Shown here piece after piece: positions 1-64,000 of a DNA stretch of 64,000 nucleotides. The stretch comes from Christensenellaceae bacterium. Its GTDB lineage: Bacteria; Bacillota; Clostridia; Christensenellales; UBA1242. Made by a program: the position numbers and the translations under genes. Location: contig JAISHI010000014.1 of the NCBI GenBank assembly GCA_031262595.1, positions 11,276 through 75,275 of the forward strand. The letters are read 5' to 3'. Every line of letters begins with the position of its first letter. The first letter of the stretch is position 1. The notes under the pieces were generated by a model that saw only the letters and a list, made by a program, of their open reading frames with translations, did not search any database and was not told where the DNA came from.

Positions 1-669
1 GCGGTTGCGGCTTAGATATTCCGCGACGCATTTATCGACAGTTCGCGCGGTTATCTCGGGCCAAAAGGATTTTATAAAAAGAAACTCGCTGTATGCCATT
101 TGCCAAAGCATAAAATTACTGATGCGCTGCTCGCCGCTCGTTCGGACAACAAGGTCGGGCGCGGGTAAGTTCGCGCCGTATAAATTGCGCGTTATAGCCT
201 CTTCGGTTATCGTTTTTGCGCCGCCCGAAATCGCTAAGTTAGCCGCGCGAACGATATCCGCGCGCCCGCCGTAATTTACGCAAAGATTTAAGATTATCGT
301 TTTATTATTCTTCGTTTCGTCGCAAACTTTTTTTATTATGCCCCTCATCTCATCGTCGAACACCGAAATATCGCCCATAGTTCTAACCGAAACGCCGAAT
401 TTTTGAAGTTTCGGCAACATTTCGGGCAGGCTAGTTTTAACAATATTAAAAATGTCGTCGATTTCGGCTTGTTCGCGATTCCAATTCTCCGTCGAGAACG
501 CGAAAACGGAAACGACTTCGATATTATGAAAAATACATCGTTTTACGACATCTAAAATTTTATTAAACCCAATTTTATGACCAACCGCACGCGAAAAGCC
601 CTTAGTTTTTGCCCATCTTCGGTTGCCGTCCATTATAAATGCAATGTGCCGAAGTGGTTTTTTAGTCAT
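1..669 (-). CDS. uppS: undecaprenyl-diphosphate synthase (isoprenyl transferase); 3' end runs off the window
   Basis: Absent from the ORF track because there is no stop inside the window. My translation from the ATG at 669 gives MTKKPLRHIAFIMDGNRRWAKTKGFSRAVGHKIGF...FAFSTENWNR. DGNRRWA and FSTENW are UPPS signatures. I checked that the frame stays open to base 1. Confidence 0.85.
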   Translation of the reverse strand, partial: MTKKPLRHIAFIMDGNRRWAKTKGFSRAVGHKIGFNKILDVVKRCIFHNIEVVSVFAFSTENWNREQAEIDDIFNIVKTSLPEMLPKLQKFGVSVRTMGDISVFDDEMRGIIKKVCDETKNNKTIILNLCVNYGGRADIVRAANLAISGGAKTITEEAITRNLYGANLPAPDLVVRTSGEQRISNFMLWQMAYSEFLFIKSFWPEITARTVDKCVAEYLSRNR

Positions 670-674
670 TAAAA

Positions 675-1250
675 TTAAATCTCCATTATTTCGCTTTCTT
701 TTTTCGCTAAGAGTTTATCAACCGTCGCAATATAACTGTCGAGTTGCTTTTGGATGTCCGTTTCGATACTTTTAACGTCGTCCTCGCTGAGTTTTTCGGC
801 GGTTTTAATCTTTTTAATCGCGTCCATAACGTTGCGACGATCGTTTCGCATAGTAATTCGCGTTTCTTCCGCGATTTTGCGAACTTGTTTCGCGAGTTCT
901 TTTCGGCGTTCCTCAGTTAGTTGCGGGAAAATCATGCGAATAACGCGCCCATCGTCGATTGGATTTGTGCCGAGTTCAGCCTTCGAAAGCGCACGGCTTG
1001 CTTCTCTAAGTATTGCCGTATCCCAAAGATTTATAACAATGGTTCGGGCGTCGGAACAAGAGATATTCGCCAAGTTTTTAAGCGGCGTCGGCGTTCCGAA
1101 ATATTCGACGGAAACGCGCTCGACTATCCCCGTATTAACCCGACCGGCGCGGATGAGCGCAAACTCGTGCGAAAGATGTTCGCTGCGGTTCGCGAGGTTG
1201 TCCTCGAATTCGAGCATCGCGATGTTAACTGCTTCACTTAAATAATCCAT
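675..1250 (-). CDS. frr: ribosome recycling factor
   Basis: ORF 675..1307 reads as RRF (...VEYFGTPTPLKNLANISCSDARTIVINLWD...). I prefer the ATG at 1250 (MDYLSEAV..., 191 aa, normal RRF length) over the TTG at 1307. The start is uncertain. Confidence 0.85.
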   Translation of the reverse strand: MDYLSEAVNIAMLEFEDNLANRSEHLSHEFALIRAGRVNTGIVERVSVEYFGTPTPLKNLANISCSDARTIVINLWDTAILREASRALSKAELGTNPIDDGRVIRMIFPQLTEERRKELAKQVRKIAEETRITMRNDRRNVMDAIKKIKTAEKLSEDDVKSIETDIQKQLDSYIATVDKLLAKKESEIMEI

Positions 1251-1310
1251 ACTTTTATATATCATAATGCGCGCGAAGTTGGCAAATTGTTTTTTGTTCG
1301 CGCGCAATTT

Positions 1311-2357
1311 TTAAGTTATCCGAACCTCCGCGCGGGTGAAATTCATTCCGCAAAACGTTTCACAGGCACAAATGCCCGTCGCCGCGGCGATATCCATAAC
1401 GCGCTGCCCTTTTTCGTTTGAAATGATGACGACGGACTTCCCGAGTGGTTTTTTTATCTCCCTCACGTCGACGAAAAAATAATCCATGCAAACGCGCCCT
1501 AGAACCCGAACGGGTTTTCCGTCGACCGTAACGAAATTTGTCCCTTTATATTTAAAATTTACGATATCCGCATACCCGCAAGCGACGACGCCGATTCGCA
1601 TAGTTTCAGGCGCGATAAAAGTTCCGTCATACCCAACGCTCTCCCCTTTTTTAAGCGTTTTAACGACGACAATCTCCCCCGAAATTTTAACGGCAGTCTT
1701 ATAACCGCCGTATCCGCCGTAAAGCAGTTTCCCGACGCGAACCATATCGAATTGGCATTCGGGTATTTCGGAGGTTCCGCTCGCGGCGAAATGAATAAGG
1801 GCGCTTGGATAAAAATTTTTAAAAAACCTAACGAAAGCGTTAAACTTATTTAGCGTTTCCTTAACTTTTTGCGGATTATCCGCCTCAAACGGGCAATGCG
1901 AATAAAGCCCCTCAACGCTTATAAGCGGACTTCCCTGGCAAATCTCAATCAACTTTTTTAGTTGTAAAATACTTTTTAAGCCGAACCGGTTCATTCCGCA
2001 GTCGACTTTTATATGAACGCGGGCTGGGCGGTTTTTTGCGGCGAGTTTAAGGAGTTCCGCACTACTGCCGATTGTAATTATTCCGCCGAGGTTAATCGCG
2101 GTTTCGTAATCCTCGCAAACGCCGAGAAGGAGAACATCTTTCGTTATGCCCGCCGTTCGAAGGTTCGCAAGCTCCCGCGTTTTAACGACGGCAAAACAAT
2201 CGACCTTATCGTTTAAAAGCCGCGATATAATCTTATCACCGAGCGAATAAGCGTTCGCCTTAACAACCGCGCAAATCTTAACGCCGCGCCTTAATTTCCC
2301 GCGTAATTGTTTTATGTTGTCGTAAATTGCGCTCCGCGATATTTCTGCTTTTATCAT
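1311..2357 (-). CDS. alr: alanine racemase
   Basis: 348 aa. Contains the PLP-lysine motif AVVKANAYSLG and shows overall Alr-like N-barrel/C-domain similarity. Confidence 0.8.
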   Translation of the reverse strand: MIKAEISRSAIYDNIKQLRGKLRRGVKICAVVKANAYSLGDKIISRLLNDKVDCFAVVKTRELANLRTAGITKDVLLLGVCEDYETAINLGGIITIGSSAELLKLAAKNRPARVHIKVDCGMNRFGLKSILQLKKLIEICQGSPLISVEGLYSHCPFEADNPQKVKETLNKFNAFVRFFKNFYPSALIHFAASGTSEIPECQFDMVRVGKLLYGGYGGYKTAVKISGEIVVVKTLKKGESVGYDGTFIAPETMRIGVVACGYADIVNFKYKGTNFVTVDGKPVRVLGRVCMDYFFVDVREIKKPLGKSVVIISNEKGQRVMDIAAATGICACETFCGMNFTRAEVRIT

Positions 2358-2385
2358 AAGTTTTAATATGTTAAAATCCTAATAT

Positions 2386-2886
2386 ATGCGCATAATTTCG
2401 GGAAAATTTAAGGGAAAACAACTAAAAGAAGTCGGCGACGGAACGCGCCCGACGCGGGATTTTGTTCGCGAGAACGTTTTTAATATCTTAGGTTCGCGAG
2501 TTATCGGCGCGGAAGTCCTCGATTGTTTCGCGGGGACGGGCGCTTACGGAATCGAGGCGATAAGTAGGGGCGCGAAAAACGCAACGTTTTTCGATATAAA
2601 TCCGCGGGCTTGCGATATAATCCGCGCTAACCTTAAAAATATAAATGAAAAACAAGAAGTTAAATGCAAAAACTTTATAACCGCGAAAATCGAGAAGAAA
2701 TTCGATATAATCTTTATTGACCCGCCTTACGACAGCGGGCTTTACGAAAAAACCATTCAAAAAATCGAAAAGCAAAGCCTTTTAAAAGACGGTGGCATTA
2801 TCGTTATCGAAACCCCGCGCGATTTTAATATCGAAAATTCTAGCCGAACGGTATTTTATGGGTCAAGCGCGGTTCATTTCATCTAA
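2386..2886 (+). CDS. rsmD: 16S rRNA (guanine966-N2)-methyltransferase RsmD family
   Basis: 166 aa. Has the AdoMet-binding stretch LDCFAGTGAYGIEAISRG and the DPPY motif (FIDPPYDSG). Confidence 0.8.
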   Translation: MRIISGKFKGKQLKEVGDGTRPTRDFVRENVFNILGSRVIGAEVLDCFAGTGAYGIEAISRGAKNATFFDINPRACDIIRANLKNINEKQEVKCKNFITAKIEKKFDIIFIDPPYDSGLYEKTIQKIEKQSLLKDGGIIVIETPRDFNIENSSRTVFYGSSAVHFI

Positions 2887-2889
2887 CAA

Positions 2890-2995
2890 GTTTCGCGCGA
2901 ATTTTCGAGGCAGAAAGCGACTTCTTTCGCGGGAAGTTTAGTAACCTAAACGACCAAGAAAAACAGGCGCTTTATGACCGAAAAGACGCCGAAAC
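2890..2995. repeat. copy A of a ~105-nt structured intergenic repeat, ending directly at the secA stop codon
   Basis: About 80% identical by hand alignment to 11396..11500. It is bounded by GTTTCG...CGAAAC and contains hairpins GAAAG/CTTTC, GTTTAG-taac-CTAAAC and GGCG...CGCC. On the minus strand the last hairpin is followed by TGTTTTTC. Confidence 0.7.
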
Positions 2996-5656
2996 TTATT
3001 TCGCGCCGCAGCAGTTTTTGTATTTTTTGCCCGACCCACAAGGACAAGGGTCGTTGCGGTCGGGTTGTTTTTGGCGCGCATCGGTTTTAACTGTTCCTTG
3101 CGGCATTGCGAAAGCTGGCTTTCGAACCGGCATCGGCGTAGCGCGATGAACTTCAACGTTAACCTTAAATAGGAAGAGCGCGACGTCGTTGTTTATGCTC
3201 TCAATCATGTTATTGAACATAACGATTGCCTCGCGGCGGTATTCTATAAGCGGGTCTTTTTGCCCATAACCGCGCAGCCCAATCCCCGAGCGCAGTTGCA
3301 TCATCGCGTCGATATGGTCAGTCCATTTTTTATCAACGATTTGCAGTAGAATATCGCGTTCGATTTTCTTAAAATCAATGCCGTTTTCTTTAACTTTTTC
3401 GATTTTCTCTTCGTATTTTTCCGTCATCGCGTCGAGTATCATGCCCTCGACTTCGTCTGGCGTTGCGTCAAGCGTATTTTCCGCGGTTAAATATTGAACC
3501 TCTTCTCCGAAAAGTTTCGAGCCTAAAACTTGGTTGGCTTTTTCTAAATCCCATTCCCGATAAGTTAACGAATAATCAATCGCCTCGCGCGTTATTTTAG
3601 AAACGATATCTGGGAAGAATTGTAAAATTTGCTCATGGACATCAACGCCGTCGAGGATTCGGTTGCGTTCTTTATAAATGAGTTCGCGTTGGTCGTTCAT
3701 AACGTTATCGTATTGGAAAGTATTGCGCCGCGCGTCGAAATAAAAGCCCTCAACACGTTTTTGAACGCGCTCGAAAAGGTTTGTCATAAGACGGCTTTGA
3801 ACGTCGTCGAGGTTCATGAAACGCATTGCCCCGCCGATAACGTCTTTCCCAAACCGTTTAATAATCTCGTCCTCGCAAGAAATATAGAAAATACTCGAAC
3901 CCGGGTCGCCTTGTCGGCCCGCACGCCCGCGTAATTGGTTGTCGATTCGGCGGCTGTCGTGGCGTTCCGTTCCGATAATATGAAGCCCGCCGAGTTCTTG
4001 GACTTCGAGTTTCTCTTCGTTAGTTATCTTTTTAAACTTATCGTAATGCTCTTTAAAGCGTTTTCGAAGGCTAAGAATTTCTTCGTTATCCGTATCCGCG
4101 AAACTTGTTGCGTCCGCGATTTGAACGGCGTCGAGCCCTTCCTTTTCGAGCGCTTGGCGCGCCAAATAGTCAGGGTTTCCGCCGAGTAAAATATCCGTTC
4201 CGCGCCCCGCCATGTTCGTCGCAATCGTAACTGCGCCGAGTTTACCCGCTTGCGCAACGATATCCGCCTCTTGTTCGTGGTTTTTCGCGTTAAGAACGGT
4301 ATGCGGAATGCCTTTTTGTTTAAGATAACGGCTGATTTGTTCGCTCTTATCGATTGTTGTCGTTCCGATTAAAACGGGTTGCTTGCGTTCGAAGCGATAT
4401 ATAACGTCCTCGTAAATCGCGGACAACTTCCCGTCCATGTTTTGGAAAATAACGTCCGGCGCATCGTCGCGAACTGTCGTTCTATTAGTTGGGATACAAA
4501 CAACATCGACGCCGTAGATTTTTTGGAACTCAGTTTCTTCGGTTTTCGCGGTTCCTGTCATGCCCGAGAGTTTTTTATAGAGTTTAAAGAGGTTTTGGAT
4601 TGTTATCGTTGCGATTGTTTTGTCTTCGTTCTTAATTTTAACGCCTTCTTTAGCCTCAATCGCTTGGTGAAGCCCGTCGCTATAACGGCGCCCAACCATC
4701 GCGCGACCTGTGTTTTGGTCAACGATTAAAATCTCGCCATCTTTCGAAACTAAATAATCCGCGCCGTCGATAAAAACGTGATGCGCACGGAGGGCGTTAT
4801 CGATGAAATGGTTAAGTTCCATGTTCTCTGCGCTGGAAATATTATCAAGCCCAAACGCACGCTCGGCTTTCGCGATACCTTCTTCCGTTAGGCGAACTGC
4901 GCGCTCTTTAAGGTCAATTTCATAGTCGTCGTCTTTAAGCGTTCGGACGAATTTATCACAAACCTTATAAAGGTCGCTATTGTCTTTTGTTGGCGCACTC
5001 ATAATAAGCGGCGTTCGGCTTTCGTCGATTAAAATACTATCAACCTCGTCGACAATCGCGAAGTTAAGCCCGCGAAGGCAACGCGCGTCCTTGCTGTGGG
5101 CGCAATTATCGCGCAAATAATCGAAACCAACCTCGCTTGACGTTACATAAGTTATGTCACAAGCATAGGCTTTTTGTTTTTCCGTTCCATGCGTATGCGC
5201 GCGGGATAAACCAACAGTCAGCCCTAAAAACCTATGAACCTTACCCATCCATTCGCTGTTTCGGCGGGCGAGATATTCGTTAACTTCGACGATATGAACG
5301 CCGTTTCCTTTAAGTGCGTTTAAGTAAGCCGGCATAGTCGAAACAAGCGTCTTACCCTCACCCGTTTTCATCTCGGCGATACGGCCTTGGTGCAAGCAAA
5401 TTCCGCCCATGATTTGAACCGGATATGCCCGTTGCCCTAAAACGCGCCAACCCGCCTCGCGAACGGTCGCGAACGCCTCCGGCAAAATATCGTCGAGCGT
5501 TTCGCCCTTCGAGAGTCGCTGCTTAAACGTCGCGGTCATGCCTATAAGTTCGGCGTCGGTTTTCGCCTTATAAACTTCCTCTAAATCTAAGACTTTATCC
5601 GCGATTCGCGAAATTTTCTTTAAATGTCTTGCGTTGTCGTTTCCAAATAATCCCAT
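2996..5656 (-). CDS. secA: preprotein translocase ATPase SecA
   Basis: 886 aa with full-length SecA similarity and the C-terminal zinc finger CPCGSGKKYKNCCG. Confidence 0.97.
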   Translation of the reverse strand: MGLFGNDNARHLKKISRIADKVLDLEEVYKAKTDAELIGMTATFKQRLSKGETLDDILPEAFATVREAGWRVLGQRAYPVQIMGGICLHQGRIAEMKTGEGKTLVSTMPAYLNALKGNGVHIVEVNEYLARRNSEWMGKVHRFLGLTVGLSRAHTHGTEKQKAYACDITYVTSSEVGFDYLRDNCAHSKDARCLRGLNFAIVDEVDSILIDESRTPLIMSAPTKDNSDLYKVCDKFVRTLKDDDYEIDLKERAVRLTEEGIAKAERAFGLDNISSAENMELNHFIDNALRAHHVFIDGADYLVSKDGEILIVDQNTGRAMVGRRYSDGLHQAIEAKEGVKIKNEDKTIATITIQNLFKLYKKLSGMTGTAKTEETEFQKIYGVDVVCIPTNRTTVRDDAPDVIFQNMDGKLSAIYEDVIYRFERKQPVLIGTTTIDKSEQISRYLKQKGIPHTVLNAKNHEQEADIVAQAGKLGAVTIATNMAGRGTDILLGGNPDYLARQALEKEGLDAVQIADATSFADTDNEEILSLRKRFKEHYDKFKKITNEEKLEVQELGGLHIIGTERHDSRRIDNQLRGRAGRQGDPGSSIFYISCEDEIIKRFGKDVIGGAMRFMNLDDVQSRLMTNLFERVQKRVEGFYFDARRNTFQYDNVMNDQRELIYKERNRILDGVDVHEQILQFFPDIVSKITREAIDYSLTYREWDLEKANQVLGSKLFGEEVQYLTAENTLDATPDEVEGMILDAMTEKYEEKIEKVKENGIDFKKIERDILLQIVDKKWTDHIDAMMQLRSGIGLRGYGQKDPLIEYRREAIVMFNNMIESINNDVALFLFKVNVEVHRATPMPVRKPAFAMPQGTVKTDARQKQPDRNDPCPCGSGKKYKNCCGAK

Positions 5657-5730
5657 ACAACTTAATTATAGCGCAAATGGCTCTATGAATACAACAATAA
5701 TTTTTCGCCACGCGGATTGAGAAATTATTA

Positions 5731-5760
5731 TTGACCCAACACACAGAGTTGTGTTATTTT
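5731..5760 (+). promoter_or_regulatory. putative sigma-A promoter of the islet (TTGACC-18-TGtTATTTT) with a palindrome in the spacer
   Basis: TTGACC at 5731-5736 and extended -10 TGtTATTTT at 5752-5760. The spacer contains AACACAcagagtTGTGTT. Confidence 0.4.
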
Positions 5761-5765
5761 TATTT

Positions 5766-5920
5766 CGGTCAAGCACTATACATAAATCTTGTCGGTAAAC
5801 GGAGATTTGTTTTTGCCAATTCTGGCGGAACTTCTCACTTCGTTTACCGAAGTTTAGTGCTTGACCGCATTGGGAGGTTTAGCCATATTGGACTGTGCCT
5901 CCCGCAAGGGAGGCACTTTT
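5766..5920 (+). promoter_or_regulatory. unclassified structured 5' leader: long composite hairpin plus anti-sequestor/terminator-sequestor switch
   Basis: A 13-bp perfect stem (5766-5778/5855-5867) encloses a 9-bp perfect stem (5793-5801/5841-5849). GGGAGG at 5872-5877 competes with GGGAGG at 5908-5913 for CCTCCC at 5898-5903. Confidence 0.5.
5895..5920 (+). terminator. intrinsic terminator / SD-sequestering hairpin
   Basis: GTGCCTCCC-GCAA-GGGAGGCAC followed by TTTT. The 3' arm contains the GGAGG located 8 nt before the ATG at 5922. Confidence 0.6.
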
Positions 5921-5921
5921 A

Positions 5922-6479
5922 ATGAAAAAAGTTTTACGAACGTTAATAGTTTTAATCATCGTATTGTGTGCGCCGTTGATGTTGGTAGCGTGTGAAGGCA
6001 AGCAATCTTTTGCCAAACATAAAGGTATCTACACATTAACATCTATTGATGTTGTCGTTACAGATTTAGGGGGTCTAGGGAAAAAAGGAGGTCTCCAATA
6101 CTTCAATGATGTCCTCAAGTGGAACATCTTACAACATGCAAGAAGTGTTTGTGCAGGCGGATTTCTTGCAATTACTGACGACGGGAAATTCATAACAAAA
6201 ATATTCACCTTCGATAATGCCTATTCTGGAGTTTTGCAAACCATTCCAACTGGTGGTATTGGAAGCGATTTTGTTATCGGGGAAGAATATATAACATTCT
6301 ATGAATATAATAACAACCAACAACGAGTGCCATACCTACAGTTACAATATAGTGCAAATAAAATAGTCTACACGATTGATGACCCGTATACTCTAGGTGT
6401 ATGGTCAGGGGATACAGAAGGTGCTGAATATAGTTATGTATTAACATTTACAAAAGAAATCACTTCAATTAGTGTATAA
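5922..6479 (+). CDS. lipoprotein of unknown function (185 aa)
   Basis: Signal peptide with lipobox MKKVLRTLIVLIIVLCAPLMLVAC|EG. The GGAGG SD sits 8 nt upstream. CpG-poor composition, unlike the flanking genes. The 5895 start in the ORF track lies inside the terminator hairpin, so I reject it. Confidence 0.7.
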   Translation: MKKVLRTLIVLIIVLCAPLMLVACEGKQSFAKHKGIYTLTSIDVVVTDLGGLGKKGGLQYFNDVLKWNILQHARSVCAGGFLAITDDGKFITKIFTFDNAYSGVLQTIPTGGIGSDFVIGEEYITFYEYNNNQQRVPYLQLQYSANKIVYTIDDPYTLGVWSGDTEGAEYSYVLTFTKEITSISV

Positions 6480-6492
6480 AAGGAGAATAAAA

Positions 6493-6783
6493 ATGAAAGA
6501 TATAATTACAGGGGATCAAAAAATATACAGGACCGACAAAGAAGTATTGTGTGTATGCATAATTGACCGTAGAACGCAAAAGCAGGACACATATGAGGTC
6601 GATTATGACGCAGAGAGAGATTTGCAACCGGTCATAATGGAAACGCAAAGCGCACAGGTCACCATCGGAGAAAAGTATCGTTGGGATTATTATACAAACC
6701 TACACCCGCAAGAACTTCCCGTATATATCCAAAATATTGCTTTGTCTGATATTACACCGAAGGTTTGCATTATAAAATCATAG
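6493..6783 (+). CDS. hypothetical protein (96 aa)
   Basis: AAGGAG SD lies upstream of the ATG at 6493 (MKDIITGDQKIYRTDKE...). It shares the CpG-poor composition of the preceding gene. I recognise no family. Confidence 0.55.
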   Translation: MKDIITGDQKIYRTDKEVLCVCIIDRRTQKQDTYEVDYDAERDLQPVIMETQSAQVTIGEKYRWDYYTNLHPQELPVYIQNIALSDITPKVCIIKS

Positions 6784-6785
6784 TG

Positions 6786-6815
6786 TTGCAAAAGCGCGGG
6801 GGTTTACTATATAAT
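6786..6815 (+). promoter_or_regulatory. putative valS promoter TTGCAA-18-TATAAT, 8 nt from the ATG (leaderless geometry)
   Basis: TTGCAA at 6786-6791, TATAAT at 6810-6815, ATG at 6824. There is no SD. Confidence 0.45.
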
Positions 6816-6823
6816 AGAGAATT

Positions 6824-9340
6824 ATGGAAAAGAATTTTGACTTCGAGCGGGCTGAGCGCGAGATTAACGCGCGTTGGCTTGAGCGAGAAACCTTTAAAGC
6901 GAATAATAAGAGCGACAAAGCGCCTTATACGGTTATTATGCCGCCGCCGAATATTACAGCGCGCCTTCATATCGGGCACGCGTTTAACGCGACGATTGAG
7001 GACGCGATTATTCGGTTTAAACGAATGCAAGGTTTCGAGGCGTTGCTGCTGCCAGGGGCTGATCACGCCGCGATTGCGACGGAAGTTAAGGTCGTTGAGG
7101 AATTACGCAAACAAGGCATCGAAAAAGCCAGCCTAACGCGCGAGCAGTTCTCGGTTTATATCGAAACTTGGTATCAAAAATATCTCGGCGAGATTTGCGA
7201 ACAATTTAAGGGCCTCGGCTTATCGGCGGATTGGTCGCGCTTTTCGTTTACAATGGACGACAACAACAAAGCCCACGTTCGCCGCGCGTTTAAGAAACTT
7301 TATGACGAGGGCTATATCTATAAAGGAACGCGAATGGTTAACTGGTGCCCCGTTTGCGAAACCGCGCTTTCCGATGCCGAAGTTGAGTTCGAGGAAATGC
7401 AACGCAGCCTTTACGAAATTAAATACGGCGATTTAGTTGTTGCGACAACGCGGCCCGAAACTATGTTTGGCGATACCGCTGTTGCCGTTAACCCGAGCGA
7501 CAAGCGATACGCAAAACTCGTCGGGTCTTTCGTCGAAATTCCGTTAACGAATAAAAAAATCCCGATTATCGCCGACGAGAGCGTTGACATAAAATTCGGA
7601 ACGGGCGCGCTTAAAATAACGCCTGCCCACGACCACAACGACAACGCGGTCGGCATAAAACATAACCTCGAGGCCGTTTGCGTTATCGACCAAAAAGGAA
7701 AGATGTGCGGCGACGCTCCAATTAAATATCACGGAATGACCGCCCTAGAAGCTCGAAAAGTTGTTGTCGCCGACCTTAAGGCCGCGGGGCTTTTAGTTTC
7801 GGTAAAACCGCATTCGAGCAACGTCGGGACTTGTTATCGTTGCCATAACCTAGTCGAGCCACAAATTTCCAGCCAATGGTTTATGAAGATGAAGGAACTC
7901 GCCCAACCGGCTATCGATTGCCTTAATAAAGGCTTAAATTTATATCCAAAAAAGTTCGAAAAAATCTATTTAAATTGGCTGAATAATATTAAGGACTGGT
8001 GCATCTCGCGCCAACTTTGGTCGGGGCATAAAATTCCCGTTTTTGAGTGCGGCGAATGCCGCAAGCGATTTGCGAGCGAATTTGAGCGTCCTATTTGTAG
8101 CTGCGGCGGAAAATGCTCGCAAGATAACGACGTTCTCGATACTTGGTTCTCGTCTGCCCTTTGGCCGTTTTCGACACTCGGCGCGCGCGGGAACAGCGAC
8201 GATTTTAAGAAGTTTTATCCAACCCAAACTATGGCAACCGCCTACGAGATTATTTTCTTTTGGGTTATTCGAATGGTTTTCTCGGGGCTTTATCATACCG
8301 AAAAATTGCCGTTCGAGAACGTCGTTCTTCATGGGCTTGTTAGAGACAGCAAGGGGCGAAAAATGAGTAAGTCGCTCGGCAACGGCATCGACCCGATGGT
8401 TATCATTAAAGAGTTCGGCGCGGATGTTTTGCGGTTCTCGCTGCTTAGCGGAACGAAACTCGACCGCGACCCGCGCTATTCAACGGAAAAGGCGATTCTA
8501 ACGCGCAACTTTATAAATAAGATTTGGAACGCAAGTAAGTTCATCGAAGCCTATGCGCTCGGCGCGGAAATTAGCGACCTTAAAATTGATTTCGCGAAGT
8601 TAGGGGCAGCGGATAAATGGATTTTAACGCAACTTAAAAAGGTTATTAAGGATACGACGGCGCGGTTCGAGAAGTTCGACATCGGCGTTGCTTGCGATTA
8701 TCTCGAGCGGTTTTTTTGGGGCGACGTTTGCGACGTTTATCTCGAGAGCGCGAAAGTTTCCGCGGATAAAAAACAAACCGCGCGGATTTTGCTCTTCGTT
8801 TTAAATAACTTCTTGCGTTTGTTGCACCCAATCATGCCGTTCGCGACGACAACCCTTTATAAGGAATTTTTCGATATCGAGGATGTCGCATTCGAGCCGT
8901 TCCCGAACGCAGAAGAGATTAAAGGCAACTTCGCGAAAGAAGCGCGCCTTTTCGAGGGTTATATTGCGCTTATAAAATATCTGCGCGACGCAAAAAAGAA
9001 AGATAATGCGCTTAAAACGGCGAATGTTTTCTCATCGGATTTAATCGACGGCGCGAATATCGCGATAATCGAAAAACTCTCGGCGGTTAAGATAGAACTT
9101 GAAAAAATCGCTAAACCCGACGCGGTTGTTTCGGAATTTAAAATACTCCTCGGCGTTGACGAAACTAAAAAGCGCGCGGAAATCGCGAAAAAAATCGACG
9201 AACTTAAATTCGAAATCGCGCGTAGCGAAAAAATGCTCGCTAACCCTGCGTTCGTTTCGAAAGCCCCCGCCGCCTTAATAAAAGCCGAGCAAGAAAAACT
9301 CGCCCGAAACGAAAGCCTACTAAAATCGCTAATTAACTAA
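6824..9340 (+). CDS. valS: valine--tRNA ligase
   Basis: 838 aa. Has the HIGH-type motif (PPPNITARLHIGHA), KMSKS, and the C-terminal coiled coil. Confidence 0.97.
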   Translation: MEKNFDFERAEREINARWLERETFKANNKSDKAPYTVIMPPPNITARLHIGHAFNATIEDAIIRFKRMQGFEALLLPGADHAAIATEVKVVEELRKQGIEKASLTREQFSVYIETWYQKYLGEICEQFKGLGLSADWSRFSFTMDDNNKAHVRRAFKKLYDEGYIYKGTRMVNWCPVCETALSDAEVEFEEMQRSLYEIKYGDLVVATTRPETMFGDTAVAVNPSDKRYAKLVGSFVEIPLTNKKIPIIADESVDIKFGTGALKITPAHDHNDNAVGIKHNLEAVCVIDQKGKMCGDAPIKYHGMTALEARKVVVADLKAAGLLVSVKPHSSNVGTCYRCHNLVEPQISSQWFMKMKELAQPAIDCLNKGLNLYPKKFEKIYLNWLNNIKDWCISRQLWSGHKIPVFECGECRKRFASEFERPICSCGGKCSQDNDVLDTWFSSALWPFSTLGARGNSDDFKKFYPTQTMATAYEIIFFWVIRMVFSGLYHTEKLPFENVVLHGLVRDSKGRKMSKSLGNGIDPMVIIKEFGADVLRFSLLSGTKLDRDPRYSTEKAILTRNFINKIWNASKFIEAYALGAEISDLKIDFAKLGAADKWILTQLKKVIKDTTARFEKFDIGVACDYLERFFWGDVCDVYLESAKVSADKKQTARILLFVLNNFLRLLHPIMPFATTTLYKEFFDIEDVAFEPFPNAEEIKGNFAKEARLFEGYIALIKYLRDAKKKDNALKTANVFSSDLIDGANIAIIEKLSAVKIELEKIAKPDAVVSEFKILLGVDETKKRAEIAKKIDELKFEIARSEKMLANPAFVSKAPAALIKAEQEKLARNESLLKSLIN

Positions 9341-9352
9341 AAATAAAATACC

Positions 9353-9384
9353 AAAACAAAACGCCGTTAATTCGGCGTTTTTTG
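9353..9384. terminator. bidirectional intrinsic terminator between valS and the M16 peptidase gene
   Basis: ACGCCG-ttaatt-CGGCGT flanked by an A-run and a T-run. Confidence 0.7.
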
Positions 9385-9387
9385 TAA

Positions 9388-10635
9388 TTAAACCTTTGCG
9401 CCGCCGACGCAGGCGTAAATTGCGTTCTCGAGTTTAAAAATTTCGCGCGCAAGTCCATTTAAGTCGTCAACGGTTATCGCGTCGATGATTTTTAGGTATT
9501 CCTCGTCGGTTGTTATCTTATTATATTCCGCGATGCTCTCGGCGTTTCGGAGGTTAACGCCCTCAACGCTTTCGCTCGCGAAAAGGCGGTTCGTGCGTTT
9601 TATCTTTTTAACTTTTTCGAGTTCTTCGGCTAAAACTCCCCCAGCGACGAGTTTTTGAACCTCTAATTTAACGGCGTCGATAACGCGTTTCGTATTTTTA
9701 GGCGTGCAAGAAAAATAGATATAAAAGTTTCCGCCAATCGGGGTTAGGTCAATTCCGCCGGAAATCGTATAAACGAGCCCTAATTTTTCGCGGATATTAA
9801 GAAAGAGACGCGAACTCATGTCGCCGGCGAAAACCTCCCGAAGTAGCGAAACCCCATAACGGCGGTCGTCGTTGCTGGAAATCGCTGGGAACATAATCAT
9901 AACGTTTTGTTGCGCGATTTTGCGCTTCCTAAAAACCTTCGACGGTGCGGGTTTTATTAACTGCTTCGCTGGTTTCGCGAGGTTTGGTAAATTCTTAGCC
10001 TTAAACTTACTCTCAAAATATTTCAAAACGAGTTCGTCGGCTTGCTTTTCCGTTATGTTGCCCGAAATCGCGATGATTGTATTTTGCGGTTTATAATGCT
10101 TCTTTATATAGTTGTAAATCGAGCTTGGTTTATAACCTTTTATTTGTTTCGCTGTGCCCGCGATTGGGTGCTCGTATTGCGTGCCCTTAAAATAGGTCGA
10201 GCCCGCGAGTTCGTAAAGCGCGCTGCGTGGATTATCATTATGCATCGCGATTTCTTGGCAAATAACCTCGGCTTCGCGTTCGAAATCGTCGTCGGGGAAC
10301 TTCAAATTAAAGTACATATCGCTTAAAATATCCATGCAAACCGGCGCGTTGTCGATAAGCCCGCGCGTGTGATAACAAGTCGAATCGCTCGAAGTCCATG
10401 CGTTATAATCGACGCCCTCATTCGAGAGCGTTTTCGCGATGTCCTCGCTTGTTCGGGTCGTCGTCCCTTTAAAGAGCATGTGCTCAACAAAATGCGAGAG
10501 CCCTTCTTCGCTAGGAATCTCGTTTTTACTCCCGACTTTAACTAGAACCGCAATCGAAACCGACGAAAAATTCGGCATTTCTTGGGTCAATAACCTAAGC
10601 CCAGACGGATAAACTTTTTCTTTAACTTCTTTCAT
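9388..10635 (-). CDS. M16 family zinc peptidase (pitrilysin-like)
   Basis: Carries the HxxEH motif (HFVEHMLFKGT). I prefer the ATG at 10635 (MKEVKEKVYPSGLRL...) over the TTG at 10671. Confidence 0.8.
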   Translation of the reverse strand: MKEVKEKVYPSGLRLLTQEMPNFSSVSIAVLVKVGSKNEIPSEEGLSHFVEHMLFKGTTTRTSEDIAKTLSNEGVDYNAWTSSDSTCYHTRGLIDNAPVCMDILSDMYFNLKFPDDDFEREAEVICQEIAMHNDNPRSALYELAGSTYFKGTQYEHPIAGTAKQIKGYKPSSIYNYIKKHYKPQNTIIAISGNITEKQADELVLKYFESKFKAKNLPNLAKPAKQLIKPAPSKVFRKRKIAQQNVMIMFPAISSNDDRRYGVSLLREVFAGDMSSRLFLNIREKLGLVYTISGGIDLTPIGGNFYIYFSCTPKNTKRVIDAVKLEVQKLVAGGVLAEELEKVKKIKRTNRLFASESVEGVNLRNAESIAEYNKITTDEEYLKIIDAITVDDLNGLAREIFKLENAIYACVGGAKV

Positions 10636-10682
10636 AATCCCTATAATATCATAATTTTTTTGCGCGAACAATACAAATTATT

Positions 10683-11378
10683 ATGCGACCAAACCGAACT
10701 TTTATAACGAACGCCGCAATCGGGCTTATGCTTATCGGGCTTTTTGCGGTTGTTTCGTTCGTCGATTTAAGTTCAACCTTTATCTCCGTCGAAGCGCCTG
10801 TTTATAGCGGCAAAAGCGAAACGAAAAGCGTCGCATTTATGTTTAATGTTTATGAAAACGAGGAAACTGTGCGCGAGATTATGAAAGTTCTCGAGGAAAA
10901 CAACGCGAGTGCAACCTTTTTTGTTGGCGGGAAGTGGGCAAAAGATAACCTCAGCACCGTTATAGAGATTGGCAAAAAATTCGAGCTCGGTAATCACGGT
11001 TATTCGCACGCCGAACTCGCGATTTCAAACGTCGAAAAAATAACGCAAGAACTTTCGGCGACCCATAAAATCGTTAAGGGCGCAACCGGCATCGAGATGA
11101 AACTTTTCGCTCCCCCAAGCGGCCATTTTAATAAAACGACGCTTTCTGTCGCGGAAAAACTCGGCTATACGACAGTTATGTGGACTCAAGGCAAGGACAC
11201 AATCGATTGGCGCGACCACGACAAAGACCTTATAATTAAGCGCGCGACGCGGGACGCGAAAAACGGCGATTTAATCTTAATGCACCCAACCGCCGAAACA
11301 CTAGAAGCCCTGCCTGATATAATAAATTTTTATACTAATAATAAATTTTCTATGGAAAAAGTCAGCGAGATTATTTAA
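10683..11378 (+). CDS. pdaB: polysaccharide deacetylase, PdaB-like (sporulation type)
   Basis: N-terminal TM segment and a NodB-homology domain with the PdaB-type first motif (FMFNVYENEE instead of TFDDG), followed by ATFFVGGKW and GNHGYSH. Confidence 0.65.
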   Translation: MRPNRTFITNAAIGLMLIGLFAVVSFVDLSSTFISVEAPVYSGKSETKSVAFMFNVYENEETVREIMKVLEENNASATFFVGGKWAKDNLSTVIEIGKKFELGNHGYSHAELAISNVEKITQELSATHKIVKGATGIEMKLFAPPSGHFNKTTLSVAEKLGYTTVMWTQGKDTIDWRDHDKDLIIKRATRDAKNGDLILMHPTAETLEALPDIINFYTNNKFSMEKVSEII

Positions 11379-11395
11379 GATTTAGGTTGCGGGGC

Positions 11396-11500
11396 GTTTC
11401 GAGCGGATTTTCGAGATAGAAAACAAGCGTTTTGAGGAAAGTTTAGTAAGACCTAAACGACCGAAAAACACGCGTTTTATAGCCGAAAAGACGCCGAAAC
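11396..11500. repeat. copy B of the ~105-nt structured intergenic repeat, ending 3 nt from the stop of the desulfurase gene
   Basis: Aligns to 2890..2995. Same GTTTCG...CGAAAC ends, same GTTTAG/CTAAAC hairpin, and a near-identical last ~37 nt. Confidence 0.7.
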
Positions 11501-11503
11501 GTA

Positions 11504-12613
11504 TTATAACGAATAATTCTTTATTATTTCGCTTAATATCTCGCAAAAGTTTAGGATTTCCGCCTCCGTATTATATGCGCCGAGGCTAACACGAATCGTT
11601 TTTTTCGCGTCGGCCGCGCTTATCCCCATAGCCGATAAAACGCGGTTTTGCTTTGCGTTCGACGAACAAGCGCTCCCGAGCCCGACGAAAATACCGCGCG
11701 CGGACAACGCGTTTAAAACGGTTGCGCCGAGCAATTTTTCAAACCGCAAACTCGTTATAAATGGGTTGTCGTTGTCGCCGTTGGTTTCGACGCCGCTGGG
11801 CAAGTTCGTTATTAGTGTTTTATGTAATTTAGAAACCTTCGCGCGGAAATCGTTTTGCGCCCATTCGGCGATGGCTTGCCGAAACCCGAAAATTGCCGGA
11901 TTATTTATCGTTCCTGCGCGTAAGTTTTGTTGGTGCCCGCCGAAAATGAGCGGTTTAATCTTTACGCCTTTTTTAATCCAAAGTGCGCCAACCCCTTTCG
12001 GGCCGTTAATTTTATGCGCGGAAATAGTTGCGCTAGAAAACTTTTCGCAATCAAAATCGAACTTCATAAAACCTTGAACAAAATCGAGGTGAAGATGCGT
12101 TTTCGGGTTTTTCGCGCGGATAATTTCCGCCGCGCGATTTAGGTCGACCTTCGTTCCCGTCTCACCATTGCAAAAACTTAAAACAACGAGCCGCGTTTTC
12201 TCGCAAACTTTCTCGGCTAAATCGTTAAGGTCAAGTCCGCCGCCCTTCGTCAACTTAATATATTTAACGATAACTCCGCGCCCCTCGAGTTCGCGCGCAG
12301 GCTCGATAACTGAACTATGGTCGAGGCTTGAAACGACAATCTCGTCGCCCGTTTTATAGTTTAGCCCGAAAAGCACCATATTATTGCTCTCCGTTGCCCC
12401 GCTCGTCCAAACAACTTCGCCCTCCGCGCTCGAAATTATCTTCGCGACCTCCTCGCTAGCCGACAAAACCGCCTTCGCAACCGAAACTCCGCCGGCGTAA
12501 GGCGTTGCGCTGTTAAAATAACCTTGCGCCTCCGCTTTGTTCATCGCCGCCAAAACGCTGTCGAAAGGTTTCGTCGTCGCCGCGTTATCTAAATATATAA
12601 TTTCGTTTCCCAC
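11504..12613 (-). CDS. cysteine desulfurase (class V aminotransferase, NifS/IscS-like)
   Basis: PLP lysine in SAHKINGPKGVGAL and active-site Cys in GLGSACSS. The apparent start codon is GTG. Confidence 0.8.
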   Translation of the reverse strand: MGNEIIYLDNAATTKPFDSVLAAMNKAEAQGYFNSATPYAGGVSVAKAVLSASEEVAKIISSAEGEVVWTSGATESNNMVLFGLNYKTGDEIVVSSLDHSSVIEPARELEGRGVIVKYIKLTKGGGLDLNDLAEKVCEKTRLVVLSFCNGETGTKVDLNRAAEIIRAKNPKTHLHLDFVQGFMKFDFDCEKFSSATISAHKINGPKGVGALWIKKGVKIKPLIFGGHQQNLRAGTINNPAIFGFRQAIAEWAQNDFRAKVSKLHKTLITNLPSGVETNGDNDNPFITSLRFEKLLGATVLNALSARGIFVGLGSACSSNAKQNRVLSAMGISAADAKKTIRVSLGAYNTEAEILNFCEILSEIIKNYSL

Positions 12614-12660
12614 TAACCTATATTATAGCAAATTTATGCGAGTTGCAAGCACGGCAACAG

Positions 12661-13272
12661 TTAATTCGTCAACAAAATGCTCTCCGGAACTTCGCCGATT
12701 ATTATATTCTCGCAAAGGAGTATTTCGAGGTTGGCGGAGATTTTTGGGCGCTCGCCAAACCAAACGAGCTCGGCGGAGGTTTGGATTTTAACTTTTATCC
12801 TATGGCGCGTTTGGTTTATGCCCGCGCCCGTGAACTCGCTCTCGGGCACGCATTTAATAAACCCGAGCGGGCGCATCTTAACGCCGATAATTCGCCCGCG
12901 GTCGTTTAAGATAGAGATACCCGAAAGAGTTCCGAGCGGAATACCGATTTTTTTACGCAATTTATTCTCGAGATTTTCGTTCGCGACCGTCGCAACCCCG
13001 CGCAATAATTTATTTATCTCGAACGAATTTAGCGTTATGTTCGAGATTTTTCCGTTTTGATATGAAATTTCCGTTAGCGAGCGGAATGTTTCAGGCGTAA
13101 ACTCCGCCCCAAACGCCTCTTGAACTGCGGCGATACTACTCTCTTCGAGTTTTGCTTGCGCGAACCGAGCGGCAATCGGGCGAAAAACTTTCCTATCAAA
13201 AACTAAAAAAAATCCCGCCCCGCAAATGACGACAACTAAAAAAATGGTTGCGACTTTTTTTATCACAACCAT
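12661..13272 (-). CDS. yunB: sporulation protein YunB
   Basis: N-terminal TM segment plus the stretch IPLGTLSGISILNDRG...FTGAGINQTRHRIKVKI...IIIGEVP, which is typical of YunB. Confidence 0.7.
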   Translation of the reverse strand: MVVIKKVATIFLVVVICGAGFFLVFDRKVFRPIAARFAQAKLEESSIAAVQEAFGAEFTPETFRSLTEISYQNGKISNITLNSFEINKLLRGVATVANENLENKLRKKIGIPLGTLSGISILNDRGRIIGVKMRPLGFIKCVPESEFTGAGINQTRHRIKVKIQTSAELVWFGERPKISANLEILLCENIIIGEVPESILLTN

Positions 13273-13294
13273 TTATATGTTAATTTGCGGTTTT

Positions 13295-14020
13295 TTATTT
13301 TTTCTCTTCGACGGTATCGTATTCGATTTCGGTTGCACTTTTACCGAAGAAAACTCGCGCAAGGAATGCGGCTAAAACTGCCCCAATCATAGGAGCTAAA
13401 ATAAATACCCAAACTTGGCTCAGCGCGTCAATTCCGCCGAAAATCGCAACCCCAAGACTTCTCGCAGGATTAACCGACGTTCCCGTAAAATAGATGCCGA
13501 GTAAGTGAACGACTGTTAGCGCGAGCCCGATATAGATTGGTGCGAGGGATTTATTCGCGGTTTTCCGCGTCGCGGATAGGACAACTAAAACGAAAACCAT
13601 CGTTAAAATGACTTCGATTAAAAGCGCAATCCCTGCTTGCCCGAGTAAACTTGCGCTCGAGAACGCCATCTCATACGAGTTCGTTCCAAGATAACTAGCC
13701 CCGTTAAGCCCAATCGCCTCCGCAATCCCGAACAAAAGCGCGCCGCCGAGTATCGCCCCGAGGAATTGCGCGATAAGATAATAAACAAAATCCTTTATAC
13801 TTATCTTATTGTTGATGAGCATCGCGAACGAAACGGCTGGGTTGACATGACAACCGCTGACCGGCCCGATTATCGCGATTAAAACTAAAAGAGTTAAACC
13901 GAACGCCAAACTCGTCGCGACAATCGACCCGCCAGTATAGGCCGCAACCCCGCAAGCGATGAAAACGAGAACGGCTGTCCCGAAAAATTCCGCAATATAT
14001 TTCCTTAAATTATTCTTCAT
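13295..14020 (-). CDS. MIP-family channel (aquaporin/glycerol facilitator)
   Basis: Two NPA boxes (HVNPAVS and VNPARS) and six predicted TM segments. Confidence 0.9.
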   Translation of the reverse strand: MKNNLRKYIAEFFGTAVLVFIACGVAAYTGGSIVATSLAFGLTLLVLIAIIGPVSGCHVNPAVSFAMLINNKISIKDFVYYLIAQFLGAILGGALLFGIAEAIGLNGASYLGTNSYEMAFSSASLLGQAGIALLIEVILTMVFVLVVLSATRKTANKSLAPIYIGLALTVVHLLGIYFTGTSVNPARSLGVAIFGGIDALSQVWVFILAPMIGAVLAAFLARVFFGKSATEIEYDTVEEKK

Positions 14021-14073
14021 AATATGAATTATCCCCTTTTATATAAAACTTTAACCAATTTTTAAATAAATGT

Positions 14074-16686
14074 CTACAAGGTTTTTGAGATTTCGACGTC
14101 GACCGCGAGCGGAACTTTAAGTTCGATAACGCTTTCCATTTCGCGCTTAACTATTTCCGCGATTTCGTTCGCCTCGCTAGCCTCACAATCCAAAATTAAC
14201 TCGTCATGGACTTGCATGACTAAAAGCGACTTTTTCCCATTTAATTTTTGCGCGATTTTTATCATCGCGAATTTAATTATGTCGCTCGCCGAGCCTTGCA
14301 TAGGCATATTAACCGCCGCGCGCAGCCCGAACTTAACAATATTATGATTTAGGTTCGTAAGTTCCGGTATATATCGGCGTCGCCCGAAAAGCGTTTCCGC
14401 GTATCCGCGTTGGCTCGCTAATTCTTTAAAATTATCTAAACATTTCGCGACTTTCGGGAACGCTTCGAAATATTTTTTTATAAACTCCCCCGCCTCCGCT
14501 GGCGAAACGCCGATATCATTCGAGAGCCCAAACGCACTAATCCCGTAAACAATCCCGAAGTTAACGGCTTTCGCGCGCCTCCTCATATCGCGCGAAACGA
14601 GCTCGGCTGGCACGCCAAAAACCTTCATCGCGGTTTCGGTGTGGATATCCCTGCCGCTCCTGAACGCGCTAATCATGTTTTCGTCGCCGGAAAAATGCGC
14701 GAGGAGGCGGAGTTCGATTTGGGAATAGTCCGCCGAAACTAAAACGCCGCCGTCGAACCTGCTTTTAAAAATCGCGCGAATTTTATCGCTTTCGTCGCCG
14801 CGCTTCGGGATTGTTTGGAGGTTTGGGTTCGAACTCGAAAGCCTGCCCGTAACGACGGCGGTATTATTATAAGAAGAATGTATCAAACCGCGCTCGTCGG
14901 CGAGGCGCGAATAGGATTGGATATAAGAAGAATAGAGTTTAAAAAACTTGCGGTATTCGAGGATATATTCGATAACTTCGTGCTGATTTTTTAGCGAAAT
15001 AAGAACATCCTCGTCAACCGATTTATCGCCGCCTTTCGTTTTTTTCGTCCATCTAAGTTCCAACTTTTCGGCGAGAATTCCGCCCAAAATCTTCGGCGAG
15101 TTTATATTAAACCGCTCGCCAATAATCTCGAAAATTTTGTCCGAAAGTTCGACTAATTTCGCATTGTATTCTATCCCGAGCGCGTTTAAGGCGTCTAGAT
15201 TGACTTGTACGCCGTTTTGTTGCATTTCGATTAAAATGTCGACGAGCGGAAGCTCCGCGTTTTCGTAAAGGTTTGTGAGCCCCTGCGCTCGCATTTTAGC
15301 GAAAAAATCGACGAAGAAAATCGCCGCAGCGAACGCGTTTGTCTCGAGCCCATAACTTAAAAACAAGTCGCCTAAATCTTTAACTTCAACGCGCGTTTTT
15401 AAAAGATGGTCCGCGATTTTTGCGTCGAGGACAACGTTCGAAATCCTAATATTTTGGCGCAAAAGTTTTTCTTTAAGCGATTTACTATCGAATAAAAACT
15501 TCGGAGTTTCGCCCTCGAGGACGCTTTTAAAAACGCCATAAACTTCGATTTCGTCGAGTCCACTTCCAAATAAATCGACCGAATATTCGGTAACGAAATT
15601 CTCGAGTTCATTAAATGCGAACTGCATTCCGCCCTCGGCCTCAACTATCGCGATTTTATCGAACGCGCGCTCGAGGACTTTTTTTATTTCATCGATATTT
15701 TTTAAAACTATATTTTTAGGTTCGAATTTTCTTTTAACGATAACTTCTTGCTTTCGGGGTTGAGGTCGCGGCTCGGGGCTTTCTTTTGGTTTTTCCTCCT
15801 CGGTTTTAAAGTTTCCGCTCCAAAGGTTCTCGCGTTTTAAAAGAGTATTAAACCCGCGCTCTTTAAATTCCGCCCGAACCGCGTCCGCGAACGGCAAGGA
15901 AAATTTCGCGTTTTCGATATCATATATAATAGGAACGGAAATATTTATCGTCGCTAAAACTTTACTTAAAAAAACCATTTCCTTAGACGCGAGGAGTTTC
16001 TCTTTTGTAGCGCCTGAAATTTCGTCTATGCGTTCGTAAAGTTTTTCGATACTGCCGAATTTTTGGATTAACGAAAACGCGGTTTTCTCGCCGATGCCCG
16101 CCGCGCCTAAAATATTATCGCTCTTGTCGCCCATGAGCGCCTTAATGTCGATGAGGCTAGTTGGGTTAACTCCCATTTCGTTTTGAATTCGCGTTTTCGT
16201 CCAAACATCAAGGTTCGAAACGCCTGTTTTTGTTAGATGAAGTTCGATATTGTCGTCGACGAGTTGCAACCCGTCGCGGTCGGCGGAAAGGATAACGACA
16301 GGCATAACCCCCCTAACTTTTTTCGCAACCGCTCCTATTATGTCGTCGGCTTCGAAGGTTTCGAGCGAGAGTTGCGCGACGCCCGCAGTCGTTAAGATTT
16401 TTTTTAAGTCCTCGAACTGAACGGCGAGGTCGTCGGGCATGCCCTTGCGTTGCGCCTTATAACCGCTAAAAAGTTTATGGCGGAAAGTTTTCGCGCGCAT
16501 ATCCCAAGCGACGATAATATGCGTCGGCTTAATATCGCTAACGGCTTTTACGAACATATTTAGAAAGCCATATGTCGCGTTCGTCGGCATTCCCCCGAAC
16601 GAAAGTTCGCCCGCGCCCGCCGTTCCGAACGCATAATATGCGCGGTTTATTAAACTATTCCCGTCGATTAGGAGCAATTTTTCCAT
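14074..16686 (-). CDS. polA: DNA polymerase I
   Basis: 870 aa with a 5' nuclease domain, a central domain, and a family A polymerase domain (...RRRAKAVNFGIVYG..., QVHDELI). Confidence 0.95.
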   Translation of the reverse strand: MEKLLLIDGNSLINRAYYAFGTAGAGELSFGGMPTNATYGFLNMFVKAVSDIKPTHIIVAWDMRAKTFRHKLFSGYKAQRKGMPDDLAVQFEDLKKILTTAGVAQLSLETFEADDIIGAVAKKVRGVMPVVILSADRDGLQLVDDNIELHLTKTGVSNLDVWTKTRIQNEMGVNPTSLIDIKALMGDKSDNILGAAGIGEKTAFSLIQKFGSIEKLYERIDEISGATKEKLLASKEMVFLSKVLATINISVPIIYDIENAKFSLPFADAVRAEFKERGFNTLLKRENLWSGNFKTEEEKPKESPEPRPQPRKQEVIVKRKFEPKNIVLKNIDEIKKVLERAFDKIAIVEAEGGMQFAFNELENFVTEYSVDLFGSGLDEIEVYGVFKSVLEGETPKFLFDSKSLKEKLLRQNIRISNVVLDAKIADHLLKTRVEVKDLGDLFLSYGLETNAFAAAIFFVDFFAKMRAQGLTNLYENAELPLVDILIEMQQNGVQVNLDALNALGIEYNAKLVELSDKIFEIIGERFNINSPKILGGILAEKLELRWTKKTKGGDKSVDEDVLISLKNQHEVIEYILEYRKFFKLYSSYIQSYSRLADERGLIHSSYNNTAVVTGRLSSSNPNLQTIPKRGDESDKIRAIFKSRFDGGVLVSADYSQIELRLLAHFSGDENMISAFRSGRDIHTETAMKVFGVPAELVSRDMRRRAKAVNFGIVYGISAFGLSNDIGVSPAEAGEFIKKYFEAFPKVAKCLDNFKELASQRGYAETLFGRRRYIPELTNLNHNIVKFGLRAAVNMPMQGSASDIIKFAMIKIAQKLNGKKSLLVMQVHDELILDCEASEANEIAEIVKREMESVIELKVPLAVDVEISKTL

Positions 16687-16702
16687 ACCTTAATTATGCA
16701 CT

Positions 16703-16722
16703 AAAAAAGCGGCAAGCGCCAC
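16703..16722 (-). terminator. intrinsic terminator after the ABC transporter gene
   Basis: On the minus strand: GTGGC-GCTT-GCCGC followed by TTTTTT. Confidence 0.55.
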
Positions 16723-16738
16723 TTATTTTTTGGTTGTA

Positions 16739-19700
16739 TTAACGGTTGTTGATTGCATCGATTGGTTTTTTGCGCGCAATCTTCCAAACCGGAAGCAATG
16801 AACCTAACCAAGCGACAAGCAACGCAAGTCCAAACACCATGATGATTTGCAAGAAACCGAATGAAAGTAATTGAATAGGCATACCCAACGCCGCCTTTGT
16901 GCCCTTATTTATAAAGAAGACCGCCGTAAACGTTCCAACAATAGCAATGACAAAGTTAATCATACAGATTATCAATGCCTCACTAAAGAAAATGCTAAAT
17001 ACATCGCTCTTTTTCGCACCGAGCGCACGCAAAATACCAATTTCGCGACGTTTATAAACAATAGAACTTGCGATAAAGTTCATCATCATAAGCGCAGCAA
17101 ACACGGCGAACGCAATCGCGATATACATAAATATCTTTGCCAACTCGTCAATCATGCCATTGAACTCATCAAAGATTGAACTGAATTGGTTTTTGAGCCC
17201 AGCATAATATGCGGTTTCCGGATTAGGAACAATAATACTTTTAAGGAACGCGATATCGGTTTTCTTGTCCCCCGTTAATTTAACGGCAATAGAGTTGATT
17301 GTTCCCTTTTCGGCTTCCGCTGGGGTAAGGGCGTTAAACGCAGCCTCGCTCGGCAAATACCAAGCGCCCGAATTTTGGTTGCCGTATGAATTCACAAAAC
17401 TAGGAGTGGTATAAGCCAATTCGGCAATCTTATTTACGTCAAGCGTTATTCCAATTACTTTTATCTCGGGTAACTTATTGTACGAACCATTATAAGATTG
17501 CGGATAGATTCGAACCTTGTCTATTTCGTCAAACCATTCTTGCAATTGCTCATTAAGTTCAGCTGCGAGTGTCGACGCGTCATAATCCGAGAATTCATAT
17601 TCCTCACCAAAGAATATTAACGAATCATACTCGTAGCTAGACGTTTGGTAATTGTATTGGGAGGGGCAATAAACGTTTTGGCTACTCCAATAACTTGTAA
17701 TGCCCGCTATGTTAAGCGCGCCCGAAAACCCCGAAGCACCTAAAACCACGCCGGATGCGCTCGCTTGGCTTTCACCTGTGCGGTATGTAATAGTATCGGC
17801 ATCATCGACAGGTAAAGTTTTAACTACATAGGACTCGTCCAAGTGCGCAGAGCTACCGTTTATATTCATGCAATAATAGTTAGAATAAGACGATTCAACC
17901 GGCACAGTGTCGGCTCCCGCCTGCGTAAAGAATAAGGCGTTTGAAAGCGAACCTTGTTGCATAACGCGAATAGCATTTTGCAACATATAGTCCGCCATGC
18001 CGCCGTTGCCATCTGACTTTGCCTCGCCCGTCGCGTAATCGCGCAATTGTTTATAATCCGACGTTTTATATCCAGTATTAACTACGCCAGAAATTGTATA
18101 TATCTTCCCGTTGATGCGCAAGGTTTTGCCAACCATAACAGAAGCCGAAGTAATGTCATCCGGTTGCGTTTTTTCGCCCTCCATGCCATTACTATCAACA
18201 ATTTTGTATCCAACTATGGTAAACATATCGTATTGATAATCCGTTATAGCAACTTCTGCGTCTGTATCCGGGAATTCCCCCGCTAATAAGGTCAAGCCAA
18301 AATCGGCTTTGTTTTCATCAGTCGCGACAACCTTTCCGTTTGGTTTAGTTGCCATATAATAGGCAGCATTATAATCATTAATACTCTTTGCGAACTGGAA
18401 TACATTATTTGTAAATGCTTCATACCCAGAAGGATTAGGTTGCGCAATAATTGGCAACATCTTAATATTTGGGTTTAACTTCTTTAAATTCTCGTATTCT
18501 TTCTCGGTGAAAGCGTGCAACGAATTCCCATAGCCGTTAGAACTCTCTTCTATACCATTCGATTGCGCGAATTTATAGTTGTAATCGCTTGTTAAGAACA
18601 TAGTTGGGTTTCCAGCTTGCGTAATGCTATCGTACATAGATTGATGACGGTTATAACCGCCAATCGTTGCGGACACACCGAAAAGCACCAACGAAACGGA
18701 GGCGAGCAGAACCGTCATAATAAGGCGGATTGGGTGTTTGCGCGTGGCGGATGCACCCATTTTAAAGGCTTTTCCAAGCGAGAAATGCGATTTAATAAGT
18801 TTAAGGTCGCGACCGTTATATTCTTTTATTTTAAGGTCGGTGTTTTTAACGGGTGAAAATGCTTCGCTGTTGCCGTCCTTGTCGAAACGAAGGGTTTTGC
18901 GAACCTCTGCGCTATCTTTTTTGTCAATAGTAATGATTACTTCCCCGTCGGCCGCTTTTATTTGTTCCGCAATTTTCTTTACTTCCGCGTCAGTAATCTC
19001 CTTTCCGCGTTTTATTAAAACGGCTTTGTCGTTAACATTCTTTACGTTCTCGGAAATGTTTTTAGGCGCAGCGTGGGTTTTCTTTACATCTTCTAATACT
19101 TTGCCGTCTTTCATAACGATAATGCGGTCGCCATATTCTTCTGCAAACTCGCGGTCATGCGAAACACAAATAACAAGTTTATCTTTTGCGAGTTCTTTTA
19201 ACGTGTCAAAGATAGCAATACCCGTTGCGGAGTCCAACGCGCCAGTCGGTTCGTCCGCCAAAATGATTTCCGGGTTTTTAATTAACGCACGCGCGATCGC
19301 GATACGTTGTTTTTGTCCGCCCGACAACTCGTTTACTTTTCTGCGTTGCAACCCATCAAGGTCAACATCCGCTAATAACTTCGAAATAGCGGCATCATCA
19401 CGCTTGCGCCCTTGTAATTGGAGAGCCAACTCAATGTTTTGTTCAAGGTTAAAATCGTTGAGGATATTATATTCTTGGAAAATAAACCCTAAAAATGTAT
19501 TGCGATAGGCATCAAAATCCGACCCAGAAAAATCCTTACTGGACTTGCCCTTTATAATAATTTCGCCCGCATCAAAGGAATCTAATCCCCCGATTACGTT
19601 CAACATAGTGGATTTACCCGACCCAGACTTACCCAAAACAAAGACAAGTCCCCTGTCCTCGAAATCCACACTTACGTTTTGCAACGCCTTTACCGCTTGC

Positions 19701-19747
19701 CCCTTTTTTGGGCGGTAAGTTTTTGAAACATTTTTTACACTTAACAT
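16739..19747 (-). CDS. fused ABC ATPase / FtsX-type (MacB-like) permease with a ~500-aa extracytoplasmic domain
   Basis: 1002 aa. Walker A GKSGSGKST, signature LSGGQKQR, Walker B ILADEPT. One TM segment is followed by a long hydrophilic domain and then a C-terminal FtsX-like TM bundle. Confidence 0.85.
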   Translation of the reverse strand: MLSVKNVSKTYRPKKGQAVKALQNVSVDFEDRGLVFVLGKSGSGKSTMLNVIGGLDSFDAGEIIIKGKSSKDFSGSDFDAYRNTFLGFIFQEYNILNDFNLEQNIELALQLQGRKRDDAAISKLLADVDLDGLQRRKVNELSGGQKQRIAIARALIKNPEIILADEPTGALDSATGIAIFDTLKELAKDKLVICVSHDREFAEEYGDRIIVMKDGKVLEDVKKTHAAPKNISENVKNVNDKAVLIKRGKEITDAEVKKIAEQIKAADGEVIITIDKKDSAEVRKTLRFDKDGNSEAFSPVKNTDLKIKEYNGRDLKLIKSHFSLGKAFKMGASATRKHPIRLIMTVLLASVSLVLFGVSATIGGYNRHQSMYDSITQAGNPTMFLTSDYNYKFAQSNGIEESSNGYGNSLHAFTEKEYENLKKLNPNIKMLPIIAQPNPSGYEAFTNNVFQFAKSINDYNAAYYMATKPNGKVVATDENKADFGLTLLAGEFPDTDAEVAITDYQYDMFTIVGYKIVDSNGMEGEKTQPDDITSASVMVGKTLRINGKIYTISGVVNTGYKTSDYKQLRDYATGEAKSDGNGGMADYMLQNAIRVMQQGSLSNALFFTQAGADTVPVESSYSNYYCMNINGSSAHLDESYVVKTLPVDDADTITYRTGESQASASGVVLGASGFSGALNIAGITSYWSSQNVYCPSQYNYQTSSYEYDSLIFFGEEYEFSDYDASTLAAELNEQLQEWFDEIDKVRIYPQSYNGSYNKLPEIKVIGITLDVNKIAELAYTTPSFVNSYGNQNSGAWYLPSEAAFNALTPAEAEKGTINSIAVKLTGDKKTDIAFLKSIIVPNPETAYYAGLKNQFSSIFDEFNGMIDELAKIFMYIAIAFAVFAALMMMNFIASSIVYKRREIGILRALGAKKSDVFSIFFSEALIICMINFVIAIVGTFTAVFFINKGTKAALGMPIQLLSFGFLQIIMVFGLALLVAWLGSLLPVWKIARKKPIDAINNR

Positions 19748-19797
19748 AAAGCGATTATATTATGCAGTTAAACATTTTTCAACAACTTTATATTGCC

Positions 19798-20544
19798 TTA
19801 TTTTGTGTCTTTTTTAACGGGAGCGATGAGTTTCTCTGCGTCGACTAGCTCGGCGGTGTCTGGGTCGAGGCTTTTCTTTTTAAAGTTAAAGCGTTTCTCC
19901 GTTCCGTTAAAGAGGCGCTTAAAATTGTTTCGGTGCGCCCAAAGCGTATTTACCGCGAATAAGAACATAAGCGCGATAACCCAACCGTTCGTTCCGTCGA
20001 TAATACAGGCAACAAGTTCCCAAATACACCAGCCCACAATAAATACGATTGACGGAACGAAGCCGTAGCGCGTTATGATAAATGCCGCGAGCGCAATCAG
20101 GAAAACAACAACGCCAACAATAGGGTTTAAGAAAAACAAAATCCCAACCGTCGACGCCGCGCCTTTTCCGCCCTTAAACTTATAAAAAATTGGGTGCATA
20201 TGCCCGATGATAACCGCTAAGCCTGTCGCTAAAATGCCGAATTGCATAGTATTATTGAGTTTTTCGAATCTAAAAAGCGCGGTTTCCGAATCACGGAAAA
20301 TCAACCAAATCGCGAGACACGGCAAAAGCCCCTTCGCAACGTCCAAAATAAAAACGACAATCGCCGGCAAAAACCCATAACTGCGCCACATATTCATCGT
20401 TCCGGGATTGCCGCTGCCCTTTTCAGTTATCTCGGTTTTTGTTGCGCCTTTTCGCTTGAAAAAATGCGAAATAAAAATCGCATTATTAAAGCTCCCTATA
20501 AGATACGCAACTGGAATTATTAAGAACAACCAAAACAAGTTCAT
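19798..20544 (-). CDS. plsY: glycerol-3-phosphate acyltransferase PlsY, with a ~40-aa charged C-terminal tail
   Basis: PlsY-like TM protein (GSGNPGTMN, FKGGKG) in the conserved der-plsY arrangement. Confidence 0.85.
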   Translation of the reverse strand: MNLFWLFLIIPVAYLIGSFNNAIFISHFFKRKGATKTEITEKGSGNPGTMNMWRSYGFLPAIVVFILDVAKGLLPCLAIWLIFRDSETALFRFEKLNNTMQFGILATGLAVIIGHMHPIFYKFKGGKGAASTVGILFFLNPIVGVVVFLIALAAFIITRYGFVPSIVFIVGWCIWELVACIIDGTNGWVIALMFLFAVNTLWAHRNNFKRLFNGTEKRFNFKKKSLDPDTAELVDAEKLIAPVKKDTK

Positions 20545-20547
20545 TTT

Positions 20548-21885
20548 TTATTCTTCCCCCTTATTTTTATTGCGGATGAAAATTCGAATAGGCGTTCCGG
20601 AAAAATCCGCGCTCTTCCTAATCGTATTTTCAATATAGCGGATATATGAGTGGCTCACAAGCGTTTCGTCGTTAACAAAAAGCGCAAAAGTTGGCGGCGC
20701 GGAAGAAACTTGGCTCGAATAATAAAATTTCGCGCGTTTTCCGCGAATATATTGCGGCGGAACGGTCGAAACCGCGGTTAAAACGATTTCGTTTAGGACG
20801 CCTGTCGTTATGCGGCGGTTCGTATTTTCAAGAACCTCTAAAACGGTTTTCATAATCTCGCCGATGCGCTGCCCCGTTTTCGCGGAGATGAAAATGCTCT
20901 TAAAATAACTCATAAACGCGAGGTCGCGCGCTAAATCTTCTTTAAACTTGTTCATCGTATAGGCGTCTTTTTCGATTGTGTCCCATTTATTTATAACGAT
21001 AACGCTGGGTTTATTTTGCTCGTGGATATAGCCCGCGAGCCGAACGTCTTGTTCAGAAAGCCCCTTTTCGGCGTCGACAACAAGCACGCAAACGTCGCTG
21101 TTTCGAATCGCCGCGAGCGCACGGATAACGGAAAAACGCTCGATGCTGTCGTCCTCGATGTTTGCTTTTCGGCGGATGCCTGCCGTATCGGTTAGAATAT
21201 ATTCCTTTCCGTCGTAGGCGAAAACGCTGTCGACGCTATCTCGCGTCGTTCCCGAAATATCGCTCACCATAACGCGCTCCTCGCCAAGGAGTCGGTTAAC
21301 TATCGACGATTTGCCTGCGTTTGGCTTACCAACAATCGCGATTTTAGTTTTTTCTTCTAGTTCGTTGGCGTCTATCGGCTTAATTTGCTTTAAAACTTCG
21401 TCGAGTAGTTCCGCAATCCCGCGCCGCGAGTTACAAGAAATCGGCAACGGTTCGCCAAGCCCTAATTCGTAAAACTCCGTCGCGTTTTGTTCGCGGGTTT
21501 TATTATCTAACTTATTAACGGCTAAAATAACGGGTTTTTTACTCTTTCGAAGTTCGGCGGCGAGCGCATTATCGTCGGGCAAAACCCCCGAAACGCCGTC
21601 GCAAAGCATAACAACGACATCGGCGAGTTCAATCGCAAGCCGCGCCTGCTTCCTAATATACTTATTCCAAACGCTCTCGTCCTCAAAATCCATGCCGCCC
21701 GTATCGACAATGCCGAACCCGCGCCCGCACCATTCGGCGTCGGCAATAATTCGGTCGCGCGTAACGCCGCTGCGGTCGTCAACGATGCTTAAGTTCTGCC
21801 CCGAGATAATGTTAAAAAGCGTCGACTTCCCAACGTTGGGTCGCCCGATAATCGCAACAAGCGGTAAAGTTTTCATCGCAATCAT
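20548..21885 (-). CDS. der: ribosome-associated GTPase Der/EngA
   Basis: Two tandem GTPase domains (GRPNVGKST and GKPNAGKSS) plus a KH-like C-terminus. Confidence 0.95.
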   Translation of the reverse strand: MIAMKTLPLVAIIGRPNVGKSTLFNIISGQNLSIVDDRSGVTRDRIIADAEWCGRGFGIVDTGGMDFEDESVWNKYIRKQARLAIELADVVVMLCDGVSGVLPDDNALAAELRKSKKPVILAVNKLDNKTREQNATEFYELGLGEPLPISCNSRRGIAELLDEVLKQIKPIDANELEEKTKIAIVGKPNAGKSSIVNRLLGEERVMVSDISGTTRDSVDSVFAYDGKEYILTDTAGIRRKANIEDDSIERFSVIRALAAIRNSDVCVLVVDAEKGLSEQDVRLAGYIHEQNKPSVIVINKWDTIEKDAYTMNKFKEDLARDLAFMSYFKSIFISAKTGQRIGEIMKTVLEVLENTNRRITTGVLNEIVLTAVSTVPPQYIRGKRAKFYYSSQVSSAPPTFALFVNDETLVSHSYIRYIENTIRKSADFSGTPIRIFIRNKNKGEE

Positions 21886-21901
21886 ATTAAATTATCGCCA
21901 A

Positions 21902-21930
21902 CAAAAAAACAAGCGATAATCTGCGCTTGT
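21902..21930 (-). terminator. intrinsic terminator after the SurE-like pair
   Basis: On the minus strand: ACAAGCG-cagattat-CGCTTGT followed by TTTTTTT. Confidence 0.65.
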
Positions 21931-21940
21931 TTTCTTTAAT

Positions 21941-22711
21941 TTATATCTTGAAATTCGCGTTTTCAACGGCGGACACGGCGGACTTATTAAGAATATCCAG
22001 CGTTAGCGGCGTTAGGGTTATGAACCCGCGCTTTAACCAATAAATATCGCCGCGCGATTCGAGGGCTTCGAGCCCGTAGCCGACGGTTCGGTTTTGTAGC
22101 CAAGCGAATGAGCGCATAAACGGATTTACTTCGAGTTTGTATTTATTTTGAACGGTATCGCAAGTTATGTGAGTTGCGACGATTTGGCTCGCCTTTGGAT
22201 TCGACGGAAAATTTATATTAACGACCTCGCCCCTCGTCATAGTTTTATAAATCTCAGGCAGTTTTTTAGAGAACGCGCGCGCAACTTTTGCGAACTCTCG
22301 TTCATTATTCGGGTCGTTTATAACGGCGGATAGCGCGATGCTCTTAAAGCCTTGAATTGCGCCTTCGATTGCGCCGGAAACAACCCCGCTCGTTCGGAGC
22401 ATCTCGCCAACGTTATTTTGCGCGTCAATCCCTGAAATAATGAGGTCGGGCTTTGATTTTAAAAGTTTGTCGAGCGCAAGCGAAACGCAATCGCAAGGAG
22501 TTCCGCTAACCGACCAAATTTTTATGTCGCGCATAACGAACCATTGTTTCGCGCGCAGCGGTTTATAGTTTGTCGTGAGGGCATGCCCCGCGCCTCGAAG
22601 CGGGTCGAGGGGCGCAACGATAACGACGCGATGCGAGCGCGAGAGTTCTTTCGCGAGCGCGGTTATGCTTGGGGTAAAACAACCTGCTTCGTTAACTAAT
22701 AAAATTTTCAT
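21941..22711 (-). CDS. SurE-family protein, paralogue A, with a degenerate active site
   Basis: SurE similarity along the full length (GTPCDCV, SGIDAQNNVG...SGVVSGAIEGA, RGFITLTPL). The N-terminal NDDG is replaced by NEAG. Confidence 0.75.
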   Translation of the reverse strand: MKILLVNEAGCFTPSITALAKELSRSHRVVIVAPLDPLRGAGHALTTNYKPLRAKQWFVMRDIKIWSVSGTPCDCVSLALDKLLKSKPDLIISGIDAQNNVGEMLRTSGVVSGAIEGAIQGFKSIALSAVINDPNNEREFAKVARAFSKKLPEIYKTMTRGEVVNINFPSNPKASQIVATHITCDTVQNKYKLEVNPFMRSFAWLQNRTVGYGLEALESRGDIYWLKRGFITLTPLTLDILNKSAVSAVENANFKI

Positions 22712-23565
22712 TATCTCGCCTCCTTTCGGGCGCGTTTTTCGAGAACCGCGCCGAACTTATCGATGCGTTTATGGTTAGTCATGTCGTAAGTTAGGGGCGC
22801 AATCGAAATAAACCCGCTTTTCATGAGGTTTGCGGTGCTGTTTTCGTCGTCAGTTTTATCCTCGCGCGAAACGATTTCTTCCCAATAATATTTCTCGCCC
22901 GTGCAATCGACCTTTTCGATATATTTCGAAAGTTTTTCGAGCTTGCCGATTGTAGGAACTTTAACGCCTTTATAATCTTTAACGCTCTCGGAGGCCGGTA
23001 TATTTATGTTTAGAATCGTATAGGGCGGTAGGTTTATCTTTAATAATTTATCGAGGTTTTGTTTAATAAATGCGGCGGGCGCGGCCATTTCGTTCGCGCT
23101 ATGCCCCCCGATTTTGAGTTCATACCCAATCGCAATGCCCCGAACGCCCTCGAACGCGGCTTGAAACGCCATAGCGATGTTGCTCGAACAAAAAATATCC
23201 GTGCCGAAATGCCAGCCGTTATTTATCCCCGAAATAACGACGTCGACCTTATTTTTATTCGTTAAAATCTCAGATAGCATAACCGAAACCGCGTCGCTCG
23301 GCGTTCCGTAAAATTCGTATGCCTCGACTTTCGAAAACTTATCGAAAGATTTTTTCGTATCGCCGTAAACCGCCGCGAGTTGGGATTTATAATCCACGCG
23401 CTCGAACATAACCGGCGTTTCAACCGACGAAAACGACGAACCGCGCTGATGGCTGTCGACTGCCATTCCGCAAACAAAAACCTTATGCTTCTCCGCTAAA
23501 ATCTCGACAAGCGCCGCGAGTTCGCGCGACTTTAAGTCCGCTGTATGCGCAACTAAAATATTCAT
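22711..23565 (-). CDS. SurE-family protein, paralogue B, with a degenerate active site
   Basis: The start is taken at MNILVAHTADLK (ATG 23565). SurE-like motifs are GTPSDAV, SGINNGWHFG and SGFISIAPL. NDDG is replaced by HTAD. Its stop overlaps the ATG of paralogue A (ATGA). Confidence 0.65.
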   Translation of the reverse strand: MNILVAHTADLKSRELAALVEILAEKHKVFVCGMAVDSHQRGSSFSSVETPVMFERVDYKSQLAAVYGDTKKSFDKFSKVEAYEFYGTPSDAVSVMLSEILTNKNKVDVVISGINNGWHFGTDIFCSSNIAMAFQAAFEGVRGIAIGYELKIGGHSANEMAAPAAFIKQNLDKLLKINLPPYTILNINIPASESVKDYKGVKVPTIGKLEKLSKYIEKVDCTGEKYYWEEIVSREDKTDDENSTANLMKSGFISIAPLTYDMTNHKRIDKFGAVLEKRARKEAR

Positions 23566-23645
23566 ACTATATATATAGAAACAAAAATCGAGAAAAGCAA
23601 ACAAATCCTTTGCGTTTTCTAAAAAAATTCCGCATAATAGGTTAT

Positions 23646-24371
23646 ATGGCAATCGCAGTTTTCGCCGACATTCATGGAAACCTCGAAGCGCTCCAAGCAA
23701 TCCTTAAAAGCATAAAGCGCAAAGGCATAAAACAGGTTTATTTTTTGGGCGATGCGATAACTTTCGGGCCGGATTCGTTGGAATGTTTGAAATTGCTCGC
23801 GAAAAGCGGCGTCCGTTGCATAATCGGGAACCATGAACAACGAATGCTCCGCTACGATAAATCCGTCGCCGAGATGAGTTTTGAGGGCACGAAACATATG
23901 GAGGATATTAGGGCGAGCCTAGATAATGAGGCGCTTGCGTTTATAAAATCGCTGCCGCTCGAAATTAAAACCGAATATAAAGGCTATAAAATCGCGTTCA
24001 CGCATTACAGCCACGATAAAAGCGGCGTTGTCCGCGACGATTACGAGGAATTTAGCGAACCGAAACTCATTAAACTTTTCGATTATTTAGGGAGCGATAT
24101 CGTTTTTTTCGGGCATATCCACCACCGCAAAATTATCATCGACGCCTCAAATAAAAGTTTTATGTGCTTGGGGTCGAGCGGTTGCGTTCATGGCGATAAA
24201 ACTTTTTGGACGTATTTCGATATTAAAAAATCGCCGGATAGCGACGCGAACCTTGATTTTCGGCGCATAATGTGCAAATTCAACCGCAAAAAATTCGAAA
24301 AAAAAGTTAAAGAAAGTGAACTCGCGAATAACGAAAAGTTCGCGAAAAAATTCTTTAACGTCGATATTTAA
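23646..24371 (+). CDS. calcineurin-like metallophosphoesterase
   Basis: The start is taken at MAIAVFADIHGN. Contains the DIHGN, GDAITFGP, GNHE and GHIH motifs. Confidence 0.8.
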   Translation: MAIAVFADIHGNLEALQAILKSIKRKGIKQVYFLGDAITFGPDSLECLKLLAKSGVRCIIGNHEQRMLRYDKSVAEMSFEGTKHMEDIRASLDNEALAFIKSLPLEIKTEYKGYKIAFTHYSHDKSGVVRDDYEEFSEPKLIKLFDYLGSDIVFFGHIHHRKIIIDASNKSFMCLGSSGCVHGDKTFWTYFDIKKSPDSDANLDFRRIMCKFNRKKFEKKVKESELANNEKFAKKFFNVDI

Positions 24372-24385
24372 AAAGGAGAAATAAA

Positions 24386-24835
24386 ATGCAAACAATCGAA
24401 AGTATCGCAAAAAATTTCCTGTTTGAGGAAAAAATGACGGTCGCCGACGCGCTTGAGCATGGCGCGGTTGGGCTGAACGTCGCCTCGGGAAAAATCAACG
24501 GCATGCTTTATTCCGTTCTTTTTAATAAGGCGCAAATGAGCGAAGAGATAAACGCTGCCCTGCTCGAAAGTTGCGGCGAGGCGCTTTATAGCATCGCTGA
24601 GATAATACTCTCCGCCGGCGGTTCGGTCGAAAATGTTGTTCGCGAGTTTGTTTCGTCTTGGGCTGTTAAAAACGAGCGCAACAAAGAAACCCACGCCTCG
24701 ATTTTAGAGATGCTTAAACACCGGAAAGTTGAGGACAAAGTTAAATCAAACGAAAGAAAAGCGGGGGCAACTCCCCTAGCTCCCCAATCAGCCTCAAAAT
24801 CAAAGCAACAAAAACTCGGCGACTTAACGATTTAA
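24386..24835 (+). CDS. hypothetical protein (149 aa) with a basic low-complexity tail
   Basis: GGAG SD and a 14-nt gap after the phosphoesterase gene. No family recognised with confidence. Confidence 0.55.
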   Translation: MQTIESIAKNFLFEEKMTVADALEHGAVGLNVASGKINGMLYSVLFNKAQMSEEINAALLESCGEALYSIAEIILSAGGSVENVVREFVSSWAVKNERNKETHASILEMLKHRKVEDKVKSNERKAGATPLAPQSASKSKQQKLGDLTI

Positions 24836-24851
24836 CGCGACAATCCATTTT

Positions 24852-24886
24852 AAAAACGCGCTTCGGATATAAAGCGCGTTTTTTTT
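24852..24886. terminator. bidirectional intrinsic terminator
   Basis: AACGCGCTT-cggatata-AAGCGCGTT flanked by an A-run and a T-run, between the convergent 24386..24835 ORF and recD2. Confidence 0.75.
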
Positions 24887-24916
24887 GAAATTATTTTTGG
24901 GAGTGAGAGTATTAAA

Positions 24917-27139
24917 TTACCCGAAAAACGTTTCGATTTTATTTTTCGCGACGATGAGGAGGTCGGCGAGCATACTATAACGCTTGCTTGTATAGGTATT
25001 TGCAACCATTTTTTGGACGTTCTCGCGGCTGCCGACGAGCATAACGAGTTTTTTCGCGCGGGTTACTGCGGTATAGAGTAAGTTCCGCGTTAAAATCATG
25101 TATGCCCCGGTCGTTATCGGGATAACGACCGCGTCGAACTCGCAGCCTTGGCTTTTATGAACCGTTATCGCGTAAGAGAGCGTTATGTTTTGGAGCCCGC
25201 CGCTTTCATAAACCGCGACGCGCCCGTCCTCAAACTCGATTTCGACCTCGCCATTATGGCGGTTTATCTCGGTTATTCGCCCGATGTCGCCGTTAAAAAC
25301 GCCTGAGCCCTCCTCGCCGTCGCGCGTCCAATCCTGATTATAGTCGTTATGGATTTGCATAACGCGGTCGCCCTCGCGGAAAGTCGTTTCGCCAACTTTC
25401 CGTTCTTTTTTGCCGTTTTCGCTAGGGTTAAGCGCGGCTTGCAACTCGATATTGAGGTTATTAACTCCCGCGAGTCCAGTTTTCATAGGCGAGAGGACTT
25501 GGATTTGCGAAGTTTCGGTTTTTAGGAATTTCGGCAAGCGATTTAAAACAAGCGAAACGATTTTTTCCTTAATTTCACTCGGGTTCTCGGCCGTTTCAAA
25601 AAAAAAGTCATCGCTAATATTTGAAATATCCGGCATCTCGCCCTTATTTATTAAATGCGCGTTGACGACGATTTTGCTTTTTTCGCTTTGGCGATAAATC
25701 TCGGTTAGGCGCACTACCGGGCAAACGCCGCTCGAAATTATGTCGCAAAGAACATTCCCCGCGCCGACGCTTGGTAATTGGTCGACATCGCCGACAAAAA
25801 CAACGCTGGTTCCTTGCATAATCCGCGCTAAAAGTTGCGCGACTAAAACGACATCGCACATCGACGTTTCATCGACGATAATAACGTCCTCGCGCAAAAA
25901 TTTCTCGGCGGCGTCTCCGCTCCGCCCGTTAAAGTCGCGCCCGAAAGCGTCTATGCCGAGCGCGCGGTGGATTGTGCTGGCCCGCTCGCCCGTCGCGTCC
26001 TCCATTCGTTTGGCGGCGCGGCCAGTCGGGGCTAATAACCGAACGGTTTTCTTCTCGGCCTTGATTATATGGAGTATTGCTTTAATGATTGTCGTTTTGC
26101 CCGTTCCCGGCCCGCCAGTTATAACGGAAAAACCGTTTTTTATCGCGGAGGAAACGGCGTCTTTTTGTTTTTCATGCAATTTTATTTTCGAAATCTCTTG
26201 GTATTCCGCGATTAAGTCGTCGTAATTGTCGCCCTCGCGCTCGGGGTCGGCTTGGTTTAAAATCGCAATCTTATCCGCAATCCGTTTCTCGGCATTAAAA
26301 TAATAAGAAAGCGCAACGCCCTCATCGCCGCTGGCTCTGCTCACCCAAACGAGATATTTATCGAGGCAAAGCTCATTTATAACGCCGCGAAAAACCGGCA
26401 TGAGCTCCTCGGTTTTTATTTTCAAAAGAATAAGCGTTTTTTTAAAGAGTTTTTCGAGGGGTAAATAAGTATGCCCGTCGCCGTCGCAAGCAACTTTTAG
26501 CGCATAAATTATGCCTGCGCGAACGCGAAAGTTCCCAGAATAGGCTATCCCGAGTTGCATCGCGATTTTATCGGCGGTTAGAAAGCCGATGCCGTCGATT
26601 GTTTCGATAAGGTTGTAAGGGTTGACTTGGATTTGTTTTATCGTTTCGCCCTTATAAAAATTAAAAATTTTTATCGACATATTAAGCGAGATTTCAAATT
26701 TTTGTAAAAAAAGAATAACCTCTTCCATTATTTGAATCTCGTTATATCGCTCGCCGATAGCCCGCGCCTTTTCGCGAGTTATCCCCTTAACTCGCGCTAG
26801 TTTTTCGGGGTCGTTTTTAATTATTTCGAGCGTTTCGAGCCCAAGCGTTTTAACTATGCGCTCTGCGGTTTTCGCCCGAACACCAGCGATAAGCCCACTC
26901 CCTAAAAAGGCTTTAGTTTGCGCTAAGGTTGAAGGCAAGACGATACTCGCCGAGGAAACAACGAATTGCTCGCCATACTTCGCGTTCTTAACCCAATCGC
27001 CCGTCATTTTAAGGATTTGCCCCTCGCCAAGGACTGCGAAATATCCGGTTGCTGTTCCCGACTTTTTAAGCCGAACAACCGAATATCCGTTCTCTTCGTT
27101 GCGAAAAGTAATCGTTTTAATCTCGTCGATAAGTTCCAT
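24917..27139 (-). CDS. recD2: SF1 helicase RecD2 (RecD-like, YrrC type)
   Basis: 740 aa. Walker A GGPGTGKTT, the VGDVDQLPSVG motif, and the C-terminal SH3-like/2B region typical of RecD2. Confidence 0.9.
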   Translation of the reverse strand: MELIDEIKTITFRNEENGYSVVRLKKSGTATGYFAVLGEGQILKMTGDWVKNAKYGEQFVVSSASIVLPSTLAQTKAFLGSGLIAGVRAKTAERIVKTLGLETLEIIKNDPEKLARVKGITREKARAIGERYNEIQIMEEVILFLQKFEISLNMSIKIFNFYKGETIKQIQVNPYNLIETIDGIGFLTADKIAMQLGIAYSGNFRVRAGIIYALKVACDGDGHTYLPLEKLFKKTLILLKIKTEELMPVFRGVINELCLDKYLVWVSRASGDEGVALSYYFNAEKRIADKIAILNQADPEREGDNYDDLIAEYQEISKIKLHEKQKDAVSSAIKNGFSVITGGPGTGKTTIIKAILHIIKAEKKTVRLLAPTGRAAKRMEDATGERASTIHRALGIDAFGRDFNGRSGDAAEKFLREDVIIVDETSMCDVVLVAQLLARIMQGTSVVFVGDVDQLPSVGAGNVLCDIISSGVCPVVRLTEIYRQSEKSKIVVNAHLINKGEMPDISNISDDFFFETAENPSEIKEKIVSLVLNRLPKFLKTETSQIQVLSPMKTGLAGVNNLNIELQAALNPSENGKKERKVGETTFREGDRVMQIHNDYNQDWTRDGEEGSGVFNGDIGRITEINRHNGEVEIEFEDGRVAVYESGGLQNITLSYAITVHKSQGCEFDAVVIPITTGAYMILTRNLLYTAVTRAKKLVMLVGSRENVQKMVANTYTSKRYSMLADLLIVAKNKIETFFG

Positions 27140-27147
27140 TACGAAAG

Positions 27148-27176
27148 ATTATATCATGCCGCGCTATAATAGCCAA
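27148..27176 (-). promoter_or_regulatory. putative recD2 promoter TTGGCT-17-TGaTATAAT, 8 nt from the ATG
   Basis: -35 at 27171-27176 and -10 at 27148-27153. The extended TG overlaps the TGA stop of the giant ORF. There is no SD. Confidence 0.4.
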
Positions 27177-30100
27177 TAAACTTTTGTTGATATTCGGATT
27201 TAACAGGTGTTGTGTCCACTAAAAATGGCGATTCAGAATATGTAAATGCCTCGTTAAGCCCTTCACTACTTGAGAAATTCCCCGAGTAGGTATTATCGCC
27301 GAACGCAGTAGACACTCCGTTCCAATCCTTTACCGCGCCGACAAAAGTTTTTCCGATAGAATAGCCGATAATTCCGCCCCTATAAAGCCCCGAGCTTACC
27401 GTTGGTTTGCTGTCGTTATTCCCACTTTGCCCGAAAGCGTTATTCGAAACGTCGCCGCCGTTGTTAAAACTTACGACCCCGCCGACAATAAGCGCGTCCG
27501 TCGTGCCGATTGCGCCGTTAATTACGATATTACCATCGACAACGCCATAGTTATACCCAACAATTCCGCCGAGGATAATGCCGTGTGGATCGCCTTCTAT
27601 GGTTTTAATAAGATTTCCGTTATTAAGGGTTATTATTACATCGCCGTCTTGGGTCGAGGAGTTAACCTCGCCGAAGTTTATGCCGACAATTCCGCCAGTA
27701 AAGAACGGCGTTATTGCGCCTGCCGTAAAGGTTAGCGCACCAGAATTTATTTTCGATATGACGATTTTTTCGCCGAGAACGCCCGCGAATCCGCCAGCAA
27801 CTTCCGCCGAGATGTTATTCCCCGCCTTTAGCGTTATGTTTTTGATATTATTTAATTCATCTATCTCGCTATTATTGAGAACTTCGCGGCTTACGAAAAC
27901 CGTTCCGAAAACGCCGCCCGAGATATTCCAAGTATTTTTAACGGTTAAGGCGTTGCGCTCGTCGGTATTCTCGTCCGCGTATTCGTTAATTAAATCTAGG
28001 TTTAAATAACTAGCCGCATCGGTAAACTTAAAGCCTACCGCGCGGTCGACAGTCGATTGCATCTTAACGCTTATGTTTTCGATTCGCTCATCGCCGGTTA
28101 AAGTCACCTCACCAACAAGCCCTCCAACGATATGCGCACCGCGAAGGTTCCCCGCCTCGATATTAACATCAACGATACTCGAACCTATACTCATTCCCGC
28201 TAAAACGCCCGCGTAAGTCGATTGGATATACATCGCGCTGCCAGTCGTTATTGTTTTAATCGTAAGGTTTTTAACGACAGCGTTATCAAGTTTGCTGAAA
28301 AGCCCGAAACTATATAACCCGAGTTCCGCGTCGCTCTCCGCGTTTTCCAAGCTTCCGCCGTCAACCGAATAATAGTTATTATAGTTGAAGATTCCGCCTT
28401 GCGGAACAGACGGCGAAAGGCTAAACTCACTAATCGTAAACCCGTTTCCGTCAAGCGTCGAGTCTTTTAACGTCGTTTTATAGGTTTGAAGCGTATTTAG
28501 CCCGACGAACCCGCCCGTCGCGGACGCCGCCGGCGTTAGTTCGTTTAACTTAATGTTCCTAACGAGCCGCATATGCCCAGTAAAGACCGCGTTATCGTAA
28601 GACGGAACGGAAGCGGCTCCGCCATCTCTGCGGTTTTTATCGTCTTCTTGCGCGCCCGAGCCGATATAGATAAGCCTGTTGAATTGCTCGCCGCTTGTTA
28701 TTAAGATTGGGTTGATTTTCGAGCCTAGGCTATACCCAACAACATAATTAAGAATTGGCAAGCCTTGTTGCGTAAATGTTCCGCTCTCCTCGCGCATCGA
28801 AACCGTTATATAGTTCGCGGAAATGAGCCTTGGGCCGAACTCCGTCATGCGCCAAACGCCATAATCGTCGTCGTTGCTTATACTATAACTTTCGAACTTC
28901 GTTATGTCGATAGTGTCGTCCTCCAAAAGCCGAGCGGCGCCAATCGTTGATATGGTTGTTGGGGTTATGGAGTTGTTCGTTCCAGCCTCGCTCGGCATAT
29001 TATTGTCCAAGCCATAAAAGTCCCCATACCCTTCCGCGACCGTCGCCTCAAACGCAACGTTCGCGATACAATTATTAACCGCACTCCCTTTATATAAGAA
29101 GCCGCTCGCCCTGTTCGCGCCCTCGACGACGATTTTTATCTCCGCTAAACAATCGTTAATCGTTCCGCGATTTTCGTACGCGAACCCTGACGTATAACCG
29201 GTTCTCGTTCGGATGCTTCCGTATAAGAGTTTTAAGGTTTCGGAGTTTCTTTGGGACGATTCGCCTTGGATATACGAAGCCGAGATAACCGCGCCCGCGT
29301 TATTCCGCCCAACAAAACCCGCCGTATAATGAACAATACTCGATTGCCCGCCGGTAAAGTTAAAGGAGGTTTCCGCATCGTTGTTTATATTTCCGTCGCG
29401 GAAGAAACTCGTCGTTATATAGCCGTTATTTATTGCGACGAAACCCGCCAAGATGACTTCATTTAGCGTTTTTGTCGTAGCGCCTGTCGCATAATTCGAA
29501 ACAGAAATATCAATTAAAACTCGGCTGTTTGAAATCGCGCCTGTTGTTCCGTTTTGCCCGACAAGCCCACCCGCGTTGAGGCTTATCCCCGCATTCGAAA
29601 CCCGAAGGTCGATTTTCGCGCCCGCACTCGACGCCGCGCCGTTAAAGATATAGGCGGATTGGTCGTAATTGGCTGTAATTTGTCCGTTCGGGAATTGTCG
29701 CTCCGAAAGAACCGCGCAGTTCGTTATAATACCGTTATTAACGCCCGCAATCGCGCCGAAGTTAACAGTCGCGCTCTTATTTCCAAAGTTATATAGGTCA
29801 ACGACAAGCAAGCCTTGTTTCGTTGCATCTTGTTGGTTCGGGATAACGACTTGGACGTTCTTAACGACGCTATTCTCACCAACGCTCGAAAATAAACCGA
29901 TATTATATTCGCCTCTGGCGTTCATTTGCGCGATATTAAATGATTGGATATATATTTTATAGTTATTTCCGTCGATGCTCGCATCATTAAACGCAAATGG
30001 AACATAATTCGTCAAAGTTATGTTGCTCATGAGGATATAATGCTTATTGTCCGCGATATTCATGTCGCTTAAATATCCTGCGAAGTTATCGCTCGTAAGG

Positions 30101-33100
30101 ATTATTGGGTTGTCCTCGTCGCTTGTTGTTCTGGTTATTATATTGAAATTTATCGATGAGCGCGCTCCGCCCTCGGCAACTATATAAGGAACGTTCGAGT
30201 TCTCATACGAAAGCCCAAGTTCCGCGCGAAGCGTATTCCCGCTCGAACTTGCCATAACCGAGATTATATATTTGCGCCCATTAGAAACGCCCATTCGATA
30301 ACTTAAATTATATTCGCTGCTAACCCCGTAAAGCCTACTGTCCGTATCGCTATAATCGAAGCTGCCGTTATTTAAAAGGAACTGCTCGCCGGTATACGCC
30401 CCGAACCAACGCACAAGTTCGCCGCTGTTGAGGCTATTCGTAAATTTTTGCATCACTGCGTTTAAGGTTTTCTCGAACGCTTTATAGTCTGCCGTATTCG
30501 AAGCTCCGATAATTCCATTCTTAGCCGAGATGAAGTTAGGTTCAAGCCAAACTTGTTGTTTATTATTGTTCATTAAGTAAATCGTATTGCTAGAAATATC
30601 AGTTAATGAATAGCCCGAAACGGTAAAGAGAACAGGTTTAATTACTAGATATTTATGTTGCGTTGCTTGCGCGAAATCGTCGTTTAAAGTATAGGCGAAA
30701 GTTATCCTAATTTCTTTATTAAGTAAGCTTTCGTCAATCGAATTTATCTTTAAAATATAACCCTGCCTATCCGCCGTTGATTGAGCCTCTAATAAAATCA
30801 AATCTTCTATCGTTTCCGACACGCCATCAACAGAAACTGTTGGGTTGCCCGCCATTTGCGCGTTGGTTAGGCTAACGTAAAGTTCGGTTTCAGTTCCTAG
30901 CGCTTGATAGCCAATTTGCCCGTCGCTCATCCATTTTCCGCAGTAGTTTACCGAGAGCCCCGGCTTTTCAGCGAGGTAAATTTTATGCGTAGCGTCTAGC
31001 GTATATTTCTCTTCACCGTCGAAACAATTTAACTTTATCGAAAGATTAAATGTTGAGTTTTGTTGCGGACGCATCGTTGGAACGAAGTTTTGGGTATGAT
31101 GGAACGGGCTTGGGAGCAGTTCCATTGCGAAATAGAAGCAACCGTTCCAACCGAAAGTTTGCCCATTAACCGTCGAAACTTGCTTAGCCGTAAAAGTTGG
31201 GCCGCGCGTTTCCGAAGCTACTCCACCTAAACCGCTGTTATTGCTTTCGCCGAGAGAGAGCGGAATATATTGTTTCGCGACTTCGTCATAAATCATTTGA
31301 GTAAAGTAAATTGTCCAATATTCATAGATAGGTTTATTTTTTATATCGTTGCCACGGCTATCTTTTTCGTAGCCGACAAATTGCTCGTAAACGTCCGCCG
31401 AAACCGAAACGCCATCGATAGGCGACGCATAAGGAACCGCCGTTATCCGCATAAGCCCTTTAAGCCCTTCGCCATTATAAAGGATGCTTGGGTTTTGCGT
31501 TTCCGCGCCGCTTTGAAGCCTTAAAGAATTATCCTCGAACGTTTCAACATCTGCGAAAACACCGGCATCGACGGTATCAACCCGACTTGTAAAGAGGCTG
31601 AAAGGTGTTTGCGCGCGAAGAGGATTGTTTGTCGATGGCGCGTTATTTAGCGCGTTCGGGCGAATTTCCGTCGCGGTTATGTTGCCCGCGAATTGCGAAA
31701 CTGCCGTCGCTAGCCCACCGTTATTTATAATTTCCCTATAACTAAGTGAATTATAAAAATCAGGGTTAATTAAAACGTTAATCGAGATTTTAAACCAATG
31801 TTTTTCATAAATAAAGTCGCCGCCGGGAACATCCTCGCTCTTTTCAAGCGTTAACGCGAAAGCAAGCGCATAGCCGTTCGTAATTTTTACATAAGAAACG
31901 TTATCGTCATGATAAACGTCGTTTGGTCGCGCACTCCTAATAAAGTTTTCCGCGCTATCCCAATTAGTAGTATTTGAGTTTACGAACAAATTCTTTATCG
32001 TATTTAGTTGCGACGAATTTAAATCGAATTTTAATATATCCGTTAATTTTAGGTTCTCATAAGTTCGGGTTGTTATATCACTTATAACGCTGCCTGTTAT
32101 GATTGCCGCCGCGGAAGAATCAAAAACGGATTCCGATTGGTCGAGGGTTAACTCGGTAGCTCCTGATTGAATTCGCGCGATAACTTCGGTTTTAAGCCCT
32201 ATTAAATAATGATCAATAAATTCGTCCCAAACACCATTGCCGTTCGCATCATAATAGGGAATATACGTAAATTTATAATCGCCGACCGGCAACGAAGAAG
32301 CGATTGCGTTCAACGCCCTATTATCATACTCGTCGCCGCTGTTATAAAGGGTTCCGCCTATGTCGTCAATTGTCGCGCGAATACTCCAACCCTCCGACGA
32401 CAAAGTTGCGTTAACGCTAAATTCTTGCCCGCGCCGAACGCTAAATGGGGTTTTGCCGCCAAAGTTATACGGGTCGTTCGCCATAAGCGATTTATACCCA
32501 ACGCGCCCGATGCCAGCCGCAAAAATATCGATATATTCAATAGAAGGGATAACCGCGACTTTTAAAGTTTTGATTATGGTGCCGCCCGCGCTCGAATTGC
32601 GGAATTCTATCTCGAAATTACCCGTCCCGTTAACTTCAAAATACCAACTAACCTCGCCGCGCGACGAATCGGACTTAATTCTTGCTAAGGCGCGCGAACT
32701 TAAATCCGCAAGAATCCAATTAGGTTGAATTTCATAGGAATGATACGCGGAAAGGTTCGCGTCTATATCTTCCTTAAAAATATCATCGAAATAATAACGG
32801 TTTGCGCGAACTGCCGAACCTTGTTGCTCTCCGCCGGAATAGAAAACCGCGATATCCGAAGCACCTAACTTCATAATATGGTTAAAGCCGTTCGCGTTAT
32901 TATAAGTTTTGTTAAGCGTAGGAAAACTATCTTTTAAGGTAAGCGCGGAACGCACCGGCGCATCCGAGCCCGGGTCCTCTTCTCCCATAAGCCCCGGCGC
33001 AGAGCCTTTCGGCGACCATTGCGTATATATATAGATAGGAATTTGCATCTCAACGAAATGCAACTCGCCAAACTCGTCGTCCTCAAATACGTTATCCTCG

Positions 33101-36100
33101 GCATATATTGTTAGAATAATATTCGCGCCGTTCGCTTGCCCAACGCTACCATAACCGCCATTACCCGACCAATACAATACGTTTTTCGACCCCTCCATTA
33201 CATAAAGGGTTTTAGACTTAGAAGAATTATACGTACTACCCTCATGCGGCGCTTCGGAAACGACGGCTGTTATACTTTTATTAAGCGCAGCGCTTGGATA
33301 GATATTATAATCGAGTTCGAGCGTAAATGGAGTAGTTTCATAACCGTAATCAACGCTTATTTCAATACAATCATTAGCCATCGAAACTTCTGGGCCAAGA
33401 AGCCTGCCGCCGTCATAAGCGGACGTTATCTTTTTTATGCCGAGCCCCTCGATTTGAACCGCGTCCTTAACGTCAACGTCTACATAAACGTCATAAAAGT
33501 TCGTAAAATTATAAACGAAATCTTCGTCGCCGTAGATATTTTCGAAGGTTTGGGTTATGTTGAATTGGAGTTTTTGTTTTGTTTCCGAGCGTAAAAGCCC
33601 CGTCAACTTATAAGAAGTTATATTAGTAAGCGCCGTTCCGCTCGCTGCTGGCGCGTAGTTATTGGCTCCTATTTTTTGTTCTAACTCAAAATTTTGCGAC
33701 GGATAAATCGGCGTTATACTTAAATAACTATCCTCCGCAATCCCGCCACTCGCGAATTTTAATCCTAATGTTAACTCTTTCGACGCGTTCGATTTCCCCA
33801 TAGTGCCAAGGCTCGCTAGCGTATAAAGCTCTATATTATTCAACGAAGGTGAAACATTCGTTAAGATATCTAAAACAACTAGATTTATTTTTAAACCCTC
33901 ATGCGAAAGATTTCCAAAAACCGCATCATTAACCGCCGAAACACTATAAGTTATTGTGCCCGTTGCCGTCGCGGTTATGATTGCACCTTCAACCCTAGTT
34001 TCAACGCCGCTTTTTGTTATGATTATGTTCTCGACCCAAATACCCGCGCCATTAGAAGGCGTTTTTTGGACAACAATCTCATAATTCCCGCCCTTTTTAA
34101 CAAAAACAGTTAGTTCGGGCTTTCCGCCAATAATATCCGTTTCGGTTTTTAAAACTTCTCCGCCAGCGCGCGCGACAACTTGCGGCGTTATAGAATCTAA
34201 CTCTTCCCAAACCCTAACGCGCATATGACGCGAGATACGGTTAAAATAAACGAGGGTAAAGCCGTAATCGACGCCTTGGGTTAACTTTTGGTTAACTTTT
34301 ATATCGTAAGCGAGGGTTTGAGTTGTATCGCCGCTTATATAATCCGCCGTAAACTTATCCTCGCTGTTCGCGTCCCAAACAATTTTAACGCCTTTCTCAT
34401 AAAGTTTTCTATCGCGCTTTTCCTCGTCGGTCGAGTTTATAAAGTCAATATCGTCGCTATCAACACTTATCCCCATCGAAACAGCGCGGGTTGGGTCGTT
34501 TAATAAATCTATAACGTTTCCGGTTGGCGTTATAGTCAACGCATCGTCGCTAACGAACCGATAAGCCTCAAGCGGAATTTTAAATTTACAAACCGAAGTA
34601 TTAGAAGAACCGCTCGGAACGTTTTTTATAACTAAAGTTAGGTATTTATTAAGTATGTCGCCCGAATCTTGACTATTAAGGCTTATCGCGAAGGTATTAT
34701 TATAAAAGAAACCGCCGCCGAGTTTTGTGTTCTTCGATGGGTTAATCATAGTCCAAACGCCGTTTTCTAGTATCTCGATTTTTAAACTTCTCGAAATGTC
34801 CATCAATGTAGAACCATCATAAAGCTCGAATAAAATATTCGCGTTATGCGGGCGCGCCTGAGTGTTTTGGAGTATATAGCCGTCCTTAGTTTCTAGAGAG
34901 AAGATTGTTCGCGGAAGCGGGTCGCTTGAATCTTGCGGAACATAAAAAACGTTAAGCCCCTGCGCGTCGTCATCATCGTCGGAATAATAACCGATATTAT
35001 TTTGTTCTTTAATAACCGCCATGTTCGCCGCCTCATCTAACTCATTCGCCCTTAAAACCCCGTCCTTAAACATATTTAAGACAACAACTTCCATAACATG
35101 GGTCTTTGTTAGATATGAATAAAACCCGTCCGCGCTATTTAGCGTTATAGTTCCGTTCTCGGTCTCTATTTTCGGCGTAAATCTAAATTCAACAAAACAA
35201 GCCCCTATATCGTTAGAGATAATGCTAACTTTTTTTTCTTTAAGGTCCTCAACTCTAACTTTCGAGCTATTAACATTTATATTCCCGAGAGTATCGCGGC
35301 TGTCGCTCGCGCTAACGGAATAAGCTAGCCTATTCCCGACAAAACCTGTTAGGTCTATATTTTCATGGTCTCTTAAATCGCCCCCGTCCGTTTCGGCATT
35401 CTTAACAAGCGTAATTTGGTTGGGGATACTCGGGTTGCCGTATGGTTCGATAACATAGACTTTAAAATTAACGAACTTTGTTGGGTCGCTACTAAGGCGC
35501 GCACGAAGATTAACGACACTCGGTGCGCTAGCCCCAACAATAAATTTATTGCCCTCTATCTGGCAGCCACTGTCCCCGGTTAAAATCTCGAAATCGAGTT
35601 TTTTATCCGTCGGGGTATAACTTTCCGTTTTAAAATTATCAACAGAATAAAAATTAAAGTATGCGCTATCTAATAAAAGTTCGCCGTGCCCGTTGCTAAC
35701 CTCTTCGCCGCTGCCGAGTTTTTGAACCGCGAAATATCTCTCGTCTTTTTGCTCGAAATCTTTCGCAATTATATTAACCGAAACCTCGATAGTTTGAGCT
35801 AAACCGCCTGCATTCGAAACAACAGTTATGTCCGTTTTTCCGCCCTTAATCCCTGCGGTTATGCGCATGTTTTGGTTGTCTATCATATTAACAGTCGCGA
35901 CGTTCTTATCCGAAACGCTTGCCGTCCAGCCAGTATCAACATTTTTCGGCATTTTATCGATTGTTATCCGGACGTCTTGATAGTCTATTCCGTCATGAAC
36001 GAGTATTCCATTTTCGTTTTTAAGTTTTAAATCTATCTCAACTTGCGTTCGCGAAACGCTCATACTCGCTTTAGAATAAGGGTTGGGAGTGTTCGAAGAA

Positions 36101-36177
36101 AAGATGGCGATAAGCCCAATAATGGATGCCAACCCGACGGCGGCAACTATTAAAATAAGCAACCTTCTTTTGTTCAT
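27154..36177 (-). CDS. giant (3007 aa) membrane-anchored extracellular protein with Ig-like (Big_2-like) N-terminal domains and C-terminal GLUG-motif beta-helix repeats
   Basis: N-terminal signal anchor MNKRRLLILIVAAVGLASIIGLIAIF and a Big_2-like segment (...VATVNMIDNQNMRITAGIKGGKTDITVVS...). The last ~900 aa carry many GG[LIV][VI]G repeats (GGLVGQNG, GGLVGEV, GGIVGINFG, GGIVGYNYG, GGVVSFNNG, GGIIGYS). There is no LPXTG. GGGGGA SD. Confidence 0.85.
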   Translation of the reverse strand: MNKRRLLILIVAAVGLASIIGLIAIFSSNTPNPYSKASMSVSRTQVEIDLKLKNENGILVHDGIDYQDVRITIDKMPKNVDTGWTASVSDKNVATVNMIDNQNMRITAGIKGGKTDITVVSNAGGLAQTIEVSVNIIAKDFEQKDERYFAVQKLGSGEEVSNGHGELLLDSAYFNFYSVDNFKTESYTPTDKKLDFEILTGDSGCQIEGNKFIVGASAPSVVNLRARLSSDPTKFVNFKVYVIEPYGNPSIPNQITLVKNAETDGGDLRDHENIDLTGFVGNRLAYSVSASDSRDTLGNINVNSSKVRVEDLKEKKVSIISNDIGACFVEFRFTPKIETENGTITLNSADGFYSYLTKTHVMEVVVLNMFKDGVLRANELDEAANMAVIKEQNNIGYYSDDDDDAQGLNVFYVPQDSSDPLPRTIFSLETKDGYILQNTQARPHNANILFELYDGSTLMDISRSLKIEILENGVWTMINPSKNTKLGGGFFYNNTFAISLNSQDSGDILNKYLTLVIKNVPSGSSNTSVCKFKIPLEAYRFVSDDALTITPTGNVIDLLNDPTRAVSMGISVDSDDIDFINSTDEEKRDRKLYEKGVKIVWDANSEDKFTADYISGDTTQTLAYDIKVNQKLTQGVDYGFTLVYFNRISRHMRVRVWEELDSITPQVVARAGGEVLKTETDIIGGKPELTVFVKKGGNYEIVVQKTPSNGAGIWVENIIITKSGVETRVEGAIITATATGTITYSVSAVNDAVFGNLSHEGLKINLVVLDILTNVSPSLNNIELYTLASLGTMGKSNASKELTLGLKFASGGIAEDSYLSITPIYPSQNFELEQKIGANNYAPAASGTALTNITSYKLTGLLRSETKQKLQFNITQTFENIYGDEDFVYNFTNFYDVYVDVDVKDAVQIEGLGIKKITSAYDGGRLLGPEVSMANDCIEISVDYGYETTPFTLELDYNIYPSAALNKSITAVVSEAPHEGSTYNSSKSKTLYVMEGSKNVLYWSGNGGYGSVGQANGANIILTIYAEDNVFEDDEFGELHFVEMQIPIYIYTQWSPKGSAPGLMGEEDPGSDAPVRSALTLKDSFPTLNKTYNNANGFNHIMKLGASDIAVFYSGGEQQGSAVRANRYYFDDIFKEDIDANLSAYHSYEIQPNWILADLSSRALARIKSDSSRGEVSWYFEVNGTGNFEIEFRNSSAGGTIIKTLKVAVIPSIEYIDIFAAGIGRVGYKSLMANDPYNFGGKTPFSVRRGQEFSVNATLSSEGWSIRATIDDIGGTLYNSGDEYDNRALNAIASSLPVGDYKFTYIPYYDANGNGVWDEFIDHYLIGLKTEVIARIQSGATELTLDQSESVFDSSAAAIITGSVISDITTRTYENLKLTDILKFDLNSSQLNTIKNLFVNSNTTNWDSAENFIRSARPNDVYHDDNVSYVKITNGYALAFALTLEKSEDVPGGDFIYEKHWFKISINVLINPDFYNSLSYREIINNGGLATAVSQFAGNITATEIRPNALNNAPSTNNPLRAQTPFSLFTSRVDTVDAGVFADVETFEDNSLRLQSGAETQNPSILYNGEGLKGLMRITAVPYASPIDGVSVSADVYEQFVGYEKDSRGNDIKNKPIYEYWTIYFTQMIYDEVAKQYIPLSLGESNNSGLGGVASETRGPTFTAKQVSTVNGQTFGWNGCFYFAMELLPSPFHHTQNFVPTMRPQQNSTFNLSIKLNCFDGEEKYTLDATHKIYLAEKPGLSVNYCGKWMSDGQIGYQALGTETELYVSLTNAQMAGNPTVSVDGVSETIEDLILLEAQSTADRQGYILKINSIDESLLNKEIRITFAYTLNDDFAQATQHKYLVIKPVLFTVSGYSLTDISSNTIYLMNNNKQQVWLEPNFISAKNGIIGASNTADYKAFEKTLNAVMQKFTNSLNSGELVRWFGAYTGEQFLLNNGSFDYSDTDSRLYGVSSEYNLSYRMGVSNGRKYIISVMASSSGNTLRAELGLSYENSNVPYIVAEGGARSSINFNIITRTTSDEDNPIILTSDNFAGYLSDMNIADNKHYILMSNITLTNYVPFAFNDASIDGNNYKIYIQSFNIAQMNARGEYNIGLFSSVGENSVVKNVQVVIPNQQDATKQGLLVVDLYNFGNKSATVNFGAIAGVNNGIITNCAVLSERQFPNGQITANYDQSAYIFNGAASSAGAKIDLRVSNAGISLNAGGLVGQNGTTGAISNSRVLIDISVSNYATGATTKTLNEVILAGFVAINNGYITTSFFRDGNINNDAETSFNFTGGQSSIVHYTAGFVGRNNAGAVISASYIQGESSQRNSETLKLLYGSIRTRTGYTSGFAYENRGTINDCLAEIKIVVEGANRASGFLYKGSAVNNCIANVAFEATVAEGYGDFYGLDNNMPSEAGTNNSITPTTISTIGAARLLEDDTIDITKFESYSISNDDDYGVWRMTEFGPRLISANYITVSMREESGTFTQQGLPILNYVVGYSLGSKINPILITSGEQFNRLIYIGSGAQEDDKNRRDGGAASVPSYDNAVFTGHMRLVRNIKLNELTPAASATGGFVGLNTLQTYKTTLKDSTLDGNGFTISEFSLSPSVPQGGIFNYNNYYSVDGGSLENAESDAELGLYSFGLFSKLDNAVVKNLTIKTITTGSAMYIQSTYAGVLAGMSIGSSIVDVNIEAGNLRGAHIVGGLVGEVTLTGDERIENISVKMQSTVDRAVGFKFTDAASYLNLDLINEYADENTDERNALTVKNTWNISGGVFGTVFVSREVLNNSEIDELNNIKNITLKAGNNISAEVAGGFAGVLGEKIVISKINSGALTFTAGAITPFFTGGIVGINFGEVNSSTQDGDVIITLNNGNLIKTIEGDPHGIILGGIVGYNYGVVDGNIVINGAIGTTDALIVGGVVSFNNGGDVSNNAFGQSGNNDSKPTVSSGLYRGGIIGYSIGKTFVGAVKDWNGVSTAFGDNTYSGNFSSSEGLNEAFTYSESPFLVDTTPVKSEYQQKFIGYYSAA

Positions 36178-36280
36178 AGTTCCCCCAACTATAGTATAAG
36201 GAAATATACAGTTTTTATCTAAAAGAAGTCAAACAAACAAAGCGCGAATACTTATAGAATTATTTATTGTTTATATAAAA

Positions 36281-37057
36281 TTAGTCGTAAAATTTGTTCG
36301 TTAAAATCTCCGCGCCGTTTTTCGTTATTAAAACCGTATTTTCGTAGTGCGCCGTTAGTTTTCCGTCGACCGAAACAACAGTCCAACCGTCCTTAGCCGT
36401 TTTTACGTCTTTTTTACCCGCTAAAATCATAGGCTCGATACAAATCGCCGTATTCTCAACCATTTTCTTGCGCGCGTCGGTTAAAAGTCTTGGGTGGTTT
36501 GGCTTATAGTTTGGGATAAGCGGGTCGAGATGAACTTCTTTCCCGATTCCGTGCCCGAAATAATTTTCGAGGATTGAATAAGGCGTATTCTTCTTAATAT
36601 AGCCCTCCACTGCCTCAGATATAGCGCCGAAAAGTGCGCCGGCCTTAACAACTTTAACCGCTTCAAAAAATGAGTTCCGCGTTTCGTCGATGAGCCTTTG
36701 TGCCTCGTCGCTTATTTTCCCAACGCCAAACGTTCGGCAAGCATCGGTATTCATTCCGTTATAACCCGCGCCGACGTCAACCGAAACAATATCACCCTCG
36801 TTTAGAACTTTGTCGGTTCTTGGCATTCCATGAACAATTTGCTCATTAACGGAAATGCAAGTCGCGTATTTATAACCGTGAAGCCCCTTAAAACAAGGAT
36901 TACAATCGTTATCTTTTATAAACTTATCCGCGAGTTCTTCGATTTGCATTGTCGTCATGCCCGCTTTAATTTCTTTCGCGAGAAATTTAAAGGTTTTCGA
37001 GAGAACTTCTCCCGCGAACCTTATATTCGAAATCTCTGTCGAATTTAATGCTCTCAC
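36281..37057 (-). CDS. map: methionine aminopeptidase type I
   Basis: 258 aa with the MetAP pita-bread fold metal-ligand pattern (VSVDVGAGYNGMNTDA, HGIGKEVH, CIEP). Confidence 0.92.
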   Translation of the reverse strand: MRALNSTEISNIRFAGEVLSKTFKFLAKEIKAGMTTMQIEELADKFIKDNDCNPCFKGLHGYKYATCISVNEQIVHGMPRTDKVLNEGDIVSVDVGAGYNGMNTDACRTFGVGKISDEAQRLIDETRNSFFEAVKVVKAGALFGAISEAVEGYIKKNTPYSILENYFGHGIGKEVHLDPLIPNYKPNHPRLLTDARKKMVENTAICIEPMILAGKKDVKTAKDGWTVVSVDGKLTAHYENTVLITKNGAEILTNKFYD

Positions 37058-37695
37058 TTCTTCCCTTCTTTTTCGATAATTTCTTTAACGAACGCATACG
37101 TATCCGCCGGCAAATATTCTTCCTTAACTTTAACGGTATGAAGTAAATTCTTATTCTTATAAAACTCTAATATCGCGCCATTATCTCTATTATAATTTGA
37201 GATCCTTTGTTTTATAACATCGGTTTTGTCGTCCTCGCGCTGATAAAGTTCGCCGCCGCAAGCCTTACAACAGCCCGAAACGTCGTCCCAATTCGAGTTG
37301 TAAATCGCCCCGCAATGGCGGCACATAAAACGCCCTGCGAGCCGTTTCATAACGATATCGTCGGCAACATCGAGTTGGATAACCATACTAACGTCGACAT
37401 ATTTTTCGAGCAATTCCGCTTGTTTAAGTGTTCGAGGGAAACCGTCGAGAATAAAACCGCCCGCGCAAGGCAAATCTTTCATCGCAGCAACTAACATATC
37501 AACCGTTAATTCGTCCGGAACCCAAACGCCTTTAGCAACATAACTCTCCGCTTTAATTCCAAGCGGCGTTTTATTTTTAATATTCTCGCGGAAAAGCGCG
37601 CCCGTTGAAATATGGCAAAGATTATAGTCTTTAACAAGTTTTTCCGCAACGCTGCCCTTACCGCCGCCTGATGGCGCATTTAAAATTATGTTCAT
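37054..37695 (-). CDS. adk: adenylate kinase (zinc-lid type)
   Basis: 213 aa. P-loop APSGGGKGS and lid CRHCGAIYN...CKACGGELYQREDD. Overlaps map by 4 nt. Confidence 0.9.
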   Translation of the reverse strand: MNIILNAPSGGGKGSVAEKLVKDYNLCHISTGALFRENIKNKTPLGIKAESYVAKGVWVPDELTVDMLVAAMKDLPCAGGFILDGFPRTLKQAELLEKYVDVSMVIQLDVADDIVMKRLAGRFMCRHCGAIYNSNWDDVSGCCKACGGELYQREDDKTDVIKQRISNYNRDNGAILEFYKNKNLLHTVKVKEEYLPADTYAFVKEIIEKEGKK

Positions 37696-37820
37696 CTTTA
37701 AATTCTTTTAACTCCCTAATAACCTATTATATGCAAAACCGAAAAGTCAAGGCTTTTATAGGCAAAATCAACGCAAGTTTTGTATTGACGAAAATACGTC
37801 TCGCAAGGTATCCTTATTAT

Positions 37821-39026
37821 ATGAACATCAACACGCTTTCCCCTTCCGCGAAACTCATTCGCAATTTCGTTATGGGCGAAAACCAACCGCAAATTTTAGT
37901 TTTAGTTTGTGGAGAGAACCTCGAAGAAACTAAAAAGCATGCTCTCGAAGGCATCGTTTCGGCTGGCGGAAGTTATCGCGTTATGGCTATCCCAGAGTTT
38001 AGCGAACTCGACAAAATCTCGCCCCTAACTGCGAATTATGCGAAAACCTATATGGCGGATATTTCTAAATTTATCGATAACTTACTCGAACAAAAACTCT
38101 ATGACGGCGTTTTAATTATCTCGAATAACCTTATCGGGGCGGTAGCGGCTATAAATTCTTGCGTTAATAAAAATATCCCGACAACAGTTCTTTCAGGCGG
38201 TTATGAAAGCGATACGTTAGAGCGGTTCTTGTCGTCGGTTGGCGCGGAAACTTGCGGAAAAATTACGAGCGCCGCTTTAAAAGAATTAACGCTAACGACG
38301 CAAAAATCAAATTCGTTCACCGAAAAAGGAATCGCGAATTCGCTAATTTATTTTCTCGAAAATCTCGGGCTCGCAGTTAAGGATGCCTCTAAATCGCCCG
38401 CAAATAGCCCTAAACAGCGTTTGGTCGCTTTTGAGGCTGGAAAGCAAGTCGCAAAGACCGCCAAAAATCAAGACGCGATAGTTAAACTTATAACGAAAGA
38501 AAACGTCGTTTCGGCGGCTAGCAAAATGGCGAAAAATGGATTTAACCTCTTCGCGCTGACATACTTAAATTTTGTCGATTTTAAAAAAGTTATTGCGCCG
38601 TTAATTAAAGAAAAAAACAGCCAAATTAAAACCGTTAGCGGAGTTTGCGACGCATTTATCCAAACTTCGGGCGCGACTTCAACCGTTTTCTCGGGCTCGG
38701 TTTGGGCATATGAGGATTTAACTAGCGCGGACGTTGGGCTAGCTAGCGGCGCGGTTGACGGCGGCGTTTTAGTTATAAAAAACTCGGCGGGCGTTGACGT
38801 TAGCCAAATCCAAAACGTTATTAAAGGTTTCGGGATTGCGGAAAAGTTTTTCGTTTTAACTAGCGGCGTCGCAGAAGTTAACGAGGTTGCTACGCTTTGC
38901 ATGGCTAGCGAGGATATCGACCTATTCGAAACCGGCGACGTTATCGAGATTGACCTAAATAAAGGCAAAATCTCGTCTAGCATTTCGGCGCGCGACTTAA
39001 AATTAAGGGCAAAACGCAAGCGATAA
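37821..39026 (+). CDS. IlvD/Edd (dihydroxy-acid dehydratase)-like protein lacking the catalytic motifs
   Basis: By eye, colinear with IlvD at both ends (QILVLVCGENLEE...AGG...DGVLIISNNLIGAVAAINSCVNKNIPTTVLSGG; C-terminus ETGDVIEIDLNKGKISSSISARDLKLRAKR). CDK is replaced by SNN and there is no DG(I/V)AMG. About 400 aa against about 560 for IlvD. The start at 37821 is uncertain. Confidence 0.45.
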   Translation: MNINTLSPSAKLIRNFVMGENQPQILVLVCGENLEETKKHALEGIVSAGGSYRVMAIPEFSELDKISPLTANYAKTYMADISKFIDNLLEQKLYDGVLIISNNLIGAVAAINSCVNKNIPTTVLSGGYESDTLERFLSSVGAETCGKITSAALKELTLTTQKSNSFTEKGIANSLIYFLENLGLAVKDASKSPANSPKQRLVAFEAGKQVAKTAKNQDAIVKLITKENVVSAASKMAKNGFNLFALTYLNFVDFKKVIAPLIKEKNSQIKTVSGVCDAFIQTSGATSTVFSGSVWAYEDLTSADVGLASGAVDGGVLVIKNSAGVDVSQIQNVIKGFGIAEKFFVLTSGVAEVNEVATLCMASEDIDLFETGDVIEIDLNKGKISSSISARDLKLRAKRKR

Positions 39027-39027
39027 A

Positions 39028-39861
39028 ATGAAAACAATAAAAGAAATCGAACAAAGCATAACAAAAAAGTTCCATACAAAAATTTGGACGAAGTTTATTG
39101 AGGGCATAAACCGATTTAAACTGCTCGATGACGGCGATAAGATTGCGGTTTGCGTTAGCGGCGGAAAGGATAGCTTCCTCCTCGCGAAATGTTTTCAAGA
39201 ACTAAAACGCCAAAGCGACAAAAACGGCAAATCAAACTTCGAGGTTATTTTCCTTTCAATGAACCCCGGATATAACGCCGAAAATCTCGAATTATTAAAA
39301 CAAAACGCCGAAAATTTAGGCGTTCCGTTAACGATTTTCGACTCGCCGATTTATGATACGGTCGAGAAAATGGGCGGAAATCCTTGTTATATGTGTGCCC
39401 GAATGAGGCGCGGGAATCTTTACGCGAAGGCGAAAGAACTCGGTTGCAACAAAATCGCCCTCGCCCACCATATCGACGATGCAATCGAAACTACGATGAT
39501 GAATATCCTTTACGCGGGTAAGTTCGCGACGATGATGCCGAAAATTAAGTCGAAAAACTTCGAGGGCATGAGCCTTATCCGCCCCTTAATCCTAGTTAGC
39601 GAGAGCGAGATTATCGCTTGGCGGAACTATCACGAGTTAAAGTTTTTGAATTGCGCCTGCCGCTTTACGGAAAATTGCGTTATAAACGAAAACGAACCCG
39701 GCGAATCGACGCGCCGCAAAATCAAGTTCCTAATAAAGGACTTAAAAAAGCTAAACCCCGCCGCCCCGCTCAACATCTTCAACTCGGCGAACAACGTTGT
39801 CCTTAACCAAATCCTCGGCTACAAAAAAGACGGCGAGTATTTTTCGAATGTTGATTGTTAA
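39028..39861 (+). CDS. ttcA: PP-loop ATPase, TtcA-family tRNA 2-thiocytidine biosynthesis protein
   Basis: SGGKDS PP-loop with Cys pairs (PCYMCARMRRG; CACRFTENC). Only a 1-nt gap after the IlvD-like gene. Confidence 0.75.
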   Translation: MKTIKEIEQSITKKFHTKIWTKFIEGINRFKLLDDGDKIAVCVSGGKDSFLLAKCFQELKRQSDKNGKSNFEVIFLSMNPGYNAENLELLKQNAENLGVPLTIFDSPIYDTVEKMGGNPCYMCARMRRGNLYAKAKELGCNKIALAHHIDDAIETTMMNILYAGKFATMMPKIKSKNFEGMSLIRPLILVSESEIIAWRNYHELKFLNCACRFTENCVINENEPGESTRRKIKFLIKDLKKLNPAAPLNIFNSANNVVLNQILGYKKDGEYFSNVDC

Positions 39862-40181
39862 AGCTTGTCTTTCCTCTCCTGTTTCTTTTCTGCTCTCTTA
39901 ATATATTTTGATATTCCTGTCTTAGAATTTAACATATCATCACTGTACTGTTTTGAACTAAGCATGCCCCGCATGACGTCATCGTCAATATTAGTAATTC
40001 CTAAATTTCGTGAAGCAATTAGCATCACCTCATGATAAGGGAAGTTAGGGTCTTTTTGTTTTAAGGCCTTTACTTCAAGATTAAACTTTTGGTCAGGACT
40101 CATATCCTTTCTTTGTTCGTCGCTTAATGAACTCCAACATTGAGGGTTTTTAATAATTTGCTTAAATTTTTCATCATCCAT
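39858..40181 (-). CDS. hypothetical protein (107 aa), CpG-poor, immediately downstream of tRNA-Gly
   Basis: Strong GGAGGT SD 6 nt before the ATG at 40181 (MDDEKFKQIIKNPQ...). The longer ORF in the track runs through the tRNA, so I reject it. The stop overlaps the ttcA stop (TTAA). Confidence 0.5.
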   Translation of the reverse strand: MDDEKFKQIIKNPQCWSSLSDEQRKDMSPDQKFNLEVKALKQKDPNFPYHEVMLIASRNLGITNIDDDVMRGMLSSKQYSDDMLNSKTGISKYIKRAEKKQERKDKL

Positions 40182-40211
40182 GTTGACACCTCCGTTTCGT
40201 TCGAATAAATT

Positions 40212-40285
40212 TGGAGCGGGTGAACGGAATCGGACCGTCGCAACAGGCTTGGAAGGCCAGTGTTCTACCATTGAACTACACCCGC
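40212..40285 (-). tRNA. tRNA-Gly (anticodon UCC), encoded CCA, with a non-canonical T-loop
   Basis: My fold gives GCGGGTG-TA-GTTC-AATGGTA-GAAC-A-CTGGC-CTTCCAA-GCCTG-TTGC-GACGG-TCCGATT-CCGTT-CACCCGC-T-CCA. Anomalies are C at position 55 and a U28:U42 mismatch. Confidence 0.8.
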
Positions 40286-40338
40286 AGGCGTTTCAGGGCG
40301 ATCGAACTTTTGATGGTCCTCTACCCCAAAACAAGATT

Positions 40339-40367
40339 ATTTTAAGCGAAAAAGTTAATGAAGTCAA
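40339..40367 (-). promoter_or_regulatory. putative promoter for the tRNA-Gly transcript (TTGACT-17-TAAAAT)
   Basis: -35 at 40362-40367 and -10 at 40339-40344, about 50 nt upstream of the tRNA 5' end. Confidence 0.5.
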
Positions 40368-40370
40368 CAC

Positions 40371-40395
40371 AAAAATGAGCGGAAAAGTTCCGCCC
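40371..40395 (-). terminator. intrinsic terminator after the SipL-like gene
   Basis: On the minus strand: GCGGAA-ctt-TTCCGC followed by TCATTTTT. Confidence 0.6.
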
Positions 40396-40413
40396 ATAAT
40401 TATGAAAGATTAC

Positions 40414-41901
40414 TTAAACAATCTGCCGATAAAAGACTACGCTCTCGCCTTCGGGGGTTGCGGCTGCTAGTTCTGGATTTTGGGCTAATAAATCGGCGGT
40501 TTTTATTTGCATCGACTTCGCAACGTCCCAAAGCGTTTCGCCCGCGCGGATTATATGGATATTTATCGCGCTGTCGTCGACCGGCAACGGCGCTCCGACA
40601 ACAAGTTCGTTAACGATATCCGTTTCCGCCTCCTCTTCGCCGGTTATGTCGAGGAAAAGTTTTGCGTCGACGAAGATTTCTTTTCCGCGCCTGATTTTAA
40701 CGGAAAGGTCGGTCGGCACGCACGAAACGGAATATTTGCGCGACGGCTCGATGCCCGAAATTTTGAGCGATTTACTAAACGGAACCTCGATAAAATAACT
40801 ATTTTTTGCGTCCTCTTCGCCTTCGTAAACCATTTGAGCCGTTAAAATTCCTTCGAGCAGCGTTTTTTCGGCGTTCGCAATTAACTTTGCGCCCTTAATT
40901 TTCGCGCCGTAAACCGAGAGCGGCTTAACTGCGAACGGTTCGTCCGCGCCTAGCGACAAGTTCCCGTCGACGTCAACGCTCATGCGTGAGCCTACGCGGT
41001 TCGTGGATTTTGCGACGTTTTTATTAAACCTAAGTTCGTTGGTTTCGAAAATCGCGTCGCTCGCAAACGCAATTTGTTGCGCCTTTATTAGGGTTCCGGC
41101 GAATTGCATCTCGGCGGAAACTTCGAGTTCGAGGTTCTCTTCATTTTCGATTTTTAGGTTAACAGCGCCGACTTTAACTTCGCCGCTAAGTTGGTCTGCG
41201 CCCGTGATTGCCGCGTTTTTTATGTTTTGCGAAAAGTCGACGTCAACGGTTTTTTGAAGAACCTCGCTATCTTTAATAAGCGTCAACCCGAGGCTTAAAA
41301 CGCCCTTAATGTTTGCTTTTCCGTCGGCTACGGAAATATCCTCGAGATATGCGTTTGCGTCGGTTAAAAACACGCCCGAAACGTCGCCGTCTAACGCAAC
41401 CGCCTCAGTTAATTCAAACCGCGACGAAATTCCGCAGTTTGCCGAAGAGATAACGGCTTCTTGTTTCTGCGTTTCCGTTTCGGTTATGTCGTCAAGATAC
41501 CGCGCAGTTTCGCCGACGAGAACTTCCCCGCCAGCCTTAATCGTATAACGAACGTCAACACTATTCGCATCGCTTTGAACCTTTTCGTCAACGATTTCGA
41601 GGGTTGGATACGCCGCGAGAATGTTCTCAAAACTCGAATTTAGGCTTATAACGAAATCTTCGCTGTTTTCGTCGCTGTTGATTTTCCCATTTTCGTCAAC
41701 ATAAACCGCGAACGAAACAACGCGCCCGCGAACCTCAACCGCCTTATCGTTAACCGAATAATCGTCAACGAAAACCCTTCCGCAAGCGTTTAAAAACTTC
41801 GAAAGCGGCTTCGATAGCGCGATTTTAACGCTAACTCGCTCTTCGTTTTCGATAAGCCGAGCCTTAAAATTTTGCATAAGTTCTTTATATATTGCTTCCA
41901 T
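40414..41901 (-). CDS. DUF3794-type protein with a C-terminal LysM domain (SipL/SpoVID-like spore coat morphogenetic protein)
   Basis: 495 aa. The C-terminus IHIIRAGETLWDVAKSMQIKTADLLAQNPEL...VVFYRQ is a LysM. The architecture matches clostridial SipL as I remember it. Confidence 0.55.
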   Translation of the reverse strand: MEAIYKELMQNFKARLIENEERVSVKIALSKPLSKFLNACGRVFVDDYSVNDKAVEVRGRVVSFAVYVDENGKINSDENSEDFVISLNSSFENILAAYPTLEIVDEKVQSDANSVDVRYTIKAGGEVLVGETARYLDDITETETQKQEAVISSANCGISSRFELTEAVALDGDVSGVFLTDANAYLEDISVADGKANIKGVLSLGLTLIKDSEVLQKTVDVDFSQNIKNAAITGADQLSGEVKVGAVNLKIENEENLELEVSAEMQFAGTLIKAQQIAFASDAIFETNELRFNKNVAKSTNRVGSRMSVDVDGNLSLGADEPFAVKPLSVYGAKIKGAKLIANAEKTLLEGILTAQMVYEGEEDAKNSYFIEVPFSKSLKISGIEPSRKYSVSCVPTDLSVKIRRGKEIFVDAKLFLDITGEEEAETDIVNELVVGAPLPVDDSAINIHIIRAGETLWDVAKSMQIKTADLLAQNPELAAATPEGESVVFYRQIV

Positions 41902-41937
41902 AGTTAACCATATGATTTTTTTGTCAATAATATAACC

Positions 41938-42201
41938 ATGAGAGCAAAAGGCACGAACCTTGACGGCGTTAAAAACGAAATCGCGGGGCTTGTTGGGCAG
42001 CGCGCGAAGATTGTTGTTTGCCGCGGGCGCAATAAAGTTAAAATTTTCGAGGGCATAATAGAAAACGCCTTTCCCAGCGTTTTTAAAGTTAACCTCCTCG
42101 TCGGCGATTTCGTCGTTCCGACAGTTTCCTATTCCTATAACGACGTTCTTTGCGGCGAGGTTAAGGTGTCTTTGGCGATAAACGAGGCGCGGGCGATATA
42201 A
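41938..42201 (+). CDS. veg: Veg protein
   Basis: 87 aa. FPSVFKV and VSYSYNDVL match the Veg motifs YPSVFVI and SYSYADIL. Confidence 0.8.
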   Translation: MRAKGTNLDGVKNEIAGLVGQRAKIVVCRGRNKVKIFEGIIENAFPSVFKVNLLVGDFVVPTVSYSYNDVLCGEVKVSLAINEARAI

Positions 42202-42264
42202 GGCGCAACTTCCTATAAATAAAAAGTTTTGATTATTTTGATTTTTATTATATAGTAAGGCGAT

Positions 42265-43125
42265 ATGGAATTTATACGGTTTAATAACTTAAAAAGTTAT
42301 CGCGATGCGGTTATCGCGGATTTAAGTAAGAATGAAATTCGAAACTCATCCGAAATTCAAAAGATAAGTACTTGGAGCGAACAAGAATTCGTTGATGCAA
42401 ACGGCTTGTTTGCGGTCGTCAAAGATAATGGCAAAAACGCCGCGATAATCTTTCATGCACCGCCAAAAGAATTTAATTTGTATTTTATAGACAATAAATT
42501 TAATAGCACCGTAGCAGAATTTTTAATAAAAAGTTTAGTCGAGTTAAATTGGAAAGTTGAAATCGTTTGGGCTGACAGCGAAACCGGCTTAAATTTCGCT
42601 AAAGAATATGCGAGAATTACAAACCAAAGATACGAGCAAGAGGAAACTTGGTTTGCCTATAAATTAGGAAAATTACAAAACGTTAAAAAATCTGACGGCA
42701 AAATTCGGATCGCAACAAAAAACGACAGCTATTTTATTCCATATTGGTGGCGAGAGTTTGGGGCAGAAAGTGGAGTGGGAACAGGCGATGAATTAGATAT
42801 AAATAATCGTATAAATAAATTTCTTAAATTAAAGCACGACATTGTTCTATTTATCGATAGTGACGACATTCCCGTCTCAATGGTCGGGTGGAAAAGAATT
42901 AGCGAAACGTTATGCCGTATCGGACCCGTTTATACGCCGCCGCAATTTAGGCGTTCGGGTTATGCGACGACGGCGGTTTGTTTACTTTGCGAACAATTAC
43001 AAACGAAATATAAAGATATAATGCTTTTGGCGGACGCGGATTATCCCGCAAGCAATGCTTGTTATCAAAAAATCGGTTTTGAAAGATTATTCTCAATGAT
43101 GCAATATAAGATTGGGCAATCTTAA
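42265..43125 (+). CDS. GNAT-family N-acetyltransferase with an uncharacterised N-terminal half
   Basis: The C-terminal half has the acetyl-CoA motif PPQFRRSGYATTAV and ...CYQKIGFERL. Confidence 0.7.
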   Translation: MEFIRFNNLKSYRDAVIADLSKNEIRNSSEIQKISTWSEQEFVDANGLFAVVKDNGKNAAIIFHAPPKEFNLYFIDNKFNSTVAEFLIKSLVELNWKVEIVWADSETGLNFAKEYARITNQRYEQEETWFAYKLGKLQNVKKSDGKIRIATKNDSYFIPYWWREFGAESGVGTGDELDINNRINKFLKLKHDIVLFIDSDDIPVSMVGWKRISETLCRIGPVYTPPQFRRSGYATTAVCLLCEQLQTKYKDIMLLADADYPASNACYQKIGFERLFSMMQYKIGQS

Positions 43126-43171
43126 TTGTCGCAAAATCAAAACGCGCGCGCTAAAAACTATAAGCGCGCCC

Positions 43172-43657
43172 CTACCTTATATATGCCGAATGGGTTACGG
43201 CAATCGCGAGGGCGTCGGCGGCGTCGTCGGGCTTTGGGGTTTTTTCTAAGGCCAGGATTCGGGTTATCATAAATTGGATTTGTTTTTTGTCCGCGCTGCC
43301 GGTTCCGGTTATCGCTTGTTTTATTTGGTTGGGTTTATATTCGAAAATATTCCCGCAATGATTTACGGCGCGCAGCAAAACAACCCCGCGCGCGTGGGCG
43401 ACTTGCATCGCCGTCTTAACGTTTTTCGCGAAGAAAAGTTCCTCGACCGAGATATCTGTCGGGTTATATTTTTCGATAATTAGCGCGAGTTCGCGGTCGA
43501 TAAGCGCGAGGCGCGTCGCGAATTCTTCGGTCGAATGCGTTTCGATACAACCATACCCGAGGCAAGAGAGCGAACTTCCGCTCGCGCGAATAACGCCCCA
43601 ACCCAGCCGCCCAAATCCGGGGTCGATTCCTAAAATTATCCGCAATTCTTTTGCCAA
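43172..43657 (-). CDS. ruvC: crossover junction endodeoxyribonuclease RuvC
   Basis: 161 aa. ILGIDPGFGRLGWGVI at the N-terminus and the C-terminal DAADALAIA motif. Confidence 0.9.
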   Translation of the reverse strand: MAKELRIILGIDPGFGRLGWGVIRASGSSLSCLGYGCIETHSTEEFATRLALIDRELALIIEKYNPTDISVEELFFAKNVKTAMQVAHARGVVLLRAVNHCGNIFEYKPNQIKQAITGTGSADKKQIQFMITRILALEKTPKPDDAADALAIAVTHSAYIR

Positions 43658-43660
43658 AGC

Positions 43661-44386
43661 CTACTCCCCGAACTCGCCGTTATGGAAAACGTTTTGAACG
43701 TCGTCGTGTTCTTCGAGGGTATCGATTAGTTTTTCGAACGCTTTTCGTTTTTCTTCGGGAACGTTTATATATGAAGACGGAACTTGCTCTACGCCCGAAC
43801 CTACGACTTTAATTTTCGCGTTTTCGAGAGTTTGCAGAACCTCAGTTATGTCCTCAGGCTTCGTCGAAACCTCAAAAACGTCCTCCTCGTCGGTTATGTC
43901 TAAAACAGGGCTTTCGATTAGCGTTTCGAAAAGTTGCTCCTCGGTTATGCCTTCCTTATCAATACTGGCGATGCCCTTGCGCTCGAAAAGATAGGAAACC
44001 GAGCCCGAAACGCCGAGCGAGCCGCCGGATTTATCGAACGCACTGCGAACGTCGCCCGCGGTGCGGTTTTTATTATCCGTTAAAGTTTCGACGATAAATG
44101 CGATTCCTGCCGGCCCGTAGCCCTCGTAAACAATGCTTTCATAATTCGCCGACGAACTGTCCGTCGTCGCCTTTTTTATCGCGCGAGAAACGTTATCGTT
44201 CGGCATATTATGCGACCGCGCCTTCGCGATAACCTCACGCAATTTGCTGTTGCCGTTTGGGTCGCCGCCGCCCATTTTCGCCGCAACATAAATTTCCTTC
44301 GCGAGTTTTGCGAAAAGGTTGCCTATTTGGGCGTCGCGCTCGCCTTTCGCGCGCTTAATTTTACTCCATTTATTATGTCCACTCAT
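43661..44386 (-). CDS. yebC: YebC/PmpR family transcriptional regulator
   Basis: 241 aa. MSGHNKWSKIKRAKG... with the canonical YebC N-terminus and length. Confidence 0.92.
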   Translation of the reverse strand: MSGHNKWSKIKRAKGERDAQIGNLFAKLAKEIYVAAKMGGGDPNGNSKLREVIAKARSHNMPNDNVSRAIKKATTDSSSANYESIVYEGYGPAGIAFIVETLTDNKNRTAGDVRSAFDKSGGSLGVSGSVSYLFERKGIASIDKEGITEEQLFETLIESPVLDITDEEDVFEVSTKPEDITEVLQTLENAKIKVVGSGVEQVPSSYINVPEEKRKAFEKLIDTLEEHDDVQNVFHNGEFGE

Positions 44387-44407
44387 ACGGCTAGGATACT
44401 CTTATCT

Positions 44408-45133
44408 TTATCGGTTGTCAAACTCGTTAAGCGCCTTCATTATGATTCCGGCGGCGACAGCAACGTTTAGGCTCTCGGCGAAGTCGTTCATTTTTATCGT
44501 GAAGGTTTTATGCGGAAGGGTTTTTAGTTCGGGCGAGATGCCTTGCCCTTCGTTTCCTAATATAAGCCCGAAGTTCGGGTCGTTTAGCGCGAACTCTTCG
44601 CCGTTTAAATCGGCTAAGATAAGTTTTTCGCCGAACGCGCCGCTTTTAAATTCGGCGATAAACTCGTTATAAGTTTTTTCTATAATATTTATAAATAACG
44701 ACAGCCCCGCCGAAGCGCGGATTGCCTTCGCCGAAAACGCGTCCGCCGAGTTTATTGAAATAACTGACTTAAACCCGAACGCAACCGCGCTACGAATAAT
44801 CGCGCCGACGTTCGCGGGCTCTTGGATATTATCTAAAACCAAATACGGAAAAGTTATCACGCCCGAATTCGGGATTTTCGCGACAGCGAGAACGCCTTTC
44901 GGGGTTTTAAATTCCGTTATTTCGTCGAAAAGTTTGTTCGATAAAACTTCGTTCGGCTCTATTTCGCCGCGATAATCCTCGCTCGCGAAAACGCCCGCCG
45001 CGAACCCTTTATTAACGCACTCGCGAACGAGTTTCTCGCCCTCAACGATACAAAGCCCCGACTTATCGCGCGCCTTTTTCATTTTAAGCGAATTTAATAA
45101 CTTAACTTTTTCGTTCTCACGCGAGGTAATCAT
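44408..45133 (-). CDS. SpoU/TrmH-family RNA 2'-O-methyltransferase (RlmB-like)
   Basis: Has the LDNIQEPANVGAIIRSAVAFG motif and the C-terminal SLNVAVAAGI knot motif. Confidence 0.8.
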   Translation of the reverse strand: MITSRENEKVKLLNSLKMKKARDKSGLCIVEGEKLVRECVNKGFAAGVFASEDYRGEIEPNEVLSNKLFDEITEFKTPKGVLAVAKIPNSGVITFPYLVLDNIQEPANVGAIIRSAVAFGFKSVISINSADAFSAKAIRASAGLSLFINIIEKTYNEFIAEFKSGAFGEKLILADLNGEEFALNDPNFGLILGNEGQGISPELKTLPHKTFTIKMNDFAESLNVAVAAGIIMKALNEFDNR

Positions 45134-47360
45134 ATTTAACCCTCCCCTCGCTCATCTCCGCGGTTATCTCGCGAACGCCTTGGTTCGATATAATAATTTC
45201 GGCGACTTTGTCCTCGACTTCTTTTTGGATAACGCGTTTAATAGGGCGCGCACCGAATTCTGGGTCATAGCCTTTCTCGACGATAAAATCAACGAGGTCA
45301 TCGTTATACTTAAACTCGACGCCTTTCCCCGAGAGCATTTTAACGAATTTTTCGAGTTGTAATGCGGCGATTTTCTTAACGTTTTCTTTCGAGAGCGAAT
45401 TAAAGACGATAATATTATCGATGCGGTTTAGGAACTCGGGTTTGAAATGCTTTTTCATGCCCGCGAGTATACTTTCCTCTTCGACCATAAGCGACCTATC
45501 CTCGCCGAACCCAATCGCCGTCGTTTTCTTAATCTCGCTAACGCCAACATTACTCGTCATAACGATAATCGCGTTTCTAAAACTCGTTTTTTTGCCGTGG
45601 CTGTCGGTTAGATGCCCCTCGTCGAGAATTTGCAACAAAAGGTTATAAACGTCGGCGTGCGCCTTCTCGATTTCGTCGAAAAGAACGATACAATAAGGGT
45701 TCTTCCTAACCTTTTCGCAAAGAACGCTCGCATCGTCATAGCCGACATACCCCGCCGGCGAGCCGATGAGTTTCGAAACGCTGTGCGATTCTTGGAACTC
45801 GCTCATGTCGAGTTTAATAAGCGACTTCTCGCTACTAAAAACCGTTCGCGCAAGGACTTTACAAACCTCAGTTTTCCCGACGCCGGTTCGCCCTAGGAAA
45901 AAGAAACTACCTATCGGTCGGTTCGTGTCACCGACGCCAGCCCGCGCGCGCCTAATCGCGCTCGCAATCGCATCGCAAGCCTTATCTTGTCCGATTATAC
46001 TCTTTTTAAGTTCGTCGGCGAGGTTGTTTAGACTCTCGCTCTCATCCTTCGAGATTTTCGAAACAGGAATTTTCGTTATACAAGAAACGACTTCGGCAAT
46101 ATCGTCGCTCGTTATCGCGGCGCGCTCGCCCCCAGCTCGGATTTTGGCTTTACTGCAAGCCTCATCGAGGACGTCGATTGCCTTATCGGGTAAATTCCTA
46201 TCATTTATATAACGGTCACTAAGGCTAACCGCCGCAACAATCGCATCGTATCCAATCTCGACTTTATGGAAACTTTCGAACCCCTCTTTAAGCCCAGCGA
46301 GAATCTCAATCGCTTGCTCCGTTGACGGCGGATTAACAATAATCGGCGCGAAACGGCGTTCTAACGCAGGGTCTTTTTCAATATATTTGCGGTATTCTTC
46401 AAGCGTCGTCGCGCCAACGGTTTGGAGGTCGCCGCGCGCGAGTTTCGGTTTTAAAATTTCGCCGATACCCATGCCGTTTTCCTTGTCGCCTGTCGCGGTC
46501 GCGATTGTGTGGAGTTCGTCGATAAATAAAATTATATCCTTTCGCTCCTCGCAAAGTTTTAATAACCCTTGAAGGCGGTTTTCGAGTTCGCCGCGATATT
46601 TCGTTCCCGCCATAAGGCTTCCAATATCAAGCGAAAAAATGATTTTATTTCTAAGAATTTCCGGAACGTCGCCGCTAATAATTCGCAGCGCAAGCCCCTC
46701 GACAATCGCACTCTTACCGACGCCAGCCTCGCCGATTAGAACGGGGTTGTTCTTAGTTTTTCGGCAAAGGATTTCGATCATTCTTTGCGTCTCGTCGTCG
46801 CGCCCGATGATATTATCAATCTTCCCTTGTCGCGCCTTTTCCGTTAAATCTATTCCTAAATTCAAAACGCTCTCTGGCAGTTTTTTTTCGTCGTTTTCGC
46901 GCGGATTTACGGAGGCACCCCCCTCAAATTCCGCGTTATTTGCGCTGTACGGCGTTTTCACCTCTTCTTTAAAGTTTTCTAGTCCGAGCGCAGCCAGCGA
47001 TTTACGCGATACGGCGTCGGCTAAACCCGAACGAATTTCGTTTAAAATAAATTTCGTTTGCGCTATTTTTTCCGCCAAAACGAATAACAAAACTTCGCTA
47101 ACAATCGCGCTGAGCCCGAACGCTTCTGTATATTTTTGCGCGGTTAATAAAACGTCGCTATAACCCTCGCCAGTTTCCGAAACGGAGCGGATTTCGGCAA
47201 TCGCGTTCGCCGAAACGCCTAGCGATTTTAGAATTTGTCCGGCGACGCAACCTTCATTTTTCGCGCAAGCAAAAAGCAAATGATAAGGGCGAACCTCGTT
47301 GTCGACCGTATACTGCCCTGCAATCCCAATAATCTTAATAACATTTTTCGTTAACTTCAT
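45117..47360 (-). CDS. clpC: Clp/Hsp100 ATPase, ClpC-like N-domain but no M-domain (ClpA-like architecture)
   Basis: 747 aa. Clp_N repeats, D1 Walker A GEAGVGKSAIVEGLA, D2 GRTGVGKTEVCKVLA. D1 runs straight into ...AKIRAGGERAAITSDDIAEVVSCITKIPVSK with no coiled-coil/UVR insert. Confidence 0.8.
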   Translation of the reverse strand: MKLTKNVIKIIGIAGQYTVDNEVRPYHLLFACAKNEGCVAGQILKSLGVSANAIAEIRSVSETGEGYSDVLLTAQKYTEAFGLSAIVSEVLLFVLAEKIAQTKFILNEIRSGLADAVSRKSLAALGLENFKEEVKTPYSANNAEFEGGASVNPRENDEKKLPESVLNLGIDLTEKARQGKIDNIIGRDDETQRMIEILCRKTKNNPVLIGEAGVGKSAIVEGLALRIISGDVPEILRNKIIFSLDIGSLMAGTKYRGELENRLQGLLKLCEERKDIILFIDELHTIATATGDKENGMGIGEILKPKLARGDLQTVGATTLEEYRKYIEKDPALERRFAPIIVNPPSTEQAIEILAGLKEGFESFHKVEIGYDAIVAAVSLSDRYINDRNLPDKAIDVLDEACSKAKIRAGGERAAITSDDIAEVVSCITKIPVSKISKDESESLNNLADELKKSIIGQDKACDAIASAIRRARAGVGDTNRPIGSFFFLGRTGVGKTEVCKVLARTVFSSEKSLIKLDMSEFQESHSVSKLIGSPAGYVGYDDASVLCEKVRKNPYCIVLFDEIEKAHADVYNLLLQILDEGHLTDSHGKKTSFRNAIIVMTSNVGVSEIKKTTAIGFGEDRSLMVEEESILAGMKKHFKPEFLNRIDNIIVFNSLSKENVKKIAALQLEKFVKMLSGKGVEFKYNDDLVDFIVEKGYDPEFGARPIKRVIQKEVEDKVAEIIISNQGVREITAEMSEGRVKYDYLA

Positions 47361-47366
47361 AAACTT

Positions 47367-47396
47367 ATTATAAAACTAGGGAGAACAAAAAAGCAA
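47367..47396 (-). promoter_or_regulatory. putative clpC promoter TTGCTT-18-TATAAT, 6 nt from the ATG
   Basis: -35 at 47391-47396, -10 at 47367-47372, ATG at 47360. There is no SD. Confidence 0.45.
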
Positions 47397-47397
47397 T

Positions 47398-47426
47398 TTG
47401 ATTTTAACCAAGCACCTCGTTATAAT
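47398..47426 (+). promoter_or_regulatory. putative mcsA promoter TTGATT-17-TATAAT, 6 nt from the ATG
   Basis: -35 at 47398-47403, -10 at 47421-47426, ATG at 47433. There is no SD. It sits back-to-back with the clpC -35. Confidence 0.5.
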
Positions 47427-47432
47427 AAAATT

Positions 47433-47762
47433 ATGCTTTGCGAGATTTGTGGTCAAAATATTGCGTCGCTTATACGCGGCGATTCTTTCGGAAATGAAAT
47501 TCGCGTTTGTATGCGTTGTTTAGATAAGCCGATTTTCTCGAAAGCGGATTTATTAGCCGACCTTATCGCGAACGATTTCGATATTTTTAGCGCGCCGATG
47601 ACGCCGCTAACTCCAAAACCTAAGGTTTGCCCTTGTTGCGGATATTCTTTCGAGGATTTTAGGGAGTTCGGCGAATTGGGTTGCAGCGAATGTTATAAGG
47701 CGTTCGCGGCGGAGTTAGCGCCCGTTATCGCGCGGCTTAAAAAGGCGGTTTATGATGAATAA
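47433..47762 (+). CDS. mcsA: McsA-like zinc-finger protein (activator of protein arginine kinase)
   Basis: 109 aa. CEICGQ...CMRC and CPCCGYSFEDFREFGELGCSECYKAF, as in McsA. Overlaps mcsB. Confidence 0.7.
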   Translation: MLCEICGQNIASLIRGDSFGNEIRVCMRCLDKPIFSKADLLADLIANDFDIFSAPMTPLTPKPKVCPCCGYSFEDFREFGELGCSECYKAFAAELAPVIARLKKAVYDE

Positions 47763-48744
47763 CATAACAAATATCGTCGTTTCGTCGCGGATAAGGCTCG
47801 CCCGCAATATAGAAAAAGTTCCGTTCGCGATAGATGACCCGCAATTTTTCGAAAACATCGCGCTCGGGATAAAGCAATCTTTCCCTGATTTTTATTCTAC
47901 GAAAGTTGCGGATATCGCGCCCGAGCTTGCAAGTTCCTTATTCGAGCAACATCTAATAAGTAAAGAAATCCTCGCCCACGAAAACTACGCGAGCCTTGTC
48001 GCGAACAAGAAAAACACGGTTTCGATTATGCTGGGCGAAGAGGACCACGTTCGCATCCAAGTTATAAAACAAGGATTTAATTTAAGCGAAGAATATCGCG
48101 AGGCGAGCGAGATTGCCGCCGCGCTCGAGAAAAAATTTAAAATCGCGCGGTCAAAGGAACTCGGATATATAACGAAATGCCCGACGAACTTAGGTTCGGG
48201 CATGCGCGCGAGCATTATGGTTTTCTTGCCGGGTCTTTGTTTAACCGGGAAGATTTTAAGCGTTAAAAACCTCTTCGGCGAACTTAAAATAACCTTTCGC
48301 GGCGAGAAAGGCGAAGGCAGCCGCAGCGACGGGTTTATGTATCAAATCTCGAACCAAGCCCATATTGCTCTGCGCCCAGAAGAGATTATCGACATGGTTA
48401 TAAAGGCGACGACGATAATTTGTGAGGCGGAACTCGCCGCCCAAGCGGAACTTTTTAATAAGGATAAGTTGGTTTTGCGCGATAGAGTTATGAAGAGCCT
48501 CGGGATTTTAACTTACGCCGAACTAGTTTCGCCCGACGAGGCAATCGAACACTTAACGAACTTAAAACTCGGCTGTTCTCTTAATATAATCCGCTTTAAA
48601 AACAACCGCATAATCGACGATTTAATTTTTACAACCCGCCCGCATACGTTATTTAGCCGTTTCGCAAAAAACGGTGCTCTCCCCGACCCGAACGCCGTCC
48701 GCGCAAAAGATATTAAATCGGTTATAAAGCAGAATTTACTTTAA
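47752..48744 (+). CDS. mcsB: protein arginine kinase McsB
   Basis: 330 aa. Phosphagen-kinase signature CPTNLGSGMRAS, plus EEDHVRIQ. Confidence 0.85.
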   Translation: MMNNITNIVVSSRIRLARNIEKVPFAIDDPQFFENIALGIKQSFPDFYSTKVADIAPELASSLFEQHLISKEILAHENYASLVANKKNTVSIMLGEEDHVRIQVIKQGFNLSEEYREASEIAAALEKKFKIARSKELGYITKCPTNLGSGMRASIMVFLPGLCLTGKILSVKNLFGELKITFRGEKGEGSRSDGFMYQISNQAHIALRPEEIIDMVIKATTIICEAELAAQAELFNKDKLVLRDRVMKSLGILTYAELVSPDEAIEHLTNLKLGCSLNIIRFKNNRIIDDLIFTTRPHTLFSRFAKNGALPDPNAVRAKDIKSVIKQNLL

Positions 48745-49595
48745 ACAATTCCATAACTCGCAAAAGCCTCAAACCCGCCGAGTTCGTCTATATATTGCCT
48801 AGCCTCCTCCGCGCAATCCGCGAAGGATTTTTTAATTTCTTCGCGAACTTCCCCACCCTCAAAATCTTTAACGAAAAACATAATTTCCTCGTCGCCGATT
48901 GCGCAATAAGTTTCGACGTAAGCGTTCGCGTAAATTTTCGAGATTAAATTCGAAACAACGCCGAGCGTTAGGTCGCTCTTGCTGAGGTCTTTGCCGTGCA
49001 GCCCGTTTGGGTTAAAGAGCGGCTGGTCGTTGCCGAGTTTGCGGTTTGTGCAACCCGTATCAACTTGGTAGCCGCCCTTCCAAAACCCGAGCGGATTTAT
49101 TTTATAAGTTTCGAACGGTAGGTTTTCGCGCGCCCAAGTTAAGAACTCTTCTTCAGTTGCGTTTGATTGGCAAATTACCGCGTGGTTATTATCGAAATCA
49201 AAAATATATTTGCCGTCGCTTGGGAACTTTTCGCCGATTTTTCGCGCGAACTCTGTCGCCTTTTCATATTCCTCGTTCCATTTCGCCTTAAAAACGCCGT
49301 TGTCGCCGCATTTTATCCCGCCTTTTTGGTTATCCGCGAGATGTTTATCTTGTTCCGCGATAATGAGTTCGGTCTTAACGTCCTCGCCAACGATTCGGTC
49401 GACAATAGCGTCGACTTCCTCTTCGGTAAACCTCGCGTTGCTCTCGATAATAACCTTACAATGCCCATGCCCTAAAAGAACCTCAACCGCGCATTTTGGG
49501 TTTTTCGTTTCCTTATATGCTAGGTCGATAATCGCGCCCGCAATCGCGTCCGCGATTTTATCAGGATGGAACTTATTTACTTTTTCGATTTTCAT
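48741..49595 (-). CDS. compact S-adenosylmethionine synthetase (MetK) homologue, 284 aa
   Basis: Colinear MetK motifs: FHPDKIADAIAGAIID (GHPDKICDQ), CGDNGVF (GAGDQGLMF), INPLGFWKGGYQVDTGCTNRK (INPTGRFVIGGPxGDxGLTGRK), HGKDLSKSD (SGKDPSKVD), YCAIG (SYAIG). Preceded by an S-box riboswitch and a GGAG SD. Confidence 0.6.
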   Translation of the reverse strand: MKIEKVNKFHPDKIADAIAGAIIDLAYKETKNPKCAVEVLLGHGHCKVIIESNARFTEEEVDAIVDRIVGEDVKTELIIAEQDKHLADNQKGGIKCGDNGVFKAKWNEEYEKATEFARKIGEKFPSDGKYIFDFDNNHAVICQSNATEEEFLTWARENLPFETYKINPLGFWKGGYQVDTGCTNRKLGNDQPLFNPNGLHGKDLSKSDLTLGVVSNLISKIYANAYVETYCAIGDEEIMFFVKDFEGGEVREEIKKSFADCAEEARQYIDELGGFEAFASYGIV

Positions 49596-49622
49596 TTGTT
49601 TTTCTCCTTTTCGTTGGCGAAT

Positions 49623-49753
49623 AAAAAACTCACCATTACGATGAGTTTATTTTTAAAGAAATAACGCTCATCGTTAGCCATTCGCACCTTACTTTTCAGC
49701 AGGTTGCGGCGTGGTCATCGGGGCTAATCCCTCGCACGCTCTTTATGATAGTC
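49623..49753 (-). promoter_or_regulatory. SAM-I (S-box) riboswitch with terminator expression platform
   Basis: The minus strand reads ...AUCAUAAAGAGCGUGCGAGGGAUUAGCCCCGAUGACCACGCCGCAACCUGCUGAAAAGUAAGGUGCGAAUGGCUAACGAUGAG..., matching the S-box core (AGAG, GAGGGA, CCCGAUGA K-turn, GCAACC, GGUGC-AAU). The terminator is ACUCAUC-GUAAU-GGUGAGU plus U6. The antiterminator pairs ACGAUGAG with CUCAUCGU. Confidence 0.8.
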
Positions 49754-49755
49754 GT

Positions 49756-49784
49756 TTTATAACATTTTGTTTTCGGCTTGTCAA
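49756..49784 (-). promoter_or_regulatory. promoter of the S-box leader (TTGACA-17-TATAAA)
   Basis: -35 at 49779-49784 (overlapping the stop of the upstream kinase gene) and -10 at 49756-49761. Confidence 0.55.
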
Positions 49785-50626
49785 CACTTTACAGGATAGT
49801 CGAAGTCGGCGTGTTCGCGCGTCATGTATTCCATATAATCCGCCTCAACATACTTCCACATTTTGTTTAACTCGGTTAGTTCTTTGCGCTTAAATTTAAG
49901 CCCTGAGATTTTTTCGAAGCTCTCGATAAGCATTTCGTTAAACTCCTTATCCATTCGCCCAGTAAGCCGCCCGAGGTCAACGAACGGGCTCGAACTCGAA
50001 ACAAACGCATAATCTAAAACGCCGCAAAGCCGTTTCTTTTTATCGATAATTAAATTACAAGGGTTTAGGTCGCCATGAACGAGAACGAGTTTCTCGCCCT
50101 CTTGTTTTTTTAGCGTGTCCAAAACCGAATAATCATAATCCTCGTTGCCGTTAATATATGAGAGTTCAGTTAAGAAAGTTGAGAGCGTTTCCGTCGTTTT
50201 AATTTTATCCGTTAGGTTTTGGATATCAAAAATATATTTCGCGATATCGCCCGCAATAACTTGCTTTTCGGCGGTCGTCAAAGTTTCGTAAACGTCATTA
50301 AGCGGCTCGCCGGAAACTAGCTCATGAAGGCTAAACGCGCGCCCGTCTTTTAAAGCCTTCTTATATATAGGCGTTTTTAGGACGAGATATTGTTTTATTT
50401 CTGTCGTAGCTTCTATTTCTTTTTCAAGCGCGCGCATAAAAAAATCGGTTCGCGGAAAACGCGCAACAAAAGTTTTTTTACCTAAACCTAAAAAACCTTT
50501 TTTATAAGCGTAATAAACGTAGTTCGTCCGCCCCGTTGCGATTTTCTCGGCTGCGTAAACGCCCTTTATGTTCTCGCGAACAATCGCGCAAAAATCATCG
50601 TTTAAATCAAAAAAGTTTTTTTCCAT
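49781..50626 (-). CDS. aminoglycoside/choline-kinase-like phosphotransferase family protein
   Basis: Catalytic loop VHGDLNPCNLIID and a downstream VLDYAF motif, typical of the APH/ChoK fold. Confidence 0.7.
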   Translation of the reverse strand: MEKNFFDLNDDFCAIVRENIKGVYAAEKIATGRTNYVYYAYKKGFLGLGKKTFVARFPRTDFFMRALEKEIEATTEIKQYLVLKTPIYKKALKDGRAFSLHELVSGEPLNDVYETLTTAEKQVIAGDIAKYIFDIQNLTDKIKTTETLSTFLTELSYINGNEDYDYSVLDTLKKQEGEKLVLVHGDLNPCNLIIDKKKRLCGVLDYAFVSSSSPFVDLGRLTGRMDKEFNEMLIESFEKISGLKFKRKELTELNKMWKYVEADYMEYMTREHADFDYPVKC

Positions 50627-50662
50627 AATCTAAATATATTCCTTTGGTTTTTGGTTTATGTT

Positions 50663-52468
50663 CTACTCAATCATCGTGACTACTATCGGCCGCCTCTTTA
50701 TCGTTTTATTAAGAAAGTTTTGAACGGCCTTACGGATTTCACTGCGGATTTCAGTTTGGTCGCAAGATTTAAAGTCGACATCCTTAACAACGTTAACAAC
50801 AATCTTTTTAAGTTCGCCATAAATATCGTTAATCTCGTCGAAATATATTAAACCCTTCGTCATGATGTCCGGCGTTCCAGAGATTTTGCCGGTTTGTTTA
50901 TCAACCGCAAACCCTACTATACAAATCCCGTCCTCCGCAAGGCTTATCCTATCGCGCAAAACCGCCGAATCCATATCGCCCGAGCCTGTTCCGTCAATAA
51001 GGCGTGAACCCGAAGGCACTTGCCCAACCTTTTTAAGCGCGGTCGCCGAGAGCTCGAAACAATCGCCTAAATCTGGAAGCGCCATCATGCGTTCGTTCAT
51101 GCCGAGCGATTTAGCGAGTTCGTAATGCTTTTTAAGATGTTTATATTCGCCATGGACAGGCATAAAGAAACGCGGTTTAATTAAAGTATGGATAAGTTTA
51201 AGTTCTTCGCGGCAAGCATGCCCCGATGCGTGAACCGCTGCGAGGCTTTCATAAACGACTTCGCACCCGCGCTTAAAAAGGTTGTTAACAATATTATTAA
51301 CGGCTTTTTCGTTGCCGGGGATTGGGCTCGCGGATAAAATTATCGCATCGCTAGGCCCTAAGTTAACCTTTTGGAAGTCGCCCGACGCCATGCGCGCGAG
51401 CGCGCTGCCCGATTCGCCTTGGCTGCCCGTTAAGACAACTAAAACCTCTTTATCGGCGTAATTATTTATATTCGCAAGGTCTATAACGTTCCCGACCGCG
51501 GTTTTCATCTCGCCGATTTTAAGCGCGATGTCGCTTATCGCGAGCATACTGCGCCCCGAGAACGCAACTTTTCGTTTATATTTTGTCGCGAGGTCAAGAA
51601 GTTGTTGAACGCGATGAACGTTCGAGGAAAAGGTCGCGACGAAGAGCCTTTTATCGGCGTATTTTTCGAAAAGTTCGTCGAGTTTCGCGCCAACGCTAGT
51701 TTCGCTAATCGTAAACCCTTCGCGCTCAACGTTCGTGCTTTCGCAAAGAAGTAGCGCAACGCCTTTTCGCCCGATTTCTGCGATTCGCGCAAGGTCGATA
51801 ACCTCGCCGCCTACCGGAGTATAGTCAATTTTAAAGTCGCCGGTATGAAAAATAACTCCTGCTGGCGTCGTTACCGAAAGCGCGAACGAACCCGGAACAG
51901 AATGGTTTACGTGGATAAATTCAACGATAAAGCAACCGATTTGAACGACGCTTCTGCCCTTAACCGCAACGCCCTTAACTTTAATGCCCGGGTGTTCGCG
52001 GAGTTTATGCTCGACGAGCGCGAGCGTCATTCGGCTTCCGTAAATTGTCGCTGGAACGGTTTTTAAAACATAAGGCAAGCCCCCGATATGGTCCTCGTGG
52101 GCGTGGGTTATAACGAACCCGCGAACTTTGTCTTTATTACGTTCTAAATAAGTAATGTCTTGGACGACTAAATCGATGCCCGGCATTTCCGCATCAGGAA
52201 ACCCAAGCCCTGCGTCGATAACGATAATATCGTTTCCGCATTCGAGCGCGGTCATATTCTTCCCAATCTCGCCAACGCCGCCCAAAAAGACGATTTTAAC
52301 TTTTCCGCCGCCGCCCATTTGCGCCTTGGTTTGGTTTTCAGGTTTATGCACCTTCGCGATTACGGGCTGCCCCGCTTGTTGTTGCGCTTGTTGCGCGTTT
52401 TGTCGCGGTGCTTGTTGACCGCGCGATAAATTGGCATTTAGGTTTGCCGAACCGTTCGTTTGTTCCAT
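50663..52468 (-). CDS. rnj: ribonuclease J with a ~55-aa Q/N-rich N-terminal extension
   Basis: 601 aa. Metallo-beta-lactamase HAHEDHIGG and beta-CASP organisation. The N-terminus is MEQTNGSANLNANLSRGQQAPRQNAQQAQQQAGQ... Confidence 0.9.
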   Translation of the reverse strand: MEQTNGSANLNANLSRGQQAPRQNAQQAQQQAGQPVIAKVHKPENQTKAQMGGGGKVKIVFLGGVGEIGKNMTALECGNDIIVIDAGLGFPDAEMPGIDLVVQDITYLERNKDKVRGFVITHAHEDHIGGLPYVLKTVPATIYGSRMTLALVEHKLREHPGIKVKGVAVKGRSVVQIGCFIVEFIHVNHSVPGSFALSVTTPAGVIFHTGDFKIDYTPVGGEVIDLARIAEIGRKGVALLLCESTNVEREGFTISETSVGAKLDELFEKYADKRLFVATFSSNVHRVQQLLDLATKYKRKVAFSGRSMLAISDIALKIGEMKTAVGNVIDLANINNYADKEVLVVLTGSQGESGSALARMASGDFQKVNLGPSDAIILSASPIPGNEKAVNNIVNNLFKRGCEVVYESLAAVHASGHACREELKLIHTLIKPRFFMPVHGEYKHLKKHYELAKSLGMNERMMALPDLGDCFELSATALKKVGQVPSGSRLIDGTGSGDMDSAVLRDRISLAEDGICIVGFAVDKQTGKISGTPDIMTKGLIYFDEINDIYGELKKIVVNVVKDVDFKSCDQTEIRSEIRKAVQNFLNKTIKRRPIVVTMIE

Positions 52469-52604
52469 AAAAAGAACTCCTTTTATCTTTTATATATGTA
52501 TTTATTAAAAGCGAAATAATATAAAAACTAACTTCTCGTATTTAATTAACTATATTATAGCCATAATAAAATAAAAACGCAAGCAGTTTTCATAAACAAA
52601 AAGG

Positions 52605-52633
52605 TTGCAATTTTCTAATCGAACCTTTATAAT
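52605..52633 (+). promoter_or_regulatory. putative fusA promoter TTGCAA-17-TATAAT
   Basis: -35 at 52605-52610 and -10 at 52628-52633. A conventional leader with an AAGGAG SD follows. Confidence 0.55.
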
Positions 52634-52670
52634 CGAAAAGTTAAAAAAATTTTAAGGAGAAAAAACAAAA

Positions 52671-54752
52671 ATGGCAAGACAAACGCCCCTAGCCGACTAC
52701 CGCAATATTGGTATTATGGCACACATCGACGCTGGTAAAACAACAACAACCGAGCGTATTCTTTTTTATAGTGGAAAGGTTCACAAAATCGGTGAGGTTC
52801 ACGACGGCAGCGCAACTATGGACTGGATGGTTCAAGAGCAAGAGCGCGGCATTACGATAACCTCAGCTTGCACGACCGCGCAATGGAAAAACCATCGCAT
52901 AAACATAATCGACACCCCTGGACACGTTGACTTCACGGTTGAAGTTGAACGTTCGCTTAAAGTTCTCGACGGCGCGGTTGCTGTGTTTTGCGCACGCGCT
53001 GGCGTTCAACCACAAAGCGAAAAGGTTTGGAGCCAAGCGAATAAATATGGCGTTCCTCGAATGGCGTTTATAAATAAGATGGACCGCGACGACGCGAACT
53101 TCCTGCGCGCAGTTCAAACTATGAAGGACCGCCTTAAAACAAACGCAATGCCTATCCAACTTCCAATCGGCGCAGAAAAAGATTTCCGCGGTATTATCGA
53201 CCTCGTTTCTATGCAAGCTGTCGTTTATTACGACGATATGGGAACAGACGAACGCGTTGAGGAAATCCCTGCTGATATGCTTGAAGAGGCTAAAAAATGG
53301 CGCGCGAATATGATTGAACAAATCGCCGAAGTTGATGACGCACTTATGGAAAAGTTCTTTGCTGGCGAAGAGTTTAGCGAGGCTGAAATTAAGGCTGCAA
53401 TCCGTAAAGGCACAATCGAAATGAAGTTTACGCCAGTAACTTGCGGTTCGGCGTTTAAAAATAAGGGCGTTCAAAAACTCCTCGACGCGGTTGTTGACTA
53501 TATGCCTTCTCCGCTCGACGTTCCGGCAATTAAAGGAACAAACGAGCAAGGCGAAACCGAAGAGCGCGCAAGCGACGACAACGCACCGTTCTCAGGGCTC
53601 GCATTTAAGATTGCAACAGACCCATTCGTTGGCGGAATTTGTTTCTTCCGCGTTTATTCTGGCGTTTTGACGGCGGGAAGTTATGTTTTAAACTCGACGA
53701 AGGATAAAAAAGAACGCGTTGGTCGAATTTTACAAATGCACGCAAACAACCGAACAGAAATAACCGAACTTCGCGCTGGCGATATCGGCGCAATCGTTGG
53801 TCTTAAAGATACGACAACCGGCGATACGCTTTGCGACGAAAATAAAGTTATTATGCTCGAATCCATGAACTTCGCGGAACCCGTTATCCAACTCGCAATC
53901 GAGCCTGCAACAAAGGCTATGCAAGAAAAAATGATTACCGCGCTTATAAAACTCGCGGGCGAGGACCCAACGTTTAAAACTTATACAGACCAAGAAACGG
54001 GTCAAACAATCATCGCTGGTATGGGCGAACTCCACCTCGAAATTATCGTTGACCGTTTGCGCCGCGAATTTAAGGTTGAGGTTAATGTTGGTAAGCCGCA
54101 AGTTGCTTATCGCGAAACAATCCGCAATACCGTTGAGGTTGAAGGCAAATACATTAAACAATCTGGCGGACACGGGCAATACGGTCATTGTAAAGTTATT
54201 ATGGAGCCGCTCGAAGCCGGGAAAGGTTATGAATTTGTTGATAAGACCGTCGGCGGAAGCATTCCAAAAGAATATATCCCTGCAATCGATAAGGGCATCC
54301 AAGAAGCGAAACGCGCGGGCATTCTCGCGGGCTATGAGTGCGTTGACTTCCGCATGACGGTTGTTGACGGTTCGTATCATGATGTCGATTCCAGTGAAAT
54401 GGCGTTTAAAGTGGCGGGTTCGCTCGCGTTTAAAGAGGGCGCGCAAAAAGCAAAGAGCGTTTTACTCGAACCTATTATGAAAATGGAAATCGAAACCCCA
54501 GAGGACTACCTCGGCGACGTTATGGGTAATATCTCGAGCCGCCGCGGACAACTTCAAGGCATGACGGCACGCGCGGGCACGCAAATTATAAATGCGCTTG
54601 TGCCCCTTAGCGAACTCTTCGGGTATGCGAGCGACATTCGTTCGTTAACGCAAGGGCGCGGAACTTTCGACATGGTTTTCGACCATTATGACGAAGTTCC
54701 TCGAAACGTTGCCGAAAAAATCATCGGCGAACGCGCAAAAAAGAACGACTAA
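52671..54752 (+). CDS. fusA: elongation factor G
   Basis: 693 aa. G1 AHIDAGKTT and RGITITSA, with full five-domain EF-G colinearity. Confidence 0.95.
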
Positions 54753-54773
54753 AACCTTAAATTTACTTATGAA

Positions 54774-54806
54774 AATGCAATATCGTGTTCGGTATTGCAT
54801 TTTTTG
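54774..54806 (+). terminator. intrinsic terminator after fusA
   Basis: AATGCAATA-tcgtgttcgg-TATTGCATT followed by TTTTT. Confidence 0.7.
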
Positions 54807-54828
54807 TTGGGTTTTGTTAGTATCTTAT

Positions 54829-55083
54829 ATGAACGAATTAGAACAAAAACTAGCAGAATTTAAAAAAGAACTTCGAGAAAAAACAGCGCAACTTGAAGCG
54901 CTTGAACAAGAACGAGAGCGTGGAGCTCCCGCAGGAATACAATCTGAATACGCAAAAAAACTCACGAAACTACGCGGCGAAAAAAACTCGTTGTCGTTAA
55001 GGATTGAATTGATAAAATCTGAAATTGTGGCGGCGAAACAAGCCGATAAAGCTTACGAGGAAGATGCCGATATCACTAAATAA
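54829..55083 (+). CDS. hypothetical coiled-coil protein (84 aa)
   Basis: The start is taken at MNELEQKLAEFKKELREK. The sequence is heptad-rich. The longer ORF in the track overlaps fusA and the terminator. Confidence 0.45.
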   Translation: MNELEQKLAEFKKELREKTAQLEALEQERERGAPAGIQSEYAKKLTKLRGEKNSLSLRIELIKSEIVAAKQADKAYEEDADITK

Positions 55084-55125
55084 CTTTAACTTGCCTATCC
55101 CCTTTTATTAGTCTATTTTTGTCTT

Positions 55126-55359
55126 GTGAGAAGTAAGCCTTACGAAATTGATTTGCATGGCCTAACGCGCGAGGACGCGGAGTTTAACCTGCGTCTTTTT
55201 TTCGAAAATATTCCGCCAAGCGTTCGCCAAGTTTACGTTATCCATGGCATCGGCGGAGGCGTTTTAAAGAAACTTTGCGCCGAGTTTTGGCACGAGAGAA
55301 TTATAGAGCGCGCGGTTTGCGTTTCGAACCCCGGTCAAACGGTTTATTATTTAAATTAA
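55126..55359 (+). CDS. Smr-domain protein (77 aa)
   Basis: IDLHGLTREDAEFNL...VIHGIGGGVLK matches the Smr pattern. The start codon is GTG. Confidence 0.6.
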   Translation: MRSKPYEIDLHGLTREDAEFNLRLFFENIPPSVRQVYVIHGIGGGVLKKLCAEFWHERIIERAVCVSNPGQTVYYLN

Positions 55360-55364
55360 AGCCT

Positions 55365-55399
55365 TAAAAAACGCCCAGACTATAATTTGGGCGCTTTTT
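55365..55399. terminator. bidirectional intrinsic terminator
   Basis: CGCCCA-gactataatt-TGGGCG flanked by an A-run and a T-run, between the Smr gene and spoIIIAH. Confidence 0.7.
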
Positions 55400-55414
55400 A
55401 GTTTGATTATTTTC

Positions 55415-55978
55415 CTATTGAATAACGCTTATGAATACGTTATCGATGTCGAGCGAGTTGTCTGGCGTGCAAGATTTCAATATCCCGAAGATTTGCGACG
55501 CTTGGGTTCGGGTGATATTTTCTGGGGCTTTTAATAAAACGTTTATGTTCGCGCCGGTTTTCGAAACAACAGCATCGTTATAGTTTTGCGCTAAGATTAA
55601 AGTTTCGGTTGCGTTTTCGAACTCGATTGCGGATTGAAGCTCAAGAATTTGCGCTTTTGCGTTCTCTTGTTGCTCGGCGGTATAGTTTTCGTTGCCGACC
55701 ATAGATTGAAGAACGGCAATATTGCTTGCGCGCTCGTCGCTGCGGTTATTGCGGAACATAGCGAAAAGGTTCGCTTGCTCAGTCGCGCCCGCCTCAACAG
55801 GCGTTGGTTGGTTAAGCGTAAAGTTTAAATACCCCGTAACGCCAAGTAGCGCGAAGAGGCCGACGAGAAGCATAACTTTTTGCCCTCGTTTGCTAAACAT
55901 TTTCTTCCCCATGCGTTTAAAAGCCGAAGTTTTCTTCGATTTCGTTTGTGTTTCGGTGGTTGCTGCGGTTATTTCCAT
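55415..55978 (-). CDS. spoIIIAH: stage III sporulation protein AH
   Basis: Last gene of the spoIIIA cluster. Single N-terminal TM segment plus an extracellular domain. The call rests mainly on position and architecture. Confidence 0.65.
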   Translation of the reverse strand: MEITAATTETQTKSKKTSAFKRMGKKMFSKRGQKVMLLVGLFALLGVTGYLNFTLNQPTPVEAGATEQANLFAMFRNNRSDERASNIAVLQSMVGNENYTAEQQENAKAQILELQSAIEFENATETLILAQNYNDAVVSKTGANINVLLKAPENITRTQASQIFGILKSCTPDNSLDIDNVFISVIQ

Positions 55979-56037
55979 TTCTTTTTCCCCCTTGATATAT
56001 GTTTATTTTCGAGCCTTCCCGAATAGAACTAAAAATT

Positions 56038-56553
56038 TTAGAACAAAATTTCAATTTTGACCCCATCATCGACAATAAGTGTTCGAACCGCCCGCTCAAT
56101 CGAAAGGCGAACGGCTGGGCTCGCCGCGCCAGAAGCCACGACGACAACCCCCGTTATTTTAGGCTCGCCGTTCGCGATAATGACAGGCTCGCCGTCTTTT
56201 AAATATGGCGTTTTTGTCGTTGTTTTTGTCGTTGTTTCGGCTCCCGTCGTCGCGTTTTTTTGCGTTGTTTCTTTCTCTTCGATTTCGTAGGCAATCTCGG
56301 GTTCGCTCGTCCCTTCTGTCGAAACCATAACCGAAACTTCGCCGATGTTCGAAATTTCCGAAAGAAGTGCAACTAATTTCTTTTCGATTTCGCTCGAATA
56401 ATCGCTCGCGGTTATGGGTTTTTGCGGTTCGTCCGCCGTTTTATCGCCCGAGTTAACGGAAAAATAAATCGCGACAATAACGATTATCAAAACGACAGAA
56501 ATATAAATCTCGATATGCTTTATGCCCTTTAATTTTTCTAAAAACTTATTCAT
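56038..56553 (-). CDS. spoIIIAG: stage III sporulation protein AG
   Basis: N-terminal TM segment and the C-terminal block ITGVVVVASGAASPAVRLSIERAVRTLI, typical of SpoIIIAG. Confidence 0.75.
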   Translation of the reverse strand: MNKFLEKLKGIKHIEIYISVVLIIVIVAIYFSVNSGDKTADEPQKPITASDYSSEIEKKLVALLSEISNIGEVSVMVSTEGTSEPEIAYEIEEKETTQKNATTGAETTTKTTTKTPYLKDGEPVIIANGEPKITGVVVVASGAASPAVRLSIERAVRTLIVDDGVKIEILF

Positions 56554-56950
56554 AAACCTCTATTCGCTCCTTTTTTATATTTAATGCGGAAGAAATGACG
56601 GACTTGATATAATCCGCGTTAAGTTCGGTTTTAAGCCCGCTTATGTTTATATAAATCTCGTCGCCCGAGGTCAAAACGACCGCGTTTTCTATTCCTAACT
56701 CGCCTAAAATTGTCTCGACGGCGGCGGAGGTCGAGGCTTCCGGCGCGGAAACTTCTAGGCTCTGGATTTCAAACTTTAAGTCGGCGGAGGCTTGTTTTAT
56801 AAGTTTCGGCAAGGGCGAAACTATAACAAACAAGATAAAGAATCCGTAAATTCCTTTAACGAACTTCGAAATCCCGCTCTCGCCGAGCATAATTTCGAGA
56901 ACTGCCCCGACGACAATCACGCCGACAATCGACAAAAGCCAAGCACTCAT
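56546..56950 (-). CDS. spoIIIAF: stage III sporulation protein AF
   Basis: 134 aa with two N-terminal TM segments. Assigned by position in the operon. Confidence 0.7.
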   Translation of the reverse strand: MSAWLLSIVGVIVVGAVLEIMLGESGISKFVKGIYGFFILFVIVSPLPKLIKQASADLKFEIQSLEVSAPEASTSAAVETILGELGIENAVVLTSGDEIYINISGLKTELNADYIKSVISSALNIKKERIEVYE

Positions 56951-57025
56951 AGCAATATATAGGCGGCGGCGATTAAATAATTTCGCGGAATTTGCAGGGG
57001 GTTTTTAAGTTTTGCGGGCGCGCGG

Positions 57026-58120
57026 TTATATAATATTGCCTGTCGTCATAACTAGCCCGATTAAGATTAAAAGCATAACGCACGTCGCGATTAAGACGAC
57101 GATTAACATTTGAACGCTCCGCTCGACCGCCGAGATAAAGTTCGAGATTTTGTTGTCCGCGAAAGGTTCGGTTATGCTGGCAATTAATTTTAGGGAAAGC
57201 GAAAAGATTATCAACTTTAAAATCGGCGTTATGAGGGTTATGATTATGAGTAATAACAGCGCGAACCCGACGGAATTTTTTATTAAAACGCCAGCTCCTA
57301 CGATTAAGTCAAACCCTTGACTAAGATAGCCGCCGAGTATCGGGACATAACTCGACATCGCGAGTTTTGTCGCGCGAACGGAAATCCCGTCAAAATGCCC
57401 CGCCGTTATGCCTTGGATCGCGACGAACGCCAAGAAAACCGTGAATGTAATGCCGACAATCCATTTAAATAGGCTCGCGAAAAACGCGGAAAATTTCGTT
57501 AGGCGCGTCTTATCCGTTAGGTTTGAAACAATCGCAAAAACAAGGCTTATCGCGAAAATCGGCATTAAAATATGTTCGAATAACAAGAGGATTGAGTTCG
57601 AAAAAATCGCCATCGCGGGCTGATAAACCGCGACGGAGGTCGTTGCGCCAATCATCGCCATAAACGACAGCAAAATCGGAAACGCGAACTCGCAAATCGT
57701 TTTTATAAGCCCGACGCTTGCGCTTGCGCCCGAAACTAACGAGGCGAGCGCGGTTATGACGGCGGTTATGACGACGGCTAAACAGGCGAAGTTTATGATT
57801 TTATGTGTTCCTGTTTGCCGCTCGCTCGAGATTGACCCGATAAAGTTCGAAAGAATCGCAACGCCGAGAATAAGTAAAATCAGCGGCAAAAACGATAAAA
57901 CAAACCCGAACGCGAGGTTTAAAAGTCCCTCTAAAATATTCGGGAAGCTCGCCGAAATCTCGCCGGATAAAATTTTCGAAACCTTATCCGCGAATCCGCC
58001 GTCGCCGAAAAAGTTAAACGCGTCGCCGATACTCTCAAAAACATTTTCGAGCCCCGAAAAATCCACGCCATCAAGCGCGTCGCCAATCGCCTCCCCGAGC
58101 GGGTTTTCCGTTTCTTCCAT
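57026..58120 (-). CDS. spoIIIAE: stage III sporulation protein AE
   Basis: 364-aa polytopic membrane protein. Assigned by position in the operon. Confidence 0.8.
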   Translation of the reverse strand: MEETENPLGEAIGDALDGVDFSGLENVFESIGDAFNFFGDGGFADKVSKILSGEISASFPNILEGLLNLAFGFVLSFLPLILLILGVAILSNFIGSISSERQTGTHKIINFACLAVVITAVITALASLVSGASASVGLIKTICEFAFPILLSFMAMIGATTSVAVYQPAMAIFSNSILLLFEHILMPIFAISLVFAIVSNLTDKTRLTKFSAFFASLFKWIVGITFTVFLAFVAIQGITAGHFDGISVRATKLAMSSYVPILGGYLSQGFDLIVGAGVLIKNSVGFALLLLIIITLITPILKLIIFSLSLKLIASITEPFADNKISNFISAVERSVQMLIVVLIATCVMLLILIGLVMTTGNII

Positions 58121-58507
58121 CTATAAAATACTTATTATGAGGTTCACCAAATTATTTATAATCGGCATCGCAAGCACTAAAATTATGATTTTTCCGCCTA
58201 GCGAAACGTAATTCGCTAGCGAACTCGAGCCCGAATCTGCGCAAACTCCGCTCGCGATTTCCGTTAAGTATCCAACACCTACGATTTTAAGAAGCGCCTC
58301 GAAAACTTTTTGGTCGAGCCCCGTTCGCTCTGTTAGGCTCGTTATCGACGAAAAAACCGACGAGAGCCCGCGGACAGATAACAAAAAAATAACAATTCCG
58401 CCAACAATCGAAAGGATTAGCGCGAGTTCGGGCTTAGTTTGGCGCAAGGTTATCGCTGAAACCGCGGTTATAATGCCGACGCCGATAATTTTATAAACAA
58501 CTTCCAT
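58121..58507 (-). CDS. spoIIIAD: stage III sporulation protein AD
   Basis: 128-aa membrane protein beginning MEVVYKIIGVGIITAV... Confidence 0.8.
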   Translation of the reverse strand: MEVVYKIIGVGIITAVSAITLRQTKPELALILSIVGGIVIFLLSVRGLSSVFSSITSLTERTGLDQKVFEALLKIVGVGYLTEIASGVCADSGSSSLANYVSLGGKIIILVLAMPIINNLVNLIISIL

Positions 58508-58510
58508 ACG

Positions 58511-58705
58511 CTAAAATAAAAATAATGTTCGCATCGTTTGGAAAAGTTCGTTTATCATATCGAGAACCATCAAAAGGCAAATAACAACCGACGCCAAAGT
58601 TACGACTGTCGCGAGTTCGTCCTTTCCGCTGTGTTTTAGAATTGTGCAAATAACCGACGCTAAGATGCCGATGCCCGCGATTTTAAAAATTATGTTAACG
58701 TCCAT
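58511..58705 (-). CDS. spoIIIAC: stage III sporulation protein AC
   Basis: 64 aa with two TM segments, beginning MDVNIIFKIAGIGILASV... Confidence 0.8.
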   Translation of the reverse strand: MDVNIIFKIAGIGILASVICTILKHSGKDELATVVTLASVVICLLMVLDMINELFQTMRTLFLF

Positions 58706-58723
58706 TCCGCCTCCCTAAAAAAA

Positions 58724-59182
58724 CTAAACTAAAATTATAGCGACCGCTACACCAATGATTATGCAAAGCTTCGAATAACTTTGCGCCGAAGTTGCTAAAT
58801 ATTTTTCTTCCTCGCCGAGTTTCGCGGAAAAAAGTTTTTTCGCGACCTCGATTTTTTCTTGTTCGCGGATAAGGTCAGCTCTTCCTAAGTTATCGAGGAA
58901 AACTTTAAAATCGTCGTCGAAAGTTTTAAAATCTTTTAACTTTCCGCCCTGAAGCGCCGCGACAAAATTTTTTAAGTCCGTTTTAAGCGCGAAATTTTTA
59001 GCCTCAAACTTAAAAACAACCGAAATAATATCCGTTTTCATGAACGAAATTTCGCCTGAAACAAAATCCAAAAAACGCAAAATTTCGGAAAAGTATTGCG
59101 TTTTATTTTTAGTTTTAAAATAGATTTTATAAGCCAAAATTAGCGAAGTTATAAGAACCAGACCGATTATAATGCCCTTCAT
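58724..59182 (-). CDS. spoIIIAB: stage III sporulation protein AB
   Basis: 152 aa with N- and C-terminal TM segments. Assigned by position in the operon. Confidence 0.7.
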   Translation of the reverse strand: MKGIIIGLVLITSLILAYKIYFKTKNKTQYFSEILRFLDFVSGEISFMKTDIISVVFKFEAKNFALKTDLKNFVAALQGGKLKDFKTFDDDFKVFLDNLGRADLIREQEKIEVAKKLFSAKLGEEEKYLATSAQSYSKLCIIIGVAVAIILV

Positions 59183-59194
59183 TTCGCCACCACG

Positions 59195-60115
59195 CTATTT
59201 TGCCATCAAATGGGCATTAGAGTCGTACACGCCATCAACCACGCCAGCGTGGTCGCCAATGCGCAAAACGACGTATCTATCGAACACTTTTTCGAGTATT
59301 AAATCGCGAAAATTCGGCTTTTCTTTAAGCTCGGCGAGCGAGCCTGCGTGAACCGACGCCATAACCGAAACCCCGCTCCGAGCGGCCTCGCGTATCATGT
59401 CAATGTCGTTTTGCGTTGCGATTTCGTCAGTTATGATAACGTCCGGCGACATACTCCTAAGCCCGCAACGAAACCCGAAAGTTTTATTCCCGCCCGAAAT
59501 TATGTCCGCAAAATCCCCGACGGTGAGCGCGGGCTTACTGTCAATAACCGACGCAATCTCGCCGCGTTCGTCTAAGATTAAAACATTTAAACCCGCGTAA
59601 TGCTCGCTGATTTGGTTAGCGATATCGCGCAAGAAAGTCGTTTTGCCAGCTCCTGGCGGTGCGATAACAAGCGTTTTTAGCGGCCTATTTTCGCCGAAAA
59701 TATACGGAACAGCAGCTAAGCTCGCGTTTTTAATTTCGTGCGGAATACGAACGTTGAGCGCTTGGATATTTTTAAGCGTTATGACCTCGCCTTTTTCCTC
59801 AACGACCTCGCCCGTTATCCCTATTCGAATTCCGCCAGCGATTGTTATGAAACCTTGCTTTATTTGCTCATTAACGGCATAAAATGAATAATTTGTTGCA
59901 GTATGTAAGATGCCGTCGATTTGTTCCCGATTTAAAATTAACGCGTTTTCTTTTTTTTCGCAAAGCCCATCGCCCGAAAGGAAAAACTTCCGCCCCGAAA
60001 CGTTTACTAAAATGGGTTGCGCAACCCGAAACCTTATTTCGTAAACTTTATGTAGCGGCAACTTCATGAAAACCGCTTTAAGCTCTTCGGGCAAAATCCG
60101 CAATAACTCGTTCAT
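59195..60115 (-). CDS. spoIIIAA: stage III sporulation protein AA (secretion-type ATPase)
   Basis: 306 aa. Walker A APPGAGKTTFLRDIA. First gene of the cluster. Confidence 0.85.
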   Translation of the reverse strand: MNELLRILPEELKAVFMKLPLHKVYEIRFRVAQPILVNVSGRKFFLSGDGLCEKKENALILNREQIDGILHTATNYSFYAVNEQIKQGFITIAGGIRIGITGEVVEEKGEVITLKNIQALNVRIPHEIKNASLAAVPYIFGENRPLKTLVIAPPGAGKTTFLRDIANQISEHYAGLNVLILDERGEIASVIDSKPALTVGDFADIISGGNKTFGFRCGLRSMSPDVIITDEIATQNDIDMIREAARSGVSVMASVHAGSLAELKEKPNFRDLILEKVFDRYVVLRIGDHAGVVDGVYDSNAHLMAK

Positions 60116-60142
60116 TTCAATTTATATGCTAGGGGGCGCAAC

Positions 60143-60162
60143 AAAAAACGCCCAAACGGGCG
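60143..60162 (-). terminator. intrinsic terminator upstream of spoIIIAA
   Basis: On the minus strand: CGCCC-GTTT-GGGCG followed by TTTTTT. Confidence 0.65.
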
Positions 60163-60186
60163 AAATTTGTTAGATTTTGAAAGTTA

Positions 60187-61509
60187 TTATAAACGATAAA
60201 TGTAGGTATAGAGATAACAATAAATGGTCGTGTCCTCGTAAATTGGTATTTCTAAATACATCCCTTGTCCAAGTATCTCATCATTTGCATCTTTCCAATA
60301 AACTCGCCCGAACTGTGATTCATACGCTTCCGCCTCCGCCAATGTTTCATAACCGAAAATCGTTCTGCCAACATCTACTCTATGCTTTCCTTTTTCATGG
60401 TTATCCGTTACAACCGTTTTAACATGATCGCCATTGATATAACATATAATCGTTAAAATAATACCCTCCGGTTCTGGGTCTATTGGGTCTGTTGGGCCTA
60501 CTGGGTCTGTGGGTTCGGTCGGTTCTGTCGGCTCTGTTGGTTCTGTGGGTTCGGTCGGCTCTTCGTAAATAAACCAATGCGCATAAATCGCAATCGTATC
60601 GCGACTCGCCGAAACTAAATTATAGTTAATAATATCGCGCGGGCTTTTAATTTCGAAGCCTTCGCCATAAGGTTTTGTATACCAGCCAAGGAGTTCAACG
60701 TTTTCGTTTCCTGGAACTCGCGCCGAGATTGTGTTTGGGGTTAGAACGCCGTCTGTCGTGAACGCCCAATCAAGGTTCGAGCCTTGCCCGTCATGTGCGC
60801 GGAATGTGCGCGAACCGTTGTTGCCGACTATTTCTGCGCCGACAACGCCGTGGGTTATATCGAATTTAACGATAAAGTTATAGTTTTCGTAGTCGCTGTT
60901 CGTAATCCAATAACCCCAAAGGTTAAGGTCAGAAGTATATAAGAAAACGTCGCCCGACGAAATCATTTCGCCTTGCCCGTTAGGCTGAGTATACCAACCA
61001 ACAAACTCCCAACCAAAAACGGTATTATAAGCATAATCTGGGAGAATTCCGATAGGTTCAAGATATTTAATCTCTATCGAAGTTGGATTCGCAACGCCCG
61101 CCATATGCGAGTTGAAATTTATGTGATAAGTAATAGGCGCCCAATCAGCGGTTAAAATACTCGCGTCGTCAACTTTCGTTAAGTTCGCTGGAACATATTT
61201 ATCGAGTTTTGTGCCGTCTTGCCAAACCCAACCATCGAAAGAATATCCCTTATTTTCGAACGGATTTTCAATAAGTTTCGTTTTCTTTGCCTTTGTCTCG
61301 CCTTCGGGGTTGTCTTTCGTTTCATAAAGCGGAACTGTTTGGTTTTTAGTTGGCTCTGCGCCTAACGATGCCGCGTATTGTAAATTTATCTCACCAACTT
61401 TCTTTGGAAAAATCCCGCTCAAATCAATATCGCTTAAAAGAAGCCCGATTACAGCAAAAAGCACCACCGAAACTATGATACAAGTTGTTATAAATTTCTT
61501 CAATTTCAT
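60187..61509 (-). CDS. membrane-anchored surface protein with Listeria-Bacteroides (Flg_new) repeats and a PTE-repeat linker
   Basis: N-terminal TM segment and repeated ...F.GW(Y/V).. units (YSFDGWVWQDG, WEFVGWYTQPNG, ELLGWYTKPYG). The linker is EEPTEPTEPTEPTEPTEPTDPVGPTDPIDPEPE. Confidence 0.7.
   Translation of the reverse strand: MKLKKFITTCIIVSVVLFAVIGLLLSDIDLSGIFPKKVGEINLQYAASLGAEPTKNQTVPLYETKDNPEGETKAKKTKLIENPFENKGYSFDGWVWQDGTKLDKYVPANLTKVDDASILTADWAPITYHINFNSHMAGVANPTSIEIKYLEPIGILPDYAYNTVFGWEFVGWYTQPNGQGEMISSGDVFLYTSDLNLWGYWITNSDYENYNFIVKFDITHGVVGAEIVGNNGSRTFRAHDGQGSNLDWAFTTDGVLTPNTISARVPGNENVELLGWYTKPYGEGFEIKSPRDIINYNLVSASRDTIAIYAHWFIYEEPTEPTEPTEPTEPTEPTDPVGPTDPIDPEPEGIILTIICYINGDHVKTVVTDNHEKGKHRVDVGRTIFGYETLAEAEAYESQFGRVYWKDANDEILGQGMYLEIPIYEDTTIYCYLYTYIYRL
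60468..60562. repeat. imperfect 9-bp tandem repeat encoding the (PTE)n linker
   Basis: Plus-strand units such as ggttctgtc / ggctctgtt / ggttctgtg / ggttcggtc repeat about ten times with degeneracy. Confidence 0.75.
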
Positions 61510-61566
61510 GACGTAAGGATATCATATGAATCTAAAAAAGTCAATACCCTCGCCAAAATTTTAATA

Positions 61567-62961
61567 TTAGTTATTATTTTTTTTATAATGATTGAACGTA
61601 ATGATAACAAAAATAAGGTTTACTAAAAGCGCGACGAGGAAGCACGCGATATTCGCAAACGATACCGCATTTATCCCTAAATCGGTTTTAATAAAGAAAA
61701 TCTCAATTAAGACCTTGGCTACTCCGCCCGCAAGTAGCGCAAATAACGGGATTTTAAGCTTGCCGACGCCTTGCAATATCGACGATAAAACTTGGGTTAG
61801 GCACATAAACACGACTAAAATACTCTCGATTTTAAGGAGTTTAACGGCAATATCGAATTGCTCCGCCCTATCTTTAAACGCCCCGCTATAAAGCAAGTTC
61901 AAAATAAAATCCGCAAAGAAAAAGTAAATAATCGCCGACGCCGCCGACATAACGAGGACGGCTAAAATCGCGAAAACCGACTTCTTTTGCATCTCCTTAA
62001 ACTCGCCTTTATGGAAATGGCTGGTCGCCATTGGAACGATACAAGTCGCGACGGCGACGGAAATAACGCTTGGTAAATTCGTTAGCGTATGAACCGCGCC
62101 GGAGGAAATTCCGTAAAGTTCGGTCGCCGTTCGCCCACTCTCGCCAGCCGCGCTGAGCATATTTACGACAACCATGCTGTCGAACATTAAAAGCAGCGGG
62201 AAAATCGACGCCATAGCGGTTATTGGTAACGCGGTTTTTATAATTTCCTTAACGATTTTTAGGTCTGGCTTAAATTTCGTTTTTTGGGGTTTCGCGCCAG
62301 CGTCTTCTTTCTTTTTGTGTTTTAAATAATGAAAAACTAAATAAATAAGCGCGATAAGTTCGCTTATCGAAACCGCGAGTATCGAGCCGAAAACTGCCAT
62401 CTCGACGCTTTTTTTAATCCAAAGCGCGGCTAAACCTAAACCCGCACCTAGTTTTATGAGTTGCTCGATGATTTGGCTAACTGCCGTCGGCGTCATGTTT
62501 TGATAGCCTTGAAAATACCCCCGAAGCGCCGACATAACGCAAACTAAAACAACGCTCGGCGCAATCGCCATATAAACGCTGCCGATGCTCTCGTTGCCCT
62601 GCGCGCGGGCGATCGTTCCCGAAAAAACGAAGAATAAAACCGTTATTAAAAGCCCGATTACGGTTAAAAGTAAAACCGCGTTAAATAAAATTTGCTTTGC
62701 CTTAACTTTATCGTTGTCGTTATGCGCGCGCGCGACCATTCGCGAGATTGCGACGGGTATCCCCGACGACGAAACGATAAGAAGGAACGAATAAAGCGGG
62801 AAAACGAGTTGGTAAAGCCCGATGCCGTAATTCCCGACGATATTCGCGAGCGGAATCCTAAACGCGACGCCGATTCCGCGGCAAATAATCCCTGCAATCG
62901 CCAAAATAATTGCGCCTTTAAAAAATTTGTTATTCTTTAAATTCGCAAAAAACTTCCTCAT
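61567..62961 (-). CDS. spoVB: MOP-superfamily flippase, SpoVB/MurJ-like
   Basis: 464-aa polytopic protein. The N-terminus ...GAIILAIAGIICRGIGVAFRIPLANIVGNYGIGLYQLVFPLY resembles SpoVB. Confidence 0.55.
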   Translation of the reverse strand: MRKFFANLKNNKFFKGAIILAIAGIICRGIGVAFRIPLANIVGNYGIGLYQLVFPLYSFLLIVSSSGIPVAISRMVARAHNDNDKVKAKQILFNAVLLLTVIGLLITVLFFVFSGTIARAQGNESIGSVYMAIAPSVVLVCVMSALRGYFQGYQNMTPTAVSQIIEQLIKLGAGLGLAALWIKKSVEMAVFGSILAVSISELIALIYLVFHYLKHKKKEDAGAKPQKTKFKPDLKIVKEIIKTALPITAMASIFPLLLMFDSMVVVNMLSAAGESGRTATELYGISSGAVHTLTNLPSVISVAVATCIVPMATSHFHKGEFKEMQKKSVFAILAVLVMSAASAIIYFFFADFILNLLYSGAFKDRAEQFDIAVKLLKIESILVVFMCLTQVLSSILQGVGKLKIPLFALLAGGVAKVLIEIFFIKTDLGINAVSFANIACFLVALLVNLIFVIITFNHYKKNNN

Positions 62962-62993
62962 AAAGGAAGTTTGTGCAAAAAATCAAAATTAAC

Positions 62994-63563
62994 TTATTTC
63001 TTGTAGTTTTTAAGGAACTCTATACAATCGTCAAGCGTTTTCACCGAGATAACCGTTGCGCCGTTGTTAACGTCTGGGTTAAAGTCGCGGTTTTGAAAAT
63101 ATTCCTTCGCGCTCATGAACATCTCGCCCGCGCCCGCAAATTCCTCAACGACAACAATCGTTTTTTTGTAATAGAACGACAACATAAGCTCGAAATATGT
63201 TCCCCAACTCCCGCCGAGCCCGATAACGATATCGCTAAATGGCGTCATATCCCAACTGCGTTTAAGGAAACTCTCGGTTATCGAAACGAAATCCTCCGTC
63301 GTATAAACGAGGTCGCTAACGCCGTCGGTTGGGAATTTATATTTCTCTACGTGCTCCTCAAAGTTATGCGCCGGCGTATAGCCGATAACTTTTCCGCCAA
63401 TAGAGGCACTCGCCCGCCCAACATAATAAGGGAATCCGCCGCAAGCGCCCGTTAGAATCTCGTCGCCACGCTCGGCTAGAAATTTCCCTAACTTCTCACA
63501 TTTAGCGATTTCTTCCTCGCTGTATTTTTTGTTATTCGTTCCCCCAAAAACTGTAATCTTCAT
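62994..63563 (-). CDS. LOG/TIGR00725-like Rossmann-fold (SLOG-type) protein
   Basis: 189 aa. KITVFGG..., TGACGG and GLGGSWGTYFEL resemble the LOG-family GGGxGxM and PGGxGTxxE motifs. Confidence 0.55.
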   Translation of the reverse strand: MKITVFGGTNNKKYSEEEIAKCEKLGKFLAERGDEILTGACGGFPYYVGRASASIGGKVIGYTPAHNFEEHVEKYKFPTDGVSDLVYTTEDFVSITESFLKRSWDMTPFSDIVIGLGGSWGTYFELMLSFYYKKTIVVVEEFAGAGEMFMSAKEYFQNRDFNPDVNNGATVISVKTLDDCIEFLKNYKK

Positions 63564-64000
63564 TAAAATCCCTCCTTTAAGCCAACGGTTTTATTGAACA
63601 AAAGTTCGCCGTCCGCCTTTTCGTCTAAAACATAAAAACCTTTTCGCACAAATTGGTATTTCTCATCTAGTTTACTATCTTTTAAGTATGTTTCGCAAAC
63701 ACAATCTATAACCCTCATCGTATTTTTATTTATGTTCTCTTCGTTAAGAGCCGTTCCCTCGATAAGCAGCGGTTCAAACTCGCGAATCTTGCCCCGAACT
63801 GCGGTTTTCGCGTCAACAAAATGAATAACACCAGCGGGTTTAATTCCGCTTGTGTCGCTTCCGCTTTTGCTTTCTTTAATATATTCGCATTCGAGATGCG
63901 TTCCGCAATTTTTATTGCACTTAATTATATATGCGCCCCGAAGCCGAACCGTTCCGCCAACAACAAGCCGTTTATACTTCGGCGGAGGGTTATCGCTAAA
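63563..64000 (-). CDS. glnS: glutamine--tRNA ligase, C-terminal part (5' end outside the window)
   Basis: Absent from the ORF track. My translation ends ...GVIHFVDAKTAVRGKIREFEPLL...YQFVRKGFYVLDEKADGELLFNKTVGLKEGF*, which matches the GlnRS C-terminus (FQFEREGYFCLD...VFNRTVGLRD). Its TAA overlaps the ATG of the next gene. Confidence 0.75.
   Translation of the reverse strand, partial: FSDNPPPKYKRLVVGGTVRLRGAYIIKCNKNCGTHLECEYIKESKSGSDTSGIKPAGVIHFVDAKTAVRGKIREFEPLLIEGTALNEENINKNTMRVIDCVCETYLKDSKLDEKYQFVRKGFYVLDEKADGELLFNKTVGLKEGF

Follow-up and report, generated by a model that had tools for sequence, protein, structure and literature searches.

A shortened, degenerate IlvD-derived protein encoded directly upstream of a TtcA-family gene in a Christensenellaceae bacterium

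Dihydroxy-acid dehydratase (DHAD, IlvD) belongs to the IlvD/Edd superfamily and is itself a prominent Fe–S client. Its canonical members, represented here by the controls P0174 and P0186 against which the motif losses were checked, display TPCN, DG(I/A)xMG, GCDK, CPTxGSCAG, GPKGGPGMREM and TDGRFSG. Relatives of the TtcA-family protein studied here, a tRNA thiolase, are paired with cysteine desulfurase or SUF genes or have a fused rhodanese domain, and are not paired with an IlvD-like protein. A cysteine desulfurase gene occupies the upstream slot of related TtcA-like genes at three of the five loci examined, and roughly one in three of the 120 best-matching TtcA homologues has the rhodanese fusion. 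We analysed a 64,000-nucleotide stretch of DNA from a Christensenellaceae bacterium (the window) in which a ttcA-family gene directly follows a gene for a short IlvD-like protein, an arrangement first noticed in a reading of the sequence alone (the original prediction).

The two-gene unit

The IlvD-like gene (37821–39026, 401 aa; NCBI MDR0975706.1, there named 'dihydroxy-acid dehydratase' but shortened and degenerate) is the first and the gene for a TtcA-family PP-loop ATPase (39028–39861, 277 aa; NCBI MDR0975707.1) the second in a two-gene unit on the forward strand, as are all features described below. Both open reading frames lie as originally described, 1 nt apart, the stop codon TAA (39024–39026) and the ATG at 39028 forming the junction TAA-a-ATG (39024–39030). 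The start codon at 37821 is supported by the N-terminus MNxxTLSP, which is kept across the alignment of the short IlvD-like family; a longer alternative frame, opening at 37671, would share sequence with adk on the opposite strand. A possible Shine–Dalgarno sequence, AAGG (37806–37809), lies 11 nt 5' of ATG 37821, and none is obvious on reading the proper range upstream of ATG 39028. The stretch 37785–37814 resembles a promoter weakly (TTGACG-18-TATCCT), such matches being no commoner in the region than by chance. Promoter and terminator scans gave site counts no higher than in shuffled sequence, and the operon structure is therefore read from the spacing of the genes. This spacing suggests co-transcription and translational coupling of the pair, and the co-expression originally proposed would probably take the form of co-translation across the 1-nt spacer. 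PADLOC returned no match to any defence system.

The second gene product contains a PP-loop, SGGKDS (residues 44–49; 39157–39174), and the cysteines C120-Y-M-C123 (39385–39396) and C209-A-C211 (39652–39660). These cysteines (C120, C123 and C209/C211) do not vary across the TtcA alignment and, by analogy with E. coli TtcA, are presumed to be [4Fe–4S] ligands, the C209-A-C211 segment providing the third. The NCBIfam TtcA equivalog model NF007972 matches residues 6–263 with 177.8 bits, under its cut-off of 272, and the protein is a TtcA-family member, in agreement with the original prediction. The gene encodes a TtcA-family tRNA thiolase whose s2C32 specificity is putative.

IlvD ancestry and loss of the active site

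The proposed relationship of the 401-aa protein to the IlvD/Edd fold is borne out by profile and fold comparisons. Pfam PF00920 matches residues 28–233 with 43.9 bits (gathering score 27; E = 2.3e-11), and the C-terminal domain PF24877 reaches 17.7 bits, under its gathering score of 27.7, and has precomputed hits on other family members. Alignment of the family profile with a canonical IlvD profile using hhalign gave a probability of 99.84% (E = 2e-30) over 402 aligned columns, C-domain included. The AF2 model of the window protein (pLDDT 94.5, pTM 0.91) retains the architecture of a four-stranded α/β N-domain and a β-barrel-like C-domain; because canonical IlvDs were among the input sequences, the model does not count as evidence separate from the homology that it illustrates, and AF2 run from the single sequence gave a pLDDT of 37.6. 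With the full model, Foldseek gave a query-normalised TM of 0.80 to 6ovt and 5ze4 (E about 4e-21), and the best 24 matches are IlvD/Edd enzymes without exception. A phmmer search of the PDB sequences reached DHADs at an E of 0.18–0.5 at best, falling short of the solved structures, and profile and fold methods are therefore needed. Queried with the window protein alone, a word-indexed protein search found no match beyond that protein itself, a genome scan with peptides taken from the window sequence alone found none, and neither did a look-up of contigs by the exact sequence of P0001.

The best NCBIfam matches of the window protein are IlvD models, not models of Edd or of sugar-acid dehydratases. 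Scores against PRK00911 drop stepwise from the canonical enzyme (854, control P0174) through full-length degenerate forms (601, 556 and 306) to the short family (78–95) and the window protein (44), from which it follows that the short proteins derive from IlvD proper. The product of the window gene is a real protein with a stable fold, and its ancestry lies in the IlvD branch of the superfamily. A stepwise series is thereby documented, leading from an active Fe–S dehydratase, by way of degenerate but full-length proteins, to a family that is shortened, strongly selected and non-catalytic; no description of a pseudoenzyme lineage of the IlvD/Edd fold was found among curated models and in the searchable literature.

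All of the canonical Fe–S, Mg2+ and proton-abstraction residues checked are lost from the window protein on alignment, in keeping with the original prediction. The TPCN loop, with the first cluster Cys, is deleted. The canonical C-D-K (cluster Cys, Mg Asp and carbamylated Lys) aligns with N103-L104-I105 (38127–38135); its loss had been recognized, but the replacement then given, SNN, lies one to two positions off, which leaves the conclusion standing. The segment PEFSELDKI (37992–38018) occupies the position of the canonical xVSDG(I/V)(S/A)MG Mg loop, which is absent as predicted, S-ELDKIS standing where the controls have the loop. QKSNSFTEKGIANSLI (38301–38348; aligned as QKSNSFTE-KGIANSL) stands for CPTxGxCxGMxTANTM, with the third cluster Cys gone and an 'ANS' remnant retained. 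The GPKGGPGM loop, including the Mg-site Glu of GPGMxE, is deleted. T347-S348-G349-V350-A351 (38859–38873) stands for TDGRFS, with Ala for the catalytic Ser and Ser for the Asp; this Asp is retained in all 61 other aligned sequences. The protein has ~160 residues fewer than the 560-aa IlvDs, so that the shortening first noted holds with a slightly larger count than the ~150 then given. The deletions comprise a ~90-aa internal block after residue 259 (junction at 38589–38606, the end of the canonical N-terminal domain being absent), a ~30-aa C-terminal tail and several short gaps. The best-conserved part, ETGDVIEIDLNKGKISSSISARDLKLRAKRKR (38928–39023), covers the C-terminal barrel strands and the basic tail, and G372, D373, R396 and K398 are invariant across a 12-sequence family alignment.

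NCBI and IMG annotate the window protein as a genuine dihydroxy-acid dehydratase, a reading that has the database names alone and the PF00920 score above the gathering threshold in its favour and to which we give practically no credence. The protein has none of the three cluster Cys and no Mg Asp, carbamyl-Lys, GPGMxE loop or catalytic Ser, and its scores against the curated DHAD models are 44.4 versus a cut-off of 644 (PRK00911) and 32.6 versus 618 (TIGR00110). The scan of neighbouring genes turned up no other ilv genes, and the 64-kb window contains no second IlvD homologue or canonical ilvD. Having lost the cluster, Mg and catalytic residues together with ~160 aa, the protein, as judged from its alignment, cannot be a dehydratase of known type, and the NCBI name is therefore an over-annotation. 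The correction extends from the window protein to about 60 loci that should not be counted as DHAD in metabolic reconstructions of gut Christensenellales, where the label would wrongly suggest a capacity for branched-chain amino acid synthesis.

The short IlvD-like family and its link to ttcA

The window protein is not a one-off relic and belongs to a conserved, selected, IlvD-derived family. About 60 distinct loci encode proteins of this 400–500-aa family (49 representatives by exhaustive phmmer; five loci in genomes and 58 in metagenomes). Most come from termite guts, with some from giraffe and other samples; the hosts are gut Bacillota, Christensenellales-like MAGs, and carriers of the family include Lab288P1bin46, bin142, bin73, bin80 and Coa324_bin42. 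The dN/dS is 0.06–0.13 in eight of nine close pairs, with dS saturated in the ninth, and the family is under strong purifying selection. Neither a curated model nor a paper on the family was found among curated models and in the searchable literature, where searches combining TtcA with DHAD, or aimed at IlvD-like proteins and at paralogues and homologues of IlvD, also gave nothing relevant; the short IlvD-like proteins are an undescribed family.

The window protein is colinear with the family over its full length, is 25–32% identical to P0122–P0133 over residues 1–400 (E = 1e-35 to 1e-23), and has the ~90-aa deletion and the N-terminal MNxxTL motif of the family. The conserved core of the family is the C-terminal barrel with (F)ANIQTGDxxEID...KGR and a basic K-x-R-A-K-R tail, and the Mg ligands and substrate-binding loops are gone in every member. 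Four Cys residues, assessed in 54 members, are kept in 83–89% of them: the CDK Cys (as SDC), NCP, QNC and TDGxC, the last at the catalytic-Ser position. At the family Cys/Asp sites the window protein reads N103, I119, S322, A351 and S348, so that all four Cys are absent, and the motif FANIQTGD is replaced by DIDLFETGD. The window protein is the most degenerate member of the family, divergent and basal. That the family is conserved and selected, and that most members keep the CDK Cys plus three Cys of their own, could not have been seen by a reader of the window sequence alone.

The short family could represent a new enzyme or metalloprotein in which the four Cys bind a cluster or a metal, the window protein having lost the site or using other residues. 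The persistence of the Cys pattern in 54 members, the strong purifying selection and the TDG kept in all members except the window protein are consistent with such a re-wired site, but one or two of the four Cys are missing in many members (the CDK Cys from the entire L005/L039 clade, the Ser-position or QNC Cys from eight to ten members). In the window protein all four are gone and Ser replaces the otherwise invariant TDG Asp, and the family-wide loss of Mg ligands and substrate-binding loops argues in the same direction; we consider this explanation unlikely.

Gene neighbourhoods were counted, the window apart, at the 47 distinct family loci whose downstream sequence extends for 800 bp or more. 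Direct downstream linkage to ttcA is found at two of these 47 loci or lineages (L005–L007 and L039), and ttcA is absent within about 3 kb at the remaining 45; L008, L036 and L038, which are close sisters of the linked loci, also have no adjacent ttcA. Family function therefore needs no adjacent ttcA. The link is real but narrow, a minority state in the family, and to that extent the pairing singled out in the original prediction does recur. That prediction thus stands in its main lines, with the fold confirmed, the ligands gone and the pairing found again.

The IlvD-like/ttcA junctions of L005 and L039 are 17-nt overlaps, compared with the 1-nt gap in the window. Between linked pairs the TtcA proteins are about 52% and the IlvD-like proteins about 26% identical, and the ratio of IlvD-like to TtcA distance is 2.0–2.1 in all three pairwise comparisons (window, L005 and L039). 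The constancy of this ratio means that there is no lineage-specific acceleration of the window gene, and an accelerated, decaying gene was rejected on these grounds. A related proposal is that the gene is a relic near loss, kept open only so that read-through ribosomes can translate ttcA. It is the most degenerate member, in which the four Cys, the TDG Asp and the ANIQ motif are gone along with the Pro conserved in the xxPxx segment, and ttcA has no visible Shine–Dalgarno sequence. Such a relic is nevertheless very improbable, given a reading frame intact over 401 codons, an AF2 confidence of 94.5 across the whole chain, a rate relative to TtcA equal to the L005–L039 value (2.1 versus 2.0) and the presence of the family-invariant G, P, W295, Y297, G372, D373, R396 and K398.

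In the window TtcA, QELKRQSDKNGKSNF (39196–39240) contains a 4-aa insertion, QELKRQSDKNGK, that is common to the window, L005 and L039 proteins, the three TtcAs encoded directly after an IlvD-like protein, and is found in none of 119 other homologues. In an NJ tree the IlvD-like proteins of the three linked pairs fall at the base or beside it and do not form a single group. The restriction of the insertion to the three linked TtcAs argues for a single inheritance of the pair, followed by loss in other lineages, over repeated recruitment. Recurrent neighbours elsewhere are a convergent metallophosphoesterase gene (24 loci) and an RluA-like gene (ten loci) in the termite clade, and M1 peptidase and pyrG in the L005/L039 clade; the gene order in the L005 clade is M1 peptidase, IlvD-like, ttcA.

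It is highly probable that the window protein is a non-catalytic member of an IlvD-derived family in an inherited operon with ttcA. Whether the adjacency carries any function is evenly poised. The protein may have its role elsewhere, for example as a small-molecule sensor or with another structural partner, the gene order being simply inherited; this would fit a pairing confined to the window and two other lineages related by the shared TtcA insertion, the 45 of 47 loci with no ttcA and the different recurrent neighbours of each clade. On the other side, the tight coupling (1-nt gap or 17-nt overlap) has outlasted divergence to ~52% and ~26% identity, which is long for a neutral arrangement, and the gene of the L005 clade is embedded in its three-gene string.

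In a functional reading, the short IlvD-like protein would act as a non-catalytic binding or scaffold module and, in the window lineage, as an accessory to the TtcA-like enzyme, docking it, for example, to Fe–S or sulfur delivery proteins or to tRNA. We put this accessory role forward tentatively as the likeliest in this lineage. TtcA homologues elsewhere work without an IlvD-like protein, which counts against it. As the pairing is a minority state and a single inherited arrangement, a functional partnership of the two proteins is possible but speculative. A persulfide relay was rejected, since the IlvD-like proteins of the three linked pairs share no Cys. More doubtful still is the broader proposal that the short family constitutes a new class of accessory factors serving [4Fe–4S]-dependent tRNA thiolases. 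A dead IlvD descendant would then have taken the upstream, coupled slot before ttcA in one lineage of gut Clostridia, a slot held at related TtcA-like genes by cysteine desulfurase, other TtcA homologues having instead a fused rhodanese, and would serve as an adaptor bringing Fe–S or sulfur carriers or tRNA to the TtcA subclade with the 4-aa insertion. If the inherited coupling to this distinctive subclade does reflect function, the protein would be an unrecognised helper in Fe–S-dependent tRNA thiolation in strict anaerobes.

Comparison with known systems

The window protein shows full-length homology to IlvD (PRK00911/TIGR00110; 6ovt from M. tuberculosis and 5ze4 from Arabidopsis; hhalign 99.8%) with a common two-domain fold, and retains the landmarks AGG, DGxVxI, NIPxxVxGG, (T)ANS, T-x-G, GDxIxID and a C-terminal Arg. 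It differs from IlvD in having no cluster Cys, Mg ligands, carbamyl-Lys or catalytic Ser, in being ~160 residues shorter (the ~90-aa block, the GPKGGPGM loop and the C-terminal tail), in scoring 14 to 19 times under the curated cut-offs and in lying outside any ilv operon.

Intermediate between IlvD and the short family, by NCBIfam scores and the NJ tree, are the unnamed full-length degenerate IlvD-like proteins of Clostridia (P0147, P0148, P0153, P0158 and P0160; 520–556 aa). The CDK motif is partly or fully lost in these proteins too (SCDS, NDT, GSGE, NDN and KGL), and P0147 adjoins pyrG, like the L005/L039 clade of the short family. Unlike the short family, they have the ~90-aa block and the C-terminal tail as well as a GPKG-type loop; at neither of the two loci examined is a ttcA gene nearby.

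The downstream product resembles E. coli TtcA and TtuA/NcsA (6scy and 5mko) in its PP-loop, CxxC and third Cys, and matches the solved TtuA and NcsA structures with an E of about 1e-10. It is unlike TtcA in scoring under the equivalog cut-off of 272 and in its lineage-specific 4-aa insertion.

The IlvD-like gene and its surroundings

The IlvD-like gene (37821–39026, + strand) is an intact ORF of 401 codons and is followed by a ttcA-like ORF of 277 codons (39028–39861, +). The gap between the two is 1 nt, which confirms the original prediction that the IlvD-like stop lies 1 nt from the start of a PP-loop TtcA-family gene. The start was placed at 37821 because the family N-terminus MNxxTLSP is conserved; were it at 37671, the ORF would run into the divergent adk gene (37054–37695, −). 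The first product is recorded at NCBI as MDR0975706.1 ('dihydroxy-acid dehydratase') and the second as MDR0975707.1 ('TtcA family protein'), on an 81.4 kb Christensenellaceae MAG contig. Around the pair lie genes for housekeeping and sporulation that belong to an endospore former of the Clostridia type, among them map, adk, SipL, veg, ruvC, yebC, clpC, mcsB, RNase J, fusA, spoIIIAE, polA and der.

A giant ORF of 3007 aa (27154–36177, −) has a hydrophobic segment at its N-terminus and numerous short repeats rich in Gly, of the form GG(F/I)VG...N.G.I; from its sequence it looks like a repeat protein that is secreted or exposed on the cell surface. For a 283-aa ORF (48741–49595, −), which adjoins the mcsB-like (47752–48744) and clpC-like (45117–47360) genes, the sole match is to the N-terminal domain of S-adenosylmethionine synthetase (PF00438, 37 bits, residues 3–67), and its product may be one more enzyme homologue that is truncated or degenerate. 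Two SurE-family paralogues lie in tandem (21941–22711 and 22711–23700, −), the second being longer (329 aa) with a weaker match. Convergent with ttcA, and with a stop that overlaps the ttcA stop region, is a 137-aa ORF without a Pfam match; as listed (39858–40271) it overlaps tRNA-Gly(TCC) (40212–40285, −), and its real start is therefore probably an internal Met (MDDEKFKQ...).

An IlvD fold stripped of its catalytic elements

The window protein matches PF00920 with 43.9 bits (E = 2.3e-11; Pfam gathering score 27) and the C-terminal model PF24877 with 17.7 bits, below threshold. Its NCBIfam matches are IlvD-family models (dihydroxy-acid or L-arabinonate dehydratase) and fall far under the cut-offs (44 versus 644). 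Comparison by hhalign of a profile of 12 short-family members (400–500-aa IlvD-like relatives of the window protein) with one of 15 canonical IlvDs gave a probability of 99.84% (E = 2e-30) over 402 columns. The AlphaFold2 model, calculated from a 53-sequence alignment, has a pLDDT of 94.5 and a pTM of 0.91; canonical IlvDs were included in this alignment, so that the model illustrates the homology and is not an independent test of it. In Foldseek the model superposes on IlvD of M. tuberculosis (6ovt) and DHAD of Arabidopsis (5ze4) at a query-normalised TM of 0.80 (E ∼4e-21), and all of the first 24 matches are IlvD/Edd enzymes. The window protein is derived from IlvD and well folded, and the IlvD/Edd relationship and fold originally proposed for it hold.

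Two canonical IlvDs served as motif controls, P0174 (854 bits on PRK00911) and P0186, which was classed as canonical by source name and motifs; each contains TPCN, DG(I/A)xMG, GCDK, CPTxGSCAGMxTANTM, GPKGGPGMREM and TDGRFSG. In the window protein the first-Cys loop (TPCN) is deleted, the DG(I/V)xMG loop reads S-ELDKIS, C-D-K is replaced by N103-L104-I105, the third-Cys segment reads QKSNSFTE-KGIANSL, the GPKGGPGM loop has a 6-residue deletion and TDGRFS has become T347-S348-G349-V350-A351. The predicted stripping of the catalytic and Fe–S motifs, including the Mg loop, is thus evident against the controls; the replacement of CDK had been read as SNN, which is 1–2 residues out of register, and the conclusion stands. 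About 160 residues are missing (∼150 had been estimated): a block of ∼90 aa that would follow residue 259 and forms the end of the N-domain in canonical IlvDs, a C-terminal tail of ∼30 aa and several short gaps. So stripped and shortened, it cannot be a dihydroxy-acid dehydratase that works by the known mechanism. That it is a true DHAD, as its database name has it, is next to inconceivable; given the loss of the catalytic elements, the name is an over-annotation. We infer a non-catalytic binding or scaffold role.

An undescribed family of short IlvD-like proteins

phmmer, run exhaustively against 1.84 billion representatives, returned 49 proteins at E ≤ 1e-3, with one set of 400–450 aa that matches residues 1–400 of the window protein at 25–32% identity (E down to 1e-35) and a second of 510–556 aa. 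With the family profile, five loci were located in GTDB genomes and 58 in metagenomes. The genomes are four MAGs named 'Bacillota bacterium' (Lab288P1bin46, bin142, bin73 and bin80) and one Christensenellaceae (Coa324_bin42); of the metagenome loci, most belong to sample series that we take to be from termite guts, one to a giraffe sample and three to JAEEGL/JAEEGK assemblies. Removal of duplicates left 60 distinct non-window loci. In eight of nine close family pairs dN/dS is 0.06–0.13 (0.08 at a dS of 0.72 for L056/L058; dS is saturated in the ninth pair), and the family is therefore functional and constrained. NCBIfam PRK00911 scores descend in a series, with 854 for the canonical enzyme, 601, 556 and 306 for the full-length degenerate proteins P0158, P0153 and P0147, 78–95 for the short family and 44 for the window protein, and in the alignment CDK is already partly or fully lost in the full-length intermediates. 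Pfam and NCBIfam hold no family-specific curated model, and a literature search found no description of the short family. It is an undescribed family under selection, from gut Bacillota, with the window protein as a divergent basal member.

Loci of the termite clade recurrently have as neighbours a metallophosphoesterase gene in convergent orientation (24 loci) and a gene for an RluA-like pseudouridine synthase (10 loci). The former (MKxFAISDLHLSF...) lies immediately 3′ of the IlvD-like gene in L010, L012, L014, L015 and 20 others, the latter often comes next and, by eye, an rRNA-methyltransferase-like ORF lies beyond it in two loci. The clade of L005 and L039 has an M1 peptidase gene directly upstream on the same strand and pyrG beyond it (six and five loci). 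P0147 also adjoins pyrG, which fits orthology. The genes for the full-length (535–556 aa) proteins P0147 (L073) and P0158 (L074), in which CDK is partly or fully lost, stand singly and not in ilv operons; one has pyrG and a sigma factor as neighbours, the other SpoIIE, an aldolase and adhE.

Four Cys residues are each kept in 83–89% of 54 other family members: the CDK-aligned Cys and those of N-C-P, Q-N-C and T-D-G-x-C (the catalytic-Ser position). Judged by the alignment of loci L010–L072, they may constitute a re-wired metal site. It is nevertheless doubtful that the family as a whole represents such a site or an enzyme, since many members lack the complete set and the L005/L039 clade is without the CDK Cys throughout. 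At the four positions the window protein has N, I, S and A; it is alone among 62 aligned sequences in having Ser for Asp in T-D-G, and both the conserved Pro segment and the ANIQ motif are missing. It retains W295, Y297, G372, D373, R396 and K398 as well as the structural Gly and Pro residues. It is the most degenerate family member, and an approximate NJ tree has it branching first within the short family. Its gene might be a relic kept open for coupling, but this is very improbable: the ratios of IlvD-like to TtcA distance (2.10 for window/L005 and 2.06 for window/L039 versus 1.98 for L005/L039) are nearly equal, so that the window lineage is not accelerated as a decaying gene would be.

Pairing with the ttcA-like gene

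An HMM from 120 TtcA homologues was run on every ORF of every family locus. A ttcA-like gene directly downstream of the IlvD-like gene was found only in the window, in the P0130 lineage (L005, L006 and L007) and in L039 from giraffe, with a 17 nt overlap in both of the latter lineages; none lies upstream in any surveyed locus. Among the 47 of 60 distinct non-window loci with at least 800 bp of downstream sequence, two carry the pairing; its recurrence in relatives thus extends to these lineages and fails in the other 45 loci. Of the close sisters of the linked loci, L008 has a convergent gene in place of ttcA, and L036, L037 and L038 have thyX. The linked TtcA of the window is 51–54% identical to those of the two other lineages. 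All three carry 4 extra residues after QELxR (RQSDKNGK, RQSKLAHR and RQSRLAKR), an insertion that none of the 119 other homologues has. The tight juxtaposition has been inherited together with this insertion in three lineages. It is explained most simply by a single ancestral ilvD-like/ttcA operon that these three have kept over a deep divergence and that the other lineages, the large termite clade among them, have broken up. The two genes are presumably co-transcribed and translationally coupled. The chances are about even that the function of the IlvD-like protein is unrelated and the adjacency merely inherited; an accessory role in TtcA-type tRNA thiolation is speculative and rather unlikely. 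A persulfide-carrier role is argued against, as no Cys is common to the three ttcA-linked IlvD-like proteins.

The TtcA-like protein contains the PP-loop SGGKDS, C120xxC123 and C209/C211, and scores 177.8 bits on the NCBIfam TtcA equivalog (cut-off 272). Its best homologues, abundant in Clostridia, are only ∼59% identical, and about a third of the top 120 have a fused rhodanese domain. TtuA and NcsA, solved [4Fe-4S] thiolases, are matched at E ∼1e-10. A cysteine desulfurase gene lies directly upstream of the TtcA-like homologue in three of five cases looked up (L003/L004, L076 and L077), and in one case (L002) a SUF operon lies downstream. In the window, a cysteine-desulfurase-type Aminotran_5 gene (11504–12613, −) is 26 kb from ttcA, and in this lineage the upstream slot that holds a sulfur-mobilising gene in several relatives is occupied by the IlvD-like gene, a pattern that is suggestive only.

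Follow-up and report, generated by a model that had tools for sequence, protein, structure and literature searches.

Between about a third and a half of the operon-leading genes in this genome and in related ones appear to carry a complete housekeeping promoter 5-8 nt before the start codon. Judged by sequence, this start-proximal layout seems to be a heritable trait of a whole clade of uncultured, sporulating Clostridia, and not a quirk of the window, as the 64,000-nucleotide stretch analysed here is called. The best explanation is very probably that the genes concerned are expressed from leaderless mRNAs, or from mRNAs with a leader of at most 2 nt, that are translated from a 5'-terminal AUG. 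An original prediction, made from the window itself, had listed 12 start-proximal -10 sites and read them in this way. All of its hexamers, distances and coordinates were reproduced, and most of its table is sound, the exceptions being polA, which is weak, and frr and the IlvD-like gene, whose starts are ambiguous. Full promoters, the lack of Shine-Dalgarno (SD) sequences, a bias towards operon-leading genes and starts backed by family models all lend support to the leaderless reading.

The host has a low to medium GC content (~45%) and a coding density of 95%. Genes for SipL, SpoIIIAA, YunB and Veg were found by family-model searches, and their presence points to a sporulating member of the Clostridia.

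Promoter anatomy next to start codons

The 72-nt spacer between the divergent clpC and mcsA genes illustrates the arrangement (Table 1). The -35 hexamers of the two promoters lie back to back, separated by 1 nt, and direct reading of the sequence between -10 element and ATG reveals no SD at clpC and none at mcsA. The order of the corresponding operon in Bacillus subtilis is ctsR-mcsA-mcsB-clpC. As in B. subtilis, mcsA, mcsB and clpC are clustered here, but clpC is divergent from mcsA-mcsB, the cluster contains no ctsR gene, there is no leader, and the spacer (47361-47432) has no match with up to 3 mismatches to the CtsR operator, a tandem of RGTCAAA heptads.

Table 1. Start-proximal promoters in the window, with one leadered contrast case. 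Elements are given as -35 hexamer, spacer length and -10 hexamer, with extended TG where present; the gap is counted from the -10 hexamer to the start codon; "additional" marks sites absent from the original prediction.
Gene	Coordinates	Strand	Elements	Gap (nt)	Start	p	Remarks
clpC	47358..47396	-	TTGCTT (47391-47396)-18-TATAAT (47367-47372)	6	ATG 47358-47360	0.0019	ClpA model aligns from residue 24 to model position 25
mcsA	47398..47435	+	TTGATT (47398-47403)-17-TATAAT (47421-47426)	6	ATG 47433	0.0001	
secA	5654..5694	-	TTGTAT-18-TATAAT (5665-5670)	8	ATG 5656	0.0015	SecA model aligns from residue 3
valS	6786..6826	+	TTGCAA-18-TATAAT (6810-6815)	8	ATG 6824	0.0007	TIGR00422 aligns 1 to 1
recD2	27137..27176	-	TTGGCT-17-TGaTATAAT (27148-27153)	8	ATG 27139	<0.0001	best score; RecD2 model aligns from residue 7
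rsmD	2369..2388	+	TGtTAAAAT (2372-2377)	8	ATG 2386	0.005	one codon upstream, then stop
M16-family peptidase	10633..10671	-	TTGTTC-17-TGaTATTAT	7	ATG 10635	0.0016	additional
cysteine desulfurase	12611..12630	-	TGcTATAAT (12622-12627)	8	GTG 12613	0.003	NifS model aligns from residue 6
fused ABC transporter	19745..19782	-	TTGAAA-17-TATAAT	6	ATG 19747	0.0001	LolD model aligns 1 to 1; additional
metallophosphoesterase	23610..23648	+	TTGCGT-17-CATAAT (23633-23638)	7	ATG 23646	0.010	ApaH model aligns 1 to 1
IlvD-like	37785..37823	+	TTGACG-18-TATCCT (37809-37814)	6	ATG 37821	0.0015	start ambiguous versus ATG 37731
GNAT	42229..42267	+	TTGATT-16-TATAGT (42251-42256)	8	ATG 42265	0.0027	
yebC	44384..44421	-	TTGACA-17-TATCCT (44393-44398)	6	ATG 44386	0.0004	YebC model aligns 1 to 1; additional
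Flg_new-repeat protein	61507..61544	-	TTGACT-17-TATCCT	6	ATG 61509	0.0004	additional
84-aa coiled-coil ORF	54795..54831	+	TTGCAT-17-TAGTAT	5	ATG 54829		read from sequence; additional
77-aa ORF, Smr-domain-like by eye	55091..55128	+	TTGCCT-17-TATTTT	6	GTG 55126		read from sequence; additional
polA (weak candidate)	16684..16698	-	CATAAT (16693-16698)	6	ATG 16686	0.056	no -35 or TG; 5'-3' exonuclease model aligns 1 to 1
frr (weak, ambiguous candidate)	1248..1285	-	TTGCCA-18-TGaTATATA	5	ATG 1250	0.0175	
metK-like (contrast case)	49665..49751	-			ATG 49595		SAM riboswitch leader and AAGGAG SD ahead of the gene

Enrichment of -10 motifs near starts over background had been named in the original prediction as a check to be made, and it was found in the window by two routes. 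A scan that used no annotation looked for TAnnnT with five or more of the six positions as in TATAAT, followed by N(d) and then by an ATG opening an ORF of at least 80 aa; it gave 11 matches at d=5-8, with 2.8 expected from the distance bins d=12-40 (Poisson P=1.4e-4). A PWM for the full promoter, set at 4-9 nt before the start codon and giving an empirical p per gene, was applied to 50 genes curated by the analyst, and 13 of these reached p<0.01, where 0.5 were expected; both this gene list and the computational gene calls of the relatives are predictions. By count per distance bin, enrichment of strong promoters at d=4-9 is 4.7-fold in the window and 0.65-fold in 21 typical Bacillota loci (window versus these, Fisher OR 7.2, P=5e-9).

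The motifs that accompany the hexamers are those of promoters. Among 69 start-proximal -10 matches in the window and five relatives, a TTG occurs at spacer 17 in 23, at 16 in 4 and at 18 in 4, with none at spacers 13-15, and the consensus of the -35 column is TTGACA; an extended TG is found in 30% of start-proximal matches versus 6% of control matches. Because a -35 TTG at a 17-nt spacer and an extended TG go with them, the hexamers are best read as promoters and not as ribosome-binding sites, that is, as -10 elements of true sigma-A promoters, in line with the original description of a -35 or extended TG beside most of the -10s. An independent consensus promoter scan also picks up the mcsA, yebC, IlvD-like and GNAT sites. 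The -10 TATCCT was considered as the mark of an alternative sigma factor, but the three promoters that share it are alike in their hexamers only and have consensus -35s, and they were read as sigma-A promoters with a weak -10.

Several promoters extend into their neighbors: the -35 and TG of recD2 fall within the 3' end of the giant ORF, the -35 of yebC within the upstream SpoU-methylase ORF, and the -35 of the 84-aa coiled-coil ORF in the fusA terminator stem. Weaker cases, likewise absent from the original prediction, are der, aqpZ, veg, an APH-like gene and surE2. The alr gene, divergent from rsmD, has CATATT at 7 nt from its ATG at 2357 (p=0.17), and the frr -10, TATATA, lacks the final T.

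The gap between -10 and start is bimodal in the window, with 6 and 8 nt preferred; about half (five) of the strongest cases have the 8-nt gap, and some 8-nt-gap genes have a purine at position 7 or 8 (secA g, rsmD a, GNAT a, recD2 a). The distance from -10 to transcription start is general knowledge for sigma-70 promoters, and from it we infer the positions of +1 and, with them, how ribosomes engage these messages. At a 6-nt gap RNA polymerase would start on the A of the start codon, and at an 8-nt gap at most 1-2 nt ahead of it. The resulting mRNAs would have neither a 5' untranslated region nor an SD, and at the first gene the ribosome would attach straight to the AUG (in rare cases GUG) at the 5' end, the mode described for leaderless mRNAs of Actinobacteria, Deinococcus and archaea, while downstream operon genes and a minority of leading genes would use canonical AAGGAGG-type SD initiation, so that both modes would coexist. 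Additional promoters may lie further upstream, within neighboring genes.

Operon position, Shine-Dalgarno use and start assignment

Leaderless-type promoters are associated with the heads of operons. In the window they precede 13 of 36 leading genes at p<0.01, with 4 more at p<0.05, and 2 of 15 short-gap genes; the corresponding counts in the relatives are 22 of 76 leading genes (12 more at the laxer threshold) and 1 of 26 short-gap genes. Altogether 29-37% of all window genes are affected. None of the 13 top PWM genes has an SD core of at least 5 nt at 3-13 nt from the start, in line with the original observation that SDs are missing from the listed genes; 12 of the 13 start with ATG and one with GTG.

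The proposal that two initiation modes are used side by side also held. SDs of the AAGGAG/GGAGG type are found at most internal genes and at fusA, rnj, the metK-like gene, the lipoprotein gene and the giant ORF. The SAM riboswitch and SD ahead of the metK-like gene show that, next to the leaderless type, there are genes with a leader that depend on an SD. Of the 36 leading genes, 12 have no SD and no good start-proximal promoter either, which suggests that initiation also takes another route or that other sigma factors take part; the internal ttcA-like, spoIIIAE, spoIIIAD and spoIIIAF genes likewise have neither. In the window, divergent pairs are just 28 (rsmD/alr), 36 and 72 nt apart, and in two relatives (L088 and L090) the gap is 43 nt, which leaves no space for leaders between the genes.

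Family models (NCBIfam, Pfam) back the starts of secA, valS, recD2, polA, the metallophosphoesterase, clpC, mcsA and the cysteine desulfurase, as well as those of the ABC transporter, yebC, aqpZ, veg and alr. In these 13 genes full-length models align 0-7 residues from the proposed N-terminus, the next in-frame start codons lie 26-44 codons downstream, and an upstream stop within 1-5 codons blocks extension for most. Re-annotation, by which the original prediction could have been overturned, found no SD-preceded in-frame start downstream of the model-backed ones.

Relatives, control taxa and known systems

Relatives were defined by ClpC identity of 52-62% or McsB identity of at least 41% to this genome. 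A GTDB scan with ClpC gave matches of which those listed all have at most 49% identity, and these served as negative and positive controls. The pooled relatives have 28 start-proximal matches versus 10.2 expected, with the -10 gap peaking sharply at 6 nt, and a replication in 21 further relatives gave 48 versus 12 expected (P=4e-15). In typical Bacillota, at equally or more AT-rich loci, the ratio is 0.6-0.7 fold, a depletion, and clpC has a GGAGG SD. The positive control was Actinomycetota, for which TANNNT was used since the strict TATAAT scan of these high-GC genomes gave 0 matches; the -10 peak is again at 6 nt. Many members of the clade come out of the same few metagenome series. Searches for exact copies of the window proteins McsB, FusA and ClpC gave no match, and metagenome contigs did not contain an exact 38-mer of the mcsA promoter.

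Orthologous clpC/mcsA spacers are too diverged for alignment, and gene order differs (it is altered in L082, L084 and L086), so geometry was compared instead. The -10 sits 6-7 nt ahead of clpC in five relative lineages and 5-7 nt ahead of mcsA in 15 of 15 relatives, among which are several visibly different promoter sequences.

The arrangement appears to add a new taxon to an architecture already described, the "group C" of GeneMarkS-2, which is recognized by a Pribnow box lying 6-8 nt before the start codon (PMC6028130). The same survey assigned 36 Firmicutes to group C, and its leaderless-rich class comprises just 3.4% of Firmicutes (PMC6028130), while maps of transcription starts in C. difficile contain 6-15 leaderless mRNAs (PMC8237595, PMC7438776). 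These figures agree with the original judgement that the trait is unusual for spore-forming Bacillota, and a literature search for leaderless genes in Christensenellales-like Clostridia yielded no relevant report. As in the group C species Mycobacterium tuberculosis and D. deserti, the genes with the motif have no SD, while internal genes and part of the leading genes retain one, the motif precedes a third to half of operon leaders, and the gap peaks at 6 nt. Unlike those species, the host belongs to the low/medium-GC, endospore-forming Clostridia, the gap is bimodal in the window, and the architecture is predicted from sequence; the -10 is a complete TATAAT, frequently preceded by an extended TG and accompanied by a clear -35 of TTGACA, and not the minimal TANNNT of high-GC group C. 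Within the same phylum, Lactococcus/Streptococcus, Oenococcus/Leuconostoc and Mycoplasma have a TAtAAT-type signal with a frequent TG just upstream (PMC3160421), but these are non-sporulating Bacilli and Mollicutes, not Clostridia, and leaderless genes make up 4.2% on average and at most 16.6% in Firmicutes (Zheng et al. 2011, PMC3160421), well below the share of window genes affected here. In the Bacteroidetes-like group B the motif precedes all genes, whereas here almost none is found at internal genes, which carry SDs.

Alternative explanations and meaning

That the hexamers are chance TATAAT-like matches in AT-rich intergenic DNA, picked because they fit, is an explanation that can be considered effectively refuted. 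The weak cases of polA and alr do fit it, and promoter-like matches in 37-57 kb exceed shuffles by a modest margin (36 versus 27 +/- 4.9), but the scans were annotation-free with distance bins as control, the count of genes at p<0.01 far exceeds the 0.5 expected, the -35 co-occurs at exactly 17 nt, Bacillota loci of equal or greater AT content are depleted, and the signal was replicated in the 21 further relatives. Very improbable, too, is a general mis-assignment of start codons, with real starts up- or downstream preceded by SDs and the promoters thus ordinary leadered ones. A few genes do have two candidate starts: 1250 and 1217 for frr, where the RRF model fits either, 37821 and 37731 for the IlvD-like gene, 10635 and TTG 10671 for the M16 peptidase, and 21885 and 21876 for der. 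For the model-backed genes, alignments that reach the N-terminus, the remoteness of the next in-frame starts, which are without SDs, and the stops just upstream all speak against it.

Two further readings are unlikely, though less remote than these. One holds that the TA-rich element acts in translation as a non-SD signal, an A/U-rich, unstructured enhancer or S1 site in the style of group B, on leadered mRNAs that come from promoters further upstream; the leading and internal genes that have neither SD nor promoter do imply that leadered or coupled RNA is sometimes initiated without an SD. Against it, group B motifs also precede internal genes (PMC6028130), where almost none occur here, the accompanying TTGACA -35, 17 nt away, and the extended TG play no part in translation, and divergent gaps of 28-72 nt are too small for separate promoters outside the neighboring coding sequences. 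The other, given about the same small chance, accepts the promoters as real but posits 1-5 nt leaders or mixed starts, with translation inefficient or conditional, for instance under stress or in sporulation. The 8-nt gap of five of the strongest cases, in some of which position 7 or 8 is a purine, and the possibility of secondary upstream promoters favor this reading, while the presence of core housekeeping genes lacking an alternative SD (secA, valS, polA, clpC, der, frr, yebC), the 6-nt peak in relatives, which is the canonical spacing for +1 on the A, and the same peak in Actinomycetota, whose main route is known to be leaderless translation, argue for leaderless initiation instead.

On a broader view, we lean slightly towards the idea that most transcription units became leaderless, independently and at a Deinococcus-like frequency, throughout a lineage of uncultured endospore-forming Clostridia at the rank of family or order. 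The converted genes would include some that are leader-controlled in other Firmicutes, such as valS (T-box) and clpC (CtsR), and an Rfam search found no T-box leader at valS. If true, this would amount to a lineage-wide loss of leader-based regulation, possibly with adapted ribosomes or initiation factors. An mRNA that has no 5' untranslated region cannot accommodate T-boxes, riboswitches, sRNA sites or RNA thermometers. Ahead of spoIIIAA and yunB, CATATAAAT hints at start-proximal sporulation-sigma promoters; should such promoters also be start-proximal, the leaderless layout would extend to the developmental program. There are practical consequences as well: gene finders trained on SDs misplace starts in leaderless-rich genomes, automated annotations of this group of metagenome-assembled genomes deserve checking, and compact promoter/start modules become available, among them the bidirectional clpC/mcsA unit of 43-72 nt. 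The trait has hitherto been seen as typical of Actinobacteria, Deinococcus-Thermus and archaea, and a clade of sporulating Clostridia, sharply bounded against neighboring Clostridia, would offer an independent case for asking why initiation modes switch, with genome compaction, given the high coding density, as one candidate cause.

Promoters close before the start codon

Twelve first-in-operon genes were listed in the original prediction as carrying a -10 hexamer just before the start codon, with leaderless mRNAs as the proposed outcome, and direct reading reproduced the hexamers, gaps and coordinates of all twelve. So that fitting starts would not be hand-picked, both strands were scanned without annotation for TAnnnT hexamers (at least 5/6 vs TATAAT) followed, after a gap of d nucleotides, by an ATG near the 5' end of an ORF 80 aa or longer. 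Against a background of ~0.7 matches per distance bin (d=12-40), there were 5 matches at d=6, 1 at d=7 and 5 at d=8; the total for d=5-8 is 11, versus 2.8 expected (P=1.4e-4). Each of 50 curated starts was also given a composite score for promoter elements (-35, 16-18 nt spacer, optional TG, -10) placed 4-9 nt ahead of it, with the score at every window position as background. Thirteen of the 50 genes reached an empirical p<0.01, against 0.5 expected: rsmD, secA, valS, an M16 peptidase, cysteine desulfurase, a fused ABC transporter, recD2, an IlvD-like gene, GNAT, yebC, clpC, mcsA and a Flg_new-repeat protein. Next, at p=0.01-0.07, came the metallophosphoesterase gene (p=0.010), frr, der, veg, an APH-like gene, polA, aqpZ and sipL. 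Start-proximal promoters are strong for most of the twelve genes and weaker for polA and frr. An independent consensus promoter scan picked up the mcsA, yebC, IlvD-like and GNAT sites, with a modest excess of promoter-like sites overall (36 vs 27 +/- 4.9 in shuffles); the sites are remarkable for their placement, not for their number. Complete promoters before two small ORFs were spotted by eye.

The start codons were examined as well. Full-length NCBIfam/Pfam models align 0-7 residues from the proposed N-terminus for 13 genes (secA, valS, recD2, polA, the metallophosphoesterase gene, clpC, mcsA, cysteine desulfurase with its GTG, the ABC transporter, yebC, aqpZ, veg and alr) and so back most proposed starts, and for most genes upstream extension is stopped within 1-5 codons. 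No Shine-Dalgarno sequence (SD) precedes the next in-frame starts, 26-44 codons downstream. Starts are ambiguous for frr (1250/1217) and the IlvD-like gene (37821/37731), both among the twelve, and for the M16 peptidase (10635/TTG 10671) and der (21885/21876). Elsewhere, the longest-ORF start of the second of two tandem SurE-family paralogues, TTG 23700, is probably wrong, because Pfam supports ATG 23565. A longest-ORF call at 39858-40271 overlaps a tRNA-Gly gene (anticodon TCC); that protein probably begins at ATG 40181, where a GGAGGTG SD lies 5 nt upstream.

Features of the window with their coordinates (d, nt between the -10 hexamer and the start codon)
Feature	Position	Strand	Description
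clpC promoter	-10 47367-47372; -35 47391-47396; ATG 47360	-	TTGCTT-18-TATAAT, d=6; direct read
mcsA promoter	-10 47421-47426; -35 47398-47403; ATG 47433	+	TTGATT-17-TATAAT, d=6; direct read
Small-ORF promoter	-35 54795-54800; ATG 54829	+	TTGCAT-17-TAGTAT-5-ATG
Small-ORF promoter	GTG 55126	+	TTGCCT-17-TATTTT-6-GTG
IlvD-like -10	37809-37814	+	TATCCT, -35 TTGACG
yebC -10	44393-44398	-	TATCCT, -35 TTGACA
Flg_new protein -10	61516-61521	-	TATCCT, -35 TTGACT
SurE-family paralogues	21941-22711; 22711-23565	-	1-nt overlap; ATG 23565 preceded by TTGCTT-17-TATATA-6
tRNA-Gly	40212-40285	-	
Promoter near tRNA-Gly	40367-40339		TTGACT-17-TAAAAT; consensus scan
fusA terminator hairpin	54771-54804	+	15 bp; region 54771-54831
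Giant ORF	27154-36177	-	3007 aa
SAM riboswitch	49665-49751	-	Rfam, 51.7 bits (gathering score 44.4)
metK-like gene	48741-49751	-	span of riboswitch plus gene; 284-aa product
valS upstream gap	6784-6823		40 nt
spoIIIA-like operon	55415-60115		spoIIIAA apparently first
CATATAAAT, copy 1	60120-60128	-	4 nt ahead of spoIIIAA ATG (60115)
CATATAAAT, copy 2	13271-13279	-	overlaps yunB ATG (13272); 4 nt before in-frame GTG (13266)

Promoter identity, operon position and Shine-Dalgarno sequences

Alignment on the -10 of 69 start-proximal matches from the window and five relatives gave a -35 column consensus of TTGACA. The TTG lies at a spacer of exactly 17 nt in 23 sites, with four sites each at 16 and 18 nt and none of the 69 at 13-15 nt; a TGn extension is present in 30%, compared with 6% of the -10-like hexamers found further out, at d=12-40. 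Since the 17-nt-spaced -35 and the TGn typify sigma-70 / sigma-A promoters and serve no purpose in translation, the elements are identified as such promoters. An unusual TATCCT variant of the -10 is common to three unrelated genes (IlvD-like, yebC and Flg_new), exactly 6 nt from the ATG each time and with a near-perfect -35 partner; the three spacers share no similarity.

Genes were sorted by their upstream neighbour, with leading genes defined as divergent or separated by a same-strand gap of >25 nt. Leaderless-type genes, those with a promoter -10 close before the start codon, made up 13/36 leading genes of the window at p<0.01 (plus 4 at p<0.05) and 22/76 in the relatives (plus 12 at p<0.05), versus 2/15 and 1/26, respectively, of short-gap genes. 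The two window exceptions are recD2 and yebC, whose promoters extend partly into the 3'-terminal part of the preceding ORF. For recD2, the -35 and TG occupy the final codons of the giant ORF, whose product has a hydrophobic segment at its N-terminus, and the -10 adjoins its stop codon. Divergent gaps are as short as 28 nt (alr/rsmD), 36 nt (sipL/veg) and 72 nt (clpC/mcsA), so in these pairs there is no intergenic space for leaders. Coding density is 95%. The TTGCAT of one small-ORF promoter falls inside the fusA terminator hairpin, and the two elements therefore overlap.

An SD core of at least 5 nt at usable spacing is absent from all 13 top genes, as predicted. The predicted coexistence of two initiation modes likewise holds: SDs are plain at internal genes (hyp96, surE1, hyp149 and the SpoU methylase; in ruvC the core, GGAG, has only 4 nt) and at leading genes such as the lipoprotein gene, the giant ORF (GGGGGA-type, read from the sequence), the metK-like gene, rnj, fusA and that for a SLOG protein. 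Four internal genes, ttcA-like (39028), spoIIIAE (58120), spoIIIAD (58507) and spoIIIAF (56950), have neither SD nor promoter; their starts abut or overlap the preceding stop codon (39026-39030; 57026-58507), an arrangement that points to translational coupling or to some other way of initiating without an SD.

The metK-like gene lies behind a SAM riboswitch, and its product, with only a weak match to the S-adenosylmethionine synthetase N-terminal domain, is a short or atypical MetK-like protein. In Firmicutes, valS is commonly under T-box control; Rfam finds no T-box before valS here, and the upstream gap is occupied by the promoter. The window encodes SipL, SpoIIIAA, YunB and Veg, which marks the host as a sporulating member of the Clostridia. 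The 9-mer CATATAAAT has only two exact copies in the window, at spoIIIAA and yunB, which are sigma-E regulon members in B. subtilis. It resembles the -10 (CATAnnnT) of sigma-E/K, so start-proximal placement may extend to sporulation promoters.

Conservation in the clade and comparison with other bacteria

The mcsA-mcsB genes and clpC are transcribed divergently from opposite strands (45117-48744), with -35 hexamers back to back, 1 nt apart. Neither -10-to-ATG gap contains an SD, no ctsR gene lies within the cluster, and a search of the clpC/mcsA spacer for a CtsR operator gave no match. Window ClpC is short (747 aa), and the Clp_N domain is faint or absent in clade homologues. The window protein is at most 49% identical to relatives among the GTDB scan matches listed, and 52-62% identical to ~100 MAG proteins whose source label reads Firmicutes, Clostridia or Christensenellaceae bacterium. 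Five lineages of the latter class were fetched (L082, L084, L086, L088 and L090). All have the same layout at operon-leading genes and AAGGAG at internal genes, and together they give 28 matches versus 10.2 expected, with a peak at 6 nt (P=3e-6). The clpC gap measures 6 nt in four of the lineages and 7 nt in the other; the divergent pair is retained in L088 and L090, with only 43 nt from ATG to ATG and both -10s at 6 nt. The leaderless-type arrangement is seen at obg, mreB and the HhH-GPD glycosylase gene in L082 and L084 alike, whereas sepF has it clearly in L082 but only weakly (GATTTT) in L084.

A metagenome scan with McsB served as independent replication. At McsB identities of 41% or more, 21 loci gave 48 matches versus 12 expected (P=4e-15), again peaking at 6 nt; the 54 loci at 39% or less gave 15 with 21 expected. 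In 15/15 relatives where an mcsA-like ORF was found, a -10-like hexamer, in most cases TGn-extended, lies 5-7 nt before its start, and the promoter sequences sort into several types that visibly differ; the geometry is therefore kept while the sequence turns over. Many of the clade relatives (L092-L110, L140, L164) come from a few JGI metagenome series (Ga0123353, Ga0123355, Ga0123357, Ga0131853, Ga0136643, Ga0209755, JGI24698/24705) and JAEEG*/JAEEMI NCBI records, which suggests a shared habitat.

Forty-eight low-GC loci of other bacteria, mostly typical Bacillota, are depleted at 5-8 nt (38 vs 63 expected), and their matches rise broadly across 20-40 nt, the pattern to be expected of leadered genes. 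By composite score, 21 typical Bacillota loci had 37 matches at d=4-9 versus 485 at d=10-60, compared with 22 versus 40 in the window (Fisher OR 7.2, P=5e-9). The clpC orthologues of 9/9 typical Bacillota, one a Christensenellaceae MAG, have a GGAGG-type SD. In 12 loci of Actinomycetota, known to be leaderless-rich, TANNNT hexamers peak sharply at 6 nt (25 matches), which indicates that the method detects the known signature. A Candidatus Saccharibacteria MAG (L075, CAYTOC010000002.1) is enriched for start-proximal -10 matches (7 vs 4) and has 7 composite matches at d=4-9 versus 19 at d=10-60, which suggests this organisation in that candidate phylum too. For the window and its clade, promoter anatomy, placement, operon-position association, start support and clade conservation are shown by the sequence analysis.

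A leaderless reading and its lineage

Transcription by the sigma-70 holoenzyme begins ~7 nt past the -10 hexamer, preferably at a purine. A 6-nt gap would then place +1 at the A of the ATG, and an 8-nt gap either there or 1-2 nt earlier. We infer that transcription of these genes begins at the AUG or up to 2 nt ahead of it and that the RNAs, devoid of an SD, would depend on the ribosome recognising the 5'-terminal AUG directly, as leaderless mRNAs do elsewhere (reviewed in PMC5397173, PMC6028130). The start-proximal promoters are confirmed, and on sequence grounds their leaderless reading is supported.

The pattern equals the signature of GeneMarkS-2 group C, a Pribnow box 6-8 nt from first-in-operon starts with SDs on the rest, which takes in 90% of Actinobacteria, 97% of Deinococcus-Thermus and only 36/1064 Firmicutes (PMC6028130). 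The literature search found no report of such a layout in Christensenellales-like Clostridia. In an earlier survey, leaderless genes in Firmicutes average 4.2%, with a maximum of 16.6%, mainly in Lactobacillales and Mycoplasma (PMC3160421), and only 6-15 leaderless mRNAs appear in TSS maps of C. difficile (PMC8237595, PMC7438776). In the window, by comparison, the leaderless type makes up 29-37% of the full gene set and 36-47% of operon leaders. The evidence is computational and the principle already established; what is noteworthy for specialists is the frequency and the sharp clade boundary of a known gene organisation found in an unexpected, coherent lineage.

Follow-up and report, generated by a model that had tools for sequence, protein, structure and literature searches.

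A putative compact SAM synthetase gene, related to a phage-borne protein family, behind a SAM-I riboswitch that lacks P4

We describe a gene for a methionine adenosyltransferase (MAT) homologue of only 284 amino acids (positions 48741-49595; NCBI MDR0975718.1) that is preceded by an S-box (SAM-I) riboswitch without helix P4. It lies in a 64,000-nt stretch of DNA, here called the window, from a Christensenellaceae bacterium (assembly GCA_031262595.1, contig JAISHI010000014.1, positions 11,276-75,275). The gene and its leader occupy the minus strand, and coordinates are those of the window. We consider it likely that the gene encodes a working compact SAM synthetase that is feedback-repressed by SAM through this riboswitch. 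Such an enzyme would convert ATP and L-methionine to SAM, PPi and Pi.

Results

An S-box aptamer with three helices

The aptamer (87 nt, 49665-49751) matches the SAM-I model RF00162 in cmscan with 51.7 bits, against a gathering score of 44.4 and with an E value of 5.6e-09 over the 64-kb window. With R1, a covariance model of P4-less aptamers, it scores 73.7 bits. SAM-I is the best clan member, since the one other match within the clan scored lower and was suppressed by cmscan. The original prediction, made from the letters of the window, had recognized an S-box core followed by a terminator/antiterminator pair and had proposed that the aptamer lacks P4. Both proposals are borne out, the former by Rfam, a terminator scan and RNA folds, and the latter by the cmscan alignment, in which 18 of 20 P4 model positions are deleted and 2 nt remain. 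No canonical full SAM-I alignment was obtained. P1, P2 and P3 are present, and the RNA forms a three-way rather than the four-way junction of SAM-I.

The P1 5′ strand CUAUCAU (49745-49751; cmscan alignment and pair table) contributes only UCAU to contiguous pairing with the 3′ strand AUGAGCG (49665-49671; cmscan and folds), which doubles as the antiterminator strand. Four contiguous pairs (U49748-U49745 with A49671-A49668) are followed by a 2×2 mismatch and then by C49751-G49665. This agrees with the four to five pairs estimated earlier by eye, and is unusually short for SAM-I; relatives have seven contiguous pairs. So short a P1 could make the switch weak, and its outer pairs may fall upstream of the predicted start site.

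P2 (49709-49739; cmscan, leader alignment and pair table) carries the kink-turn nucleotides (..CGA-GGG / CCC-CGAUGAC..), of which G19, A20 and A34-U35-G36-A37 are invariant in 12 leaders. Its loop, AUUAG, is the source of the pseudoknot 5′ strand UUAG (49727-49724). P3 (49683-49708; CGCA-A-CCUGCU-GAAA-AGUA-A-GG-UGCG), assigned by cmscan, the pair table and a metagenomic alignment, contains the conserved GCAACC / GGUGC core. It is followed by J3/4 with the pseudoknot 3′ strand (AAUGG-CUAA-CG, 49672-49682; cmscan and pair table), in which CUAA (49677-49674) pairs with UUAG and runs into P1, with 2 nt replacing P4. This is the pseudoknot originally drawn, and it covaries in relatives. The conserved core (AGAG, GCAACC and GGUGC.AA) and the kink-turn form invariant columns in the leader alignment, in agreement with cmscan.

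The prediction had also noted an AU hairpin just 3′ of P1 and compared it with SAM-IV or SAM-I/IV. These classes (RF00634 and RF01725) belong to the same clan, resemble the window aptamer in their binding core and have a junction without P4. In both, a hairpin 3′ of P1 makes a second pseudoknot, and the kink-turn of P2 is missing from SAM-I/IV. The hairpin is indeed present in the window (UUAUUU-CUUUAA-AAAUAA, 49664-49647), but it forms the tip of the antiterminator helix in both the MFE and centroid folds, and it is not conserved among 11 related leaders. With RF00162 as the best model of the clan and the kink-turn nucleotides in place, we rejected a SAM-IV or SAM-I/IV identity.

Promoter and expression platform

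A promoter-like element (49756-49784) can be read upstream of the aptamer as TTGACA (49784-49779), a 17-nt spacer and TG-n-TATAAA, with a putative −10 at 49761-49756. Its −35 overlaps the TGA stop (49783-49781) of an upstream APH-family gene. A consensus promoter scan did not report the element, owing to the A at the sixth position of its −10 hexamer. No terminator between the APH gene and the leader was found by terminator scan or by inspection of the sequence.

Downstream of the pseudoknot, CGAUGAG (49673-49667) pairs with CUCAUCG (49645-49639) in the MFE and centroid folds to form an antiterminator (49639-49673). The terminator scan and the sequence place an intrinsic terminator, AAACUCAUCG-UAA-UGGUGAGUUU (49648-49626), ahead of a U-rich tail, the whole feature spanning 49620-49648. 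The P1 3′ strand thus alternates between P1 and the antiterminator upstream of an intrinsic terminator; the terminator/antiterminator arrangement is mutually exclusive with P1, and the same logic is found in 11 related leaders. A ribosome-binding site, AAAGGAG (49604-49610), lies 8 nt before the ATG.

We propose that, in the SAM-bound state, CGAUGAG would be held by P1 and by the pseudoknot that joins the P2 loop to J3/4, allowing the terminator hairpin and its U-run to form and transcription to stop before the open reading frame. When SAM is low, CGAUGAG would instead pair with CUCAUCG, and the antiterminator would permit transcription of the gene. The window leader has P1, the P2 kink-turn, P3, the pseudoknot and the core in common with SAM-I riboswitches such as those of Thermoanaerobacter tengcongensis metF and Bacillus subtilis yitJ and metK, and would share with them an OFF switch that acts through transcription termination, with a SAM-synthetase gene as a target.

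A class of P4-less S-boxes and the genes behind it

The same P4-less S-box type precedes 12 chromosomal short-MAT copies in other Firmicutes. All nine related leaders tested with Rfam and 84 metagenomic aptamers likewise lack P4. Every helix and the pseudoknot are retained in the alignment of 12 leaders, with compensatory changes. Among the 84 metagenomic aptamers, 95.8% of cells are paired, compared with 35-42% in slid controls, and the covariation score is 0.40 versus at most 0.09, values that derive from an alignment fitted to the model, whose 3′ part the search motif constrained. In relatives the pseudoknot is 100% paired and one of its pairs covaries (AU in 55, UA in 22). A core variant, CCAACC/GGUGG, also occurs and is found with both Rfam and the covariance model.

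Natural S-boxes without P4 have been reported before, accepted in the family alignment and reported to be functional (PMC12714719). The Actinomycetota group described there combines the RF00162 core with a very short or absent P4 and a reported SAM response. In contrast, the class described here belongs to low-GC gut and rumen Firmicutes, has its own J3/4 motif (GGUGSUAAWGCUWG) and precedes MAT genes and small open reading frames. A statement in the same paper, citing Heppell 2011, holds that affinity for SAM drops as P4 is shortened. Judged by sequence, the P4-less S-box is a widespread and abundant class in gut and rumen Firmicutes.

P4-less leaders also precede canonical-type metK genes in metagenomes (loci L105, L110, L133, L135, L137, L141 and L157), and we therefore regard the leader as a metK-type leader of this lineage. 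The encoded proteins (339-347 aa) contain each of the three Pfam MetK domains, and their identity to Escherichia coli MetK is 37-39%. They are the nearest canonical-type relatives of the window protein found here, with 27-29% identity to it and an additional 55-60 residues. Other members of the class precede uncharacterised small open reading frames with no match in Pfam or PHROGs. Shared synteny between short-MAT loci and canonical-type MetK loci with this leader type was limited to generic ABC and P-type ATPases and is uninformative.

A compact MAT homologue with the active-site residues of MetK

An AlphaFold model of the 284-aa protein (pLDDT 88.2, pTM 0.88) has the MAT fold, with three beta-alpha-beta-beta-alpha-beta repeats in DSSP order. 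A match to a non-MAT family would have spoken against the original assignment as a MetK homologue about 100 residues short; the best 50 Foldseek matches in the PDB are all MATs (probability 1.0, E value 1e-16, query-normalised TM-score 0.63-0.74). An hhalign comparison with E. coli MetK aligns 260 columns at 97% probability. The two proteins (284 versus 384 aa) are 23% identical in sequence, and have the fold, the catalytic residues and their order in common (PDB 1fug and 7ll3).

Sequence profiles detect this relationship in part. Among the Pfam MetK domains named in the prediction as a check, the N-terminal PF00438 alone passes its cutoff (37.2 versus 33.1); PF02772 and PF02773 are undetected by sequence, and the AlphaFold model contains the matching structural repeats. 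With the equivalog TIGR01034 the protein reaches 36.8 bits, where the cutoff is 309.4, and only residues 4-55 are matched.

The motifs HPDK, CGDNG, INPLG..GG..D.G.TNRK, GKDLSK.D and AIGD are real, conserved and in the order of MetK. Of 86 family members, 84-86 retain equivalents of E. coli H14, D16, K17, E42, E55, Q98, D118, D163, K165, F230 (here W), D238, R244, K245, K265, K269 and D271; D163 and K165 were assigned from hhalign and topology and were placed differently by MAFFT. The family also has invariant residues of its own, namely C96, N99, W172, N184 and a C-terminal GGFE motif. The predicted deletions between motifs can be mapped onto E. coli MetK, where the roughly 100 missing residues fall in loops, helix ends and the C-terminal tail: the 83-95 loop, four gating-loop residues, 125-161, 167-233, the 251-262 loop, 285-297 and about the last 35. 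The enzyme would therefore be one that keeps the three repeats and the whole MetK active site; from these retained features we infer MAT activity.

A mostly phage-borne family

Over its whole length the window protein matches phrog_1569 (E value 3.4e-44; residues 3-282 against profile positions 5-335 of 346). This family is labelled "unknown function" in PHROGs v4, and its phage copies in GenBank are mostly annotated "hypothetical protein". The family is large and distinct: relatives of the compact MAT were counted in no fewer than 580 species genomes and 558 viral contigs. It is carried mainly by phages of the gut, and the majority of copies lie in prophages, beside DNA methyltransferases and without a riboswitch. 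Phage copies have the small terminase subunit on one side and DNA methyltransferases on the other, or lie in a baseplate cluster, in some cases between a PAAR protein and a gp25-like protein. No riboswitch was found before the gene in any of 80 IMG/VR loci or seven phage-context loci. In cultured genera, among them Enterococcus, Streptococcus, Anaerococcus and Parvimonas, the family is present only as prophage cargo; these genera carry a canonical metK.

The closest relatives of the window protein (52-54% identity) lie in phage modules, and 96 of 100 bootstrap replicates place the window protein with phage copies. Riboswitch-linked MATs are monophyletic in none of 100 bootstraps, and we rejected the idea that riboswitch and gene form a cassette of a single clade. 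Longer family members (346-415 aa; P0150, P0154, P0157, P0163 and others) were considered as evolutionary intermediates and rejected, their extra length consisting of lineage-specific insertions, not canonical segments. A literature search for a characterised short, viral or minimal MAT returned only survey-level mentions of a "metK auxiliary gene". Surveys of gut phages list K00789 "metK" among auxiliary metabolic genes (PMC11283538, PMC12180181), and phrog_1569 is probably the gene so named. The role of the phage members could differ from that of the window copy.

In the window, the short-MAT gene is monocistronic, chromosomal and S-box-controlled. Its stop overlaps that of the convergent mcsB by 4 nt, and its GC and GC3 resemble those of housekeeping neighbours. 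It would be a long-resident chromosomal copy of a mostly prophage-borne family, with a direction of transfer that we infer, and it would stand behind a P4-less leader of the type by which related gut Firmicutes control metK. Elsewhere, an ECF transporter follows the riboswitch-led short MAT at three loci (L009, L024 and L028), and at L009 the transporter is followed by two SAM hydroxide adenosyltransferase genes.

Discussion

A minimal SAM synthetase and a repurposed MAT fold were both offered in the original prediction. We favour the former because the residues that bind substrate, metal and triphosphate are kept throughout the family, and because the P4-less leader type also controls canonical-type metK elsewhere. 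A repurposed protein might work on some other nucleotide or amino acid, produce an analogue of SAM with which phages modify DNA, or serve chiefly as a SAM-binding protein or a triphosphatase. The low identity to E. coli MetK, the invariant residues peculiar to the family and the placement of some phage copies in the baseplate module would fit such a role, which we nonetheless judge the least probable of the readings considered: all of the residues that contact methionine, adenine, metal and triphosphate are kept, and control by a SAM riboswitch of the metK-leader type speaks for SAM being what the enzyme makes. We also think it very unlikely that the riboswitch is a decaying relic, short of P4 and weak in P1, without a response to SAM, with the gene expressed constitutively or by read-through from the APH and RNase J genes. 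Its Rfam score is the lowest of the set (51.7 versus 57-67 bits in relatives), its P1 has only four contiguous pairs and the APH gene is not separated from it by a terminator. Against this, the core nucleotides that are invariant in 12 leaders are all present, the pseudoknot, terminator and antiterminator are intact, and P4-less aptamers constitute a conserved, covarying class with reported function (PMC12714719).

A further question is whether a compact SAM synthetase under SAM control would work alone. The short MAT might be an accessory, phage-derived second enzyme that supplements a low SAM pool, with a canonical metK elsewhere in the genome, and we give this reading a little less than an even chance. 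It accords with the overwhelmingly phage-borne distribution of the family, with its occurrence solely as prophage cargo in the cultured genera, with the bootstrap grouping of the window protein among phage copies, and with the SAM-salvage-like islands that hold some riboswitch-led copies. The same P4-less leader type, however, controls canonical-type metK in other organisms, and tblastn with E. coli MetK found no canonical metK in the 64-kb window or in the retrieved relative loci, including the riboswitch-led ones examined, stretches too short to decide the point. More tentatively, and in our view with the odds against it, the 284-aa protein may be the only and essential SAM synthetase of this organism, a phage-type mini-MAT having taken the place of the canonical metK behind the P4-less metK leader of its own lineage, with similar and independent displacements in at least two other Firmicutes lineages.

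If the protein is the sole enzyme, no smaller natural MAT would be known, and a core metabolic enzyme would have been replaced by a phage auxiliary gene. If it is active, no MAT described so far would be shorter, for it is about 25% smaller than MetK and has the full active site. Its missing segments would then mark the dispensable parts of the fold, and the protein might serve as a small scaffold on which to make SAM and its analogues. Control by a riboswitch provides independent genomic evidence for the function of phrog_1569, and points to phages that boost the SAM supply for their own DNA methyltransferases. The small protein families behind P4-less S-boxes may prove to be new participants in SAM or methionine biology. 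That one enzyme family is both phage cargo and a SAM-regulated chromosomal gene suggests traffic between phage auxiliary genes and core metabolism.

A P4-less SAM-I riboswitch upstream of a short MetK homolog

Rfam detects a single riboswitch in the window, an S-box (SAM-I, RF00162) aptamer of 87 nt at 49751-49665 on the minus strand. Its score of 51.7 bits (E 5.6e-09; gathering score 44.4 bits) and its position upstream of a MetK homolog agree with the original prediction. The only other Rfam match is a tRNA (40215-40285, minus strand; 66.6 bits) whose anticodon loop, CUUCCAA, corresponds to Gly-UCC. From 5' to 3', the minus-strand leader comprises a promoter-like element read from the sequence (TTGACA at 49784-49779, a 17-nt spacer and TG-n-TATAAA, with the -10 at 49761-49756), the aptamer, the antiterminator and terminator, and a ribosome-binding site (AAAGGAG) followed by the ATG at 49595.

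The absence of helix P4, which had been proposed from the sequence alone, is evident from the RF00162 alignment, where the aptamer has only 2 nt in place of ~20 model positions. The expected pseudoknot is likewise present, with UUAG of the P2 loop (49727-49724) complementary to CUAA of J3/4 (49677-49674). Only CG separates this CUAA strand from the 3' strand of P1. P1 has four contiguous pairs (UCAU/AUGA), two mismatches and one C-G pair, and three extra outer pairs are possible solely in transcripts initiated upstream. The CG and the P1 3' strand together make up CGAUGAG (49673-49667), whose alternative partner in the antiterminator is CUCAUCG (49645-49639). The latter is also the 5' arm of the terminator stem, and the predicted terminator/antiterminator pair is recovered; sequence scan and folding place the terminator, a 10-bp stem followed by a U-run, at 49648-49626.

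The minimum free energy (MFE) fold of the leader lies far below those of shuffled sequences (z = -3.25) and contains the antiterminator. An AU hairpin that had been likened to SAM-IV or SAM-I/IV variants does exist (49664-49647), but it forms the tip of the antiterminator in the MFE fold and therefore belongs to the expression platform. Moreover, a permissive rescan of a 300-nt region again ranks RF00162 first, with one weaker match of the same clan (SAM-IV or SAM-I/IV) suppressed. Apart from this analogy, the locus is real and was read correctly.

The -35 hexamer (49784-49779) overlaps the stop codon of an upstream co-directional gene for an APH-family phosphotransferase (PF01636; 49781-50626), and no terminator separates this gene from the S-box promoter. 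Transcription of the RNase J/APH genes could therefore continue into the riboswitch, in which case P1 would be longer. Downstream, the short MAT gene and an mcsB-like gene (47752-48744, plus strand) are convergent, with stop codons that overlap by 4 nt and no terminator between them. By-eye annotation from translations, the basis for the mcsB-like gene as well, places an mcsA-like gene at 47433-47762 (plus strand) and a clpC-like gene, divergent from both, at 45117-47360 (minus strand). In Bacillus, ctsR, mcsA, mcsB and clpC form one operon. The window also holds an open reading frame of 3007 aa (27154-36177, minus strand).

Predicted fold and active site of the short MAT

The open reading frame behind the leader (48741-49595, minus strand) encodes 284 aa (MDR0975718.1, titled 'MAG: S-adenosylmethionine synthetase [Christensenellaceae bacterium]') and shares only 23% identity with E. 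coli MetK. Pfam recognizes the MetK N-terminal domain alone (37.2 bits, cutoff 33.1), and the metK equivalog TIGR01034 scores 36.8 bits where its cutoff is 309.4. Matches among PDB sequences by phmmer are all MATs, weak and confined to two stretches. An AlphaFold model built with 38 relatives as input (pLDDT 88.2, pTM 0.88) has the secondary-structure order of three beta-alpha-beta-beta-alpha-beta units. All of the top 50 PDB structures retrieved by Foldseek are S-adenosylmethionine synthetases, with E about 1e-16, probability 1.0 and query-normalized TM-scores of 0.63-0.74.

The anticipated shortfall of about 100 residues could be mapped by aligning the family profile with E. coli MetK (hhalign, 97% probability, 260 columns). 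Missing are the loop at E. coli residues 83-95, four gating-loop residues, the 251-262 loop, residues 285-297 and the final ~35 residues, and regions 125-161 and 167-233 are reduced, with helices and a hairpin that are shorter. The hhalign and MAFFT alignments retain H14, D16, K17, E42, E55, Q98, D118, D163, K165, D238, R244, K245, K265, K269 and D271 (mature E. coli numbering), and F230 is replaced by W in the family. These catalytic positions, the W included, are invariant in 84-86 of 86 members. MAFFT pairs the family DGK motif with another E. coli DGK; we adopted the assignment to D163-x-K165 given by hhalign and strand topology. Judged from model and alignment, the core repeats and active site are intact.

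A mostly phage-borne family

Among the more than 120 full-length relatives (260-307 aa) recovered by sequence search, identity to the window protein does not exceed 54%. A profile search of 1.84 billion cluster representatives yields 273 at E <= 1e-30 and only 2347 at E <= 0.001, which sets the family well apart from ordinary MetK. The window protein belongs to PHROGs family phrog_1569 (E 3.4e-44), annotated 'unknown function', and relatives are encoded in at least 580 GTDB species representatives and on at least 558 IMG/VR contigs.

By neighbor clustering, the gene usually sits in a prophage module for replication, methylation and packaging: VapE-type primase, VRR-NUC, SNF2 helicase, HNH and small terminase genes on the 5' side, and ParB_N-N6/N4 methyltransferase, Dam, Dcm, large terminase and portal genes beyond the short MAT. 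In a second phage setting the gene is flanked on one side by that for a PAAR protein and on the other by those for a gp25-like sheath initiator and then Baseplate_J. Three such loci (L084:5681-7200, L085 and L086:5685-7225) carry it inside a tail/baseplate cluster, where a metabolic enzyme is an odd find; their copies rank with the closest relatives listed for the window protein (52-54% identity). Six members (P0150, P0154, P0157, P0159, P0163 and P0172) reach 346-415 aa through lineage-specific insertions of ~70-100 residues, mostly after the second helix of the first repeat and, in P0154, in the second repeat. The inserted segments have no kinship with canonical MetK segments.

GenBank phage records call the gene a 'hypothetical protein' in 23 of 24 annotated cases, and our literature search found no biochemical or structural study of the family. 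Two gut-virome surveys rank 'metK' (K00789) among the commonest phage auxiliary genes (PMC11283538, PMC12180181), and this 'metK' is probably the short-MAT family.

Riboswitch-led copies in chromosomal settings

The short MAT is immediately preceded by an S-box in 12 of the best 80 GTDB loci (L003, L004, L007, L009, L014, L022, L024, L028, L036, L058, L065 and L067), all with non-phage surroundings such as mutL or rplU-rpmA. No S-box was found in the 80 viral loci examined or in seven phage-context metagenome loci. The nine leaders submitted to Rfam all lack P4, with scores of 57-67 bits. Across 12 leaders compared, including that of the window, the terminator/antiterminator layout is universal, and P1, P2a, P2b, P3 and the pseudoknot are retained with compensatory changes; for example, a P3 pair is G-C in six and C-G in six, and a pseudoknot pair is U-A in seven and A-U in five.

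An ECF transporter follows the short MAT in L009, L024 and L028, succeeded in L009 by two genes for SAM hydroxide adenosyltransferases (PF01887 + PF20257). This neighborhood is a second, independent link to SAM, and the array, which starts with the S-box and spans 5848-11755 in L009, is a SAM-centered island. The transporter comprises an S component (PF07155), a fused ATPase (by-eye annotation) and a CbiQ-type T component. The L009 and L024 aptamers are identical save for the last base, and in the L028 leader the P3 loop and two more bases are the sole differences; despite this near-identity, the three metagenome-assembled genomes are named as different families.

In a neighbor-joining tree of ~260 columns, which is weak evidence, 96 of 100 bootstrap replicates place the window protein with relatives from phage contexts, and none places it with other riboswitch-led copies. 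The GC content of its gene (46.2%; GC3 52.6%) resembles that of the neighboring clpC, mcsB and RNase J genes. The simplest reading is that several independent exchanges took place between phage and chromosome and that the window copy is a long-standing resident. A single clade of riboswitch-led copies was rejected (monophyletic in 0/100 replicates).

P4-less S-boxes as a class

Scanning metagenomes with the 23-nt J3/4 motif of the riboswitch-led leaders gave at least 120 stretches, of which 80 loci were fetched. With a covariance model built for the P4-less architecture (R1), these loci yield 84 full-length aptamers of 82-93 nt and a handful of truncated or weaker matches. In the resulting alignment, which is fitted to the model and has its 3' part fixed by the search motif, 95.8% of cells are paired, versus 35-42% with slid partners, and the pseudoknot is 100% paired. 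The covariation score in this alignment is 0.40 versus at most 0.09 in slid controls. Natural RF00162 members with very short or absent P4 are already on record from an Actinomycetota group, and such aptamers are reported to be capable of function, with affinity dropping as P4 shortens (PMC12714719). The P4-less S-box is a known kind of variant, and our analysis shows that gut and rumen Firmicutes commonly carry it.

The first downstream gene encodes a short MAT of 260-267 aa in six loci directly and in one more behind a small ORF. In seven others (L105, L110, L133, L135, L137, L141 and L157) it encodes a MetK of 339-347 aa that matches all three Pfam MetK domains and is 37-39% identical to E. 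coli MetK and 27-29% to the window protein. Leaders of this kind therefore control a true metK in these organisms, and no other contextual evidence argues as strongly that the short MAT behind such a leader acts as a SAM synthetase. These MetKs also represent a second, milder shortening in the same habitats.

Other first genes encode N-formylglutamate amidohydrolase (FGase)-family proteins, IS1595 transposases, PriA and recurrent small ORFs without Pfam or PHROG matches. The small ORFs, of 70-115 aa, lie directly behind P4-less aptamers in metagenome contigs L089-L168 (for example L116:3302-3811, L150:238-704, L094:3625-3997 and L118:8889-9360). Their families, with motifs such as '..AEGF.FGD..KPTER..', '..FPFVVD...FWVCESITC.ACA..' and 'MDKDVEVMLYRLYDVV..PFGNS', are candidate new members of a SAM regulon; the last lies between S-box and short MAT in L003, L036 and L094. 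Same-strand tandem or repeated aptamers occur 140-500 nt apart in L102 (8448-8859), L136 (1509-1820), L143 and L155, and ~3.8 kb apart in L113. The priA-like gene of L125 (774 aa, by-eye annotation) directly follows an S-box at 5932-6017, and a canonical 385-aa MetK is encoded in the same orientation another ~4.9 kb downstream.

Implications for SAM metabolism

The most likely explanation, in which we place considerable confidence, is that a SAM-repressed transcriptional OFF switch controls an active compact MAT. We infer that the aptamer would bind SAM, that the protein would catalyze SAM synthesis and that the switch would operate in vivo. The short P1 and absent P4 suggest that high SAM concentrations are needed for termination; speculatively, such a threshold would suit a gene that is kept on in most conditions. 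No canonical metK occurs in the 64-kb window or in any riboswitch-led short-MAT locus examined. The short MAT may be the sole MAT of its genome, as an essential minimal MetK would be, a possibility to which we give somewhat less than an even chance. The protein represents an uncharacterized, compact branch of the MAT superfamily that is carried mostly by phages, and the evidence for its function is strong but indirect.
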